Below are positions 1 through 64,000 of a stretch of 64,000 nucleotides of DNA, in pieces (position 1 is the first letter of the stretch; each line of letters begins with the position of its first letter). A model generated the notes under the pieces. It saw only the letters and a list, made by a program, of their open reading frames with translations, ran no database searches and was not told where the DNA came from. This DNA comes from Trypanosoma brucei (Eukaryota). The stretch is taken from positions 2,048,001 to 2,112,000 of the forward strand of contig CM000207.1 in assembly GCA_000002445.1 (NCBI GenBank), written 5' to 3'. The translations under genes were made by a program, and so were the position numbers.

Positions 1-648
1 CTAATTCGTCACCCGAGCTAAAAGCTGTTTCACTACCAATATCACTGCTGTCCATCACCGCTGATGAGGCAAGCCCATACCTAGATAGTAAACGCCTCTC
101 GGATAAGATGGCCATAGCATTGAGGCACAACAGCAGAGCCTGCAAAATCCCAGCAAGAGAGAACCCCATGTGAATATCTACCAGCTTTACGTGCACGCGC
201 GTGGGACGAAGTGCATGATGTGCGTTTCGGAAGGTGGAAGGTGGTAAGGTTGTTAAAGAGGAAAGAAGATGGAGGATCCCACATTACTGGGGTCTAAAAG
301 AAATGTATCTCAGCCCCTCTTCATGAAACACCTGCAACTTGAAGCAGATAACCGAAAGGAGAGTGTTAGGTTACAAAGGTGACAAATGAAGTTGATTTAT
401 TTAAAGAGAACAAAGTAAAGTCACCCATCTCTCCTCACTCCCGTATACGCATTCACAATTTATACCGTTATTCCCTCTTACACCCTCAAACTTTCAGCTT
501 TGACCTTCCCCCTTTCTCTGCCTCAACACCCTGCACCACCGCCAACCACTCACACCCGCTTCCTGCAACACCGTAAAGGGGAAGTATACGCACGATAGAG
601 GGGACAGTCTGCTGAGTGCTGCATTAAATTTCACACCCTCACCTCCCT

Positions 649-2172
649 TCAACCGTCCAATGAAACAACAGGTTCCGGCTTTACAGCAACTTCCGCTTCC
701 GCCTCCCCCTCCTCATCCGTTTTCTTTCTGATTTCTGGTAATCCAACAGCTGCCAACCCATCGGCCACAACCACGCGGATATCGTGCGTAGGATAGAAAA
801 CGTCTCCCACCTCCAGGCGGAGCATATTTCCGAGTGTCCACTGCTTTCCCTGAACGCGAACACCGTTACGACCATAATTAACCAACCAGAGGAATTGTGA
901 AACCTCTTCGTTTTCCTGCACCTCAGTGCCCCCATCTTCCCGCCTCTTCGAGTCCTCCCCAGTGCCGGAGGAACTCGACTTATTGGGCAACAAAAACAAG
1001 GAAAAGTGGTGTGGGGATACAAACTCCGGGTGTTGAGTTAAGGAAACAAGACCAACATGGATGTTTGTTATGCCGTTAGACACCGAACTTACCACACCAG
1101 CGGTACGGCCAAAGTGCATCACCCGGCCTCGCACGGAAATTGTTTGAGAATCACTCACACTAGTTGATGTCACCTGTAATATCCAACGGCACCTCTCCTC
1201 TGAATTGCTATGAACTGCCGGTTTCCAACCAAGCTCTCTCACCCCATCAAGATACGCCCCCGGAAGCTTCATCAAGTCTACATAGGGTGCTGTTTCATTT
1301 ATCACCCCAGGTACGAGACGATCCGTTTGGATCCCCTTGGATTGTAGGGTTCGCCATGGACGGCGATAGAGTTTTGTAAGATTCTCTATTAGCTCAACAC
1401 GTTTCTCCACATCCTTTTCTGCTGCAGCGACGAAAGTACCGGGGTGAAGGTCAACATCATTACTCCACGGGTCCTCTGACGGCTGTAGTGTTTGGATGTC
1501 TATTTCACCTGCGCCATCGTCACTACACGGACGGTCCCGTTTTTTCTCATTGCAACCCGCCACAATTTCTTCTCTCTCATAGGCATCACCATTGTTATCA
1601 CTCTCTCTTCCTCTCTTGGCGGGTAATTGATGACTATTAATCTCAACAGCGGTGCTCCATGCAAGGAGATTAATAAAGTGATTAGACATTATAACCTTCG
1701 CTTCATCATCGTTAAGCCCCACACGTTGTTTGAGTTTGAGCAACTCATCTATGACAGCACCCGAGGAAAATTTCCCACGTTGGAGCACCTCCGCCGTTAG
1801 TCCAATCGACTGGAGGCGATTTGATGCCAGCAGAGATGCCAGCGTAACTTTGGGTCCTTTTTTCTCCGCCTCGTCTTGTGGAGGAGTGATATCACCAGCA
1901 GCAGCACCGCGCTTTGCGCTCCCGACGCCTTTCCGCAAATCCTCAGTGGGTAAATGAAACAACTCAGCAATGTTGAGAAATGAAGACTCAACAACAAGTG
2001 CGTCTGACACCGCATCACCCACAGCCACCGGTGCTGTTCCTTCTGGGACCTTGCCTAACAACTCCGGGAACAAATACAAGGGTGGCTCATAACTCACCGG
2101 GTGCTTAAACACCAGCTCGCAGTCTCCAACCAAATGTGTAAAGGATTCTGAAAGGGGTTGGGGGGCACTCAT
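649..2172 (-). CDS. Conserved hypothetical protein of ~507 aa. The true start is probably the internal ATG giving MSAPQPLSE; the ORF track extends 19 codons further upstream.
   Basis: A long uninterrupted minus-strand ORF in the same orientation as the whole gene array. A polypurine run on the plus strand (the minus-strand polyPy tract) lies at ~2288-2332 upstream of the proposed ATG at 2172. I recognise no domain; there is a helix-rich central block (KVTLASLLASNRLQSIGLTAEVLQRG) and an acidic C-terminus. Confidence 0.55.
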   Translation of the reverse strand: MSAPQPLSESFTHLVGDCELVFKHPVSYEPPLYLFPELLGKVPEGTAPVAVGDAVSDALVVESSFLNIAELFHLPTEDLRKGVGSAKRGAAAGDITPPQDEAEKKGPKVTLASLLASNRLQSIGLTAEVLQRGKFSSGAVIDELLKLKQRVGLNDDEAKVIMSNHFINLLAWSTAVEINSHQLPAKRGRESDNNGDAYEREEIVAGCNEKKRDRPCSDDGAGEIDIQTLQPSEDPWSNDVDLHPGTFVAAAEKDVEKRVELIENLTKLYRRPWRTLQSKGIQTDRLVPGVINETAPYVDLMKLPGAYLDGVRELGWKPAVHSNSEERCRWILQVTSTSVSDSQTISVRGRVMHFGRTAGVVSSVSNGITNIHVGLVSLTQHPEFVSPHHFSLFLLPNKSSSSGTGEDSKRREDGGTEVQENEEVSQFLWLVNYGRNGVRVQGKQWTLGNMLRLEVGDVFYPTHDIRVVVADGLAAVGLPEIRKKTDEEGEAEAEVAVKPEPVVSLDG

Positions 2173-2287
2173 CCTCTCACTCTCTTTCTCTCTTTTTTTC
2201 CTTCTACACGGTCTGACACACCCGTTCAAGCAACCCTCGTGGAGATGAATCAGGAGTGCTGTAGAAAGAATCTTTCTGTTCCTCGTC

Positions 2288-2332
2288 CAGAGGAGACGGA
2301 AAAGGGGGGGGACAAGATGGGGAAGAGCAAAC
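2288..2332 (-). promoter_or_regulatory. Putative polypyrimidine tract (minus strand) for SL trans-splicing, upstream of the 649..2172 gene.
   Basis: The plus-strand homopurine run gaggagacggaaaaggggggggacaagatggggaagagc (= CT-rich on the coding strand) lies ~120-160 nt upstream of the ATG. It is followed by a purine-rich, AG-containing 5'UTR. The same arrangement recurs upstream of other genes, e.g. 9655-9745 for the Rrp7-like gene and ~41490-41530 for prolidase. Confidence 0.4.
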
Positions 2333-2708
2333 GTTAATAGTGACCGACCGTGTACGTGGGTGTGTAGCTGTACGCACTTTATATGAGGAAATTAGACAGT
2401 CACTAGGGGTTGGACCTGATAACAAATAAATAATGAGAGGCTACCAGTCCGTAACACATGAGAAGAGCATTGCCGTACGATAAATGTATGGGGTCACATA
2501 CCTCAAATGACAACGTGAAAAGAAGGTGGAAGAAAATTACGAATTGGTCATGGGGAGAACGGTCTTAAGAACGTCTCAGAGTGCTTGTGGGGGCACGAAC
2601 AACGACTGGTATGAAACCCGTACTGGATAGCGGAACTACACAAAACAGAAATAGCATGTCAGTTGGAAGTTGCTGCTGCGGTTGTTTTTGCATTTCCTCC
2701 GTGTTGAC

Positions 2709-5700
2709 TTAACGCAAATCTGTACTGGGGTCGTCACCACCCATGTTTGCAAAGGGATTAAAGGCTAGTGGCAAAGGATTGCCGCCCAACCGTTGAGATG
2801 CGCTATTCGTTGGTGCAGTTTCTGGTGCTTGCAGGAGCCCGTGAACCCCACTACCAACCCCAAATGGAGGACACTGTGAAGAATCACTCACTGACACTCC
2901 CCCAGCTACAGGAGATGGGTTAAAGTTCTCAACCGGCCACATCCCACCACTGATTTGACTGTGAACACAGTCGGCGCCGGCTTCCCGTAAAAGTGCTCGG
3001 GACACATCCGACAAGGTGACGCTGTGATTATATGGTACACGATTTAACGGCACATCCTCCGCGGCAGCAGCAGGCATGCCATTTGGAGGATTATACGTGT
3101 TTTCATGGGAAATTTGAAGGCGATTTTGGGCATCATCGCTAGACGGCCCATTATTCATCTCGTGGTTGAATGGGACAACATCAGGCTCACGTGACACGTG
3201 TGTAGGTTCACCATCTGGCCTACCAAAATTTTCAGTTATACCGAGAGTCAACTGGACGTCCTTCTGACTTCCAAACCCTCTCTCTTCACACATGTGAACG
3301 ACCATGACAAGTAATTGGTCTCGTTCCTCAGTTATTTTCTGAAGGTCCTGACGTAGAGTCAGAGTTTCCGTAGTGTCACCCCTGCTTCGTGACACGGCTG
3401 CGCGTAGCTGTTCTTCCAGCATATTCAGTGACTGAGCCAAAGCCTGATGTTCCTCTTCCTTGACACTGACAGCTCCTTCTAAAAAAGCAATATTCTCATT
3501 GAGGTTACCCACCTCGGAGCGATGTCGTTCTTCCCGCAGAGCCTCTTCCTCCTCTCGTTGTCTGGCGTCCGCTCGGATTTGCTCTTCGAGACTGTGAAGA
3601 TCTGACTCCAACTTGGCGTTCTTTTCAGTTAATTCGCGGATTTTACTCTCATACTGCTCACGCAGAGCGTTAACCGTTTCGTCTAATAACTTTGTTGTTT
3701 CTACGGGTGTAGAAGGTTGCGAGGTCACAAACCCCACAGCACCAGGCTGTGTGGGTGTCTCAGGAACTGCTTGTGGAAAGGGGAGGGGCGGAGAACTTCT
3801 CACCTCCACACTATTATAGTCCGTGACAGCTGATATTGATTGCTTTAGTTGCGACCCCAAGTAATCTCCTTCCTTAGGGTCTGGTGCTGCTTTAATGATA
3901 CCCATACGCGTGCGGCAAAGATCACTGAAATCCTTCATAACCTTCAAAAGAGAGCCCTTCATTGCTTCATCGTACAATGCAGGTGCAGTGCGTTGAAAAG
4001 CACATTTGGGTGGCTCACCCCACATGGGACTAGACGCCCTCACATCGAAAAGTAAGTCCTCGAAGACCTGAGGTCCGCCCAAATGGCTAAAGAAAAGTTC
4101 CAGCAGTTGTTCCTTGTTTATTACCTCCTCCTGAGGCGACGGGGTACACTCAACCTCCGCCTTTTTCGACTTTTCATTAGCTGTGCAATTGCCCATACCT
4201 CCATTTTGATCATTCTCAGGAGCATAAACACAAATGGCAGCACACAGTATAGCGGACCAGAAGCGGACGTGCACAGGTCCTTCATCACGACACGCACGCT
4301 GCAAGAATCCTCTGTAATGCGCCGTATCTTTTAGGAAGTGCTGGATCGCCCTTACGTCACACACTATCCACTGCAATAACGCCCTAAAGCATGCACTCAA
4401 TGTGTTGAGATCCATCTCCCCGTGGCCACGAAAACATTTTAACACGTATTCGACGTAACCTACGAATACAGAACCAGGTGGCTCCGTGGCCGCGGGAGCA
4501 ACATGTGTCCTCGATACAAATACCTTGGTTTTAAGGGCAGGTGAGCCTGAAGAGGCTTCCAGTTCCTCTTTATGTTCTAACAGTTGCACCGCTGCGGTTG
4601 GTATCATCAACAGGCGGTCCAAAAGTAAGGCAGCGTAGTATTTCCCAACACAATCGCTGCCTCCATAAGTGCTAAATAGAGCAGCGGCAATTGCCTCACC
4701 ACAGTCACCCACCAACGTTCCCTTCGGTAGTGCTACACCCGACGGACCGGGGACAGGCAGGGCGAATCCTTTGAGAATAACTTTCACAGCACTTTCTTCA
4801 CACGAAGGTGTGCTCAGAAGTGTGAGAAACACCTGCGCAACGCAGGGTTGCATCACTCTATCCCCAACACCAAGCAGCAGATGCAAAGCAGCTCGTGCAG
4901 CTGGTAATTCCTTCGCAACAAAGATTGAGGAATCCTTCCGCAGCAGCATCAGAACGTGAAGTTGCAGAAATTCCTCAACGGCCGCGCTGCCGCCTTCGAG
5001 AAGAATTGCAAGTGTTCGCATGGCCTCGACGCGCACGGCATCATCCACAGCGTCGCCAACAAGAGCAAGTGACGCTAATGGGGTTAAAACACCGCACTGC
5101 AGGAAACTTTCCTGAGTAGCTGTACCCCCCTCCGGTTGCGCCCTCGCGTCACGAAGCACACAACTAAGCAACGAAACGGCCATCAGCGTTGCCATATTCT
5201 GTGCATTGGTAAGCGGTGTGTAATCCACCTGAACCTCCTCTCCATGTTTCCTCTTCATCATCCGACTAGCCTCCGCTTGTTTCACGGCGTCTTGCAAACG
5301 CTGAACAACAGCAAACAACAAGGGACAAATAAGTTTGGCACAACCCATCTCACAGAAGAGCTTTTGGGTAGCCTTGTTTCCACGGAGCATATTGTGTGTT
5401 ATAGTGAGGCAGTCGGATACAATAGCACCACCGTCTAGATCTCCCTCGTCCCTCATCACACCAAAAAGTTTCTCGAATGCGTTGTTGAAGGCCAGTACCG
5501 TCTGCAGCTCAGTGTCCGTGGCAGTAATAGCGGTAATGAGTACAAGACCTTCATTTCGAAGGGCACCGTCGTGGCTATTATCGCTCAGAATATCCACTAA
5601 CACACTCACACCTTGTGAGGCGAGAAGAAGTTTATTCATTGAAGATGGATCGTAATCTTCAAGTCTCTGCAGCAACTGTAGTGCATGAAAGCGTGACCAA

Positions 5701-6161
5701 AAAGAGCCCTCTTTCATATGACTCAAGAAAAGTGGAACTTCACTCACAAGTTCCTGCAAAAACGAATCGCAAATGCTTTGTTTCCCCCTTTCGGACACAG
5801 CGTAGGCAGGACCAGTTGGGAAACCACTAAGGTCTGTGACATTTGCAAGAATCGCTAGGGAGGACTCCACAACTTCCCCGTCTTCCGAATAATTTTGTAG
5901 CAAATTGCACAGATGTACAACCTCTTTCGGTTCCATTACATATGGAAGATCGACACACTCCCGCAACTCCCTGAGCGCCTCACGCCTGTCCTGAGCAACT
6001 GTGCATGATTGAATACGCGTGATTAACTTTCTTGTATGAACGTAATCCCCCTCCGGCTCTTCTCTGCCCTTATTCCCCTCTTCGACAGCGGCAGCCACTT
6101 TTGACGTATCTGTAGGGTGCACGATATCATCGCCGAGCAACGTCTTAACCAAAAAACTCAT
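2709..6161 (-). CDS. USO1: General vesicular transport factor p115/Uso1-like golgin: armadillo-repeat head followed by a coiled-coil tail.
   Basis: The 1150-aa product contains LAFNNAFEKLFGVMRDEGDLDGGAIVSDCLTITHNMLRGNKATQKLFCE. This closely matches the p115 head signature VAFENAFERLLDIITEEGNSDGGIVVEDCLILLQNLLK. An N-terminal ARM-like repeat region is present. Heptad-rich coiled coil (KIRELTEKNAKLESDLHSLEEQIRADARQREEEEALREE...) occupies residues ~800-930. Confidence 0.85.
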   Translation of the reverse strand: MSFLVKTLLGDDIVHPTDTSKVAAAVEEGNKGREEPEGDYVHTRKLITRIQSCTVAQDRREALRELRECVDLPYVMEPKEVVHLCNLLQNYSEDGEVVESSLAILANVTDLSGFPTGPAYAVSERGKQSICDSFLQELVSEVPLFLSHMKEGSFWSRFHALQLLQRLEDYDPSSMNKLLLASQGVSVLVDILSDNSHDGALRNEGLVLITAITATDTELQTVLAFNNAFEKLFGVMRDEGDLDGGAIVSDCLTITHNMLRGNKATQKLFCEMGCAKLICPLLFAVVQRLQDAVKQAEASRMMKRKHGEEVQVDYTPLTNAQNMATLMAVSLLSCVLRDARAQPEGGTATQESFLQCGVLTPLASLALVGDAVDDAVRVEAMRTLAILLEGGSAAVEEFLQLHVLMLLRKDSSIFVAKELPAARAALHLLLGVGDRVMQPCVAQVFLTLLSTPSCEESAVKVILKGFALPVPGPSGVALPKGTLVGDCGEAIAAALFSTYGGSDCVGKYYAALLLDRLLMIPTAAVQLLEHKEELEASSGSPALKTKVFVSRTHVAPAATEPPGSVFVGYVEYVLKCFRGHGEMDLNTLSACFRALLQWIVCDVRAIQHFLKDTAHYRGFLQRACRDEGPVHVRFWSAILCAAICVYAPENDQNGGMGNCTANEKSKKAEVECTPSPQEEVINKEQLLELFFSHLGGPQVFEDLLFDVRASSPMWGEPPKCAFQRTAPALYDEAMKGSLLKVMKDFSDLCRTRMGIIKAAPDPKEGDYLGSQLKQSISAVTDYNSVEVRSSPPLPFPQAVPETPTQPGAVGFVTSQPSTPVETTKLLDETVNALREQYESKIRELTEKNAKLESDLHSLEEQIRADARQREEEEALREERHRSEVGNLNENIAFLEGAVSVKEEEHQALAQSLNMLEEQLRAAVSRSRGDTTETLTLRQDLQKITEERDQLLVMVVHMCEERGFGSQKDVQLTLGITENFGRPDGEPTHVSREPDVVPFNHEMNNGPSSDDAQNRLQISHENTYNPPNGMPAAAAEDVPLNRVPYNHSVTLSDVSRALLREAGADCVHSQISGGMWPVENFNPSPVAGGVSVSDSSQCPPFGVGSGVHGLLQAPETAPTNSASQRLGGNPLPLAFNPFANMGGDDPSTDLR

Positions 6162-6949
6162 GATACCGTCTTTCTACGCTAAAAAGAAATAAAATATGAT
6201 GATGCACACGCGCCACTCGGTGTACACACTGATTGTATTTTTCTCCCACCCCCGAGAGGCACAAAGCACTGGTAACGAGTTCTTGTTTGTTATCTTTCCA
6301 AGCGTTTTTTTATTGTTTCTCGCACGATTGTGTGTGTGGATGTGTCTTTCTTTTAATATTACACGAAAGACAACAGACGCTTGTCCTTACACGAGCACCT
6401 GCGGGAGAACAAAGGAAGAGAGGAAACTGTGAGAATCAAATGCACGAGTACCAAAAAATAGAAAATCAAGACGAATCCCGTTGATTATCTTTTTTTTTTA
6501 AGTAGGGGTTAGGGACGGAGGTAATAAGGAAATGGATGCAACATAGTTACTCACTCCGATGTCGTTATTAGAAGGAATCGAGACAAAAGTGCCTTACACG
6601 CGCATTAAGTGCACACCAATACCGGGACCACATCATCAGAGTTACGCATCGAGTGATGTGTTGTCGGAAGGTAAACATCGAATCCCTTATTCAACCAAAT
6701 ACGCATACATCTATATATCGGTGTATATATATGTAGATGTGGATGTGGATGTAGATGTATACAGCACGTACCTCCATATACCCATAACTTTCACTTAACA
6801 TTTAAACGTCCAAACAGTCACTACCAAACACAGCATCACGCGCGTCCCTCATTCTAACAACCTTTGTAAGTGAGAAACCGCAAACGTCGACGAACACGCC
6901 ATCGAAGCGACAAAAATACACATATATACAAAAAAAATACAAATGTGCA

Positions 6950-7885
6950 TTAAAAGGATGTTTCGGGAATCACACCAAAGGTCTCACGTTTCACACGAAC
7001 CTCACCCTTCGGTTTCAACACCTTCCTCTTATTGTATACGTGCCTCATACGTGCCGGCACAAGGTTGCGCTCCTCAAGCGACTTCATGCGGTCGGTTATG
7101 GGATGGACGGAGCTGCCATTGAGGTGCCGCAGGGAACCAACGAGATTTGAACTAGGCGCCACATCTAGAGAGAGCGGCGTGTAATGATGGCGACCGAAAG
7201 ATTTAATGGACATCCCCTCACGCTTAATGAGACGACGCTTCTCTCTTGCAGCTTGGCGTTTTGCTTCCCGCTTAGCGTGCTGAGCTGCAATTTCCTCGAT
7301 GTGGTCCACTTCATTCAACACGATGTCCCGTTTCGGGTGACGGCGGTGCGGAAGGGTTTTTTTCGTTGCGAGTAATGAAGCCTTTGATACCTTCTTTTTG
7401 TCCTTCTTCTTCCGCTTCTTCTTCTTATCTTCCTCCTTTTTTGCTACGTTGGAGTCCCCTTCCTGAACCCCTTCCTTCACTGTTTTTCGCGCCTTCTTCT
7501 TCTTCTTTTCCGGCCGTTCCTTTACCTCTTCCTCCCACGTCTCGTCAGTGGAAAGGCTGCCGTTATATTTTTGATCCCGACCTCGAGTCAAGAACTTCAC
7601 AACCCTTTCATGATCCCGCTTTTTCTTCTCCAAGTGTTTAACCGCTTTGAGCAGAGCCTTCTGATGGTCATCATCGCGGGGGTTGTAACTTTGCCCGGGA
7701 TGCGGAAGTGCCACGGCGGCTCGATTGTTGGGTCGCACATATGCGCACTTGCGCTTACGAGGCGCCTGAGGTTTTGTAGGTAACACTTCAGGAGGGACAT
7801 TCCACCCACGACTCGTACGGACGGGTTTCGGTGCATTGACGGCCCGCTCATCGGCACCTGACCATAAGTCACGCAGTTTTGACAT
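6950..7885 (-). CDS. NOP53: Nop53/GLTSCR2-like nucleolar 60S ribosome-biogenesis protein. The start has been moved to the internal ATG (MSKLRDLW...).
   Basis: A basic, K/R-rich product with a PHPGQSYNP motif and a K-rich central block, as I recall for the Nop53 family. The ORF-track N-terminus (MILFLSENIV...CVCVCVCVF) is translated straight through the (CA)n microsatellite at 7955-7998 and is therefore artefactual. Confidence 0.5.
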   Translation of the reverse strand: MSKLRDLWSGADERAVNAPKPVRTSRGWNVPPEVLPTKPQAPRKRKCAYVRPNNRAAVALPHPGQSYNPRDDDHQKALLKAVKHLEKKKRDHERVVKFLTRGRDQKYNGSLSTDETWEEEVKERPEKKKKKARKTVKEGVQEGDSNVAKKEEDKKKKRKKKDKKKVSKASLLATKKTLPHRRHPKRDIVLNEVDHIEEIAAQHAKREAKRQAAREKRRLIKREGMSIKSFGRHHYTPLSLDVAPSSNLVGSLRHLNGSSVHPITDRMKSLEERNLVPARMRHVYNKRKVLKPKGEVRVKRETFGVIPETSF

Positions 7886-7954
7886 ACAGGCTCGCAGATT
7901 AATGTAAATATAGCGAGCAGTTGTAAACAGACGCGAAAAAAAAAAACAAAAACA

Positions 7955-7998
7955 CCGCACGCACGCACGCACAAACACACACACACACACACACACAA
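7955..7998. repeat. (CA)n / (GCAC)n microsatellite.
   Basis: gcacgcacgcacgcacaaacacacacacacacacacacacaag, immediately upstream of the Nop53-like start. Confidence 0.9.
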
Positions 7999-8501
7999 GT
8001 ACACACGATGTGAGAATCTCTCTTTTTGCAACTATATTTTCGGAGAGAAATAAAATCAAAACAGAAAAAACGATCCACCCTTCGGCTCTGCGGTTACGAT
8101 GAGTGTTTATACCGCGTAATACCTTTATTGTCTCAATCCTTTTCTCTCTTTTCTTTTTTATGTTCCCCGAGGCTTCCTTCCCTCTTACGTCTCCTTTGGT
8201 GTGAGTACTGAAGTTACCTCAACAAGTGGCAAAACTGAAACCACTACCTTCGGTTGTGGAAAGCAAGTGAGTGCATAAAAGAGAGGGGAAAGAATGCGCA
8301 AAGAAGAGTAACAGAAAAAAAAAAAACGAAGGCATAAGCTTACAGCGGGGGAAGCCACCAACCACAAAAGAACAAAATATAAGTAAACACCGGACACCAG
8401 CATTTACCCGGAAGCCCCCTGCTTCACAACACGCATGCGCGCTCATGCAAGCAAAGAGAACACGAACGTTACCCGCGAAATAACCTTAAATAACATATCA
8501 C

Positions 8502-9515
8502 CTAGAACTTTTTAAGTGAACGCCGTTGCTTTGAAGCCTCAAACATTGACTTGTGAGCACGACCCTTTTCGAGGAACCTTTCTGCATTCCGCGTCCACCG
8601 CTTGCTTACCTGAAACTGATAGAAATCCGAATAACACGGGTTTTTCCGCTTTCGGCGATGCATTGGTCGGTCGGAGGCTTCATGAAGATGTTCCTCCTGA
8701 CTTCGTAGCTTGTCATCCTCAGCACCAAAAGTCGAAACTAACTGTGTTGGATCCACATCAGCGCCTTGCGTCATTTGGCGTACAACCTCGCTCACATTAC
8801 GCGGGACAACATAGCGGAATCCGTCCTTATCACCCCCGCGCTTGTTGATTTCCTTCAACTCTCGTAGTCGCTTAGCTGCAGCACGCCTTAGTTGACATTC
8901 CCTCTTACTGAGATCCTTAAAATATGAATGGGCCTTTTGCAGAAGTCCATCCGCTTCCACAATCTCACTGCGCTTCTGCTGCGCGTAATCATCGAGGAAA
9001 GGAAGATGTGGAGAGTTAAACCCACCGCCTCCGGGTGCATCAGCGCTGGTTGAATCACGCTTACCGTCCTCACCACCAATAACCCTTTGAAGGAGTTGTT
9101 TGTCTATTTCTTCTTGCGATGGTGGCGGCAATTCAAATGGGACGCTGATATCTCTCAGTCTTTCCACCTTTTTTTTGTTTGGTAAGGCAACCGCCACCTT
9201 TTTATCTTTCTTTTGGCCTGCTTTTTCCTTAACGGGCTTTCGCTCTGATTTTTTTGTGGAACCCTTGACGGGTTTCCTTCCCTTTTCAGTCAAAATCGCC
9301 TTCTTGCCCCCTTTCCCGTGGGCACGTTCCGACGCTTGTTTCCTTTTCTTGTCATTCATTCTCAACCTTTTGTTATGGCGCCTTTCCTCTTCCGCGGCAG
9401 CCTCTCGTTTCTTCGCTAAGGTCTTCATCCTTTTAATATATTTCTTATTTGGTTCCAACGGTTGCAAAAGTTGTATAGGACTCGCACCAGCTGATCCGCT
9501 ACGCTTCGCTGCCAT
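8502..9515 (-). CDS. RRP7: Rrp7-like nucleolar rRNA-processing protein (C-terminal Rrp7 domain).
   Basis: A very basic product whose C-terminus, DFYQFQVSKRW...KQRRSLKKF, resembles the conserved Rrp7 C-terminal FYRFQ...RKF motif. It has an N-terminal K/R-rich region, and the polyPy/trans-splice region sits at ~9655-9745. Confidence 0.45.
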   Translation of the reverse strand: MAAKRSGSAGASPIQLLQPLEPNKKYIKRMKTLAKKREAAAEEERRHNKRLRMNDKKRKQASERAHGKGGKKAILTEKGRKPVKGSTKKSERKPVKEKAGQKKDKKVAVALPNKKKVERLRDISVPFELPPPSQEEIDKQLLQRVIGGEDGKRDSTSADAPGGGGFNSPHLPFLDDYAQQKRSEIVEADGLLQKAHSYFKDLSKRECQLRRAAAKRLRELKEINKRGGDKDGFRYVVPRNVSEVVRQMTQGADVDPTQLVSTFGAEDDKLRSQEEHLHEASDRPMHRRKRKNPCYSDFYQFQVSKRWTRNAERFLEKGRAHKSMFEASKQRRSLKKF

Positions 9516-9654
9516 CGTGAACTAATGTTTTAATAAACTGAAAACAATACGCCGCCAACCACCGTGTACCACTCCCAGTATGGAAAGAACTTGAAACAAG
9601 CCGTCAAGGCAGTGCGTGGCCGTGTGAGAGGGTGGATGTAACAACGTGTTGACG

Positions 9655-9745
9655 CAAGAATAAAAAAAAAAAAAAGAGCGCCACACCCGCATGACACGAA
9701 TGATCAGATGAAGAAAAATAGAGAAAAAGGTGAAGAAAAACAAAC
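9655..9745 (-). promoter_or_regulatory. Putative polypyrimidine tract / trans-splice acceptor region for the Rrp7-like gene.
   Basis: The plus-strand purine-rich segment (aaaaaaaaaaaaaagagcgcc...gaagaaaaatagagaaaaaggtgaagaaaaacaaacatacag) lies 140-230 nt upstream of the minus-strand ATG at 9515. It reads as a long U/C-rich tract in the primary transcript. Confidence 0.35.
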
Positions 9746-10017
9746 ATACAGTATAACTCATATATAGAGATGATTACATATATAGATACATATATAGACA
9801 TAGGTAGATACAGTTTTAAATGGTGATTTGTATAGCAATATTTGTATATTGTTGCGTACAAAGCACAACATATGACAGTCGTGGGTGCACACACGTCAGT
9901 ACTTTATTCAATCAGTTTTTAGTCACTATCACTGTTGAACATCACGCAATCAAGCAAGTACGCATAAGCACACATATATATATATATATGCATTATTAGT
10001 GGGGGAATATAAATATA

Positions 10018-10100
10018 TGTATTTATGTTTCCTTTCCTTTCCTTCCTTTCTTTTTTTCTTTGTTTGTTTTTTCCTCTTTCCTTTTCTTCTGTTTCTTTCT
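10018..10100. repeat. ~80-nt homopyrimidine·homopurine tract (potential triplex/H-DNA former) within the 3-kb spacer downstream of the HECT gene.
   Basis: tttcctttcctttccttcctttctttttttctttgtttgttttttcctctttccttttcttctgtttctttctc is almost purely C/T on the plus strand. Similar runs occur at 11301-11500 and 11640-11800. Confidence 0.7.
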
Positions 10101-12525
10101 CAATATATATATATATATGTGTGTGTGTGTAATCAAATGCGTGTAAAAGTTATTTCAAACACACACATACCGGTACATGTGTCCGTATCATATCTCATTT
10201 AGTTCGCACCTCCCACCCTCGCTCATAGCGACAGAAAGAAAGTGAAAAAAAAAATGAGAATGTATGAATAAAAAAGGGAAAGGGAAAGAGAAAGCAACAA
10301 CAGAAACATAAAAAAGGGGGAAAAAAGAAGTACATATAAAAACATACGCGCAGGTTTTACGCCATCGGTGAGGTGGAAATTAAATTTTTGCAGGTTCCTT
10401 CCTGTCCCTTCTGAGGTAACTGCATGAGAGTGTATTTGTCTTCTTTCTTTGAATATCAGAAGGAGATTGTAATAATAATTATAAAAACATCAGTCAATAA
10501 CAATAATGGTAATAGTAGTAATTCGAAAGTATTTTAACATACGAAACAAAACACAAAAGTAAAAAAGTAAAAAAAAAAACAAAGACCGAATATTGCAAAC
10601 ATTGCGTAAAGTCATGCGCGCACGATCATTTTAAATACCTCTTCCCTTCTTCGTTTATGCTTTTCGTCAATCTCTTTTTTTTTTATTCCATTCTTTTTAT
10701 TTCCCACCTCCGCTTTCGTCCCCTTATTTGATTTTTTTTTTGCGTTTCTACTTTTTATAATTGCTCTACCTACGTCCCCGTTTACTTTTTTAGTTATATT
10801 TGTTGTTGCCTTTAGCGTAAATTTGTTGCTTCTGGTTGAAAAGGAAAGGGTAAAACTTAGCCCCACTTTTAAAAATATTTTTGTTCTTGTTCTCGTTGTT
10901 CTACTGCCTTCGTATTCATTCATGCATTCGTTTATTTATTTATTTAAATATTTAATAATATATCTTTCCTTTTCTTTTATATTTGCCCAAGATTAAAAAC
11001 ACGACACATCTACCCGCACTTCTACACATGCCTTCTCCTCAAATCCGTACAAATTAGGGAGAAATTGTGTGCGTAAATATATATATATATATATTACATA
11101 AATAGTAATAATAATACCGTGATTTAAGTAATGACAATACTGAGAATAATTTTTTTTTGTTTTTACGCGTACGAATCCGCTGTTGTGTGTAACATTTTAT
11201 TTATTTATTTATTATCTCTCGTATCTCCTCTCACCTCACGATTCCCCGATAAAAAGAAGTAACTAGCGTCTCCTTTTCTAAAAAAAAAAAAATTGTACTT
11301 GTGTGCCTTGCTGTCTTTCTTTCGTGTTTCGTTTTCAATTTTTTGTTGTTGTTGTTTTTTTCGCTTCGGTTGGGTTCCTCTCATTTATTATTTACTGATT
11401 TTTTTTTGTTTCCTTTTCGAAACTTGAACACTCCGTCTTTTTCTTTTCTTTTTTTTTCTTCCATTTCAATAGAAAAAGTTTCAAAAGGTCGAATATATAA
11501 TTAAACATTAAAACATTTATTTGAATATATCATTTCGACACGACACAAATTTATTTCCACTTTGTTACTAAACTCACCTTCATTGTAATCCACAACTTCC
11601 ACTTCTTTTTACACCTTTAACTCACTTATCATTCAATTTTTCGCTTTCTTTTTTCCCCTTCGCCCATTATTTATTTTTTTAAAATAATCACTGAGTTGAG
11701 ATCGACTGTTTGTCATTTCACTGCTGAGTTTTTGCTTCTTTTTTTTTCTTTTTTCTTTTTAAAGAATCTCGTTTTTGTTGATTTTTAGCCATTGCGTTTC
11801 CGTTCACATACATCCATATATATATATATATATATATATATTATTTATTTATTTATTTTCGTGGAAGAAGATGACGAAGAGTAAAATAGAGCAATTGAGG
11901 GGACGAGCGTCGAGGGACGGTAAAGCCAGACACGATGAATAAACAAACAAACAAACACAAAAACTAATATAACGAATAAAGCGAACCGAAAACAAACAAA
12001 AATTGAAGAAAACCAAAGAAAAGCAACGACAACAACTGGAATGATGATGCAACGAAGGCAAGTCACGATATACTTCAAACTGGGAAAAAGTAGAAAAACG
12101 TGTTAAACCAACAGGATGAAGGTAAAAGTGAACGGGTAGGAAAGAGAAAGATTTTTTTAAAAAAAAAAAGACAAGAACGAAGGAGATGAATAAACCATAA
12201 ACAAACCGCAAATAAAAGGGAGTGTTGCTGAAGAACGGCAAGAAAAAAAAAAGAGAGATAAAAAGCAAAAAGATTGAACGAGGTAAGGGTAAAATAGAGA
12301 AAATCAACAACGGTGGGTGTATACAGGCACACTGAAAAAAGGTTGAGGGAGGAAAGAAATCGCAAACGCAACAGTAAAAAATCGCGATAAAGTTAAACAA
12401 AGGAAAGAACAACAACAAAGGTCACAGAGAAAGCGACAGAGCATGGAAAAAAAAAACAACAACAAAAATAAAATAATAATAATAATAAAAAGCAAGACTG
12501 ATCGCACAGTGCCCTTCTACATTAC

Positions 12526-15500
12526 CTACGACAGCTCGAATGTATCCCCTGCGTACATGATGCTGAGTTGAAGTTTATTATACATTAGTTCTTCTGTTGG
12601 GTACGGTGGCATCTTCAAATAGCGGAAACACGTATTGACGGATGGAAGGGGCCAATCTATTCCCACAGCTTTAGTTCCGTTGCCCGTCCGTGAGATCCGC
12701 CGTGACCGATCACCGCCTTTTCGCCCGCCGTTAGAACCGTCTTTGCCATTGCCTTCCGTATGGGAGGCATCAGGTAATGTCGGCATATGGGTACTTTGCA
12801 CAACTGTAATGGCACCAAGTGCACTGATGCCGCCATGCGGAAGGCGCGGGCAGCCCGTACAGAAGAGAAGAAATGCTCGTTGCTCACGGGGGCCAAAGCG
12901 CTTCGCGAGAATATTCTGCAGCATTGTTATCTGTGGGGACTCGCTGTTATAACCATGATCGGGGACGATGATGGATTTGATCTCTGCAGCTGTCCAGAGG
13001 GGTTCGGAATCCCTGATGCGATTGCCACACAACAACGACATCGCCTCGCTGGCATCAAGTGCTGCTAGCGCCTCGCAAGGGACCACATCACGGAAACCAT
13101 ATGTAATGAAGCGGATGGGCATAACGACTGACTCATACAAGAGAGCGCTGGCAGCTCGTCTAATGTAAGCGGATACATTCGTCGAGTTTACGCATGTGCT
13201 CTGTCCCTTGTCTATCATCTCGAATCTATCGTCACCGGGCATTGTGAAGGGTAAATCAAGGGATGACAACTCTTTCGAACTCATTGAAAGCAATGAACGT
13301 AAGCTGGAAGCCACTTGCTTATCCATCATCTCCACTTCTTCGATGCCAAGTGACATGAAGTCGATGGGTCGCTCCGGCTCCCACGGCTGCTCCTCCTTTT
13401 CCGTGCAGCGAAGCACTATACGTGATGGTGGAATTCCACGGCAAAGAAACAGCGCCAATGCAGGACTGATATCCAAAGGAAAGACAACTGCATCGGTGAA
13501 TGCCCGACCCAGTACGGTGCCAACGAGATAATACAACTGGGCGCGCTCTTCATCCACCTCGAAAAAATCATTCATACAGAGAAACCTTTCCGTCAACGCT
13601 TTAGTGTCACGACAGGAAGACAGCGATAGATCTGTTGAAAAACGTTGGAGTACTTTGGGGACGGAGCTACACGGAAAAAGTCCCTCAGGGCGGGACTCCA
13701 CCCTCTGCTCATCGTCAAATGTCCCGCTGTTACTCTTCGACCTTAATTGGCGGTTTCCACAACTGTCACCACTTTCATGCGTTGTTGACGAGCGTGAAGA
13801 GTTATTCCATAGCCGCAGCCGACACTTGGTGAGCTCCCTTGCAATGAGGGTGTAGAAGTGTGCCGTCGGTCCCTGGCCTATCCCGACCTCACCCTTGAAC
13901 TGAATCGATATAGGCGCACGGCATTCCGCCCCTTTTCTGAGAACCATGTAGGCTCCATGAAGCAAATCATTGCGACTGACAACATACTTGTGGTTTTCAT
14001 ACTTGGACCACTCTGACGGATACACCTTGTACATACGATACCTCCGACTCCCCATTGAGCTTCTTATATTCGCATGAAGCGCGCGGCGAGCACCATACGC
14101 AAGAAAACGTACGACATCCTCCCGAACGGATGGGGGAACAAGAAACTTTGCCTCCGTCAAAATGAAGTCAACCCAGCGTGGAACAGCGATACGTGGTGGC
14201 AGAAGCGCTATACGAAGCGCCGATGCCGCTACGGATTTAACAAGCTGAGTTGTCAGAATGGCGCTTACAAAAACGTCGGGGTTGATAGGGATCGTATTCG
14301 CCACCATTAATGGTTGAAGTATTTTGTGAAGAAGGATGAGAAGAAGAACATCCGGACTCTGCGAAAGATGTGACGGCTTACGCACCAATTTCGACGGGTA
14401 GGCAGTGTTCAGCTCTTCCCTCGACCGCAGGCCACAACAGCAGTGTGTGTGAGCGTCGCTTTCAAAATGATGAAATCGGTTCAGCTGCCAGCTCGTTATA
14501 TGCTCCTTGTCCTCAGTTGCTGACGGCGGTACTTCTCCATTCACAATGTCCCCACGCAACAGAAGGAGTGTTTTGGATAAGCCCTTTTCTCCACCACCCA
14601 AGTTCAAAGGTTCTCCGTGACTCTCTGGGGTCACAAGACAGCTCTCCAGCTGACCCACAACATCCACTAGACCCAAATTCAACGCCCGCTGCATTATGTT
14701 TCCCATGAGAGTTTCCTGATAAGCACAACGTCCCGTGGGTGACGTATACAAAACATACCGATCTTCCATGGCATCGTGCAACATACGCTCCAACCTGCTT
14801 GGTTCCTCCAGGTCCACAGGCGTTTTTTTGTTGTGGGCATCAAGTTCGTCTAGAGATTCGATCGTCTCCCGCTGCGCGATGAAGCCGTCAATCAGTCGCT
14901 GCAACTCCTGCCGGAGCTCAACATAACTCATCGTTTCCTTTTTTCGCGACAAAACCAGTTGCACTCGTTCCAGAAACACCTCAGCAGCGAGAGTCGATTG
15001 CGGACAAGGAGCAACTTCGGTACCCTTGGTGGAGTTAGAGTCTGTGCGGAATGTCCGCTCAATATCCCCAATGCTAGAAAACAAATGTGCACTAGTAGCA
15101 ACGTTCACACGTGACTTTGGCTGTACTACTGTGTCAGGGGCCCCCGCTGCAACACCATTAAAAGATGAGGAGCGACGACCCGTAGCACCGCCATCACGCG
15201 AAGTGATAAAATGGCTATGGCAACTAACACAGAGAAAATAGTTACACACATTACAACCGAACCCCGTCTCCAGTTGCTCTTCACATGACTCGCAGGAACG
15301 TTTCGGTGCGATCATCTCCAGTGAAAGCAACAAATGGCCATTTGGACAAGACTCACGTACCGTTAGTTTCGAACCGCGCTGCGACACTGCACGTTGGGAG
15401 GGCGTGGAACTAGGAATATCCCCGGATTTGAGGCTGCTGCAGGGTTGATTCCTTCCCCGATCGTGGCTAACACCACGGCGGCAAGGATTTCCCGAACTGG

Positions 15501-18264
15501 ATGGGTAAACTGTCTTGCGACACAGAGATACATCCTGCGATAGCTGCGAAACTGCACTCATGGCTTTGGTCAGCGGCACACAAGTCACACGCTGCGATGT
15601 CATCAGCGATTCAACAAAGGGCAAGTTGCTGATAAGACAAAGGGCAGAAACTAAATTTTCGATTAACGCCTCCACACCACGTGGATACTCGGCCATTAAT
15701 TGTAAGAAACATTTGAGACGATCTTTCTGGCAGAGCCGTTTAAGTTGATCAGCGATACGCACACCCCCAAAAGTTGCTGGGTCGGTTCCTGTGTCAACCG
15801 TAAGGCCCGGGACAACTCCCTCACTTATCAACGCACCGGAAGATTCAGCAGCGCAAGTCGCCCCTATCTCCTCATTTGTATCATACTCGTCTCCTCCAGT
15901 GTTCGACATTAATAGATAGCCCAACACCGCATCCGCAATACCCATTTTAGATATCTCAAATGCTGTTATATTTCCCGACGTTTTCTCCATAACCCTCAGT
16001 ACTTGTGCCACTACCTTCTGGTGCGTTCCAAATACCATAGTTTGCTTTCTCAGTTCTTGCACTGACTCCCAAAGGGCTGTAACACAACCTACATGAGACC
16101 GGGCCGAAGGGGGAACTGAGTTTTCACTCATCTCTTTCTCCACAGTTGACAGTATCGCACGAACCATCGCCATTAAGTGCATCGTTCGGTTCTCGGGTCC
16201 CTCCAGCTTGACTTTTGGTACCATCCGACGAATTTTACCATCTTGATCATCTGCCTGTCGATCATCCAGCCTTTTGCATTTCGAATTGGCCAAATTTTCC
16301 AACTGCTTCACTACGCCGCATCTATAAGCCGTCTCTGCCGCTTTCCACTCTGATGACCCTGGGTGGCGAAGAAGCCACACCATCATCGTGAGAGCCACGG
16401 ATTTCGTTGCCTTGTCAGCCGAAATGAGTGCGGTGCGAAGCATGTCACACAACGGACGCATTGTCTTGCGCAACAGTTCCGTAAGTTGCTGGGGTTTCTT
16501 GGCCAATATCGCTGCCTGAAGCAGAGCCGCGCAGGCACACACGCCCAGTTGCATAGCCATTGATCCCGACGCCCAGGTTGCATATTTGCATAGACTCTCA
16601 AGATACATCTCCGCGATCTTCATGGATGCGGCTGGAACTGGCGCGCTGTTGTTGAGAACATAGTAACGACACAACTCCGACTCACGCCTGTTTACTAGTT
16701 TGTCCATACCAGAAGAAATTGGCACTCCTATATTTTCTTCTGCAGAGTTTGCTATGTATTCAACAACACCCGTGACATCCTTCGCTGCTTTCACAGATCG
16801 TATATCTGCTTCATTCATCACATGAAAGACAAAGGGGACGAATTTGCGTGAAATATTGAGCTCAGCACCTCCAAATCCGCTGCAGATCTTCATTGTTGCA
16901 AGATTCGCAGTTAGTATCTTTGAGTGTATCCTAAGCGTCACCTCTTTTGTACGACGAGCCAAGCAAGTTTCCAGCGTCACACAAGCCTCCTCCGGTATGG
17001 GACTGTTATGCCGCATTTCATCTTCCCACATCCATTTGTGCACAGGAAGAACTACTTTGGGCTTTGGCCCAAAAGCCTCACTGGGAAGTGGGGGGGATGC
17101 CAAAATAAAGTGACGTATGGCAGCAATGGAAACAATATGATTTTTATCGCGCCGATGTGCGGCCCGTGATATGCCACCAACAGGAAAAGGGTCGGACAGA
17201 AGCATTGTAATGCTCGGGTCTGAGTCATCGAGTACAATTCCATAAAAAGCCCGCGCTTCCTTGGAAAGAAGCATATCACTCACATTAACCCAATCTGCCG
17301 TAAGGATAATGTCTATCATCGTTTCCGAGAAGAGAAGACGCTCAGAGCGCACGGAAGGGTCAAGTGCGACGTTACCATCATTTAACAAAAGAAGTCGGTA
17401 AAGACATCGGCAGAGCTCCGATGTTATCATTCTCTGCGCAGATGAAAGGCGGTTGAAGAGCACAGCCCGTCGTATGAGCATGCCGAGACACTGCAATGCC
17501 AACTCCAACAACGACCATGAGTCTGGCGATGATTCAAGACTTGACGCATACTGCTGAATCATACCTTGCAAGAACGGCACAAGAATGTGGTCCGTAGTTA
17601 CTACAGATGGCTTGACGCAAGGTTTATTTTCCTGTTGTTCATCTTTAAGGGACTTGCAGCAGGAGAATAAGGATACTACACTGCTGAAGAATTTCCTCTT
17701 CCTCGTTTCTGACGGTAGTACAACCTTGGAGCAAACGGCTAAAAGAACGTCGAGAGCCTGTCGCGTAAGTAGGGCGTTCTCATACTGTGCAGTCTTGGTG
17801 ACATCTCTTAAGCCAAGGTGTACTAAGGAAACGCTACTTTCATCCAGCGTGACGAACCGAATAAGCCGGAGGACCTCCTCCATCAGCATGACGCGATCCA
17901 AGTTGCTGAAGCGCATCTCCCGACTATGAACACGTGCAAGAACTTCCGTTGCTATACGTACAAGGCGCTTGTGGTATGGATGCACTCCACAATACGAAGT
18001 GGGGACATGTTCCATTATGAGTGAAAGTGCGCGAAAGATCATCGTCAAGGCATCGCCAGCCCTAAAAAAGCGCTCACTCTCCGCCATGTGTACTAAAGTC
18101 GGTACCACCCTCATTGAATCAAATCCACGTAAATAAACCTCTACACCCATTACGAGAGACATGCACATATCCTCCAGTGCACCAACCACTCTCTCAGGGT
18201 CTTTGCTCAGATGTTGAACCGCCTTAATTTGCTGCTTGGAGTCCACCACTAGCTGTCTTGACAT
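12526..18264 (-). CDS. Giant HECT-domain E3 ubiquitin-protein ligase (1912 aa).
   Basis: The C-terminal HECT hallmarks are present: RAFLLFCTGCPRLPHGGISALG, and the catalytic-Cys region PSVNTCFRYLKMPPYPTEELMYNKLQLSIMYAGDTFELS at the extreme C-terminus. Upstream are ARM/HEAT-like helical repeats and a Cys-rich zinc-finger-like cluster (SCESCEEQLETGFGCNVCNYFLCVSCHSH). Confidence 0.85.
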   Translation of the reverse strand: MSRQLVVDSKQQIKAVQHLSKDPERVVGALEDMCMSLVMGVEVYLRGFDSMRVVPTLVHMAESERFFRAGDALTMIFRALSLIMEHVPTSYCGVHPYHKRLVRIATEVLARVHSREMRFSNLDRVMLMEEVLRLIRFVTLDESSVSLVHLGLRDVTKTAQYENALLTRQALDVLLAVCSKVVLPSETRKRKFFSSVVSLFSCCKSLKDEQQENKPCVKPSVVTTDHILVPFLQGMIQQYASSLESSPDSWSLLELALQCLGMLIRRAVLFNRLSSAQRMITSELCRCLYRLLLLNDGNVALDPSVRSERLLFSETMIDIILTADWVNVSDMLLSKEARAFYGIVLDDSDPSITMLLSDPFPVGGISRAAHRRDKNHIVSIAAIRHFILASPPLPSEAFGPKPKVVLPVHKWMWEDEMRHNSPIPEEACVTLETCLARRTKEVTLRIHSKILTANLATMKICSGFGGAELNISRKFVPFVFHVMNEADIRSVKAAKDVTGVVEYIANSAEENIGVPISSGMDKLVNRRESELCRYYVLNNSAPVPAASMKIAEMYLESLCKYATWASGSMAMQLGVCACAALLQAAILAKKPQQLTELLRKTMRPLCDMLRTALISADKATKSVALTMMVWLLRHPGSSEWKAAETAYRCGVVKQLENLANSKCKRLDDRQADDQDGKIRRMVPKVKLEGPENRTMHLMAMVRAILSTVEKEMSENSVPPSARSHVGCVTALWESVQELRKQTMVFGTHQKVVAQVLRVMEKTSGNITAFEISKMGIADAVLGYLLMSNTGGDEYDTNEEIGATCAAESSGALISEGVVPGLTVDTGTDPATFGGVRIADQLKRLCQKDRLKCFLQLMAEYPRGVEALIENLVSALCLISNLPFVESLMTSQRVTCVPLTKAMSAVSQLSQDVSLCRKTVYPSSSGNPCRRGVSHDRGRNQPCSSLKSGDIPSSTPSQRAVSQRGSKLTVRESCPNGHLLLSLEMIAPKRSCESCEEQLETGFGCNVCNYFLCVSCHSHFITSRDGGATGRRSSSFNGVAAGAPDTVVQPKSRVNVATSAHLFSSIGDIERTFRTDSNSTKGTEVAPCPQSTLAAEVFLERVQLVLSRKKETMSYVELRQELQRLIDGFIAQRETIESLDELDAHNKKTPVDLEEPSRLERMLHDAMEDRYVLYTSPTGRCAYQETLMGNIMQRALNLGLVDVVGQLESCLVTPESHGEPLNLGGGEKGLSKTLLLLRGDIVNGEVPPSATEDKEHITSWQLNRFHHFESDAHTHCCCGLRSREELNTAYPSKLVRKPSHLSQSPDVLLLILLHKILQPLMVANTIPINPDVFVSAILTTQLVKSVAASALRIALLPPRIAVPRWVDFILTEAKFLVPPSVREDVVRFLAYGARRALHANIRSSMGSRRYRMYKVYPSEWSKYENHKYVVSRNDLLHGAYMVLRKGAECRAPISIQFKGEVGIGQGPTAHFYTLIARELTKCRLRLWNNSSRSSTTHESGDSCGNRQLRSKSNSGTFDDEQRVESRPEGLFPCSSVPKVLQRFSTDLSLSSCRDTKALTERFLCMNDFFEVDEERAQLYYLVGTVLGRAFTDAVVFPLDISPALALFLCRGIPPSRIVLRCTEKEEQPWEPERPIDFMSLGIEEVEMMDKQVASSLRSLLSMSSKELSSLDLPFTMPGDDRFEMIDKGQSTCVNSTNVSAYIRRAASALLYESVVMPIRFITYGFRDVVPCEALAALDASEAMSLLCGNRIRDSEPLWTAAEIKSIIVPDHGYNSESPQITMLQNILAKRFGPREQRAFLLFCTGCPRLPHGGISALGAITVVQSTHMPTLPDASHTEGNGKDGSNGGRKGGDRSRRISRTGNGTKAVGIDWPLPSVNTCFRYLKMPPYPTEELMYNKLQLSIMYAGDTFELS

Positions 18265-20517
18265 CGTTCCGCCAACTGATAATAAATTTTTTAAAAATCA
18301 CAATCACCACTGCTTTGATAATATTCACAACAGCAACAACAACAGTAGCAGGGTGAAAATATGCACCACGAACAAACGATCGAACACGCCCCAAAACTAT
18401 AATACGAGTTGTATCAAACAGAAGGGAAGTCGAATCTTGTAGGGAGAAGAAAAATAGAATCGAATGTATATATAAATCAATATATATATATCAATATATA
18501 TATATATAATGATAAAAGATAGATAGATACTTGAGGTAAGTATATTTATACCTATCTATATCTAAAATATATGAATATATATTTAGAGATATATATTCTC
18601 TTTGTTGTTACTACAGTAGTTTGTGAAAAAAGGGTACGTTAATACAAGTATAGATGTTTAAAATGTCAATTTAAGAAAGAAGAAAAAAAGGAAAGGAAGC
18701 GCGAGGTACGTTAGAATATGAAATAAGAAATTTGTGGATATTTAAGCAATGAGTGACACATTGTTACTTTAATTATTTCAAAAAAAAAAAAACAGCCTAT
18801 TATTAGTATTATTTTCAAAGGACCCAGAGGAAATGTCCACATATATATATTTATTTATTCATAATTCCCCCTTACCGACCTTAATAATAATAATAATCAT
18901 CTGCATCATGAACATGCGCATCACCTCCAATATATATATATATATATTTGAAAGTTTTATTAATAGTGTTTGACCACCAGCGACGTTTTTCCACCAAAAA
19001 GAGGTGACTGTAGGATTCTTTTTTTTTTCGTTCCATTTTATTGAAAACCTTACACCTTTGCCTTCAAGATGTGCTACTGCTACCATTTAAGTGTTGGACA
19101 AGCAAAAAAAAAAAAAAGAACTAATGACGATGGAGGAAAAAGATGAGAAAAAATAAAGAAAGAAAGAAACAGCAAAAAAAATAATAATTAGATATAGAGA
19201 ATGAATTTAGGAATGTTTTGATAGTAAAATGCACAGCTGAAGTAGTTAACAGAAAAATGTAGCCATGCATCAAACCACCCGGTTGATAAATGGATATCGC
19301 AAAAGTCCAATATTTTTCTTTTCCTTTTTCATTGTAGATATATATTTTTTCTTATATGAATAAATATAAATATATACTTTATGTTTATATTTCTTATATT
19401 TATATATTTCACTGCCGCTACAACCACACTTTTTAAGAGCAAAAAAAAAAAAATCTCACAGTCATTTCTTTATCTCCTCCCTCGCTTCCTCACTCACATG
19501 CTTCATCATTCCTCGTGTCATTATTGTTACCACCTTTTCTTCTTCGTTTCCTCCCTCTTATCACTTGTCGACATTTCAACCAATTAATGAAAGCACATGC
19601 GCACAAAGGGAAGTAAAAATTTTAAAAAAAAACAATAATTTTTTTTTTTAAAAAGGAGCAAAACACAAATAAGGGCTAACGAGAGAAGAAAATAAATGAA
19701 GATGACGGCAGTTCCCTTCGTTAATGTATGGAACATACCTCAACAATAGCAATAATGAACACATGAATGAATGAGCAAAAGGGGTTCGGTACCCCAGCGT
19801 GGAGAGCGACAAGTAACAATTTCGAATAGAGGTGAGGAAAGGAAAAAAAAAGGGAAAACGGGGAAGAATGAGACGGTAAAGCACAAATAATAAATGAAAA
19901 CAGCATCGGAAGCAACAACACCGAGTAGAAAACACTATAAAATAAAACACAAAATGATAAGCATGTCGTTGGTCTTACAATTGAAGTCAAACCATAAAAT
20001 GTGCATGTGTTCGTCAGTGAAAACCCCCGCACATGCGACCCGCACCCTTTTATATACCCACCATCCCTCACAGAAACCGACATGAATAAAGGCGGTACGA
20101 ATAGAAAGAGAAAGGAAGAGAGAAATATGAAAAGCAAGTAAGAGGGGGGGAAAAGGCAGTTAAGCGCAGCGAAACTCCTGAGGAATAACAAAAAGTAAAC
20201 CAAACGTGTCCAATTCGCTCATCTCTTCCTCTCACTCTCTTTATTCTTTTTTTTTCTTCTCACGGTTGTATGACATGAGTCTCTAGACATGATACAAAAG
20301 AGGGCAAACTGTGGGCAGTAAAGAAGAGAGGGGACGACACTCATCAGGTTGTCAAGCAAAGGACCGTTAGCAATTTCCTTCCCTTTTCCTTTTTTCCCTT
20401 TTCCCCTTTTGTGGGTGTACACCTACAATACCGGACAAAAACAAAAGAAAACAAAAACAGCACGTGCAAGAACACGAGCTCTACAATATATGAAATACCA
20501 TTACCAGCAATGGTTCC

Positions 20518-20552
20518 TCATCATATCATATCATATCATATCATATCATATC
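20518..20552. repeat. (TCATA)6 pentanucleotide microsatellite in the 3'UTR region of the sorting nexin gene.
   Basis: tcatatcatatcatatcatatcatatcatatc. Confidence 0.9.
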
Positions 20553-20698
20553 TTCTTATCCCATACCATCTCATATTTTCCTTTCTTCTTTCACTTTGCC
20601 AACACACCTCAAAATCACAACATGCGCCAACGTCCCTCCCCCCCCCCTCCCCTCCTTTTCTTCCTCCCACCATTCTTCTTTTTTTTTTCCATTATTAC

Positions 20699-21958
20699 CT
20701 AATCGTCATCAATCAAATGGTCACTGATGGGTTGGCCCTGCGTCAATAGAGGCGAGAGCTTCTCCCATGACTGCTTCAGACGCCCCGCGTATTTGATCTG
20801 CAGGTCAGCAAACATCTTTAGAATTGTTTTGATGTCATATTGCTTGTCACGATGGAAGCGATGAATTTCTTCCTTGAAAATCGCCTCGCCATCCGTCAAC
20901 TCCTGTCGCGCCCTTTCCAATAACTGTTCTTGTTCACTGATTTCATTCTCCAGTTTTGCGCGGCGTGCTGCCTGCCCAACCTGATCCAACACTTTATCCC
21001 TCTGCGCCCTGAGACCTTCTAACTGGCGTGCGAGGGCCTCCACATGATGTGCGCTTTGCAGCAAATGTTTTAGTGTTGCACGGACGGAGCCACACATGCC
21101 GTGGTAGTAGCTGAGTGTTTCGACTACTTGTTTTGTTTCATCATTAGCATGCTCCACATATAGAGTAGAAAGTTGGTCATTGTGCTGGCCAACAGCCGAG
21201 AGCACACGAGTGAGTGATGATTGACCAACCATCCCGTCCACCTCCGCCACTTTTTCAAAAGCAACACCAAATTCATGCAGGGAGTTGCTGGTATTCCTAC
21301 GCCGGTCGACGAGGACTTGCACCTGCTCCCGCAATACCTTCATACTCTCGTCCAGTTGTTTAATATACCTTCGCGTTCCCTCCCATGCAGTCATATCAAC
21401 GGCACCGTTATTGACAGCTTGCGAATATGCCGCGCCAGCGTCTTCCAGCGTTTGTGCATCATTCCACGTGCGGGAAAGCACTTGACCAACGCTGTCGCCA
21501 ATCGAATTCCTCAACGACCTGCCAGCGCCAGCAACAGGGGCTTGCATGCGCCGTTCCCACTCCGTCTCATCCATCTCAAGAAATTCCTGCAAAAGTTGTG
21601 CGGTGCGAAGACGCGGGTGAGCACCAACGCGGGTGAGGAATTTCTTCAGGGCGCGCTGGCGGTAATCGCGTGTCCGAGTGGCACTCTGAGAAGCGGAACC
21701 GACGATTTTATTAAATGTCCCATGCACTTCCTTTTCAGGAATGGGTGGTATGATGCAGTACGGGTATGCTTCACACAGTTGCGTGCGGAACCATACAAAG
21801 TCATTATAACGCCTTACCACTTCCATTTCCTTGCGTGGGTACATGGGCAGTGTGGTGGAAGTGCGGATGCGATACATCCAATACGCCAAATCAAGGGCTC
21901 CTCCGCCTTTGCGCTCTTCCGGCTCCAGAACACGGAACTCAAAGACATTTTCAGACAT
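20699..21958 (-). CDS. Sorting nexin with PX and BAR domains (Vps5/SNX1-like). The start is set at the internal MSENVFEF.
   Basis: The PX-domain core is present (RRYNDFVWFRTQLCEAYPYCIIPPIPEK, i.e. the RRYSDFxWL...P-P-P pattern). It is followed by ~250 aa of predicted helical coiled-coil/BAR-like sequence. The ORF track adds 12 codons upstream. Confidence 0.75.
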   Translation of the reverse strand: MSENVFEFRVLEPEERKGGGALDLAYWMYRIRTSTTLPMYPRKEMEVVRRYNDFVWFRTQLCEAYPYCIIPPIPEKEVHGTFNKIVGSASQSATRTRDYRQRALKKFLTRVGAHPRLRTAQLLQEFLEMDETEWERRMQAPVAGAGRSLRNSIGDSVGQVLSRTWNDAQTLEDAGAAYSQAVNNGAVDMTAWEGTRRYIKQLDESMKVLREQVQVLVDRRRNTSNSLHEFGVAFEKVAEVDGMVGQSSLTRVLSAVGQHNDQLSTLYVEHANDETKQVVETLSYYHGMCGSVRATLKHLLQSAHHVEALARQLEGLRAQRDKVLDQVGQAARRAKLENEISEQEQLLERARQELTDGEAIFKEEIHRFHRDKQYDIKTILKMFADLQIKYAGRLKQSWEKLSPLLTQGQPISDHLIDDD

Positions 21959-23570
21959 CTCACAGCCTTTTAAAAGATAAAATTTCCCCCTCAATTCGTT
22001 TTTTTGTTTTCCTCCTCCTTCCTGTTTCCTTACCTTTGTGTGTGTGTGTGTGTGTTATCTGTTGGTGTTACTGCAAGCACGCTTTGATCAACTACTATCT
22101 GCCTCTGCCTCTGCCTCTTCTTGTCTTTTCTTCCCCTTCCTTCTCTTCTGTTGTTGTTTCCTACTGTCAAAACAGACTGTAAAACAAAAGTCTTTCAACA
22201 CTAAACGAATATGCTACCGAAAACACTTCAACACTGCAAATCTAATTTTTTTTAAAAATGATTCCTCCAAAATGTCAAAAACAAAAGCATATATAAACAT
22301 ATATATATACATGTTCATGTACGCATAAGGAAGCGAGAAGGAAGGAGCAATAAAGTTAAAATATCACAAAAGTGTGCAATCCACATGTTTAAAGAAATTA
22401 TATATATATATATTAATCACGTACTCTCCGTTGGTTGCACAGCGAAAGTCTGGAAACACCAGCAAACTGGCAGCAGCGCATAAGATACTGCGACGTAATT
22501 TAACAAAGATAACTTTTACCGCCATCCTTGGTGAATAATATAATCCTTTAATGGAGAATGAGTTGCAATACTTTCTTTTTCTTCCTTTTTTTTAAAAAAA
22601 AAGGAGCAAAAAATATAATAAATAGGCGGTTCGGCATTTCTATGGAATCGCCCACACGCTTTCATATTTAATTTTACCTTTTCCTTCTTTTTTTTTTGTT
22701 TGCTGTTAACTAACAAGCATCAGCGAGGTATCTATCTACTTGAAAAACTAATACACTAATACATATACCGCCTGCAATAATTTAGTATATAATATAATGT
22801 TACCAATAGGAGACAAGAAAAATGGGGAGAAAAAAGAAAGAAAGAAAAAGGATCCGAAAAAGTGGTGCGGCAACAGTGGTGAGAACAATAATAATAATAA
22901 TAATAGTGGAAAGTAAAAGGTTTATACTTCAATATCCTTCACATAAGATAAAAAGGAATAAAGCGGAGCCGATGGGTGAAATGGAGGGTGTTGGGTGGAA
23001 AATGAGTAAAGTTTTTTTTATAAAAAAAATTAATTATTTGATAAAACGAAACAACAATAGATAAGAATTTTGTTATCACCGTCAATAGCCAACGAAAACG
23101 ACAAATCACCAGGGCAAACAAGAATATCATCAAAACATAATCATCAATGAAACAACGGGAATTGATAAAAAGAAGAAGATATATATATATATTTTTTTGT
23201 GAAACAATAATACTGATCGGAGGGGGAAAAAAAGAAAATTCTACACCCCGCAAGGAGTCGCGTAAACATAAGTACAACAGAACACAATTATTAATTATTT
23301 ATCAGAAGCGCCTTTTTTTTACTAATTACTGTATATCATAACAAAAACGAAATTACGCCTCCGAATAAATATAGAAGTATAGGAACAACAATTTTACATC
23401 CATCAGTCAAACAAAATGAAATATCTAAAATACTGAAGAGAAGAGAAAGTAGAGGTAGAAAAAAAACAAAAGAAAAACGGGTTGCAACCACACTTATATA
23501 CAATATTCTCAAATAAAAATATACAAATGTACATATATATTTTTTTATATATATTTATATATTTATTTAA

Positions 23571-23601
<31 letters not shown>

Positions 23602-24776
23602 TATGTTTGTGTTACTTACTCTTCATGAAGGGGGGAAGAGGGGGAGAAATGTGAAGTTAAGCCACACCTCCACTCCTCTCTTCTTCTCTGTCCCGCACTC
23701 CCCCTTATATGCTGATTTGTTCTGTTCATTATATTTATATTTTATACTTTTTACCGTATAATATTGTTTTTTTTTTAATATTATTATTATTATTACTTAT
23801 TACTTATTATCATTTTGTATCCCTATCTCTCTGAAGGGAAATACGTAGAAGTTAAGAGAAGGGAGAAACCGTTTTTTTTTTTTCTCTTCCCACACATATA
23901 TATACACACACACAAATAACAACAACAAAACACAGCCAGAACAGAACAAAGCACAGCACATCACAGCAGAACAAAACAAAACAAAACGGACCAAAATACG
24001 AAGAAAAGAAAAAATGGAAATGCCCAACGCGAGAAGAGGAAGACAAAACAAAAACAAAAATGAAGTCACAAACGTGAGAAAATTTGTTGAAAGAGACGGA
24101 GTTTTTAAAAGGAAAAAAAAGAAGAATGAGGAGGAGGGGAGGGGAGGGGGGAATAAATGTTAAAGCAAAAAGTGGCAAAATATGATATGATATTTAAAAA
24201 ATGGGGGAAAGAGAAAGGTAATTATACATAACAATAAACAGAGGCATATAAATGTGAATGTGAATATGAATATGAATGTGGTACCGAGAAAGGAAGAAAT
24301 TAAAAAGTTGAAACATAAAAACAGAAGAAGAAAAAAGGAACGTAAAATTCATTCCGTCCACAAAGGGCAAACTAACTCGTGCAGGAGCACTTTTTATTTA
24401 TGTGTGTTTATGTGTGTGTGTTTGTGCTTGTATGTATGTAAGTTTATTCTCTTTTTACAAACCTTTGCTATATATTTTTTTCCTTAGCTTTTCCTATGCT
24501 TCCTCACCCCCACCATACACACACGCCCACACACCAACCCCCCACAAAAAAAAAAAAAAATCGCCTCCTTCTCATTCATTTGCCTCAGCTCAATTCATTT
24601 CGTACACAAACATGTAAATATATAAACATATATATTTACATATTAAATTATTATTTATTTACTTATTTTCATAAAGTTATAACAAAAAAAAAGCCCTCAT
24701 ATGAAAACGCGTTAACGTCATCCCCATTTCTTCCATTTATACCCAGTTGTTCTTTTTCTCTCCCTTTCTCACACAT

Positions 24777-24825
<49 letters not shown>

Positions 24826-25183
24826 CCGTCAAGCAGGAGAGAGGGGGAAGAAAGAAAAAAAAAAGATAAACAAAAAGTGAAAGCAAAAATAAAAATAAAA
24901 GTGAAGCTTAATTCTTTTTTTAAAAAAAAAAAAGAAATTAAACAAATAAACCACCCAATTCATTCATTCATTCAGTGGCAAAAGGATAACCCAATTACAT
25001 ATAACATATGGAATATAATATATAATATATAATGCGAATGAACGGGTAGTAATGGCATGTGACTGTGTATATATGTGCAAAAATCAATGAGCGAAAACAA
25101 CTGAGTAAAAAAAAAAGAAAAAAATGAATGAGTGACGAGTAATGGGAGGGGGATAGAAAAAGGAGCGGTAATAACAATACAAT

Positions 25184-25220
25184 AGTAATAATAATAATTA
25201 TTATTATTATTATTACTATT
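25184..25220. repeat. Near-perfect inverted repeat (TAA)n|(TTA)n, capable of forming a hairpin or cruciform.
   Basis: agtaataataataatta|ttattattattattact. Confidence 0.7.
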
Positions 25221-26529
25221 GGAAGAAAAAGAAAAAGAGACAATAATGAAAGGACAACAAAGAGCATACGCGAGGGAAGATGAAAAAGAAAGAAAGAATA
25301 AAAAATGAATAACTCCGTGCTATTCTATGCAAAAAAAATAAAATAAAATAAAATAAGAAAACAAAATATTAATATTAATAAACGCACTAATAAATAATCA
25401 ATTAAAGAAAAGGGAAGGAAAAAAAAAGAATCACAATTTTCTTCTTTTCTTTATTACTTACCTTTTCTTCACTCATTTCTCTTTGCTTCCTCACTTTTGT
25501 TTTTCTTTTTGCTTCTTCCTTCACTTCTGCTGCTTCATTTCCCGCACACACAAACGCACACACAAAAAAACACATCATCTTCAGAATCAGCAGCAGCACT
25601 AGCACCAAAATAGAAATCAATCAACAAAAAAAATTCTTTCCCCCTCCTCCTTATTTGATTTTATCTCTCATTTTATTATTTTATTTTATTTTTTTTAAAA
25701 AAAAGAACACACAAACTCAAGCGGATAAAAACCATCTCATCTACCATTAAATCCCCTCTTCCACTTCAACAACTTCATCCTTATAATTTTTTTTCTTTTT
25801 TTTTTGTACCTCTTCATTTGTTTCATTTATTCATATTCCATTTCTCCGCTTTTAGATTTTTATTCCCCCTAATTTCTCCTCTTAAAGAAAAAGAGAAGAA
25901 AAAAAAGTGAAATGAATCTAACACTATTCATTGGTTCGATACTCCACTAATCCCATTTTATTTTTTATTTTTTTTTTTTCGGTGGCATGTAAGACACAGG
26001 AATAAACAAACAGAGGATATTAATGTCTTGCTTTTATTGTTTCTCTCTTTAGAAACGATTTTTTTTTGTTTTACCAAAAGATAAAACGAAAGATCAAAAA
26101 ATTTTTTAACAAAAAAAAAAAAGAACATCATGAAGCCAAAAAAAAAAAAAGAAACTGCTACAACGGAAAAGAGAAAAAAAAGATAAAGAGAAAAAGTTAA
26201 AGAAGGTAAAATGCGTACACGTCGCACAAAATAGCCAAGACGGACGTTAAATCACTTTCTCTTCCACTACGACACGAAATCAGACAAACGTGTGATATGA
26301 AAACGAAGAATTGAAAACACAAACATAAACATACGCATACAAAACACCCACCAAACCTCTTCTTAACAAATTGAAATAGCCGACAACGACATTTAAGGGA
26401 GGGGGGAAGCAGCAAAGTAACGCAAACTAACACAAACAGTAACAGAAACATTAAATACAAAAACACAATTCACCCAACCACACACAAATGTCTCCCCCTT
26501 CTTCCCAACCCCTCCATCATTATCATTCT

Positions 26530-27981
26530 TCAAAAAAAAGTTGGTTCAACCTGAGGTACCTCTGCATAAAAGAGAATATACGCCTTCTCAAGTTCTTGCA
26601 TTACATCGACAGACCGCGAAGGTGTAATTGCTCCATCATTACAAAGGTACCACTCGCCAAACGCCACACGCACATAACTTGTGTAATGTCCAGACATCTC
26701 CGTACCGCTATGCATCAATACGCCATACAAACTATATCGCAATGATTTCTCCCCACCTGTCATGAAGGTTTCGGGGTATATGACATTTACAAGATTCTTC
26801 TTCCCATACTCGTCAAATCGTTTCAAATGCAAGACTAATAACTTTGGCCATTGCCTCACGACAACACATCGGCTTCCCGAGCGAAGGCGTTTGCATCGTG
26901 AGCAGTAAATACGATTACTTCCATCCATTTTCTCCGCTTTACCTTCCACAAAGTTAGCCTGAAGAATGGCCTCAAGATTGGCACCAAATGGCATTTCGTG
27001 TCCTATAGGTAATGAAAGATCCAAAAACGCTTCAAAGGTCCTTGAAGAATTTTCGCAGCTGTTACAGAAACAAGTCCCAAGCGTGGTTCCCCCAAAGAGA
27101 TCGTAAATGGGAGATTTGTCGAAACATGCGAACTGATCACGCCACATCCCGAACGCTGTCTCCTCATCCTCCTTGCCAACATAACCCATATCATCAATGT
27201 GCAACTTAGCGCGAGGTGCGGTATTGATTTCATTGTGCACTACCGAAAGGAAGGTTCTAAGAAACTCATGCGCATCCGCTTGAGTGAAATCCTTAAATTC
27301 ATCATTGTACTTCGCTGCTTCGGATTTGAAGGTAACGAGAAATTCCTTTGGGTCCCCTTCCGACATCCTAAAGAAGTTCAGCATCGCCGCCGCTGCCGGA
27401 TGTGATTCAGCATTCAACTGGCACTGCTCTAAGGCGAGAGCCAACGACGGGCTCTGTCGAAGACACTGCACCACCGAATTCATATAACATGTGTTACCTA
27501 AATTTGGAAGCGGAATTGGCAGTGGCCACATGACATGTTTTGGCAACGCCGAAACACGGATGTGCGGCCTAGGCACCTCTAGATGAACATCAAATTCGAC
27601 TGAAGGCGGGCGTGGGATTCTATCTTTCCTAATCGGACTAGTCGGTCGACTACGGGACGGCCGCCGGGTGTTTCCACGCGCCAGCTGAAGATCCGCCAAC
27701 GAAAACAACTGAGAGTCAGTTGTGTCAGTCCGCTGCAATGTACTTTTCTCACGTGGGAGTGCAGTACTATCGGTTACGGCAGTGTGCCGGGGGTATAAAT
27801 GCGGCAGTTGATGTTCCGACACCTGTGACACCACCGCAGGGACAACACCGGGAATCTCCGCACGCATCAGAAATAACCCCCCACCACACCACACCCGTCG
27901 TTTGTTGCGTTGGTAATGCCGTGCACGAGGGCAGATGGAACAGAAACGGTAGTGGTAGGGACTTCTACGAAAGACGAACAA
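26530..27981 (-). CDS. Ubiquitin carboxyl-terminal hydrolase (USP family, peptidase C19). The true start may be the internal Met at 27867.
   Basis: The catalytic Cys-box GNTCYMNSVVQCL is present. The His-box region GHYTSYVR...WYLCNDGAI lies near the C-terminus. Confidence 0.85.
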   Translation of the reverse strand: MFVFRRSPYHYRFCSICPRARHYQRNKRRVWCGGGLFLMRAEIPGVVPAVVSQVSEHQLPHLYPRHTAVTDSTALPREKSTLQRTDTTDSQLFSLADLQLARGNTRRPSRSRPTSPIRKDRIPRPPSVEFDVHLEVPRPHIRVSALPKHVMWPLPIPLPNLGNTCYMNSVVQCLRQSPSLALALEQCQLNAESHPAAAAMLNFFRMSEGDPKEFLVTFKSEAAKYNDEFKDFTQADAHEFLRTFLSVVHNEINTAPRAKLHIDDMGYVGKEDEETAFGMWRDQFACFDKSPIYDLFGGTTLGTCFCNSCENSSRTFEAFLDLSLPIGHEMPFGANLEAILQANFVEGKAEKMDGSNRIYCSRCKRLRSGSRCVVVRQWPKLLVLHLKRFDEYGKKNLVNVIYPETFMTGGEKSLRYSLYGVLMHSGTEMSGHYTSYVRVAFGEWYLCNDGAITPSRSVDVMQELEKAYILFYAEVPQVEPTFF

Positions 27982-28217
27982 AAGGAGCCCCAGTAATGGA
28001 AGATTTTCTCGTTGCCACTCCTCTCACTTGGGTTGAAGAGCAGCAGTGACACAACCAACTACACACACACACAGACGCACAGGTAGACAAACACACACGA
28101 ACCGCAGGTGAGTTCCACAACGCACGAGGTACACACAACCTTCACCGATTTCCCAAATTTCCCCCTTCCCCCAATTCTACCTTCTCTGCTTCCTCTTTTC
28201 TTTCGCCACTTCTCCTT

Positions 28218-28249
28218 TTGTGTGTGTGTGTGTGCGTGTGTGTGTGTGT
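28218..28249. repeat. (TG)n microsatellite.
   Basis: tgtgtgtgtgtgtgcgtgtgtgtgtgtgtc, in the spacer upstream of the USP gene. Confidence 0.9.
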
Positions 28250-29330
28250 CGCAATCAACGGATGCCCCAAGTCAGGTTGAGGGCTCCGTCTGTACTATTA
28301 CTAAAGTGCTTGACACGGTGAAAGTGTGTCCGTAGACGGTCAGGTCAACTCCTCTTGGAGGGTCTGGTTCCCCCTATCTTCCGCTTAATGAGAACCTTCC
28401 CCTTGTAAAGCAAACATAATAATGATAGTGAAGAGGAAAAGGAAGAAGAAAAGAGAAGAGGATCAGTGACCTAGTTGGCTGGTTGGTGTGATACATTTCC
28501 CCACGTCCTTCCCTTCATCCAAGGAATACACCCAACATATGTGCATGTATGCATGTATATATACAAGTGCAGTGAAAGGGCAACAGTCATGCACACGTTT
28601 ATGTGTCTAATATTATACACACCCGAAAACAGAGGGGGTGCTTGAGTAATGAGAGGAGCAAAGACAACACTTTAACCATATCTTCGTAGGTATGTAAAGA
28701 TATATGTAATCTCATATATGCATCCCTGTGCTTTCGCACATGTTATTGTGGCGTTGCCGTGAAAAAAAAAAATTTTAAAAAAGATACTTACCGGAGCCAG
28801 AAAAGGTACAATCAAATGCAGAAAACAGGAGCACACACAAATATATGCCCTGACACGAACGGAGGAAACACTATATACATGGGGCACATATGTGTGATTA
28901 CCATTTACGTAAACAGAGGTGGACACCATGGTGAAAACAGCTACACTAATTTTATTGAATCAATGTTTTGTTTTCGTTTCCACACCTCACTCTTCTAAAC
29001 ATCGGTATTGGACAGTTGGGACGTAGTTCTGCTTCTCATAATATGAAACCTGCGAACCTTAGAACTGCTTTCTCCAAAACACCCTATTGCTGCTGTTGTC
29101 GCTTTTTTGTGTGTCAACTTTGCCGTTTTATTTTTTTCCCACAATCTCATGCCGGACATGAAGCTACGCGAAGGCAGAACCACGATCTACTGTGAGAGAC
29201 AACCATGCGAGGAAGGGAATGAAGCCTTGAAACCACAGGAAAGACATGATTAGCAGCTCCATTCAACCCATTTTTCCCTCTTGCGTCCTCTATTTCTTTT
29301 CTTTCTCTAGTTATTACTCTCCCGCTCCCG

Positions 29331-32300
29331 TTATGTCGCCGGACTCCACATGCGTAACATCGTTAACCGGCCCGTCGGGTCACCAATTACCACCGCCGCG
29401 GCCTTATCGCTAGGCTCTGTAGCCACATCCCAAGCAGTAATTTCACATTCATGAACAAACTCAGCATCAGCCACGCCTTCTATGACCTCATCTTCAGGTT
29501 CTTCTTCCATTAGTTCAATGCTCTCTCCTTGCATTTCATCTACAGTGTCATCGTCAGGCACGGGAAAGGGCATATGCTTCCTTGGAAGCACCCAAAACTT
29601 CAACTGCTTGTCGTTGCCCAAGGCGAAAATGCCATCGTCACCCCACTTGAAGCGTAACCCGCTCACAGTGGGTAAAGCGGAATAGCGGAATGCGCTGAAG
29701 TGATTTGTTGGCGTCACCGTGAGAACATCCACAGCCGCATCTCCAACTTGTCGTATCCGTGACCACGGAAGACGGTAGACTGCAACGGATCCATCTTCAA
29801 GCCCGGCCGCCACCATCCGCTCATTTGAGGAGAGTTGATACACTACGTGATTGCAAGAGCTCACCAATACGGCCACTTCCCGCCCCGCTTCCACATCGCA
29901 CAACCGCAGTTGCCGGGGTGGTGGCAAATGTCCGCTGGCTGTTGGAGGGAATGGTGCTGGGTAAAGAAGAAAGTGGGTACAGGAGCGAATCATCTTTCCG
30001 GATTCTACGCTGAAGGGAAGGCTAAAGGTTCTCTCCTTTTCGAAGGCATTGCGTGCAGTACTCAATTGCCACATTATTACAACATTGTGACAAACACTGT
30101 AGAATATTTCGTCCTCGGACCTATGCGGCAACACGGTAGTGAAGCCTCGTATCCTGTTGATGTCTGCCATCTCGCATTTTTCCAAGAAATGGCGCTGATC
30201 CACATCCAGTACAACAGAAGTTTTTTCTGTGTCGTAAGCGCGAAGGTAGAGATCCTCAGTGGTTACTAAGTAGAAACGGCCACGGGCAGAGAAGGCCACA
30301 GAAGTCAGTGGTGCTCCAAAAGTGCCGCCATCGCACCGGGAGACGATGTTCATCTCCGCACTGTCATAGATTAGTAACGTACGGTCGTGACAAACTGTGG
30401 CGTGGTAAGCTCCCGTTTCGCACCACAATAAACTTTCCACAGCAGACGGCGAGCGCCTCACCTGCACTTCTACAGCACCCGTAACAGGATGTACCGCGCA
30501 GATACTGCGATCGGCACTAGCGGTGATAATACGTTTACCGCGTGAGGGAATGCAGCAAGCGGTAATCGTCCTCTGATGAATTTGTTTTTTCGCTGAAAGG
30601 GCCATAGTGGTGAAAAACGATAGGCGGCGCTGGCGGAGTGGGCAGGTGATGGTTAGCATTTGAGTAACGTACGCTCTCGCATCCATTGAAACGTATGGGT
30701 ACCGGTTTCCACTTTCAATCGCTGTCCCAACCACCAGGTGTGGATACTTGGTTAATTTTGAGTTATACTGCCGCAAAAAGTATATGTAGTCGCGTAGACG
30801 AAGAATTGATGTTGGTTTCTGGCGGGTGGTTACATCAACATCTTCGTCGAATGTATATTCACCAACTTCATAGGACTCATGGAAGGAATTAAAGGCACTG
30901 ATGAGCTCCCTTACCAGATGGTAACCGAGTGAATTACGGTATACAACCATCAAATAGGGCATGGTTAGCACGACGCGGTGTATGACGTGAGCTTCCTGCG
31001 CCTCCACAGCGTGGTACGGTAGTTCCTTTACCGCCGTTCGCTCGAACGGATTTGTTGATGATAGTCCAAGAAGCACCTCCCCTTTCTCACGCCCAAGAAC
31101 CTCGTGCACCACATCATGATAACAACGCAGCAGCATACCGTGCCACACCTTGTAATCGCTCTCGCTTCCCTCCTCCAGAACATCTTCGCGTTTAATCAGC
31201 TCGCGGAACGCGCGTGATCGTATACAGACACGAACGTTAAGAGCGTTTCCACCTTCTGTTCCAATGTTACATACTGTGCCACTGTAAATCAAGGGCCTCA
31301 TCATGCGAATTAAGCGGTTAAAACGCGTGCAGGTCAACTGTAACATGGCACGCAGTTGGGGTTCATGAATACCCCATCGGGAACAAACGAGCAAACGCGT
31401 GCACTTTCGGATAAGGGCCGTGCCAAAGCTATCGTTCAGTTTGTCATAGACCTGTTGCACCATACCATCAACTGTGCCGGGTAGTGAAACCTTTATTGCA
31501 TGTGTCCCCAGACCAGGTGCCTCATTAAAACTGCGTAGCACATCTACAACCTGTAAAACATACTCTGGGCACAGTGCTTGCTCCTTCTGACGAATCAACA
31601 TAAAGTCATCGTCCGACAGGGTCACACCAATTCTTCCCATGACCTCAGGTCGAAGCATATCATCAAAATCATTAGGCGTCATGTTACCCACTGGGAGGAA
31701 CTCTACGCTGTCTTTGCCACGTGTTTGTAATTGTTTGTACAGTGTGGAATCCGTCTCACATCCCAACACCAGTCGTACGTTGCGGGACAAACAATACGGC
31801 AAACAAGCGAAAGCACCAGGTCGTAGAGCTGGCGCTTCCCAAACGTCTTTCCCAGTTTTCTCGCACATCCTTAGTGCCGTGCACGGTTCTACGGGCGCAA
31901 TGACATTATCTATTCCATCTAGAATAACAACAGTAATAACTTTTTCATTTCCATCGGACTTAGCATCGCCGTTGCCGTTAAGTTGCTCAGCCATCTTTCC
32001 CTTTTCTGTTATGGTATCCAAAAACAGTTTTTGAAGCCGACCCAAGTCCACCTCACCGATCGCTGATCGATACACCTCCTGATTAGGATACAACTGATGA
32101 ATAATGGTACATATAATATTGCGGAGCTCTGTGGGCTCCTCTGTCAGCAGAGCAGAGTGTGTCGTGTGGTACGCTACACGGCATTTCTGCGCGCTTTTCG
32201 TCAGTAGTCCCCACGTGAATGATGAAATGAGTTCACTGACTGCACTGATGTCTGCACTATGCAACAACAGAGAATTTCTGCTAGGCGGCGCAATAACGTA

Positions 32301-34067
32301 CAGGTCCAATCGGTTGGTGATATTCTTTTTCACCAAATGACAGTGAAGGCGCGAGAAGAGAAGTGTGTGTAACCATTCGTGATATTGTTTTAGTTTTTGT
32401 AACACCTTTTCCTTCTCGGCCGATCCATAGAAGTACGAAGGGTGTCCTTCCTTAACCGGTGGAAAGTGGGCCGACATCACGCGTTGTATCCGCTCATACA
32501 CGGCTTGACAGAACTCTTCCAAATGCTTAAGGTGGACCTGGCCGTCTGCACCACACCGGTCAAACTCAGCGTTGTAGTCAGGTATCACGAGCTCTGGTGT
32601 ATCTGCTCCCTCAACAACGTACTGTTTGAACACCTGGTGCTCCTGCCACTTCTTCTCCTTTACAGCAGCATCGCAACAAATTAACTGTGATGGGCACACT
32701 TCTTTTGCAGCCACAGTGCACGTACGGCGCACCTGCCGTTGAAGATAGTCTGGGTGCTCAATAGGGGGTTCCTCCGTCAGTAGCGGCGCCAATGAGGGTG
32801 GAATTCCAAGCTTGCGGGTTCCCTTCCGCGTGGCTATTATACGCCAACTGGAGACCTCCATAGCTCGTCTGTGTGCGGCATGTAAAACTGGCTGAAGTGG
32901 TGGAGCTTGAGGACTTTCGGAGGGAACCACTTGTGAGCTCATGGACCTGAGTCGGTAGGGTGCGCCCAAACTCTGACGGTTCAACATGTCGTTCGCCGTC
33001 ATGGCGCGATAGTCTCCTTCACGGTCTCCTATAAGTTCAAGAGTCAAGAATCGAGACTTCTCAACGTCACGCAAAACATCCACCTGAATGGCAAAACGTA
33101 GATTCTTCAGGCACACGCCGGCCGGCTCCTCTGGGGGGCTAAATAAGGGATTAAGATGGACCCTGCTTCCAACGAATTCCTCATTCAACAGAGGAAACAC
33201 CCGGTTGAGGAGCAGCTCTGTTTCCGAATGGAATATGAATGGTGGAGCCAGGATGGCCACCTCCAACAACCGCCACCCGGATTCGATGTGGGGAAGGGGA
33301 ACAAACTTGTTACCTGAAGCAACCACCGACTTTGTAAAGGTGGAAAGCCGATCTAGTGCAACCGTTTCCTTCTGCATCCAATCAGCCTTGCGCACCGTCT
33401 CCCGCATTGTTGAAGCAAAAGTACTTGTTGCCGGTTTCTCTTCAACAACAGTGCCAGTGATCCTATTCCCCTCAGCGTCCACCCTGAATGCTTCAATTGC
33501 GCACCGCCCCTCAGCACACTCCTCGCGAGTGGCCACCTCTTTACCTGAGGCATTACCTGCCGTCTCACACAGTCTATTTCGTTCAAGAGCCTTCTCAATC
33601 TTCTTCATAACTCCTTCAGGTACCTGTGTGTTGCTCAGGTCGGCATGTACAATACCAGGGTTATGTTGCAGCAGTGAAAGGACCGCCAATCCGGCAGTGA
33701 GAGAAATAGTGTTACCTGAAAAATCGAGTTTTTCTAGACTCCGATGCTTAATCATTGCCCGACAGAAGAAAGCAACAGAGTCATTGTTGAGACCACTGCA
33801 AGGAACAATGAGCTCCTTCAACTTGTCGTTCTTCACAAGGAGGCTCGTCACAGCCTGAAGCCCAACGGCACCGATATAATTCCGCCTAAGATCCACAACC
33901 TCACTAAAACGTATGGTTTCCACTTGCGACGAAAGCAGTGGGTTCATTTTAGCTTTCAATGAAATGTAATTGGCGACAAGCTCCTCGTACGCGTCCGTGC
34001 TTCTCGTGTCCTCCTTCTGCGGCATGAACTGCGAGGGAAGAAGAACAGGACTCTGCGCGTTAGTCAT
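29331..34067 (-). CDS. Large LRR (RNI-like) and WD40 repeat protein with an uncharacterised central domain, possibly a degenerate P-loop NTPase.
   Basis: N-terminal ribonuclease-inhibitor-type leucine-rich repeats are present (LKELIVPCSGLNNDSVAFFCRAMIKHRSLEKLDFSGNTISLTAGLAVLSLLQHN). C-terminal WD40-like blades are present (IITASADRSICAVHPVTG...; LLIYDSAEMNIVSRCDGG...; YLVTTEDLYLRAYD). The central region contains LYVIAPPSRNSLLL, which resembles a degenerate Walker A, and VITVVILDGIDNV, which is Walker-B-like. Confidence 0.7.
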   Translation of the reverse strand: MTNAQSPVLLPSQFMPQKEDTRSTDAYEELVANYISLKAKMNPLLSSQVETIRFSEVVDLRRNYIGAVGLQAVTSLLVKNDKLKELIVPCSGLNNDSVAFFCRAMIKHRSLEKLDFSGNTISLTAGLAVLSLLQHNPGIVHADLSNTQVPEGVMKKIEKALERNRLCETAGNASGKEVATREECAEGRCAIEAFRVDAEGNRITGTVVEEKPATSTFASTMRETVRKADWMQKETVALDRLSTFTKSVVASGNKFVPLPHIESGWRLLEVAILAPPFIFHSETELLLNRVFPLLNEEFVGSRVHLNPLFSPPEEPAGVCLKNLRFAIQVDVLRDVEKSRFLTLELIGDREGDYRAMTANDMLNRQSLGAPYRLRSMSSQVVPSESPQAPPLQPVLHAAHRRAMEVSSWRIIATRKGTRKLGIPPSLAPLLTEEPPIEHPDYLQRQVRRTCTVAAKEVCPSQLICCDAAVKEKKWQEHQVFKQYVVEGADTPELVIPDYNAEFDRCGADGQVHLKHLEEFCQAVYERIQRVMSAHFPPVKEGHPSYFYGSAEKEKVLQKLKQYHEWLHTLLFSRLHCHLVKKNITNRLDLYVIAPPSRNSLLLHSADISAVSELISSFTWGLLTKSAQKCRVAYHTTHSALLTEEPTELRNIICTIIHQLYPNQEVYRSAIGEVDLGRLQKLFLDTITEKGKMAEQLNGNGDAKSDGNEKVITVVILDGIDNVIAPVEPCTALRMCEKTGKDVWEAPALRPGAFACLPYCLSRNVRLVLGCETDSTLYKQLQTRGKDSVEFLPVGNMTPNDFDDMLRPEVMGRIGVTLSDDDFMLIRQKEQALCPEYVLQVVDVLRSFNEAPGLGTHAIKVSLPGTVDGMVQQVYDKLNDSFGTALIRKCTRLLVCSRWGIHEPQLRAMLQLTCTRFNRLIRMMRPLIYSGTVCNIGTEGGNALNVRVCIRSRAFRELIKREDVLEEGSESDYKVWHGMLLRCYHDVVHEVLGREKGEVLLGLSSTNPFERTAVKELPYHAVEAQEAHVIHRVVLTMPYLMVVYRNSLGYHLVRELISAFNSFHESYEVGEYTFDEDVDVTTRQKPTSILRLRDYIYFLRQYNSKLTKYPHLVVGTAIESGNRYPYVSMDARAYVTQMLTITCPLRQRRLSFFTTMALSAKKQIHQRTITACCIPSRGKRIITASADRSICAVHPVTGAVEVQVRRSPSAVESLLWCETGAYHATVCHDRTLLIYDSAEMNIVSRCDGGTFGAPLTSVAFSARGRFYLVTTEDLYLRAYDTEKTSVVLDVDQRHFLEKCEMADINRIRGFTTVLPHRSEDEIFYSVCHNVVIMWQLSTARNAFEKERTFSLPFSVESGKMIRSCTHFLLYPAPFPPTASGHLPPPRQLRLCDVEAGREVAVLVSSCNHVVYQLSSNERMVAAGLEDGSVAVYRLPWSRIRQVGDAAVDVLTVTPTNHFSAFRYSALPTVSGLRFKWGDDGIFALGNDKQLKFWVLPRKHMPFPVPDDDTVDEMQGESIELMEEEPEDEVIEGVADAEFVHECEITAWDVATEPSDKAAAVVIGDPTGRLTMLRMWSPAT

Positions 34068-34590
34068 CTTTGCAATTATTTTCTAAACCCCAACAATAAT
34101 AAATTCTCCCACACCCGTCTCAATTGGGTTCCCTCCTTCTACTCGGTCTTCTTTTAACCAGTTCTTGCTTTTCCCCTAGCCTTGGGTATATCAAACCCCT
34201 ATCTGGCCTTCCGATGACGTTAGTCACTTTTGTTCTTTCTTATCTCTGCCCTATCTTCAAGTGAAACAATGAACAACAAATTGAAAATGGTGGAAAACGA
34301 AATGAATGAAGACATATTCTGCCTAATACAAAAATAAAACAACAGGTGTCTAGTAAAAACATAAAAAGAGACGGGTGTATAGAACAACGAGCAAGGAAGC
34401 GCATAACCTTCGGATGCAAGACATAATTGTAATGAAAACACACTGCCAGCGCAAAACCACAATATGCACATGATTCTCGGCCATTCCCTGCCTCTCCACC
34501 ATGCCTTGTCAACGAGCTACCGTTTTCTTTTTGTTTTTACCATCTTCCCACTCTAAGGCATCTTTCCTGCCCTAACCCCTGTGTACTCGA

Positions 34591-35049
34591 TCATGCACCA
34601 CTCATCGCCAACAGCAGTTCCTCGTCCGTCATGACTGGTCCTAGTTTATCCCCGCCAGGCATCCCATCACCATTAGTATTGTCAACATCATTTCCACTGT
34701 CACCATCCTCATCCTCATCATATACGTCGTTTTCTTCAACCTCCTCCTCCTCCTCACCGCTTTCGTCTTCATCGCACAACTCAGTGGCAAACACTCCGTT
34801 CGGGCAGTTTGTTCGGTTGATTAGCCGACCAACCCACGACTTCTCCGGCGCAATGAGACCTATAAAATTCGAGAACTCCGCCGTGGCGACATCCAAAAGC
34901 TCCTCACGACTGACCGGCCCCGTCCCGCATACCTGACAGCCCTCATGAAGAAACTGCTGCTCTGTGATAATTAAGCGGCACCGGCGGCAGGCGAGGTAAC
35001 CATGGTCTCCAACCGGAAGCTGTGGCGGTGGCTCGCTGTCACCACTCAT
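34591..35049 (-). CDS. SPT4: Transcription elongation factor Spt4 (DSIF small subunit) with a poly-acidic C-terminal extension. The start is set at the internal MSGDSEPP.
   Basis: YLACRRCRLIITEQQFLHEGCQVCGTG and FSNFIGLIAPEKSWVGRLINR align with the Spt4 zinc-ribbon region ([25 protein letters not shown]) and the NGN-binding motif ([20 protein letters not shown]). The 119-codon upstream extension in the ORF track is hydrophobic and low-complexity and is not credible. Confidence 0.75.
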   Translation of the reverse strand: MSGDSEPPPQLPVGDHGYLACRRCRLIITEQQFLHEGCQVCGTGPVSREELLDVATAEFSNFIGLIAPEKSWVGRLINRTNCPNGVFATELCDEDESGEEEEEVEENDVYDEDEDGDSGNDVDNTNGDGMPGGDKLGPVMTDEELLLAMSGA

Positions 35050-35503
35050 TGGAGTCCACACACACGGACACGCACAAGCACACCTTTTAGTGTTAGTGTA
35101 GGTGTTGCCGTTGATGCCTAAATATGTTTTTACCTCTTCTTCCACTCTGCCGCTGATTGTCCCCCCCCCCTTTCCTCTCAAATCCAAAAGACTACTAACA
35201 GTTGCAATCCGAACAAACAGAAATAAATAGTTCAAAGCGAAGAAGCAAAGAAAAAAGGGGAACTGGTGCGGCACGGCGTGCCGTTGACGCAGAGCAGTGC
35301 TAACATCATGTAAATAACCGGGTTTAGACGGTGAAGCAACGGGCAAAGATTCATTTATGGCATCACAACAAATAACGGCCGGAAGAAAAAGAGGAAAAAT
35401 ATCCATGACGTGATGGTATGTCCTCCCGCTCTTTCCAACCCTCGTCTGTACCCCTTATTTACCACGTAGTCCTCGATCTGTCGCCCACCATTTTGCACTA
35501 TTA

Positions 35504-37846
35504 TTAGCCTATGCGAGCCAAAAATGGATCAAATGTGTTAATATCCTTCGTTGCGACTGCAGCAATGTATGGGCAGCCGAGTGCATCTACTGTGAGCACA
35601 AATTGCAGATTGCACAACTCAAGTACCCGTTGAGACGTTAGTGAGGGATCTCGCGCATTGGCTCCGACCTCGCTCCCGCTGAAAGTTATGACAGAAGTGC
35701 TTGTACTTCCGCAATCACCTCTGTCCGGCAAGGCGATACAGGGACAAAACATTAATTCATTTGTAACCACTAGCGCAAGGCTCTCAAACAGCCTTAGAAG
35801 ATCCACCAACGCCATGCGTTCAACCGCCGCTTCGGCGCCAACCCCCTTATGGTTGCTGCTGAGCTCATCACGCACCCTCTTTGGTATGAAGTACTTCATA
35901 GGAATTCGCATCACGGACCCGTCGGGCCTCCTCCTCGTGTCGTGCACCAGTTGAATCAACCCGCCAACGGATGCAACAACATCGCCGCTGCGGTACGTCT
36001 TACCGGCGAATACCCGACGTGTGACGTCACTCAACAAACTCCGTACTGCTCGAAGTGCATTCGCGTCATCGTCCCCACTACCACTACAAATCAGTGAGTC
36101 TGACAACAGGAAGAAGTAATCGGTACAGAACCCCCGCTCGGCAGCGGGGGAACTACCAACTGTACCACAGCGCTTGGCGATATCATATTTCCCGGGCACG
36201 TGCGGATCACTAATGTTTTGGTCCTCTTTTACCCACAATTCTTCCTTCTTTCGCCGGACCCGGGGCTGGCGACCTCTCCGAGGTCGCTTCTTTCCGCGCG
36301 TTTCGTGGGGTTCCTCCTCTGCCCCATCCTCATCATCCTCGTTGCGCTCGTTTTGCGAGGAACTACCACCACAATTATTGTCACTTTGGTGCATTTCGTC
36401 TGACAACGGTTGATCGGCCTCCTGTTCCGCTAGCGTATTCACTGTATACAAAAATATGTCATTATGGGTGTCAAATTTGGAGTGTCTGCCGATCGTCGTA
36501 AGCGGCACCGCCGCATCCCAAACCTGCCACGGTAAGAACGGAACGTTCAGGGGCCAATTTATGGGATGAGATGTAAACAGCGTGGTTGAAGAAGCTTGTG
36601 TGCTTCCACTTCCACTTGAACTCTTGCTTTGACTGCCGCGGATGTTGTCCTCGTTATGTATGTCCTTGGACTGCATGGACAAATGAGAACAGTGAGAGTT
36701 AGCCTCAGGACTGGAACCAACAGTGCCATCTGCAATATTTTGTGCGTCTGTGGAACTGATGGTTTCACGCTGCGAAGCAACGGGTTCGGTCGGTAACGTG
36801 GGGCCCGTCAACACCTCTTGCGGCAGCGGCGCCCTGCAGCAAACCGCAACTAACCGAGTTCGATATACCCGAGGTGAGCGACAGTACGGGCAGAAGTCAA
36901 CTTGGGGTGTGGGAAAGTTGCGGATGCTCCACATTCCACATTGTGGGCACTCCCAAAACAACTCCACGTCAGTATCACTCGTACTCGTACTTGGTTGGCC
37001 ACTGCCGCTCCTGCTCCGCTCGGTAACCCCTCCACTGGTTACTCTATTTTGGTTGCTGCAGCAGGGTTGCAAGCTGTTAGCTGACAATACTCCCACAATC
37101 CTCGAGTTTCCCCCGCGATTGTCAACACTAATATTGCTGTCGTTGTACTTGCCCTCAAGCCTCGTTACACCCCGAAATTGAAATGGCATGGGACTTCTCA
37201 CGCGATATCGTGTCAACAACTCACCTTTGATCCCCGTCCACGGGCTGTGCGTCAAGTTGTGAGCCTTCCCATACGACATAAGAATTTCCTCCCCCTTATT
37301 AATGATTCGTCTGCTGACAAGAGCAGTGTATGTCTCCCCACGTGCGGTGAAGCGGCTCTCCGCACTAATGTTTGCCGTAACGCCCTCCATCCCTCTCGGA
37401 TCGTTCGCAAACCGACCATAATTTCCAGCAAACTCCGCATCCAGTGCGTAATCATCACTGAGTGATCCGTAACCCATGGTATATGTTCTCGAGCTGCATG
37501 AAGTCCCAAAAATCTCCACATAACCGCTGTAGGGCGTGACAACAAAATTCGCTGGAATCGTCCTCTTCGCAAAGAGGCCAATTTGCCCGAATGCCGGATG
37601 ACGTCTGTCTGTAATCACCCGTAACTCTGTGTAATTCCCCGGTAAGTACACCGGCACGGTGAAGCACGGCAGAATATCCGAATCAATGAGTGACTCGGCG
37701 TGAGCAAGAACCCCCATATGGAAAATCATGCGGTCATGTTTGCTGATTGACGGATCGAAGGCCAGAAAATTCCGTGATTGTTCTCCCACGGGGAACTTAA
37801 GTGAGCGACGGGCAGGGGCACATCGTAACGGGGAATGCACATCCAT
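35504..37846 (-). CDS. SET-domain protein (putative protein lysine methyltransferase) with a long, uncharacterised C-terminal extension.
   Basis: The N-terminal SET-like core is present: GQIGLFAKRTIPANFVVTPYSGYVE..., then EFAGNYGRFANDPRG (the NHSC-like motif), then GEEILMSYG. It is followed by a C4 zinc-ribbon (CPQCGMWSIRNFPTPQVDFCPYCRSP), S/T-rich linkers, and a ~250-aa C-terminal region with no motif I recognise. Confidence 0.7.
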   Translation of the reverse strand: MDVHSPLRCAPARRSLKFPVGEQSRNFLAFDPSISKHDRMIFHMGVLAHAESLIDSDILPCFTVPVYLPGNYTELRVITDRRHPAFGQIGLFAKRTIPANFVVTPYSGYVEIFGTSCSSRTYTMGYGSLSDDYALDAEFAGNYGRFANDPRGMEGVTANISAESRFTARGETYTALVSRRIINKGEEILMSYGKAHNLTHSPWTGIKGELLTRYRVRSPMPFQFRGVTRLEGKYNDSNISVDNRGGNSRIVGVLSANSLQPCCSNQNRVTSGGVTERSRSGSGQPSTSTSDTDVELFWECPQCGMWSIRNFPTPQVDFCPYCRSPRVYRTRLVAVCCRAPLPQEVLTGPTLPTEPVASQRETISSTDAQNIADGTVGSSPEANSHCSHLSMQSKDIHNEDNIRGSQSKSSSGSGSTQASSTTLFTSHPINWPLNVPFLPWQVWDAAVPLTTIGRHSKFDTHNDIFLYTVNTLAEQEADQPLSDEMHQSDNNCGGSSSQNERNEDDEDGAEEEPHETRGKKRPRRGRQPRVRRKKEELWVKEDQNISDPHVPGKYDIAKRCGTVGSSPAAERGFCTDYFFLLSDSLICSGSGDDDANALRAVRSLLSDVTRRVFAGKTYRSGDVVASVGGLIQLVHDTRRRPDGSVMRIPMKYFIPKRVRDELSSNHKGVGAEAAVERMALVDLLRLFESLALVVTNELMFCPCIALPDRGDCGSTSTSVITFSGSEVGANARDPSLTSQRVLELCNLQFVLTVDALGCPYIAAVATKDINTFDPFLARIG

Positions 37847-38479
37847 TCCACACGAGGAAACACTGCAATCGTAAATGATAGTAAAAGGAAAATGGGACGA
37901 GGTGTTGTGAAGTGGGAAATGCTCTCACTGACGTGAAGACACAGACGCACACGCACGCGCACAAAACGCTTTCGCTGCGGTGTACGACTCTCCCTAACTC
38001 CTCCACGATCGCCGCTGATATATTGGGCTTCGTTGCAAGTACACCGCAACGAAGAGCACACACAGTGAAAAAAAAAAGGAAGGGGAGTGTCAAAAAATAG
38101 AAGGGGGAAGGAAATAAGGTACAGGGGAGAATAAAATCGACCCAAGCAACTAATACACTAACGGGACACGCCATAATAATGAAACATAGGTGTTATCGGC
38201 ACCACCGGCGAATGTTTTCCACTTTTGAAAACTCCACCTCCAAATCCACCGCCACCGGTGCCGTTAGCCGCAGCGCCACAGATTTTTACCAGGTGGTGAG
38301 ACGTGCTAGCCCACGAACCGCATAGTCGAGACGTTACCACACACCACTCAGGTATAAACGTGTACACATTCCAGTTAAACGACCAAAATAAAACAAAAAA
38401 GGGACTTGTGGTTTACACCTGCAGGTCTTCACCCCCTGCCTCCGCCACACACAAACACCTTTTTTACCTAGACAAAGTC

Positions 38480-38977
38480 TTAAAAACAGCAGTCACAATC
38501 AAAGGGGCAATTTGGAGTTGTCCCCGCATTGGGGTTTGATGATGTAATTTTCCGCAGCTCCTCTACGGTAATGATGCGGTCAACACCTTCCCGCCTGAGC
38601 AATGTTTCCGGTACTTCACAATCAGCCAGTGGGCCGCCACCTTTTCCCGTCTTCTTATTTCTACCCTTCTTTTCCTTTGGCTGTGAGGACACGTTAAAGA
38701 AATCTGCATCGCTCAGCTCCAACGTCTTCTCTGGCGCACGATAAAGACCATCGGAGGTAGTGAGCCGTGACTGTCCCTTTACCGTGCCACGCGCCGGTTG
38801 GGCACTAGACTGCAGTTTTTTATCTTTAATTACACCAAAGATATCGGCAATATCCGAACCCTTATCCAAGACGGCTGTAGCGCACTTCCAAGCCATCTTT
38901 GATTCACTACCAGCCGGTGACGAACTGTGTTTTAGAATGCCCCTTCCACCAGGCTCTTGTTTTTTTGCCTTCTTCAT
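38480..38977 (-). CDS. Small basic protein (165 aa) with a C-terminal Cys cluster, CPFDCDCCF.
   Basis: A compact ORF in the array orientation with an N-terminal KKAKKQ basic segment and a terminal cysteine-rich CPFDCDCCF motif. This is reminiscent of a conserved eukaryotic family of unknown function, but I cannot confirm that from memory. Confidence 0.5.
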   Translation of the reverse strand: MKKAKKQEPGGRGILKHSSSPAGSESKMAWKCATAVLDKGSDIADIFGVIKDKKLQSSAQPARGTVKGQSRLTTSDGLYRAPEKTLELSDADFFNVSSQPKEKKGRNKKTGKGGGPLADCEVPETLLRREGVDRIITVEELRKITSSNPNAGTTPNCPFDCDCCF

Positions 38978-39872
38978 TAGAAGCTACATGTGGGGTGAAA
39001 GAAAGAAGCGACCAATAGCCAAACAACACATATGATAAAAACATAGATAATCAAATACGCAATCATGTATGGTACAAAACAAAAAAGCGAGATGAAGTGC
39101 AGCACGTTGTTATGAATAACGGCAACTGAGGGGAACGTGTTTTTGAGTTCAGCATAATGGAGGGGATACCCAAACCCCCATAAATACACACTCGACGACC
39201 AAACACATCCCACTTCTCGAAAACGACATCAACTGTAAAGAGGACGAAAAAACAACACACAAACCAGTATTACTGGTGAGCAGATTGAACAGATATGTGG
39301 AAGTTTCACCACTCACACAATCTGTTATCACCACACAACAGATGACTATCATTCATTTCCCCACACAAATACTTGGGCCCATAAACCAAGTGTCTGCTAC
39401 ACATTTCCCTCTTCTCTCACCTGAAAGAGGGGAAAATAAACGCGGTCTCTCTGCTTCTCCGGGGGAGCAAACAGACAAAAGAAAAAGTAAGTTTAATACA
39501 ATATGAAAGAAACAAACAAGAGCGCTTAAACGGACAGGAGTAAGCACCTCCTCACTATTACTTCTCTGAAGCGGGAGGAAGCCACCTTCTTGCCATCAAA
39601 GATGATGTACTGATGCTTTTCTGGGTACATATTCAACTAATCCACCCCGCCGTTCCCTACTCTGCTACCCTCAACATTCAGGCGGAACAGCTGAAAGCCA
39701 TATACGGTACAGAATAATAAATTCAAATTCTGCACGTGCTTCTGAGCATAAATGTGCACACGCGGATAGTAGATAACGTATACACGGTTGGAGGATAGCT
39801 GGAAGCAGCGAAAATCAGATGACGTACTGGAAAGAAAAGGGGGGGGAGGAGCAATTCCACTCATCTTTTCTT

Positions 39873-41342
39873 TCAAGGGGCATTTTTTTGGTTAACGAAC
39901 ACCACTGGTTCACCGACGAATGGCACACCAGCCATTGTGCGTTCAATCTCCTCCACTGTTCGCGGGACGACCGTAAGGTTTACGACACCTGTTTCGGTAA
40001 TTACCACATCGCTCTCAATGCGCACACCACCAAAGTTCCACAGCTTCCGGAGCCCTTCCTCATGGAGGTGAGGTTTCATTTCAGGGTTGACGAAGGCATC
40101 GGTAAGAAGCGAACGATTAATATAACAACCGGGTTCCACAGTGAGGCACATTCCCTTCTCCAGCACCCGTGCCGTTCTCAACTTACAGCAGTCGCTCTCG
40201 ACAGGGCGCTTGGGACAATCTTCCAAGTAGCCCCCTACATCGTGCACATCCATGCCGAGCAAATGCCCCAGCCCATGAGGTTGGAAGAGACCCATAATAC
40301 GCTTTTGCATTATGGTGTCTACATCTCCCATGAGTAAACCAGCACGCAGCAAGTGCTTGCACATGACACGCAACGCCAACTTGTGCATATCCACCCAGTT
40401 TGTACCGGGTCTGAGACTCTTCATCACTGAGTCGTGCGCGTCCAGAACGGCATTGTATATCATCACTTGGTCAGAGGTAAACTTACCGTTCACGGGAAAG
40501 GAGCAAGTAATGTCACTTGCATATCCCATGTAGTGGCCTCCCATATCTAGCAGGGCCATAGAGCCATCCTCAATGGGTGCGTCGTTATTTGGGTAATGCA
40601 GCACTGCGCCGTAGTGTCCCGTAGCGCAGATGCACGTATACGCCACCTTCCTGCAACCGCCGTGGTAATAAACATGATGCAAAAAGGTGGATTCGAGTTG
40701 GTGCTGGGACATACCGGGCTTGCACTGTTGCATCACATGAATGTGAGCATCGCTGGAAACACGACACACATACCGCAGAAGGTCGATTTCTAAATCCGTC
40801 TTGTAGCAGCGTTGCCGACTTAATGTATCAAAAAGAAAGTCAGTAGATGTATTCAACTTCGAAGGTTGGGGAAGTTGAGCCGTCAGCACATTGAGGCCAC
40901 TGTCGCTGTTTACCCCCTTCATCACCTCAACCGTAGTCACACCCTTCGCAGCGAATGTTTCATTAATCTCATCCGTGTAGTAAACCTCCTCCACGCCCGT
41001 CGCCTCCTTGACGCTTGCGGGAGTGGGCAACTCACCCATCCAAACCGCGTATGATGCCGGGAGGCGGGGAATGAAAAGAATTCCAGTGCCATCAGTAAGA
41101 ACAGCACCGAAACAATCAGGAATGTCACAACCGAATAGGTAAGCGAAATAACTCTCCTGCCAAAAGAGATGGTTCACATCAGTGGAGTTTACCGGAACCT
41201 CCGAACTCCCTTGAAGGAAAGCGGCGTGTGTGTCATCCATGCATGTCCGCATCGATGCAGCAAGGCGCTGGCGCTGCTCCTTGTACATATCTGGACTGAT
41301 CTCGAATGGATAGGCGGTGTTGCGAATACAATTTGACGACAT
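39873..41342 (-). CDS. PEPD: Xaa-Pro dipeptidase (prolidase), metallopeptidase family M24B.
   Basis: There is near-colinear similarity to prolidase. [17 protein letters not shown] matches human LFVPRLPASHATWMG. The metal-binding motifs [17 protein letters not shown] and [15 protein letters not shown] are present. The C-terminus, [36 protein letters not shown], matches human [36 protein letters not shown]. Confidence 0.9.
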   Translation of the reverse strand: [489 protein letters not shown]

Positions 41343-41348
41343 GTCGTG

Positions 41349-41378
41349 TTCTCTCTCTCTCTCTCTTTCTCTCTCTGA
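41349..41378. repeat. (CT)n dinucleotide repeat directly abutting the prolidase start codon; it reads as (AG)n in the mRNA 5'UTR.
   Basis: ctctctctctctctctttctctctct, starting 7 nt upstream of the minus-strand ATG at 41342. Confidence 0.9.
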
Positions 41379-42653
41379 AAACGTCGCACAAGTCGGTTAC
41401 AAGTGATCTTACCTTACTTTTGTTCCCCCTTTCCTTTCCCTCTCCTTCGTTGTTTGATACCACGGAGTTTGTCAATGCTATCAATTTCAAAGGAGAAGTG
41501 AGAAGCGCAGGGGGAGAGCGAACGGAATAAATGGGACATCTGATGAATGTAGCGCGCCGTAAAAAAGAGCATACAAAATCCAGCCATTGAAATAATTATA
41601 ATCATGAAGGATTGTTATTGTTGAGGTGAGGCGGAAGAAAAGGTTGTCAGAGCCGCTACAAAATGATGATAATAATAATGATGATGATGATGGCATAAAA
41701 CGAAGCAAAAGGAAGATAGCGCGGCTTTAGACTCATTAAACTACACAGCACCACGTATACCTGCACGCTTATATAAATATGCGCACGAAAATTTCCACCC
41801 TCCCCACTGACATCTCGGCGCCTGTTTCAAATCGAATATTCCCCTTTCCGATTCCTTTTATTTCCGTTCTTTTTTCTCAATTGTCATCTATCCCACTCTC
41901 CTCCACTTCACCTTTCTTTTTTTTTCTCTTTACATTCCCTTTCCATTCATTTCACCTTCTTCCTTTCCTTATATCTAGCTACTTTAACTTTTTCGTCATT
42001 ATATATCACGGCGACAACAACAACAATAATAATAATGATGATAATATATACGTTCGTGCCGATGTTTATTTTCCTCCAAGCCCCTTTTGTGGAACGTAGA
42101 AAAATAGTATAGAAAATAATATATATATATATATATTTTTAAAAATATATAAAAGAAATATTTAAAAAAAAACATACAAATATACCAAAGTTGATTTGAA
42201 ACGCTTCCCCACTTTCCCTTCCCCTCTTCCCCCGCCCCACCACGCACATGTCCCCATGTTTCTCTCACTGTGAGCACTAAATATATTTCACTACATTTTG
42301 TTTTTGTCTTTCAACTTCCAACAACCCACTTCCAATATGCGGGCAACCGCCCTTTTCTGTTCTTTTTTTTTTTCCTTTCATCATTTGGTGGAAAAAACAA
42401 CAACAACAGAAAAAAAAAAAATCATCGCCTTCATCAGGCAAACCAAACTCGGTTATTTGTCAGGTCTGCACACGCACAGTTATATGGCACAAGGCGGAAT
42501 AGAAATAAAAAAAGGTAAGAAAATTGTTTACACAAACAACGACAATAACAATTAAAAAAATTAAGAAACGAAAAAAAGAAGGGTGGAAAAAAATATATAT
42601 GCGCCCAAACGCTCGGAATTGAACACATAATTTTTAAGCAAAACAAAAAGAAA

Positions 42654-42688
42654 GGGAGAGGGAGAGGGAGAGGGAGAGGGAGAGAGAA
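42654..42688. repeat. (GGGAGA)5 hexanucleotide repeat in the intergenic spacer.
   Basis: gggagagggagagggagagggagagggagagag. Confidence 0.9.
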
Positions 42689-43240
42689 AAGACAACAGCT
42701 GGGGGACGGGGAAGAAAAGAAAAAAAAATCACCAAACGTCATGCCAAAAGGGGCTGCAAGAAAACACGCACACGCAGACACGAAAAGGAAAGGGAAGAAA
42801 AAGAAAAAGAAAAAGAAGAGGTGTAAAAGCGGGAATGTACTCCATCTATTTGACTACAAGACGTATTATATGTGTAAACATATAAACATGCGATTTGTGT
42901 TTGTGACATTTTTTTTTTTCCTGTACGCGCGTATATCATATGAAGCGAGTGGGTGAAGAACAAAAAAAAAAGAATATTCGAGAAGGAAGCACCATAACAA
43001 TAGTAATAATAATATAATGCGAAAACAACACACCAACGGAAACAACATCAATACCGGAGCCTCCACTTATGTACATTCATACATGTACTTTTTGGGGGGG
43101 TTATCTGAACTTCCCAACGCGCTACAGTACAATTAAAAAACAAAAAGAAAAGGGAGTGAGGAAAAGAAGAAGAAGAGGAAAAAAAAGAGAGGATTGTGTA
43201 CAAATGAGCATCTCCATAGGAGTTGGCGCAAGCACTAATG

Positions 43241-45112
43241 CTACTTCTCAGTCAAATGTTTGATCCGATGCCTGTTCATCTGACCCTCCACATCTAGTGC
43301 AGTTACAGAATAACCCTGTGCCTGTGCCCAGCTATGCAATATCTGCTCAATCTGAGATAACATTCTTTTTGACACCGCAGCATCCGAAATTGTGACGAGG
43401 CAGTCATCCCCATTATACATGAAAGTAACGCATTTAACGAGGGTGCCAAATTTGTCACGAAGGGAATCTGTATGAAAGCCACGGTTATCACTTCTGTGAA
43501 GTAAATAAGCTGCTGCCGAGCGTGGTTGGACAAGACAGTCTTCATTGTCATCCAAAAAGTGCACACTAAATATGCAACCATGAACTGGAGTGATGCCGCA
43601 CAGGCGGCGGTAATCTGCATTCACCTGCGCAAGCTCTTGCTGCGCGAAAGCAAAGAGACTGCCTGTCATAAAGGCATCCCAGGCTGCATCATGCTCTTTC
43701 GGTCCACCATCTGTAGAAAAATTATTCGCCGCATCATGATAAATATCTACCGTCTTGTTTTGCTCGCTAAGGATGAGATATGTCTTCATTAGAGGTCCAG
43801 TGAGTCCGATAATGCTTTGCAAAGAAGGTGCACATGTTAACGTCCGAGTATCGTAGAACACTGGGAACACTTCGCGCACAAGTCGCTTAAACTCCACGAT
43901 GTTCTGCGGAGGTTCTTTGTGCATCAAACAGCAAAGGAACGCCAAATCCGATAAACCATTGTGAATGACGAGAGGTTTGCGCCTCTGCCGAGTGGCCGTT
44001 ACGAGAGCGGAGAGCAAACGTGTGCCGAAGTACCGCGGGTTCCGAAAGATGGTTTCATGAGTCGTAGCCTCCGGTGGTAACTTCTTCATGATTCGCTTCG
44101 AGACCCGCAATCCCAAATCCCGCATCAACGCATTAAATTTAGATAGGTGGGATTGGCTGAGGTGAGGTAAGCACACTTCCAAGCTTTCGTGTAGTTCACC
44201 GTTGCGAGCAAAATTCTCAATTTCGTTAAACTCACCGAGCAAGTGATCCCGTATGTCACAATCCGTAACCCCCTGCATCCACTGCCTCAGAGCAACCAAC
44301 TTCGCATCCATCTCCTTTTTTGGATCCGATAGCTCAGCTGCAATGCGATCAGCCCTTCGCGCCCTCGCGTATGGTTCGAATGGAACGACGGACAACCCCT
44401 CGGAGATCCACATGTTTAAATCCATATTATTGCTCCGCAGGAACTCCATCGTTTTCGTCGACAGTACCAACTCGGGATCTTGATCATCCAACCAAGCAGC
44501 GGGAAGCAAGTAAAAGGAGTAGCTGCGTGCCCATAACTGACGCCTGGGGGAGGTCAGTCGTTTTTCCCAGCGAGTAGCAAGATCAATCGCCTTATCCACT
44601 TCATCAAGCGCATCGTATGCACTCAACTCATCGTATATGGTGCCTGCGCTGGTTTGCGAGCACCTCTGCCTGATTTTCTTTCGCAAATCCTCCATTTTGG
44701 AAACATCCTTAGGATCCACCCGCCCCTTGTTTGCCATAGATTGCAAAACCTCAACCAACCCTTGGACATCACTGTCCTGCGGACGGAAGGACTGCAATTC
44801 CTTCAACATCGTTTCCTTGTATGCGCTTGAAGCAGACGGGTCACCGGTGGCACCCCTGGAGTCCCGACCGCTTTGAGGAGACAGGAGTTCAGTACCCCGA
44901 AAAATACTGAAGCCAATCTGAACTACAGAAAAGTGACGAGCGGCCGCTATCTTGTCTTCGAATGCTTCCTCTGGTGGTCGTAGGAAGTTTGTTGTGGCTC
45001 TCCGATCAATGCCCGTGAACTCCATGTCAACGGCAATGTATGAGGCACCCTGAAGAGCAGCCACAAATTCGGGGTAAACTTCTTCAAAATTGTTCCGTGT
45101 AATGAGCTTCAT
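43241..45112 (-). CDS. PARN: Poly(A)-specific ribonuclease PARN-like deadenylase (CAF1/DEDD family).
   Basis: The N-terminus, MKLITRNNFEEVYPEFVAALQGASYIAVDMEFTGI, matches the PARN start MEIIRSNFKSNL...FFAIDGEFSGI, including the DEDD catalytic D-x-E. CAF1-type nuclease-fold segments are present downstream. Confidence 0.8.
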   Translation of the reverse strand: MKLITRNNFEEVYPEFVAALQGASYIAVDMEFTGIDRRATTNFLRPPEEAFEDKIAAARHFSVVQIGFSIFRGTELLSPQSGRDSRGATGDPSASSAYKETMLKELQSFRPQDSDVQGLVEVLQSMANKGRVDPKDVSKMEDLRKKIRQRCSQTSAGTIYDELSAYDALDEVDKAIDLATRWEKRLTSPRRQLWARSYSFYLLPAAWLDDQDPELVLSTKTMEFLRSNNMDLNMWISEGLSVVPFEPYARARRADRIAAELSDPKKEMDAKLVALRQWMQGVTDCDIRDHLLGEFNEIENFARNGELHESLEVCLPHLSQSHLSKFNALMRDLGLRVSKRIMKKLPPEATTHETIFRNPRYFGTRLLSALVTATRQRRKPLVIHNGLSDLAFLCCLMHKEPPQNIVEFKRLVREVFPVFYDTRTLTCAPSLQSIIGLTGPLMKTYLILSEQNKTVDIYHDAANNFSTDGGPKEHDAAWDAFMTGSLFAFAQQELAQVNADYRRLCGITPVHGCIFSVHFLDDNEDCLVQPRSAAAYLLHRSDNRGFHTDSLRDKFGTLVKCVTFMYNGDDCLVTISDAAVSKRMLSQIEQILHSWAQAQGYSVTALDVEGQMNRHRIKHLTEK

Positions 45113-46419
45113 ATTTGCGTTTTCTTTTGGATATTCCTGCTTCCAACACCTCTTGTCACCTCGTTTCCTTTGTCTTTCTTGAACTCAATCGTCACCTAAT
45201 ACTAAATACTCTAAAAGTAATTTTTTTTTCAAAAAAAAAAAGGGAGGTTGGAAAAGACACCAATACGCACTAGAAAGAACAGTAAATTTGAACTCTTTTT
45301 CCGAAGATGAGGAATTTTTTGACAATAAACGCAAAAGAGTCAGAATATGGCTCAGTTTCTACAACACTACAAAAGCAGCATACCTGCAAAACGACAAGTG
45401 TGCCAGAGGTACAGGTAAAACAAGAGGAAATCATAAATTCGTCATTGCCTCACATAATGGTGCGACAAATCACTCGCATTGTGTACCTTACAAATTTTAA
45501 ATACATTATGTGTTGCACATGTGCTCCGGGCGTGAGACGGACAGACAGACATCTGCATAACGTTATACTGTGATTTTAAAATTAAAAAAAAAAGTGGGCA
45601 CAACAAACTTTGAATCACCGATGTGAGAAAGCGGATTGCGGGTGATAGGATGCAGAAAGAACCTCAAAATCCTTCGCATCGCAACAGCGCCAACGCTAAC
45701 TTTCCCATCCTTTGAAATCTTAACATTGCTACTACTATGTTCACTCCAGTGCCGCTGGTCTAATTAACGACTCCTGTGTATAGCTAATTCATTAAAACCG
45801 TTAAAGCGTGGTCCAAGGCGACGTTCTGAACCAACAGTTCCAAAAATAAATAAATAAATAAGAGCGGAGAAGACAGCTGAATCGATAAAAGAAAAGGACG
45901 AATCACAGATGCAAATAAAGAAATTTTTAAAAAAGCATGTGTTTCATACGTTTATATTGTGAAATATTTTAGGTGTGCGGGTGAGGAGCAAACCGCTTGA
46001 AAGATAAATACAGGCATAAAAAGTAGCTGATCATATCTTGATAGCACAAATAAACACAGCTCTCCAATCTTCTCTCTGTGATCTTTCCTTTAAATCCACA
46101 CCCCCTCCTTTTCCTCCTAATCATTTTAATATTAAGTCTCCATCGACTCCACTTACCGACGCATTACTCAAACACGTACATCATCGTTTGTTTACCTGCT
46201 CGCCACTTACTTCTCCTCTACCCGCCCACATCAGAGGTTCCATCCTCCTTCATTCGGTGGTAAAACACTGGGCGTGGTGCTCCTTATTGTTTAAACGTTT
46301 ATTTGCCTTAACAATCCGTACACCCCACCACCCATTCATTCCCATTTCATTCTTTCCCTAGTGTCCTGTACCTCTCTTTGCACTTGCTACTTCCATTGTG
46401 CAACATTCCATTCCTTTGT

Positions 46420-49146
46420 TTACTGGATACCATAGACATGATAGAGACGCACACGAAGCTGTTCGCTGTACTGCAACATTTTCTCCTGCCACAAGGAAGG
46501 GTTGTGTGCCTTTGCCGCATTCAATAACTCTAAGATGGATCCCTTCAGCTCCGCACTGGATGATGCCACGGAGATGGCGAGGTCGAAGAAGAGGTGGAGG
46601 AGCCCCACCACAAACGGAACCTTTTGACGCGTTGCGCCGATGAACCCCTTCAAAGCTGCCTCCGTGTGGGGACCATCCTTCACATTACGCATGTACATAC
46701 AGAATCGCTCGGCGAAGAGCTCTAGTGGGCATCCGGAGATTGATTCAACCTCGGGATTTGTGTACAGCATGTATCCAAGGCAGACGCACATATTCTCCAC
46801 CATATTGCGCATATCTGCAGTGAGGGAACGACCACCAAGGATGTGAGCAATTGCTGCAAACAACTGCGGAAGACCATTTGTCACATCCAACATCTGGACA
46901 CCGTTGACATCCATTTGGTTCTCCAACAAGTTACACAGGCACCATGCCACATTGCTCGCTACGCTGCTAGTGTTGTCACTGAAATCTGCGAGATTATCCA
47001 TGGCAGATTTGACGACATCACCTAATCGCTGCTGCACTAGGACGGGAACGTTCTTGGCCACATCACCGAGCAGTGAGAAGCCACTCCGGCGAACCTCAAT
47101 ATCTTCGTCAAGTGTCATTTGTATCACTGTGGAGATCAGTGCTGGGTTGCACTGTTCAACCAGTGGCTCCAGCGTCCCACCCAAGGCATCAAACAACCCG
47201 GAAAGAAGATCGCCCGAGGTCACTAGAAACTCGTACTCCGGTGGGTCTTCGCCTAACTGCTTAGCTTCGGCACGCTTCTGTACGTGGAGCAGTAACATTT
47301 GGTAGGAACGCTCGAAGACCTCCCTCGCCAAGGCAGGTTGAATGGATGGACCTATCGCCCGACACACACCCGACATGCAGCTGAAAAAGGAAAATATAAG
47401 CGGGCTATCGTTGGAAGTCTCACTCCAAATAGCGCCGAGTGGTCCCATAAGTGCCTCCACGGAGTCCGGACTCGATCGTAGTGGTTCCTCTAACACATCG
47501 CACACCGTCTCAAGTGTCTCCAAAAGCAACACACGGTTCTTCAACTGGTAGCCCCGCAGGCACTGGGTAATGCTTCCAACAATCACGGGTACCTCATTGC
47601 TCAGCTGTCCATCATCACAGAGGTTGATGATCTTCTGGAGGGCGGCAGTGGCCGACTCTTGGACAAGTTTGGATGGGCTCTGCATCCTTTGCAATACGCA
47701 CGTCAAGAAATTTTTCAGTATTTCGGCATCAGACACAAAATACTGACCGATCTGCGTCCCAGTCCATAGCGATATGCTTACAACAAGAAAATGGGCGGAT
47801 GGATCTCGAAGAAGTTGAAGCAAGCGATCGCTGATATCCTTGAGGTACGGCGTCATGAAACTGAAGCAGCCGTCCATGATTGCGCCCAGGGCCAAAATGG
47901 CCGCCTCCAACAGCTGCCAAGGTTTGCTGGGTTGCATCATATCGTCTATAGAGGTTAGCACAGTAAAAACGATCCTCTCGCCGTAGTATTCAGCAATAGT
48001 GTCGAGTGTCAGTGCTGAGACACGTCGTAAATTCCACTCTTCCACTTCGTCACCGTCACCGTCACCGCCATCTTCATCTTCATCGGCAGCCGTGTCATTC
48101 ACACGGGCCTGGTAATGTCGCGGTCTGATTTCGTCAATTTTGTCGGGGACATTCCAATCCTCGGCGTTCGCCTGCAGCATACCAATTTCCATTTCAGAGT
48201 ACACCATCGAGTGAATCAACACGGGTATAAGACTGTCAAGCATGGGTTCAATGAGTGTTGCAAAGCGTGGAAAGCACAGACAGCCACGCCAGAACTCCGT
48301 CGCCTCAATACGGATCTCTTCACCGCGCCCCTCAACTGAAGTCATCATCAGAGACATGAGATTCGCTAAGTTGTGGAACAAATGATCCGGAATGGCCTCA
48401 TGGAAGCAAAGCACCAGAACAAGGCACTTGACACATCTCGTCGCCAGCCGATCGGAAGGCGGGTTCTGCAAATTGTGGAGGCAGCTCTCCAATACCGTGA
48501 GGGCATGAGGTTGCAGACTGGCGTACGAGACATTATTGACTTCCATACCGGCCTGTTCCAACAGAATAGCCATTGCCTCCAACGCGCCAAGTTGCACTTC
48601 CTCTCCTTCGCGACCTGGAGCGACTGGTGCCTGGAGAAAAGGTAAAATAGCTTCAACCACAGCTCCTGTCAGCCGCCGCATGTCAAGCAACTGGACGCAG
48701 TCATCAACAATCTGAGAAAGAGCACGCATCGCCCCGTGCAACGCTGAGATATCGCCCCTCCGCGTGGTAATAATTTCGGTAAGCACTTTCACCACAGGAT
48801 CCACAGGCCAGTGTCCATCCCGCACCGCACAACTAATGATGGTGCACGCGACGGAGCGAATACTAAAATCTGCGTCCACCACAGCTTGGGTCATCACAGA
48901 GTTCTGCAGCCCAGGATTCTGAACACAACACGGATGCGAAAGACTGTTCTTAAGCATGAATCCCACGAGTTGTCGCCCACGAACCGGAACGTTTGCATCC
49001 ACCAAAAGCTCAGCGCAGCTTGTAAAGAAGGCATGAGGATTCGCTTTGAGCTCCAGCAACTGCGCCTCACCACGGTGACGCACACCAGGGTCCGGGTCGG
49101 ACGCTGAAGCAAGGGCGATAAGAATAGCCTGTCCCACGCTGCCCAT
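46420..49146 (-). CDS. TNPO1: Transportin-1 / karyopherin beta-2 (importin-beta family). The start is set at the internal MGSVGQAI.
   Basis: There is an importin-N-like N-terminus. The acidic loop region DEIRPRHYQARVNDTAADEDEDGGDGDGDEVEEWNLRRVSALTLD matches human transportin-1 DIRPRFHRSRTV...[20 protein letters not shown]. HEAT repeats run throughout. The C-terminus, ...RVRLYHVYGIQ, resembles human ...RLAAFYGV. The 53-codon upstream extension in the ORF track is hydrophobic and low-complexity. Confidence 0.85.
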   Translation of the reverse strand: MGSVGQAILIALASASDPDPGVRHRGEAQLLELKANPHAFFTSCAELLVDANVPVRGRQLVGFMLKNSLSHPCCVQNPGLQNSVMTQAVVDADFSIRSVACTIISCAVRDGHWPVDPVVKVLTEIITTRRGDISALHGAMRALSQIVDDCVQLLDMRRLTGAVVEAILPFLQAPVAPGREGEEVQLGALEAMAILLEQAGMEVNNVSYASLQPHALTVLESCLHNLQNPPSDRLATRCVKCLVLVLCFHEAIPDHLFHNLANLMSLMMTSVEGRGEEIRIEATEFWRGCLCFPRFATLIEPMLDSLIPVLIHSMVYSEMEIGMLQANAEDWNVPDKIDEIRPRHYQARVNDTAADEDEDGGDGDGDEVEEWNLRRVSALTLDTIAEYYGERIVFTVLTSIDDMMQPSKPWQLLEAAILALGAIMDGCFSFMTPYLKDISDRLLQLLRDPSAHFLVVSISLWTGTQIGQYFVSDAEILKNFLTCVLQRMQSPSKLVQESATAALQKIINLCDDGQLSNEVPVIVGSITQCLRGYQLKNRVLLLETLETVCDVLEEPLRSSPDSVEALMGPLGAIWSETSNDSPLIFSFFSCMSGVCRAIGPSIQPALAREVFERSYQMLLLHVQKRAEAKQLGEDPPEYEFLVTSGDLLSGLFDALGGTLEPLVEQCNPALISTVIQMTLDEDIEVRRSGFSLLGDVAKNVPVLVQQRLGDVVKSAMDNLADFSDNTSSVASNVAWCLCNLLENQMDVNGVQMLDVTNGLPQLFAAIAHILGGRSLTADMRNMVENMCVCLGYMLYTNPEVESISGCPLELFAERFCMYMRNVKDGPHTEAALKGFIGATRQKVPFVVGLLHLFFDLAISVASSSAELKGSILELLNAAKAHNPSLWQEKMLQYSEQLRVRLYHVYGIQ

Positions 49147-49684
49147 CACTGCAATAGGATAATCACCAAAATAATAATTATTAGAAAGGTGGGAAGTGAA
49201 GAAAGAAGAAAACCCTTGAGCAACAACAGAGCGTCTCATCGGTAAAGTAGTGGGAGCCAGCGGGAAAAAAAAATGTATGAAATGATAAAATGTCACCCCA
49301 CACAAAGGTAAACAACAGGAAGAAAATAATAATCAGCAGGATAACCGGACGACTACTAACGCGTGGCTTGATTGACGCTTTGAAACTCGTGCGTCGTGCA
49401 TATCGTCTTAACTTGGACGAATGCGGTCACGTTGCTATCCAAATTAATGTGATTAGTGAGGCGTTGTAACCCCACAACAAGTGAGTTGCTCATTTCAATC
49501 TCTTGCACGTTTTCTCAACTTCACGGGTGTGAAACAGCAGCGTATTCGACAAGGACTATGAAAAGGAAGGACGCCAAACAAAAAAAAAAAAACACTGGTA
49601 GAAACTTCGGCAGTTTACTGCACCCAGCGTGGCAATTATCTCCCCTGTCTTGATATTAATCGAAAATTGATTGGGCGTGCCACC

Positions 49685-50110
49685 TTACCACATCGCGTCA
49701 TTTCCCCTAGAATTACCATGGCTATCTTTCACTTCATCCTTCAAATCCCACTCGGGGTCTACACACACTCTGTAAGCCCCGCTCAATTTCCCCTGAAGAA
49801 ATACATTTTTGCATCGTGTCGCAATGGCGAACAAATGCTCGAATCGCACTGCGGCCAGCTGCCGATCCGATTCCGCTGTCAATGGAACGGACATATTCGG
49901 TTGTAGTCCAAGAATCTGCAATGCTTCCGAAGATGTCATAAGGGCTGCACTACCTGTCCCCACCTGAGCGTTCGTAGCTGAATGGCCCTCCTTCTCCTCC
50001 TCCTCGCGCAACCTCTTAGCCTCCTGCTGATGTGCAACAAGGAAGGCCTTAACTATAAGTAAACCAGAGGTGACGATCAACTTCGCAAGTTGAGGAGGAA
50101 TAAAAAACAT
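49685..50110 (-). CDS. PAM16: Mitochondrial import motor subunit Pam16/Tim16 (Magmas-like, J-like domain).
   Basis: MTSSEALQILGLQP...RQLAAVRFEHLFAIATRCKNVFLQGKLSGAYRVCVDPEW fits the Pam16 pattern (MTLQEAQQILNV...[29 protein letters not shown]). The N-terminal hydrophobic segment AKLIVTSGLLIVKAFLVA matches the Pam16 membrane-association helix. The start is chosen at MFFIPP; the ORF track begins 26 codons earlier. Confidence 0.7.
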   Translation of the reverse strand: MFFIPPQLAKLIVTSGLLIVKAFLVAHQQEAKRLREEEEKEGHSATNAQVGTGSAALMTSSEALQILGLQPNMSVPLTAESDRQLAAVRFEHLFAIATRCKNVFLQGKLSGAYRVCVDPEWDLKDEVKDSHGNSRGNDAMW

Positions 50111-50409
50111 CCGACTACAGGCAAGCGGTGCGGGCCGACTCCCAAACTTTACTTCACACATCACACGAGGGGACATGATCCGCCTCATTGTTGCTAAAGA
50201 CAGCTGCGTGATTGTGGGGGTGTGCGTTGAAACATCGAAGGAAGGGGGGATGTGTTAATTGGTTTGTTGGAGAGAAAATGTATGCAGCAAAGCCCTACAA
50301 AAAGCGTTCCTTCAATGATAACACAAGAACGAATGATACAGATTTTTGTGCGGTGAGGGGGTAAAAAAGAAAGGCAGATGGAGCGATAATGAGTACTTGG
50401 TTTCGTCAC

Positions 50410-51564
50410 CTAAAGAATCTCTGACAAAAAACGATTCCTCCGATGCTTCTGCACATTTTTCCATTCCTCAAACTCAGCCTCACTCATCTGTAGTAAAGGG
50501 CCGGTAACAGACTTCTTCATGCGCACCGGATCATAGTTGGGGCTCGAAAGCGAGCGATGCGTCTCCGAGTAAAGCGCACGGACTCGGTTTACGACATCTT
50601 CACTCATTTTGTATACTGATGGAGATGCATGGCACTTCAGCAGAACCACATCCCGCGTTGCTATATAATGGCGCTCAGCCCGAATGAGGCGGTGTGTTAA
50701 GTACCTGTAATGCTCGTGCAGAAGCGGTAACGTTCGCCGCTGCGGCAGTGGCGCCCCCCGAATGAAGCGCAGAAAGCACTCCTCCCAATAGGCGAGTTCG
50801 TCCATTGCGTCAGTTAACTCCCCAGTGGAATCAAATCCCTCACGGGGCCCAAATGTCTTAGCCTCCCACTCACGCAAACCTGCACCCCCCGTAGCCGCTC
50901 GATCTTCTTCAACTTGACGACGAGTCCAAACAGGATTCTCCTGAGTTATGGCCCGCTGAGGCCATGGATCGTCCATTTCTAGCGGAACCAGGCGCCGTAG
51001 GCCAAAGTCGGGAGGGAACGGCACGTATTTGGCTGCGTTTTCCGATTTACTCGGCGGTTTATGCCCGTACTCCTCCTCGTACATGCGCTCCTGCGTGCGT
51101 TTGTACACAAAGTCAGCGGTTGGTTTGTGCCCCATATCCCGCAACCGCAGCGCATCATGCAGGACATCACCCAATATGGTATCAACTGTGCGCTTACGGC
51201 GGTTGCGGCGGCGGTTAAGAGCCGATGCCGTTGGGTCGATATCATCAGGTAGTGCTCCCTTTCCCCCCTCATTCTTCTCAAGCTGCCGTTGTTGGTCCTT
51301 CATCGCATCCCCAACAGCCCTAAAGGGATCTTCGGCTCCTAATGCATCGTCATTGGAGTACCCGGGCTTGTCGCTCTGTGATGCAAGTAGAGCTAACGGG
51401 GTGATATGAATGAAACGTTCAGACGTGAGCTGCGAGCGGCCAAAGTGACACGAGAGGCAACAAGCGGTAGCTAAGCGGCGCATAAATGCCCAACTACTAG
51501 TTAGTTTGTGTTTTTGTACCGCGGGCCGCCTAAACTCTCGCACACAGCCAGCAGTTCCTTCCAC
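50410..51564 (-). CDS. Hypothetical protein, possibly mitochondrial (presequence-like N-terminus). An alternative start lies at 51483 (MRRLATACC...).
   Basis: A 384-aa ORF in the array orientation. The internal Met gives an N-terminus MRRLATACCLSCHFGRSQLTSERF that resembles short trypanosomatid mitochondrial targeting presequences. The product is charged and helix-rich, and I recognise no catalytic motif. Confidence 0.5.
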   Translation of the reverse strand: MEGTAGCVREFRRPAVQKHKLTSSWAFMRRLATACCLSCHFGRSQLTSERFIHITPLALLASQSDKPGYSNDDALGAEDPFRAVGDAMKDQQRQLEKNEGGKGALPDDIDPTASALNRRRNRRKRTVDTILGDVLHDALRLRDMGHKPTADFVYKRTQERMYEEEYGHKPPSKSENAAKYVPFPPDFGLRRLVPLEMDDPWPQRAITQENPVWTRRQVEEDRAATGGAGLREWEAKTFGPREGFDSTGELTDAMDELAYWEECFLRFIRGAPLPQRRTLPLLHEHYRYLTHRLIRAERHYIATRDVVLLKCHASPSVYKMSEDVVNRVRALYSETHRSLSSPNYDPVRMKKSVTGPLLQMSEAEFEEWKNVQKHRRNRFLSEIL

Positions 51565-52262
51565 AGCAAATAATAATATGAAGGGAGAAACGGCTTAGTG
51601 TGGAGACACTACTTCACAGAGAAGAAAGAAAGGGAAATAACAGGAAGGATTCGACGCGACACAACAATATGTAAATAAATTACTTTTTAAAGGAAGGGCG
51701 AGAGCAACTTCCATAGCCGAAAAGGCCCGATAATTTCCTACCCCCTTGTATCTTTCCATTTTTTTTTCCTTTTTTACTTACAAACCACCAGAAAAAGTGA
51801 AAATAAGTTCCTCTGTATCTACTGTTCATTCTTGTCGACATGAAGGGGTACAAAAGCATTCAACCAACCTAAAATCTGTCTAGACAAGTTTAAAAAGCAA
51901 ATGATATCAAACAGTCATGTTAAAACAATGAAAAGGAACAAGCGTTTCAACGCGTGAACTCCCCTCAGCCTTCAATTAGAGAAAAGAGCTTTTAAAAAAA
52001 ATAACGGAACAACTTTTAAACGACTGCTTTGAAAATATATATAATAATGCAGCAAAAAAATAAAAATAAAGAACGAACACCAAACCATAAATGTATGTAT
52101 ACGCGTACGCACGCCACAAGAAAACAAAATAAATAGTTACGTATATACATACGTGTGTCTGTGTGTGATGTAATAATTACACCTTACTTTCTGTTGAAAA
52201 GGATATGTTGCTATCATTACCGCTCCTGCAGCCGTGCAGAACCGATTCATGCATACGCCCTC

Positions 52263-54965
52263 CTAATTGGGATGCCGTCTACCCAGTTCCTCGTCTGCAA
52301 GTTTCCACCGCTTGAGCACCGCTGTGTCGACAGCCAATAACGCTGAATCAAGAAAAAACAAATGTCCTTCCAGCCCACGAACGAAACGTCTGAAACGCTC
52401 TTCATCAAGCACCTTAGAAGAGAAATCATTCAACTTGCTGCGATGATTCAACACATGAGCAGATCCCGCAGCAGCGTTGGAGAAAGAGGCATGCGCCAAC
52501 AAAAAGGCAATATGTTTTAGCCACAGTTTTCCCCGTCCCTCGGTGGCCGGAGCCTCCGCGCACGCGGCATCTCTCAGATGCTTTCGGAGGGTTTGAAGAG
52601 TACACTCCGCTGCTTTAGGGAGAAAATGTGCAGCCACACCATCCGCCCCATTGAAATCATTCACACCGTTATCCCTAACGACTACTAAAGCATGTCGTAA
52701 CTCCTCCATGATTGCGCCCCAAAAACCATTTGTGGTGACCGACTCCCGCTGAGCCATGCGGCGACGACAAAACGATTCACATCCGACCCTTTCGCTTCCT
52801 TCAAATAGTTTCAGATAGTCATTGAGGACAGCACCTAAAAGTTCCAATAAGGACTCAGGTGTGCATGTGCAACCCGAGGCACCTTCGAACACAATCAGAT
52901 CATCATCCTCGCAAACACATGAATCGGCACCGTCGCCGGTGTTGGAGTTAACAACCGCGCCTAAGATCGGAGAGCACGGTGCAAAGGAGACGATAGATGA
53001 CTTTAGTGTGTCTTTAAGCAGTCCGGATGGCAATGAAACCATAATATTTTCCTCGTTTACTTCTGCGTCTGTCTCGGAGTTCGTTGTAACATCAAACATG
53101 CACTTTACCTCCGCCACGTCGGCTAGTTCCACCACTCTTTCATTAATCTCCTCCACATTCTCCCCAGTGATAAATGGGGTTTCCAGCATCTTTTCCCCAT
53201 CCCTTGAAAGAAAAAAGGGGCCACGATGTGGTGAAGCACTTCCCGTGACCGTGAGGAACTGTTCTCTCAGCACCTCCAACAAAGATCCGATGCCCTCGGG
53301 TATGTGGCTTTCATTAGCTGAACGTGGCGGTGCAGAGGTGTGTTTTCTTCTTTCGGGAAGACCACGGTGTTGTGCCTCCCATTTGTGCAGCAACCATGTC
53401 ACTCTCCTGTTGGTAGCGGTTTTACCAGCGTGAACCGCGCATGTCGCAGCTACAACGGAAGTGGAAGCTGCGACACCGGTTGAAAGTGGAAGTACGGAGG
53501 CCCCGTAACCTTGCAGGAGAGAGAGATTATGAAACATCTCTTCTGTCATTTCGAGTTGACCGAGTAAGCTATCCACTGCTAGATGTTGTTGTGGTACGGT
53601 AGAAACGGCAGTATACACGCTCTCTACGAAGCGCACGTCAATATCCTGCTTTATGCCGTTAATCGTTTTCACTCGATGCTCATAGTAATTGTACGCTTCG
53701 GAAGACAAAGCGCATGGAATCCGTACGACCTCTCCGCAGCTGTACTCGGAACTATTATCCGGGTGCGAGTGTATAGTAGTTGACAGGGAATTTGTCCCAT
53801 CACCGCCTTTTACGCACTGCGGACACAAAACATGCACCCAAGGGACTATGTTCCTTGAAATTCCCTCCAACTCTTTGAATCGTTTACCCGTGACGTCGAT
53901 GTTGAGACGAGGCCGACCTTGAGGAACTTTTTCCGGAGGGATCGTAGTGCCCGCTTCTTGCTTTGTTACATCCAAAAGCAACCTGGCTAGCACATCGCTT
54001 GTGGGCCCTTCCCCTCTCAAAGCGGGCCAGCGAGGGATCAAGTGAAAATCCTCTGGGACGCACCATTCCATAAAGAACAATGAATGTTTTAGAAAGTCGC
54101 TGGATACAAGGTGCACATTGCAGGAACTGGACTTGATGGCAGACTTTCGCCGGCTGCTAATGATCCAGTTGCATCCGTTTGTGTAGTTTTCCGACCTCGT
54201 TTCGATGGAAACGGTACAAAGCTGCTTAAGCTGCCGCAACGGAAGATTCAATTTGTGTCGTGGTGGGAAACCGGACATTCGTACCTCCCACCTTCCCGCA
54301 TTCTCTTCTTCCTTCTCCTTGCCTGTATGGTCCGACACAAGCCTCACAAGAGACGGTAGCATACTCCCCAGTGTAGTTCTCGGTGCCGCTTCAGACGGAT
54401 GCAAAACAACAAGAATAACCTCAGGGATGTTTAAAACAAGTTCAGGTTCCTCGGACGACAGTCCCTTTGTCAATGCTATCCATCGCTTCTGTAGTTCGTC
54501 CAACAAGGTGGTGGGATCCTTATACACGACGCTAAGATCAATGAGATAGTAACCATAATCGGCGGTCTCACACTTAGTGTAGTTGAACATGGGGCGGTAA
54601 AGGCGAGCACAATGGCAAAACCCTCCGCTTTCATCACCTGGAGGAAAAGAACACAGAAGAGTGTGTCGTACCCCCGGCTGGGATATGTCAAACTCTTGTT
54701 GAAAAGCCCTCAGAAGCACCTCTTCGGTGGATGAGAGTTCACTCTGTGGCTGCATGAACCCAAGCAGTCGTGTGGCACGTGCATTTAAAACATCTTCCCT
54801 GATTTTACCCTTGGCAGCAGCCGCTAGCAAGTCATCCCCCGCCCTCAATGTGGTCAAAGCAACCATACCACAAAGCCGTTGAGCATACAATGGCTTCTGC
54901 TGCTTCTCTTCAGTCATGTTCAAAATTTCTGAAGTTCCTCTTACGTCAGTAGCGGGAGACGACAC
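52263..54965 (-). CDS. Hypothetical protein, 900 aa (lineage-specific or unrecognised).
   Basis: A long uninterrupted ORF in the array orientation with coding-like composition. Several Cys/His clusters are present (e.g. VHVLCPQCVKGGDG; CVCEDDD...CTCTPE) but no motif I can assign. The plus-strand antisense ORF 52822..53433 overlaps it and was rejected. Confidence 0.55.
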   Translation of the reverse strand: MSSPATDVRGTSEILNMTEEKQQKPLYAQRLCGMVALTTLRAGDDLLAAAAKGKIREDVLNARATRLLGFMQPQSELSSTEEVLLRAFQQEFDISQPGVRHTLLCSFPPGDESGGFCHCARLYRPMFNYTKCETADYGYYLIDLSVVYKDPTTLLDELQKRWIALTKGLSSEEPELVLNIPEVILVVLHPSEAAPRTTLGSMLPSLVRLVSDHTGKEKEEENAGRWEVRMSGFPPRHKLNLPLRQLKQLCTVSIETRSENYTNGCNWIISSRRKSAIKSSSCNVHLVSSDFLKHSLFFMEWCVPEDFHLIPRWPALRGEGPTSDVLARLLLDVTKQEAGTTIPPEKVPQGRPRLNIDVTGKRFKELEGISRNIVPWVHVLCPQCVKGGDGTNSLSTTIHSHPDNSSEYSCGEVVRIPCALSSEAYNYYEHRVKTINGIKQDIDVRFVESVYTAVSTVPQQHLAVDSLLGQLEMTEEMFHNLSLLQGYGASVLPLSTGVAASTSVVAATCAVHAGKTATNRRVTWLLHKWEAQHRGLPERRKHTSAPPRSANESHIPEGIGSLLEVLREQFLTVTGSASPHRGPFFLSRDGEKMLETPFITGENVEEINERVVELADVAEVKCMFDVTTNSETDAEVNEENIMVSLPSGLLKDTLKSSIVSFAPCSPILGAVVNSNTGDGADSCVCEDDDLIVFEGASGCTCTPESLLELLGAVLNDYLKLFEGSERVGCESFCRRRMAQRESVTTNGFWGAIMEELRHALVVVRDNGVNDFNGADGVAAHFLPKAAECTLQTLRKHLRDAACAEAPATEGRGKLWLKHIAFLLAHASFSNAAAGSAHVLNHRSKLNDFSSKVLDEERFRRFVRGLEGHLFFLDSALLAVDTAVLKRWKLADEELGRRHPN

Positions 54966-55516
54966 TCGTATGTGGAAGGGAACACTAATGAAAGTTCACA
55001 GTGGGGTAGGAAGAGAATAAGAATCCGAGGGGGGAAATATGATGAGAAGCACGGCACAAACTTTGCAAATACCAAGCCTCGCGACGCCAGCCCATTCATA
55101 TGTGTATGTACAGATATATTTACTCATGTATTTACCTGGCTTCCTCCTCAATTCAAATTTATTGTTACGTTCATGTGTAAAAAAAAAAAAAGAGACAGTT
55201 ACATGGCTGTGTTTTTTTTTAAAAAAATAGTTTTCAACGAAGTGGCTGAGTCATGTGTAGGAACAACATCATGTAGAATGTAGTGTACACACTAGCAGCT
55301 TCCACACACGTGCGCATATCCATACACTAACCAGTCAGAGACGATAAACAACATTGAAAAAAAATAAAAGTAAAAAGGGAGCTTTTGGCCAACAACAGCC
55401 AACAGGGAAAGAAGAAAGCGTCCGATATTTCGAGAAAACACCAGGTGGTTCCTGTTTACAACTCCACTGATTTGTTCTTCATGCGCCACCACAAGCCTTG
55501 TGTGTAGCTGTTGTGT

Positions 55517-56785
55517 TTAATAGAAGGGTTTGAACCGCGCTAGGCGCCACAACAACCGTTGCTTGAAGGAAGGCTGGAGCGGTCGTCGCATCCAAGTGAC
55601 AACGGCTCCGTTGCCCATCTGCATTTCGCTGTCCGTTTTGTAAATCATCCAGCGCGAAAGATGCGGTAGATACATTTTCGCCCAATTATCCCGTATGTAC
55701 GGCGGAACAATGTCGGCATCTCTAGGACGATACTTGAAGCATCCCCACGTGTCCCATGGATTCCCCTCAATGTAACTGTCAGGGGTTCCAAAGTAAATAC
55801 ACTCTCGGACTGAGCCCGTGCGACGAATAATCGCGGTGATGTCCATATTCATAATCATATCCGAGAACAATACAATTGAGGGTTCATACTTCTCCAAAGC
55901 CACCTGGTCTTTCATTTTGATGATAGGGTGTGGTTTGAACTCCTCTTGCTTGTGCTGTGGAATAACAAGAAGGTATGGGTTCATGTTTGGTTTCTCATGG
56001 ACATGAATAATTGGGACGGGGATTTTCCCAGTTTTGTTCAGCATGGCACCAAATTTCCCCGTGCGAGAACCCAAAAAAAGAATGGGGGCTTTCCTTGCTT
56101 TCGGATCTTCAATTAACCCATGGCGGTACGCGATGTACTCTGCCGTGCTGTCGATTAGTTCTCTGTTAAGCAGCGTCGATTGTGCTGTCACCATCATAAG
56201 GTAAGCCAATGTGCTGAAGGGGGAGTAGTAGTTCCAGAAAAGGCAATACCACTCCTCAAATGTGAGTGCTGTCTCCTTATTAGCGTTGCAATTAGAGAGT
56301 GGAAGTCGCGAAATATCCTCTAAGCGTACAAACATCCCTTGCTTCCAAAATAGCGGCTTTCTCAATCCTACCGCCCGCAGTGCCGAAGTGTATGAGGGAA
56401 GGTACGAAGGATAGAAACAGCGCTCCAACTCCGCATAATCCAAATTATTCGCCTTCATGAAGCTGTTCCCAAGGAACTCCGCATAAAGTACAGCGATGGC
56501 TTGCAAGCTACTGTCCTTTCCTTTCTTATCCGCCACCTGCAGCCGCTCCCGGAGGTTGTCGAACCGTTCCGCCTCAAACCGTGGATGAAGAGAACCGGTG
56601 AGTTGCACAAATTTTGACTCCGCTGCTTTACTGTGGAAACGATTCACAGGCGGTACCTCAAATGTGTAACCATTGAGCGAAGCCACTCTTTGGTAAATGC
56701 TGCGTTCCTCCTCACTAGAGTACTGCACGCCTAACTTCGTGGGAGTGCCAAACTCTCCACCTCCGCTGCCACCATGTTTGGTCAT
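55517..56785 (-). CDS. Hypothetical protein, 422 aa.
   Basis: A well-formed ORF in the array orientation. The product is aromatic-rich and looks globular (WYCLFWNYYSPFSTLAYLMM...; GNPWDTWGCFKYRPRDADIVPPY). I identify no family. Confidence 0.5.
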   Translation of the reverse strand: MTKHGGSGGGEFGTPTKLGVQYSSEEERSIYQRVASLNGYTFEVPPVNRFHSKAAESKFVQLTGSLHPRFEAERFDNLRERLQVADKKGKDSSLQAIAVLYAEFLGNSFMKANNLDYAELERCFYPSYLPSYTSALRAVGLRKPLFWKQGMFVRLEDISRLPLSNCNANKETALTFEEWYCLFWNYYSPFSTLAYLMMVTAQSTLLNRELIDSTAEYIAYRHGLIEDPKARKAPILFLGSRTGKFGAMLNKTGKIPVPIIHVHEKPNMNPYLLVIPQHKQEEFKPHPIIKMKDQVALEKYEPSIVLFSDMIMNMDITAIIRRTGSVRECIYFGTPDSYIEGNPWDTWGCFKYRPRDADIVPPYIRDNWAKMYLPHLSRWMIYKTDSEMQMGNGAVVTWMRRPLQPSFKQRLLWRLARFKPFY

Positions 56786-59169
56786 GACTGATACAACTAC
56801 TGCTTACACTTACACGATACTGTCTCGCTGCTGCTTCTTACCGTGTGTTTCCTCTCTTCCAGCCTTGCAGAACACACTGCTGAACCTGCCACGGAATATA
56901 TATATGTATGCGAATAACAGAGTCGGTGACACAAACAAATATTGGAAAAACAAATCAAAGGTGGAGAGAGTGAGCGAAGCACGCAAAACACTGAATTGTC
57001 ACCCAGCGAATAATACGCTCCACACAAACAATGTGTATTCTCTCCCTCCTTCTTTTCCTTGTCTTTTTTTCAAAATGCGTAATGGCAATACAACAAATAA
57101 AAAGAAATGAATAAAAAAGAAGCGTAAGAAAGCGAAAGACAGGATAAAAGATGTGACAAAGGGAGAAAACACAACATTGTCAGGTAGCATAAAGAGAAGA
57201 ATTGAGGTGCAACAGAAAGCAACACAAGACCATGTTACAATGGGAGTTGTTTTTTGTTTTTTGCAGCCGATAGCTTCCCAATTAGTGAAGAAGCGAGCAT
57301 TACTAACTTTTAGCAAATAAATAAAGGGATCTATCCATATATAGATAGGCATATCGATAGATAATAACATATTTGCTCATTCAATTAATACGACATGCTT
57401 AGACTCGGCATCAATAATTGTTACAAGGAAGAATTAGGGGAGGAAGGGTAAGTAGGAAATAAGGTAGAGAAGAGGAGAGAGAGAGAGGGGGGGGGAAACG
57501 ACACCACCAACACAACGACACACCGAAACCAGGAAAAAAAGGTATGCTGATAATTTGGTATTTACAACATTAAGTGAAGCATGTGATTGGGATCATTCGA
57601 GTGGCAGTCAACACCATATCACGTGCCTCACCTCTCAGCAGCCCATGAAATAAAAACTCAGATGGAAAAAGTAGAGACAGGGAAAAGCAAGACAGATAAG
57701 GGGCACACAGAGACGCAAATCCATACATAATTTGTACATCTATATTTATTTACTTACCTGTTTACCTCTGACAATGACGACAAGGACGACAACAAGAAAT
57801 AAAGGGAAGGAAAAAAACAAAAAACAAAAAGAAACCAAAGCGACAGGTGTCGAAGCAAAGTAAGAAGCTGAGATGATCTACCGAGGTCCTTTGATTTACC
57901 GGTGCAATGCAACACTCACTGAATATAATGCCACATGCATCGGCTAACACAAATCACCGGTAATTAAATCTCCTTTTTAGAAAACCTCGAAAACTTGCCA
58001 CGACGGTGCGCTAAAAAATAAAAACGAAAAAAAAAAAGTAATGTGATAAACGGAAGAAACACAAAAAGAAAAAAATTGCAGCATAGGGCCCCCCTCATCT
58101 GTCTGCATTTTCCAAATGCAGCAACCAATAAAAAAGAAAGGTGCGTGGAAGCAGCATCGTTGGCAACAAAACAACATAAAAATAAGATCGAACAGAGAAA
58201 CGGAAGGATAAACTATCCCTATTTCCTCCAAACATTTCACAATAAATATGTATAAGTGTATATGAGTTCCAAAACTCCGCAACAACAAACTCATGTGGAC
58301 GTGGCAAAAGAGAAGCAAATACTGGTATATTTGAAACAAAACGAAGGAAAAAGAATGGAGTGAATAACAATGACAGCAATAATCATAACAAAAGTAAAAG
58401 TGACTGGAACAACAGTCATTGCTATTATCAAGAAACTGTGATCCTTCTCACGCTATTTAAGCCATTAATTACCCGTATTTGTTGCGCCTCCTCTCTCACC
58501 TTTTATTCTACCGTTATTACTCAAAAGTGCTTTAACCGCACACTCTCCCATCCATCCAACATTTTCCCCTTGGGTGGTATTATCTCTTCATAATAAGTAT
58601 AATCATATTAATTTACTTAGCTGTTTCAGCTGCTGATATGGTTGTCCCCTGACTTAGCCCAACTCACCTGGCACTCACCATTTCCGCCCTTTTTTTTTCA
58701 CCCATTCATTGATTTAGCTGTCTTAAACTATCTTCACTTCCGTACACTCATACCGTCCCTATCCTTTTTTCCTTTCCTGCTACCGTTTTATAAATTGGAC
58801 AGGCTCGAGGAGTATTGGCGTGGAAAAAAAAAAAGGAGTAGTCGGCACGCACAGAAATATATATATATAGATCTTTTCCCACACTTATTTGAAGAAACCT
58901 ACGGCGACTGTAGTAATGGCAACACCACTGAAAATAACAACAACAAGAAGGGTGAAAATCTCTATCTTTTCATTTTTAGTTACTGGAAAGTTTTCGTTAT
59001 TTCCTTCTATTAGCATGTTCACGTTCATTTTCGCCTTCCTTCCTTATTTGCTTTCCCCTCGCTCCCCTCGTTTTTTGTGGAGGAGGTCCTTTAATAGAGG
59101 ATGAGCGTTCTTTTGTTTCATTCCAATAAAAAGAAAAATGTTCCCCACATTCACCCAACACATTTCTCT

Positions 59170-62100
59170 CTATTTGTAGCTCCTTGGGTGCTGCATCACC
59201 CCAACTGGTTCAGGGATGGGCTCTGGACGATGATAAGGAGCGCAACCGTTGGAAGAGAACACCAGCGCGGACTGCCTCGTGGGGTTAAAACCCGGTGGTG
59301 GCTCACGGGGTTTGCAATGCGGCACTGCAGACCCTTCATTCCCTCCTACTCGAACCTTCGTTGCTGCTTCCTCAATACCTTCAATGATACGTATTACGTT
59401 AGATGTGATCATCGCGGGAATGAGATCGGGCCTGGCTTCCATGTTGCATGGAATGCCAAAGTTGCTTCCATTCGCAATCAGGAGATCTGACATTGTTTCA
59501 ACGTCCGTGATACTGGCCTCGCGCTGCAAGAGCATGTGAAGTATGCACAACCGCGCGCACATTAAGCGTCGCAGCTGAAGCAGCTGCAAAGCCGTTTGGC
59601 AATCACAAGTAATGAAAACACGGCTACCGCACTGCCATACCTCAAACGTCACTGGGGCCGCTTCGTCAACGATCTCCTCGAAGAGAATAGTACTGCTAAA
59701 CACCAGAAGCATTACGTTGTACACCTCTTGAGAGAGTTGGGAGCTAAAAGAACCAACGAGGCGATCGTAAGCTGTGTGGAGAGTATAGGGGACGCACACT
59801 GTGTTGCGCGTCCACGGGCATGCTGTAGGCACCGACATATCGCGAGAGCAGTTGATGTTCACGAACACACCGCTCCCGGCAAACCGCTTCTTCTGCGCAG
59901 TTTCAGCATCATGCAAAACAAAAATGCCACGCTGCATAAATGCTGCGGAACACAAGATGGAGAGCATCTGGGCATGTGTGTCATATTGTCGACGGAGATC
60001 GCCAACATCATCGATGTCCTCAAATGGGATTAAAGCGCCAAGCTGATCCTTTGCCTGCTGTACCAACAGCAGGATATCGACAATACGCATGCGGCTTAGA
60101 TAGCGTTTCTCGCACCATGTATTCTGTCCTTCTTCAGATAGCCCTTCCTGCTGCATTTGCATGTACTCAAGTACGGCACCAACCGATGACACCACATCAT
60201 TACGCAACCTGCCCTTGAACTGAAGCATCGTCTCTTGCACACAATTTTTGACTTTAAGTCGTTCTACTCTGTCCGTCACGTCGTATGGGACGTAAAACGG
60301 CGAGTTGCACGCAATGCATGATGCTGCCACTATGGAAAGTGTAGTAAGACCAGTAAGAAGGCCATGGAACACAACGGCGCCCGCATTCACAGCGAAAGGA
60401 AGGCGACCCACAATCAGACCTCGTAGTGCGACGTGATACCGTAGGTTTGCCGGCGGTTTTGTTGCCAGTTGCCTACTATCTACACCTTCCAGACCACCTT
60501 GTTTTGTCTCCGACCGAGATTCATATGCCTCACTTACAAGTTCACTCCACACCTTCTTGATGCTGAGGTGCTCAGGGTTATCGATACGCTCAATCAAAGA
60601 GGTGTGGTCCTCCTCGGGAACAATATAACCGCCATCACACAAAGTGTTCAAACTCAACTGCACGCTCACGTTACGAGGTTTCTCTGGACACATAGAGAAG
60701 AGAATATAAGGCGCACTGGTTAAATACAGACAGTGAAGCACAATCTCATGTATAACAGCATTGCTTAAACGACAGTCACATGGCGGTAGCTGAGGTACTT
60801 GTTCTTTCAAGACCATCGTGAAGAAGAAACCTTGCTGGACGCGCCCAGCGCGTCCGCGCCGCTGTTTGAGATTTACAGCGCTCTCCCACATAAGCTCAAG
60901 TGGTGGAAATGCAACAGAGTTGGGGTTCGACTCAGTGATGTATGGACGCTTCACTGTGCCGGAATCGATGACAAAAACAACATCTGGAAGTGTAATGGAC
61001 ACTTCAGCAATATCAGTAGCTACATATACCTTCTTTTTCGTCCCCGATTTCCGCTGTATGGCCTCCTGCACGTACGAGAGTTCAATGTCACGATACCATG
61101 GAATGGCATCAAGTTCTTCACCCAAGTTGTCCCGTATCCACAACGTGAGTTGTTCGACGACCGTGCGTCCAGGAACAAACATAAGTATGCTGTCCCCAGG
61201 TTTAGCAGCGGTGGCTAGGAACTCGAGTAACTTTTTCATATAAAAAATTATAGTATGTAACTGAATTGAGCTCATGATTCCACTACTCTCAATATCGGGT
61301 GCAACGCAAGCGACGCCAATTAGTCTGCTGACATCTTCAAGGTAGTAGTCGTGCACGGGGTACATAGCATTGGCCTTGGAATACTCCCCAACCGTTAAAC
61401 CGTCAAAGAAACCCGCCCATTTAGACGCCTCTGCAGTTGCACTGCAGAGTATAAGCTTTATCCGCCCAGGATTGCGCTTCATAACTAACTTCATCAGCAA
61501 CAGTGACACCTCCACCTCCACCGATCGCTCGTGGAACTCATCAAATATGACGTGCGTCATCCCAATACAGTCCGGTGTGGTGTGTAACAGATAGAGAAAG
61601 AGGGTGTAATTTGTCACGTACATAATCGGAGTTTGCCCCACTTCACCCGCATGTTCCCCGCGAACCCAATACCCCACGCGGCTTCCCACTTTCTCGCCGT
61701 AAAAAACGGAAACGCGCTCCGCCAGTTTAATTGCGGGTGTGCGCCGCGGCTGCGTGTTTACAATTTTCGCTCCTGGGTCGTCGTCCAGTATAGCCTTAGG
61801 GATAAGTGTGCTTTTCCCGGTACCCGTGTCTGTTACTACGATCGTCACATCGTGAGCGGCAACTAAGTCGAGGACCTGGCTAACATCAAGGGTTCCGACA
61901 ACACCAGTGGTGCTCGACGCCTGTTTGCGCAAGTGATCTGCAGTTTCATTTTGGTCTTCTTGCAGTGCGTAAAGTCGCTTAAATTTTTCAAGTGCCTCCT
62001 TGTCTGGTGGCAAAGACGACGGAGGCATTACGTTAGAGCCAGAAGGTCGGCCGCCCCGCCTGTTGCCTCCACGACGGTCGATCATTCTCCCCGCCCCGAC

Positions 62101-63291
62101 TGCACCACCGTCAATCATGCGATCCACCATGGCAGCATCCCTATCCATTCCCCTTCTTGGGTCGCGATCCATCATGGCAGCATCCCTATCCTGATCTGTG
62201 TCCCAGTTCCTTCCTTCCATTCGCTGCGACTCGCCCCAAGCCTCTTGCTGATGCTTTGGGCACCGCGACTGTGGCTCATGGTGACCAGCCCCCTCTGCGT
62301 CCCTGTAATTAGGGAGAGGTCGGGGATGAGCTGTGTTGGTTTCCCCCTTAGGCTGAAGATGGAGTAAGTGTTGCAACACGTCAAACTCGCTGTTGTAACC
62401 CCTAGTGATGTGCAACCGTACATCTTTCTCTGGTTGCGGCTGCTGTTGTGTATCATGTTCGCAAGCTATGCTCCGTTGTGCATTCATCAGATGACTAGAC
62501 GAATCAGCGAATTGTCCGTGACCCTCTGAACTATTTCGATGCTCTTCACCTGAGTATCCAGGCGGTGCGCCGCGGGGTGCTCTCCGGTCGTAGCTCGGGA
62601 TAGGAAATAAATGCGAGTGAGGAGGCTGTCGCCCCGCATTCATTCCGTGGGGGTGTCCGTGCGACCTGGGGTAAGGCGGTGATCCAAGAGCATCCTCTGA
62701 GTGTCGCCGTTGCTGATTCCATTCGTCGCTTGGTCGTGTTTCCTTATCCCACCGGTGAACCTCACGCACGGAATCATCGCACCGTTGTTGCTGAGTTATC
62801 CAGCGCTGTTGTGACGATGACCTCCTTATGGCTCCCTCTGAACTTTTAACCATCTGAGGGTAGTCACACGGGCGCGACTTGGTGCTGCGTTGCTCATCAC
62901 ACCAGCCCCTCTTATCACGAGTGTGTTGAGTATCATGGTGCAAGTATGGATCCACGTCGCTCCTGTGGTGCTGAAGCCTCCTGTTGTCTCCCACAGTGGA
63001 GGAGTACGCACCACCGCAGATGTCACTGTCGTCGGTATAATTATCTTTTCGGACGGTGAGGGAGACGTGTTGGTTACCTGACATGCCCCTGCCTTGTCGA
63101 GAGTACGGGTTACTGAGGGGGAAAGAACCTTGTTGCCGATTCCGGTATTCGTCTTTCCGCATTTCAGCGGGGTCGGAAATGCTTGCCTTGTTGGTGATTT
63201 TGGTGTTGCTCCCTTTTAAATGGATAGTAAGGAATGCAGTTACGACGCTAAAGCACAGTAAGCAGCTACACTGCAAACCCTTCCCAAGCAA
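59170..63291 (-). CDS. DExH-box (RHA/DHX-type) ATP-dependent RNA helicase with a long R/G/H/Q-rich repetitive N-terminal region. The exact start is uncertain.
   Basis: The helicase motifs are present in order: motif I VVTDTGTGKSTLIPKAIL, motif II HVIFDEFHERS (DEFH), motif III SATAEAS, motif V TDIAEVSITLPDVVFVIDSG, and motif VI QRRGRAGRV. After these come HA2/OB-like C-terminal domains. The N-terminal ~450 aa is low-complexity and contains RG/RGG elements and 15-aa tandem repeats (MDRDAAMMDRDPRRG / MDRDAAMVDRMIDGG). Confidence 0.85.
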   Translation of the reverse strand: MLGKGLQCSCLLCFSVVTAFLTIHLKGSNTKITNKASISDPAEMRKDEYRNRQQGSFPLSNPYSRQGRGMSGNQHVSLTVRKDNYTDDSDICGGAYSSTVGDNRRLQHHRSDVDPYLHHDTQHTRDKRGWCDEQRSTKSRPCDYPQMVKSSEGAIRRSSSQQRWITQQQRCDDSVREVHRWDKETRPSDEWNQQRRHSEDALGSPPYPRSHGHPHGMNAGRQPPHSHLFPIPSYDRRAPRGAPPGYSGEEHRNSSEGHGQFADSSSHLMNAQRSIACEHDTQQQPQPEKDVRLHITRGYNSEFDVLQHLLHLQPKGETNTAHPRPLPNYRDAEGAGHHEPQSRCPKHQQEAWGESQRMEGRNWDTDQDRDAAMMDRDPRRGMDRDAAMVDRMIDGGAVGAGRMIDRRGGNRRGGRPSGSNVMPPSSLPPDKEALEKFKRLYALQEDQNETADHLRKQASSTTGVVGTLDVSQVLDLVAAHDVTIVVTDTGTGKSTLIPKAILDDDPGAKIVNTQPRRTPAIKLAERVSVFYGEKVGSRVGYWVRGEHAGEVGQTPIMYVTNYTLFLYLLHTTPDCIGMTHVIFDEFHERSVEVEVSLLLMKLVMKRNPGRIKLILCSATAEASKWAGFFDGLTVGEYSKANAMYPVHDYYLEDVSRLIGVACVAPDIESSGIMSSIQLHTIIFYMKKLLEFLATAAKPGDSILMFVPGRTVVEQLTLWIRDNLGEELDAIPWYRDIELSYVQEAIQRKSGTKKKVYVATDIAEVSITLPDVVFVIDSGTVKRPYITESNPNSVAFPPLELMWESAVNLKQRRGRAGRVQQGFFFTMVLKEQVPQLPPCDCRLSNAVIHEIVLHCLYLTSAPYILFSMCPEKPRNVSVQLSLNTLCDGGYIVPEEDHTSLIERIDNPEHLSIKKVWSELVSEAYESRSETKQGGLEGVDSRQLATKPPANLRYHVALRGLIVGRLPFAVNAGAVVFHGLLTGLTTLSIVAASCIACNSPFYVPYDVTDRVERLKVKNCVQETMLQFKGRLRNDVVSSVGAVLEYMQMQQEGLSEEGQNTWCEKRYLSRMRIVDILLLVQQAKDQLGALIPFEDIDDVGDLRRQYDTHAQMLSILCSAAFMQRGIFVLHDAETAQKKRFAGSGVFVNINCSRDMSVPTACPWTRNTVCVPYTLHTAYDRLVGSFSSQLSQEVYNVMLLVFSSTILFEEIVDEAAPVTFEVWQCGSRVFITCDCQTALQLLQLRRLMCARLCILHMLLQREASITDVETMSDLLIANGSNFGIPCNMEARPDLIPAMITSNVIRIIEGIEEAATKVRVGGNEGSAVPHCKPREPPPGFNPTRQSALVFSSNGCAPYHRPEPIPEPVGVMQHPRSYK
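62121..62191. repeat. 45-bp-period tandem repeat (two copies of the core gatccaYcatggcagcatccctatcc) inside the helicase CDS.
   Basis: Directly visible: gatccaccatggcagcatccctatcc ... gatccatcatggcagcatccctatcc with a 19-nt spacer. It encodes the MDRDAAM(M/V)DR peptide repeats on the minus strand. Confidence 0.8.
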
Positions 63292-64000
63292 ACCGGAGGC
63301 ACACTTGTATCAAATGAGCTCTTCTCCCCCACACCTTTGTATTGCACAATTGCTTTCTTCCGTTATTTCCCCCGCGGTTATCACTGCTTGTCTTCCACAC
63401 CTTGGTTCCCCCTCCTTTAAAAAGAAACAAAGCAATCCTGTCCCTTTATCCACTTTGTTTTGATTCCTTCTGCTCTTTTTCTACGTAACCCCTATTTTTT
63501 TTTTTTAACTCCACTTTTTCCTTCTTGTGTGCTCTCCTTATCAAATAAGGAATAAAACTTTGTCTTATTACTACGTATATGTATAAATTACGTTTTCTGT
63601 GCGACGCTTCCGTTTACCCTAAATGAATAAGGTTTTATTTCGTTTTCGGTTACTTTTCATATGTTTGAACGAATCGAAATAACAAAAAGGAAAAGAGGTA
63701 AAAAAGACGACAAAGGGGGGGAAGCAATGAGTGCAATTTAGATTACCAGAAGTAAAGTATGGAAAAGAGAAAAAGAAATGAAGGAGTACAGAGTAAGAAA
63801 CAGACAGTGCTTCCGTATTTGAACTTTCGTCTTTCTCTTTTCATTTTTGCTTACTTTTTGTTTTGTTTTGTTTAGTTGTGCAAGTGTTGGAGTAAGGTGT
63901 GGAAAAGTTGGCGCTACGTCACTGTACCGCAGAATAAACTGGTTGCGGGAATGGACGGACGGACATCCAACAGCAACAACTGAAAATTATTGCGATAGGA

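Follow-up and report, generated by a model that had tools for sequence, protein, structure and literature searches.

What occupies the central part of a large Trypanosoma brucei protein that begins with leucine-rich repeats (LRRs) and ends in WD40 blades? The question is raised by a 1578-aa ORF in a 64,000-nucleotide window of the genome. A preliminary description of the window proposed that the segment between the two repeat arrays is a degenerate STAND/ROCO-like NTPase. It read VIAPPSRNSLLL (residues 591-602) as a P-loop in which GK is replaced by RN, and VITVVILDGIDNV (residues 710-722) as a Walker B motif. The ORF is real. It is complete, with a stop codon, and is identical over its full length (100% identity, 100% coverage) to T. 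brucei TREU927 "Flagellar Member 5" (FLAM5; P0001, with the name taken from NCBI and UniRef).

The FLAM names were reportedly introduced in a proteomics study, Subota et al. 2014. The source records of FLAM5 carry this proteomics-derived name, and the precomputed Pfam assignments list no domains past WD40 and LRR. Its presumed flagellar location is taken from the database name only. The neighbours of the gene are unrelated housekeeping genes within one minus-strand polycistron, which makes the genomic context functionally uninformative. A search of the trypanosomatid literature, which Subota et al. 2014 lay outside, found one paper that mentions FLAM5, naming it among predicted palmitoylation targets and using it for qPCR in Leishmania (PMC6022219). 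A keyword search for NACHT or STAND proteins in trypanosomatids found nothing relevant.

The two ends of FLAM5 are readily recognized (Table 1). With phmmer, the N-terminal repeats match ribonuclease-inhibitor-like, LRRC34, NOD2 and NLRP5 LRR chains in the PDB (E 1e-5 to 1e-2). Pfam LRR_6 matches T. brucei FLAM5 only weakly (E 0.076), but the orthologues of T. theileri and Lacrimia and the orthologue P0020 score above the cut-off of this model. At the other end, Pfam WD40 scores 35.2 bits (cut-off 27) and ANAPC4_WD40 scores 23.4 (cut-off 22.9), and residues 1159-1450 draw matches from many beta-propeller families. The RNI-type LRRs and the WD40 blades of the preliminary description are therefore both borne out. 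The WD40 array is also the C-terminal repeat sensor (WD40, TPR or LRR) that a STAND protein carries.

Table 1. Features of the FLAM5 gene, with positions in the window and residues of the protein.
Feature	Position	Strand	Residues and basis
FLAM5 complete ORF	29331..34067	(-)	1578 aa, 100% match to annotated protein
RNI-type LRRs, ~four 28-aa repeats	33573..33950	(-)	residues ~40-165; phmmer vs PDB, Pfam LRR_6
DUF4062-like domain, GWRLLEVAILAPPFIFHSETELLLNRVFPLL ... LELIGDRE	33018..33284	(-)	residues 262-350; hhalign, collinear HMM matches
pre-NOD linker, fold not assigned	32334..33017	(-)	residues 351-578; family-conserved, partial match in NWD1-like proteins
degenerate NACHT/STAND-type NBD	31620..32333	(-)	residues ~579-816; alpha0, beta1, alpha1, beta2 ... 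beta3 (Walker B), beta4, beta5
PPSRN motif	32274..32288	(-)	residues 594-598; coil directly N-terminal of beta1
Walker A (P-loop) remnant SADISAVS	32235..32258	(-)	residues 604-611; family, profile and model alignment
Walker B VVILDGID	31908..31931	(-)	residues 713-720; D717 and second acidic D720
strand beta4, sensor-1 region, RNVRLVLGCETDS	31746..31784	(-)	residues 762-774; R762 and R765 invariant
HD1 and winged-helix domain (WHD) of STAND module	31170..31619	(-)	residues ~817-966
HD2, APAF1_C-like	30618..31169	(-)	residues ~967-1150
C-terminal WD40 beta-propeller region	29334..30593	(-)	residues 1159-1578; Pfam

The central region is another matter. One check proposed with the original reading was a profile search, and Pfam gives no NTPase family for full-length T. 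brucei FLAM5; nor does NCBIfam. FLAM5 itself does not reach the gathering threshold of NACHT, NPHP3_N or AAA_16. When the central regions of 11 kinetoplastid orthologues are compared with Pfam, a threshold as loose as E<=10 still yields no NTPase family. Among PDB sequences, phmmer with FLAM5 returns LRR and WD40 matches only, and hmmsearch with an orthologue profile returns chance matches only (E>0.7). These direct family searches of kinetoplastid proteins are uninformative and do not count as negative evidence.

A profile of the orthologues over residues 250-1150 (A2) was searched against 1.84 billion representative proteins and gave 469 matches at E<=1e-3. Those that are full-length and orthologue-like belong to three diplonemids (Artemidia, Lacrimia and Diplonema) and to the prokinetoplastid Papus. 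Farther out are proteins of Amoebozoa, glaucophytes, Fabomonas and Methanoperedens. Canonical NACHT/DUF4062 proteins are reached at whole-library E values of 1e-16 to 1e-7, and the remote matches are collinear with FLAM5 at the DUF4062, pre-NACHT, post-Walker-B/WHD and HD2 segments. The remote proteins are themselves easily classified. In 32 that were scanned, Pfam finds AAA_16 (30/32), NACHT (27/32), DUF4062 (26/32) and NPHP3_N (15/32), followed by WD40 or TPR arrays. A canonical GxxxxGK[ST] is present in 98 of 104 remote proteins, and in nearly all of 40 proteins among the matches listed the matched segment follows ~100-120 aa after it. The FLAM5 family therefore has significant profile similarity to recognized NACHT-family proteins, and appears to be specific to Euglenozoa.

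Profile-profile comparison gives the same answer. An alignment of the Euglenozoan NOD (A3) matches 98 canonical proteins by hhalign with Prob 100 and E 2.5e-65 over 475 columns, a comparison that is partly dependent because the targets were picked by a related-profile search, although the P-loop segment lay outside most of the original matches. It places GxpGsGKS of the canonical proteins on S604-S611 and their Walker B Asp on D717, with confidence 9. Diplonemid orthologues even exceed the gathering score of Pfam NPHP3_N (33.6 and 25.0 bits vs 24.8), and the matched stretch includes their GPRGAGAT and GPKGAGKD loops.

The flanking parts of the module can be followed too. The DUF4062-like domain matches the DUF4062 of NWD1-like proteins (hhalign Prob 98.7, E 2.5e-16, 85 columns), as the collinear HMM matches also indicate; the Pfam DUF4062 model makes no call in FLAM5 or in the 11 kinetoplastid central regions. 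The linker that follows has invariant blocks in kinetoplastid orthologues, including PSLAPLL and EHPD, and weak collinear HMM matches in remote proteins at profile positions ~266-311. The HD1/WHD stretch is the best conserved against remote homologues (profile positions ~533-715), and in orthologue P0020 the corresponding stretch is recognized by Pfam HTH_NWD1 (E 1e-4). HD2 is matched remotely at profile positions ~790-930, with a Pfam APAF1_C match in P0020 (E 0.002).

What does the predicted structure look like? An AlphaFold2 model of residues 572-1150 (pLDDT 81.7, pTM 0.84) has the order beta1-alpha1-beta2...beta3-beta4-beta5, then a helical, a winged-helix and a second helical domain, the last of which, HD2, is all helix with pLDDT ~85-95. 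In the model, all elements of a NOD (P-loop alpha/beta NBD, helical domain, WHD and HD2) appear to be present. Foldseek with this model finds Apaf-1-ADP (E 1.3e-5, TM 0.49) and further Avs3, NLRP2, Avs5, Dark, CED-4, NOD2 and NRC2. The superposition extends over 419 residues of Apaf-1, 363 of MalT and 333 of NRC2, and only ~240 of Cdc6/ORC. The structure prediction that had been suggested as a check thus sides with a P-loop NTPase of the STAND fold (NBD-HD1-WHD-HD2), with Apaf-1, MalT, NRC2, Avs3, NLRP2 and Dark as best matches. A first AlphaFold run (residues 250-1150, 11 kinetoplastid sequences) reached pLDDT 60. In it the NBD was essentially unmodelled and the linker had low pLDDT; Foldseek placed Apaf-1 at the top (E 5e-3). 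Its DUF4062-like part has a beta-alpha-beta fold (pLDDT ~70-86), for which Foldseek returned TIR and N-glycosidase structures. These matches are non-significant (E 0.6-1.5) and the relation was set aside.

By these lines of evidence, the central ~900 aa of FLAM5 belong to the NWD1/NPHP3 clade, as a STAND module of the DUF4062-NACHT type. The proposed homology rests on evidence that is transitive, profile-level and drawn from predicted structure.

Both motifs of the original reading are conserved. P594, S596, R597, N598, L602, H603 and G718 are invariant in 15 kinetoplastid orthologues, D717 is present in 14 (the remaining one has Glu) and position 720 is D or E in all 15. This conservation, which had also been put forward as a check, is far above chance expectation. 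The Walker B call was right. VVILDGID conforms to hhhhD[GA]hD/E, aligns with hhhhD of canonical NWD1-like proteins and forms a strand in the model (E140-146). Downstream, strand beta4 (E193-200) aligns with 'LPxxVRxIVSxL' of the canonical proteins, the position at which most remote HMM matches start.

The P-loop call, however, was in the wrong register. PPSRN falls on non-conserved columns when compared with canonical NWD1-like proteins, and in the model it sits in the coil before beta1 (residues 599-604, strand E28-33). PPSRN, whose SRN is invariant in 20 Euglenozoan sequences, is a family-specific motif and not the P-loop. The register with GK replaced by RN is rejected because family alignment, profile-profile alignment and AlphaFold secondary structure agree. 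The Walker A equivalent is SADISAVS, 8-10 residues downstream of PPSRN and between beta1 and alpha1 in the model. It aligns with HGPRGAGAT, HGPKGAGKD and HGGPGSTMT of diplonemid and other Euglenozoan orthologues, and with GxpGsGKS of the 98 canonical proteins (posterior confidence 9). FLAM5 thus lacks GxxxxGK[ST]. Compared with GxxGxGK[ST], the Lys has become V610 and the three glycines have become S604, I607 and A609; the Ser/Thr is kept as S611, a position that is S or T in 9 of the 15 kinetoplastids. Beta1 and alpha1 are joined in the model by 2 residues only, with no loop to wrap a phosphate.

How was the loop lost? The Walker A Lys is absent in 24 of 25 Euglenozoan sequences that can be aligned at the loop, the Lacrimia orthologue retaining GAGK. 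Many non-trypanosomatid orthologues, including the diplonemids named above and Papus, keep GxxGxG, and in the trypanosomatid sequences of this alignment the glycines are gone. Judged by this series, the P-loop was lost in stages. Mean conservation in kinetoplastids is 0.46 for loop columns 604-611, 0.58 for the whole region and 0.76 for alpha0-PPSRN-beta1, and the loop columns now evolve faster than the sequence around them. FLAM5 retains the Walker B motif (D717, D720), the beta-strand core, the winged helix and HD2, and the new invariant PPSRN, followed by L602-H603, frames strand beta1. K580/K581, at the place of the STAND 'FxGR' motif, are invariant. Retention of D717/D720, together with invariant K580/K581 and R762/R765, is not expected under fully relaxed selection on the nucleotide pocket, and some binding of a ligand may persist.

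We consider it likely that FLAM5 is a highly divergent NWD1/NPHP3-like NACHT STAND protein in which Walker A is destroyed and which most probably serves as a fixed scaffold. The degenerate STAND-type NTPase module that had been proposed between LRR and WD40 is supported by fold, homology and motif conservation alike. FLAM5 is predicted not to hydrolyse nucleotide and probably not to bind it. Therefore, it would have no ADP/ATP exchange cycle of the kind by which canonical STAND proteins open and oligomerise. Most likely it acts as a fixed scaffold or adaptor with the NOD held closed, as in Apaf-1-ADP. Partners in the flagellum could dock on the LRRs and the DUF4062-like domain on one side and on the WD40 propeller on the other. 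We infer the loss of catalysis and the scaffold role from sequence, and the closed state from one AlphaFold model; AlphaFold models of STAND proteins tend to be closed, whatever the real state. A protein without catalysis need not be without function; there are NLRs that signal without relying on their P-loop.

What if FLAM5 is still a nucleotide switch? In this scenario ATP, GTP or some other phosphorylated ligand is held in a non-canonical pocket, where K580/K581, R597 and R762/R765 substitute for the Walker A lysine. Conservation cuts both ways here. D717/D720 are retained and K580, K581, R762 and R765 are invariant, yet the loop is the least conserved part of the kinetoplastid NBD core, the opposite of active P-loop NTPases. 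Likewise, the GxxGxG of many non-trypanosomatid orthologues, GAGK in Lacrimia and the frequent S/T at 611 are what a working site might leave, whereas T. brucei has lost all three glycines and the lysine, and its model has a short beta1-alpha1 link where a phosphate-wrapping loop would be. R597, judging by model topology, would lie at the N-terminal end of beta1, across the sheet from the phosphate site. A working switch, substitutes included, is therefore unlikely.

A second alternative would make the module a degenerate AAA+ domain, of the ORC/Cdc6 type or classical, in a ring or clamp-loader-like assembly. PPSRNSLLLHG does echo 'PPxGhLLxGPPGTGKT', but the longest superpositions are with STAND proteins and not with Cdc6/ORC, and the profile homologues are NACHT, NPHP3_N, DUF4062 and HTH_NWD1 proteins rather than members of AAA or ORC. 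Moreover, WHD, HD2 and a C-terminal repeat sensor make up the STAND layout; a classical AAA or ORC/Cdc6 protein would have AAA or ORC proteins as closest relatives and would be without HD2 or the repeat sensor. The reading of PPSRNSLLLHG as a classical AAA box was rejected on fold and homologue identity, and the alternative as a whole is very improbable.

It is less credible still that both motifs arose by chance in an alpha/beta domain unrelated to P-loop NTPases. The empty Pfam, NCBIfam and PDB sequence searches of kinetoplastid proteins would fit, as would the fact that the first P-loop register was itself a chance look-alike, but neither accounts for the significant, collinear multi-segment matches to canonical NACHT proteins, the hhalign result, the diplonemid orthologues above the NPHP3_N cut-off or a confident model with STAND top matches. 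Finally, the ROCO half of "STAND/ROCO" falls while the STAND half stands on fold and NACHT homologues: a degenerate Roc GTPase and COR between LRR and WD40, as in LRRK2 (LRR-Roc-COR-kinase-WD40), can practically be dismissed, since FLAM5 shares with ROCO proteins only the outer order of LRR first and WD40 last, no tool result favours it, Roc, Ras and COR families are absent even at E<=10 from FLAM5 and the 11 kinetoplastid central regions, no Roc followed by COR is found, every significant structural match is an AAA+/STAND fold that includes a winged helix and Ras-like folds, such as the Roc of a ROCO core, are missing from them, and the homologues are NACHT/DUF4062 proteins.

FLAM5 as a STAND protein with a dead P-loop is closest to the NWD1/NWD2 type (mammalian NWD1, C. 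elegans QUI-1) and its DUF4062-NACHT-WD40/TPR relatives in protists, archaea and bacteria. The order is the same: DUF4062, linker, NACHT NBD, HTH_NWD1-type winged helix, helical domain and WD40. QUI-1/NWD1 is described as acting in sensory neurons; this NACHT/WD40 protein is conserved, and its function is poorly understood (PMC8871372). Compared with this type, FLAM5 has an extra N-terminal RNI-type LRR and the family-specific PPSRN, and is too divergent for Pfam NACHT, DUF4062 and HTH_NWD1; it is a homologue of this type and only a possible orthologue of NWD1. In other words, the DUF4062-to-WD40 cassette is the standard NWD1-type one and the N-terminal LRR is an addition. Another relative is NPHP3, whose NPHP3_N family (PF24883) is the one passed by the diplonemid orthologues and found in about half of the remote homologues scanned. 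NPHP3 resides in the inversin compartment of cilia and has a canonical P-loop. Both it and FLAM5 are STAND-type and associated with a cilium or flagellum, a shared link that may be coincidence. Unlike FLAM5, NPHP3 has a TPR C-terminal array instead of WD40 and no N-terminal LRR.

Apaf-1, CED-4 and Dark are NB-ARC STAND proteins with a WD40 sensor, at ~10% sequence identity to FLAM5. The N-terminal effector of Apaf-1 is a CARD, and its nucleotide site is intact and essential; by sequence FLAM5 groups with the NACHT/NWD1 branch whereas the Apaf-1 type is NB-ARC. Metazoan-type NLRs carry their LRR sensor C-terminal to NACHT; in FLAM5 the LRRs are N-terminal to the NOD and the WD40 is C-terminal. 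Pseudo-ATPases are known elsewhere in the AAA+/STAND world, including the AAA+-like domain of Sir3, non-catalytic ORC subunits and sensor NLRs with degenerate P-loops. These belong to other clades and other settings (chromatin, replication and immunity). To our knowledge, none of them is flagellar and none combines LRR, DUF4062, NOD and WD40.

FLAM5 reveals no new kind of system. A more ambitious reading, which we regard as doubtful, is that it belongs to an ancient, Euglenozoa-wide, flagellum-resident STAND lineage in which the switch was dismantled stepwise, the Lys being lost first and the whole glycine loop then in trypanosomatids, and was replaced by the invariant K580/K581, PPSRN and L602-H603 element, which either locks the NOD permanently or binds a different ligand or partner. 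If so, STAND modules of the NWD1/NPHP3 clade, with NPHP3 and NWD1/QUI-1 among them, would be conserved and unrecognized organisers of ciliary signalling, and FLAM5 would be a natural 'nucleotide-free' mutant for dissecting switchless modules.

Even as a scaffold with a dead P-loop, FLAM5 would be the third cilium-linked member of a poorly understood clade, beside NPHP3 and NWD1/QUI-1. With FLAM5, kinetoplastids and diplonemids are seen to have a STAND-class protein that goes unnoticed in ordinary Pfam scans. Its orthologues form a graded natural series, from GxxGxG, with the Lys still present in one, to no loop at all, that may be used to study how a STAND protein becomes a pseudo-NTPase scaffold. 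For the trypanosome flagellum, the STAND cassette offers a structural and mechanistic framework for one of its presumed proteins, with PPSRN, H603, D717/D720 and the LRR and WD40 surfaces as targets for mutation.

The product of the ORF under study is identical over its full length (100%) to a T. b. brucei TREU927 protein in a protein search. It is listed as 'hypothetical protein, conserved' at NCBI and as 'Flagellar Member 5' (FLAM5) in UniRef. The FLAM names were reportedly introduced by Subota and colleagues in 2014. The preliminary description saw in FLAM5 an N-terminal array of RNI-type leucine-rich repeats (LRRs), a possible degenerate STAND/ROCO-like NTPase core and a C-terminal WD40 domain. 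Both ends have been corroborated. Residues ~57-165 match ribonuclease-inhibitor-like, LRRC34, NOD2-LRR and NLRP5-LRR chains (E 1e-5 to 1e-2, phmmer against PDB sequences). The Pfam WD40 model scores 35.2 bits (cut-off 27), and residues 1159-1450 are matched by many propeller families. Among the orthologues scanned in Pfam, P0020, P0032 and P0033 (the last from Lacrimia lanifica) also have the LRR. Of the seven PDB sequences ranked highest against the FLAM5 LRR, five (9y6s, 9e5c, 8j07, 9fqr, 7n6g) bear ciliary- or flagellar-looking names: LRRC34, FAP101 and 'leucine-rich repeat protein' chains. Judging from these names they may be axonemal complexes; FLAM5 itself is absent from the solved chains matching its LRR.

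Direct searches of the central region are negative. No NTPase family was detected in T. brucei FLAM5 (Pfam at E<=10; NCBIfam) or in 11 kinetoplastid central regions each scanned singly in Pfam, and a profile of 11 such regions found no solved structure by sequence. On these searches alone, chance would have remained a viable explanation of the resemblance. The link was established with a profile of an orthologue alignment (A2, residues 250-1150), searched by HMMER against 1.84 billion representative proteins, which gave 469 matches at E<=1e-3. A first, orthologue-like tier (E 1e-146 to 1e-29) matches the profile over most of its length. It takes in the diplonemids Artemidia motanka, Lacrimia lanifica and Diplonema papillatum and the prokinetoplastid Papus ankaliazontas, and those of its proteins scanned in Pfam have the same LRR ... 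WD40 layout as FLAM5. Beyond a sharp break lies a second tier at E 1e-16 to 1e-7. Its members, which come from Amoebozoa, glaucophytes, Fabomonas and the archaeon Methanoperedens, are collinear with the profile in up to four separate segments. Among 32 remote proteins scanned in Pfam, 30 contain AAA_16, 27 NACHT, 26 DUF4062 and 15 NPHP3_N, with WD40 or TPR arrays C-terminal to these domains and HTH_NWD1 in some. This is the NWD1/NPHP3-type DUF4062-NACHT-repeat architecture. Two diplonemid orthologues themselves exceed the NPHP3_N threshold (33.6 and 25.0 bits, cut-off 24.8), and the glycine-rich loops of both fall inside the matched stretch. Thus, FLAM5 of T. brucei is tied to a curated P-loop family by a chain of individually significant steps. 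By descent, FLAM5 falls within the NWD1/NPHP3 clade of NACHT-type STAND proteins.

The relationship includes the region upstream of the core. Residues 262-350 align to the DUF4062 of canonical relatives (Prob 98.7, E 2.5e-16, hhalign), with GWRLLEVAILAPPFIFHSETELLLNRVFPLL of FLAM5 paired with GWrtvRVFISSTFxDMxxERDxLvxxVFPeL and LELIGDREG with glLGeRYGW. Therefore, FLAM5 comprises the NWD1-type cassette in full, DUF4062 through WD40. It differs from that cassette in having an extra RNI-type LRR in front, and from the STAND NACHT family in lacking the family's Walker A and in being missed by its curated Pfam models.

The position of the former P-loop is clear from two approaches. When 25 Euglenozoan family members are aligned to the profile at the loop region, the stretch after PPSRN-x-hhh-H reads HGPRGAGAT in Artemidia and HGPKGAGKD in Lacrimia. 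Other non-trypanosomatid members have HGGPGSTMT, APRGAGTT and HGNQGVGVT, and the T. brucei equivalent is H-SADISAVS. A canonical GxxxxGK[ST] is present in 98 of 104 remote NACHT proteins, and in nearly all of the 40 remote proteins listed the motif precedes the profile-matched segment by ~100-120 residues. Local hhalign of A3, a Euglenozoan alignment of the nucleotide-binding and helical region (NOD; 20 sequences, residues 572-1150), against those 98 canonical-loop proteins (Prob 100, E 2.5e-65, 475 columns) places G-x-p-G-s-G-K-S on S604-A-D-I607-S-A609-V610-S611 with posterior confidence 9. It also places the canonical Walker B aspartate on D717, as the preliminary description had it. The loop therefore lies at 604-611, and the earlier register, which took PPSRN for the glycine loop and its RN for the substitute of GK, is off by 8-10 residues. 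PPSRN, aligned to non-conserved columns in canonical relatives, is a family-specific motif.

Only one of those 25 Euglenozoan sequences has the Walker A lysine. Many non-trypanosomatid members still have the loop glycines; the trypanosomatid sequences have lost them, so decay has been stepwise. The only keeper of the lysine found in the family is Lacrimia P0033 (GPKGAGKD, residues 554-561), in which the next Ser/Thr is Asp. This lysine may either have survived from the ancestral active site or have been regained by reversion.

A word-index protein search recovered full-length orthologues (28-63% identity) from Trypanosoma species, Leishmania, Porcisia and kinetoplastid-like assemblies. The two motifs first noticed lie at residues 591-602 and 710-722. 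In a 15-sequence kinetoplastid alignment no variation is seen at P594, S596, R597, N598, L602, H603 or G718, and 14 sequences keep D717. Both motifs are therefore under selection. Columns 604-611 have a mean conservation of 0.46, versus 0.58 for the whole 250-1150 region and 0.76 for the flanking alpha0-PPSRN-beta1. In other words, the former P-loop is under relaxed conservation while PPSRN and H603 are invariant. SRN is also invariant across the 20 Euglenozoan sequences. Within kinetoplastids K580/K581, PPSRN (window 32274-32288, minus strand) and L602-H603 show little or no variation, and together they form a lineage-specific conserved element around strand beta1.

With kinetoplastid-only input, the AlphaFold2 model of residues 250-1150 was poor (pLDDT 60, NBD unmodelled). 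The deeper A3 input gave a model of residues 572-1150 with pLDDT 81.7 and pTM 0.84. Its top Foldseek match in the PDB is ADP-bound Apaf-1 (E 1.3e-5, TM 0.49, ~610 columns), followed by Avs3, NLRP2, Avs5, a TPR-STAND, Dark, CED-4, NOD2 and NRC2, along with ORC/Cdc6. The predicted fold is that of a STAND-type P-loop NTPase, as had been suspected. The fold class and homology of the NOD are established as STAND/NACHT-type; the Walker A residues are lost and Walker B and the structural core retained.

The FLAM5 ORF (window coordinates) and elements of the AlphaFold2 model (full-protein numbering)
Feature	Position	Strand	Remarks
FLAM5 ORF	29331..34067	-	1578 aa; single long ORF of the window
Helix alpha0	residues 581-592		model
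Coil (PPSRN)	residues 594-598		model
Strand beta1	residues 599-604		model
beta1-alpha1 connection			2 residues; model
Helix alpha1	residues 607-624		model
Strand beta2	residues 629-635		model
Helices and low-confidence insertion, after beta2	insertion at 691-707		model
Strand beta3 (Walker B)	residues 711-717		model
Strand beta4	residues 764-771		model
Strand beta5	residues 788-792		model
Helical, winged-helix and helical domains	to 1150		model

Every plausible gene of the 64-kb window is on the minus strand, the pattern expected of a trypanosome polycistron. The neighbours encode a UCH deubiquitinase, Spt4, a SET-domain protein, a Vps5-like sorting nexin, aminopeptidase P, a HECT ligase, a DEAD-box helicase, a CAF1-family nuclease and a HEAT-repeat protein. 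These are unrelated housekeeping genes, so gene context is uninformative on FLAM5. The HECT E3 ligase (1912 aa, 12526-18264, minus) and the UCH-family deubiquitinase (26530-27981, minus) both lie at most 15 kb downstream of FLAM5, probably a coincidence of the polycistron. A 256-aa antisense ORF inside the FLAM5 coding region (33088-33858, plus), on the strand opposite to all other window genes, is most likely spurious. Three sizeable ORFs of this polycistron are without a Pfam match (E<=1e-5) and may encode kinetoplastid-specific or very divergent proteins (2709-6161, 1150 aa; 52263-54965, 900 aa; 649-2229, 526 aa; all minus). Markedly AT-rich stretches between ORFs (10000-12000, 18000-20000, 22000-26000; GC 0.30-0.33 versus ~0.48 in genes) presumably correspond to long UTRs or to intergenic DNA. 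The gap at 22-26.5 kb, ~4.5 kb without an ORF of at least 200 aa, is unusually long and holds an (AT)36 microsatellite at 23533-23604.

What might such a protein do? Because the lysine and the glycine loop are gone and two residues connect beta1 to alpha1 in the model, T. brucei FLAM5 probably neither hydrolyses nor binds nucleotide. There would then be no ADP/ATP exchange for opening and oligomerisation. The main rival is that the remodelled pocket still binds a ligand. This reading draws on K580/K581, which are invariant where other STAND proteins have the 'FxGR' motif, and on D717/D720 and R762/R765; it is considered unlikely. A ROCO-type core, the other half of the original 'STAND/ROCO' proposal, is very unlikely, the STAND half being upheld by the NACHT-type relatives and the Apaf-1-like model. 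A classical AAA/ORC domain and a pure chance resemblance of the motifs are likewise very unlikely. A FLAM5 that does not bind nucleotide would most likely serve as a constitutive scaffold or adaptor of the flagellum, where its database name places it. Partners would be bound by the LRR plus DUF4062-like end and by the WD40 end, with the NOD as a rigid, closed connector. FLAM5 might be likened to the pseudo-NTPases of the AAA+/STAND world, the conceptual precedents being two pseudo-ATPases, the AAA+-like domain of Sir3 and the non-catalytic ORC subunits.

No NACHT/STAND label for FLAM5 or its orthologues is found in the source names, the searched literature or the precomputed Pfam assignments. 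One T. theileri orthologue carries a precomputed assignment to PF27087. The STAND identity does not make FLAM5 a new type of system; as a re-annotation it is solid and useful, and its evolutionary story is tidy.
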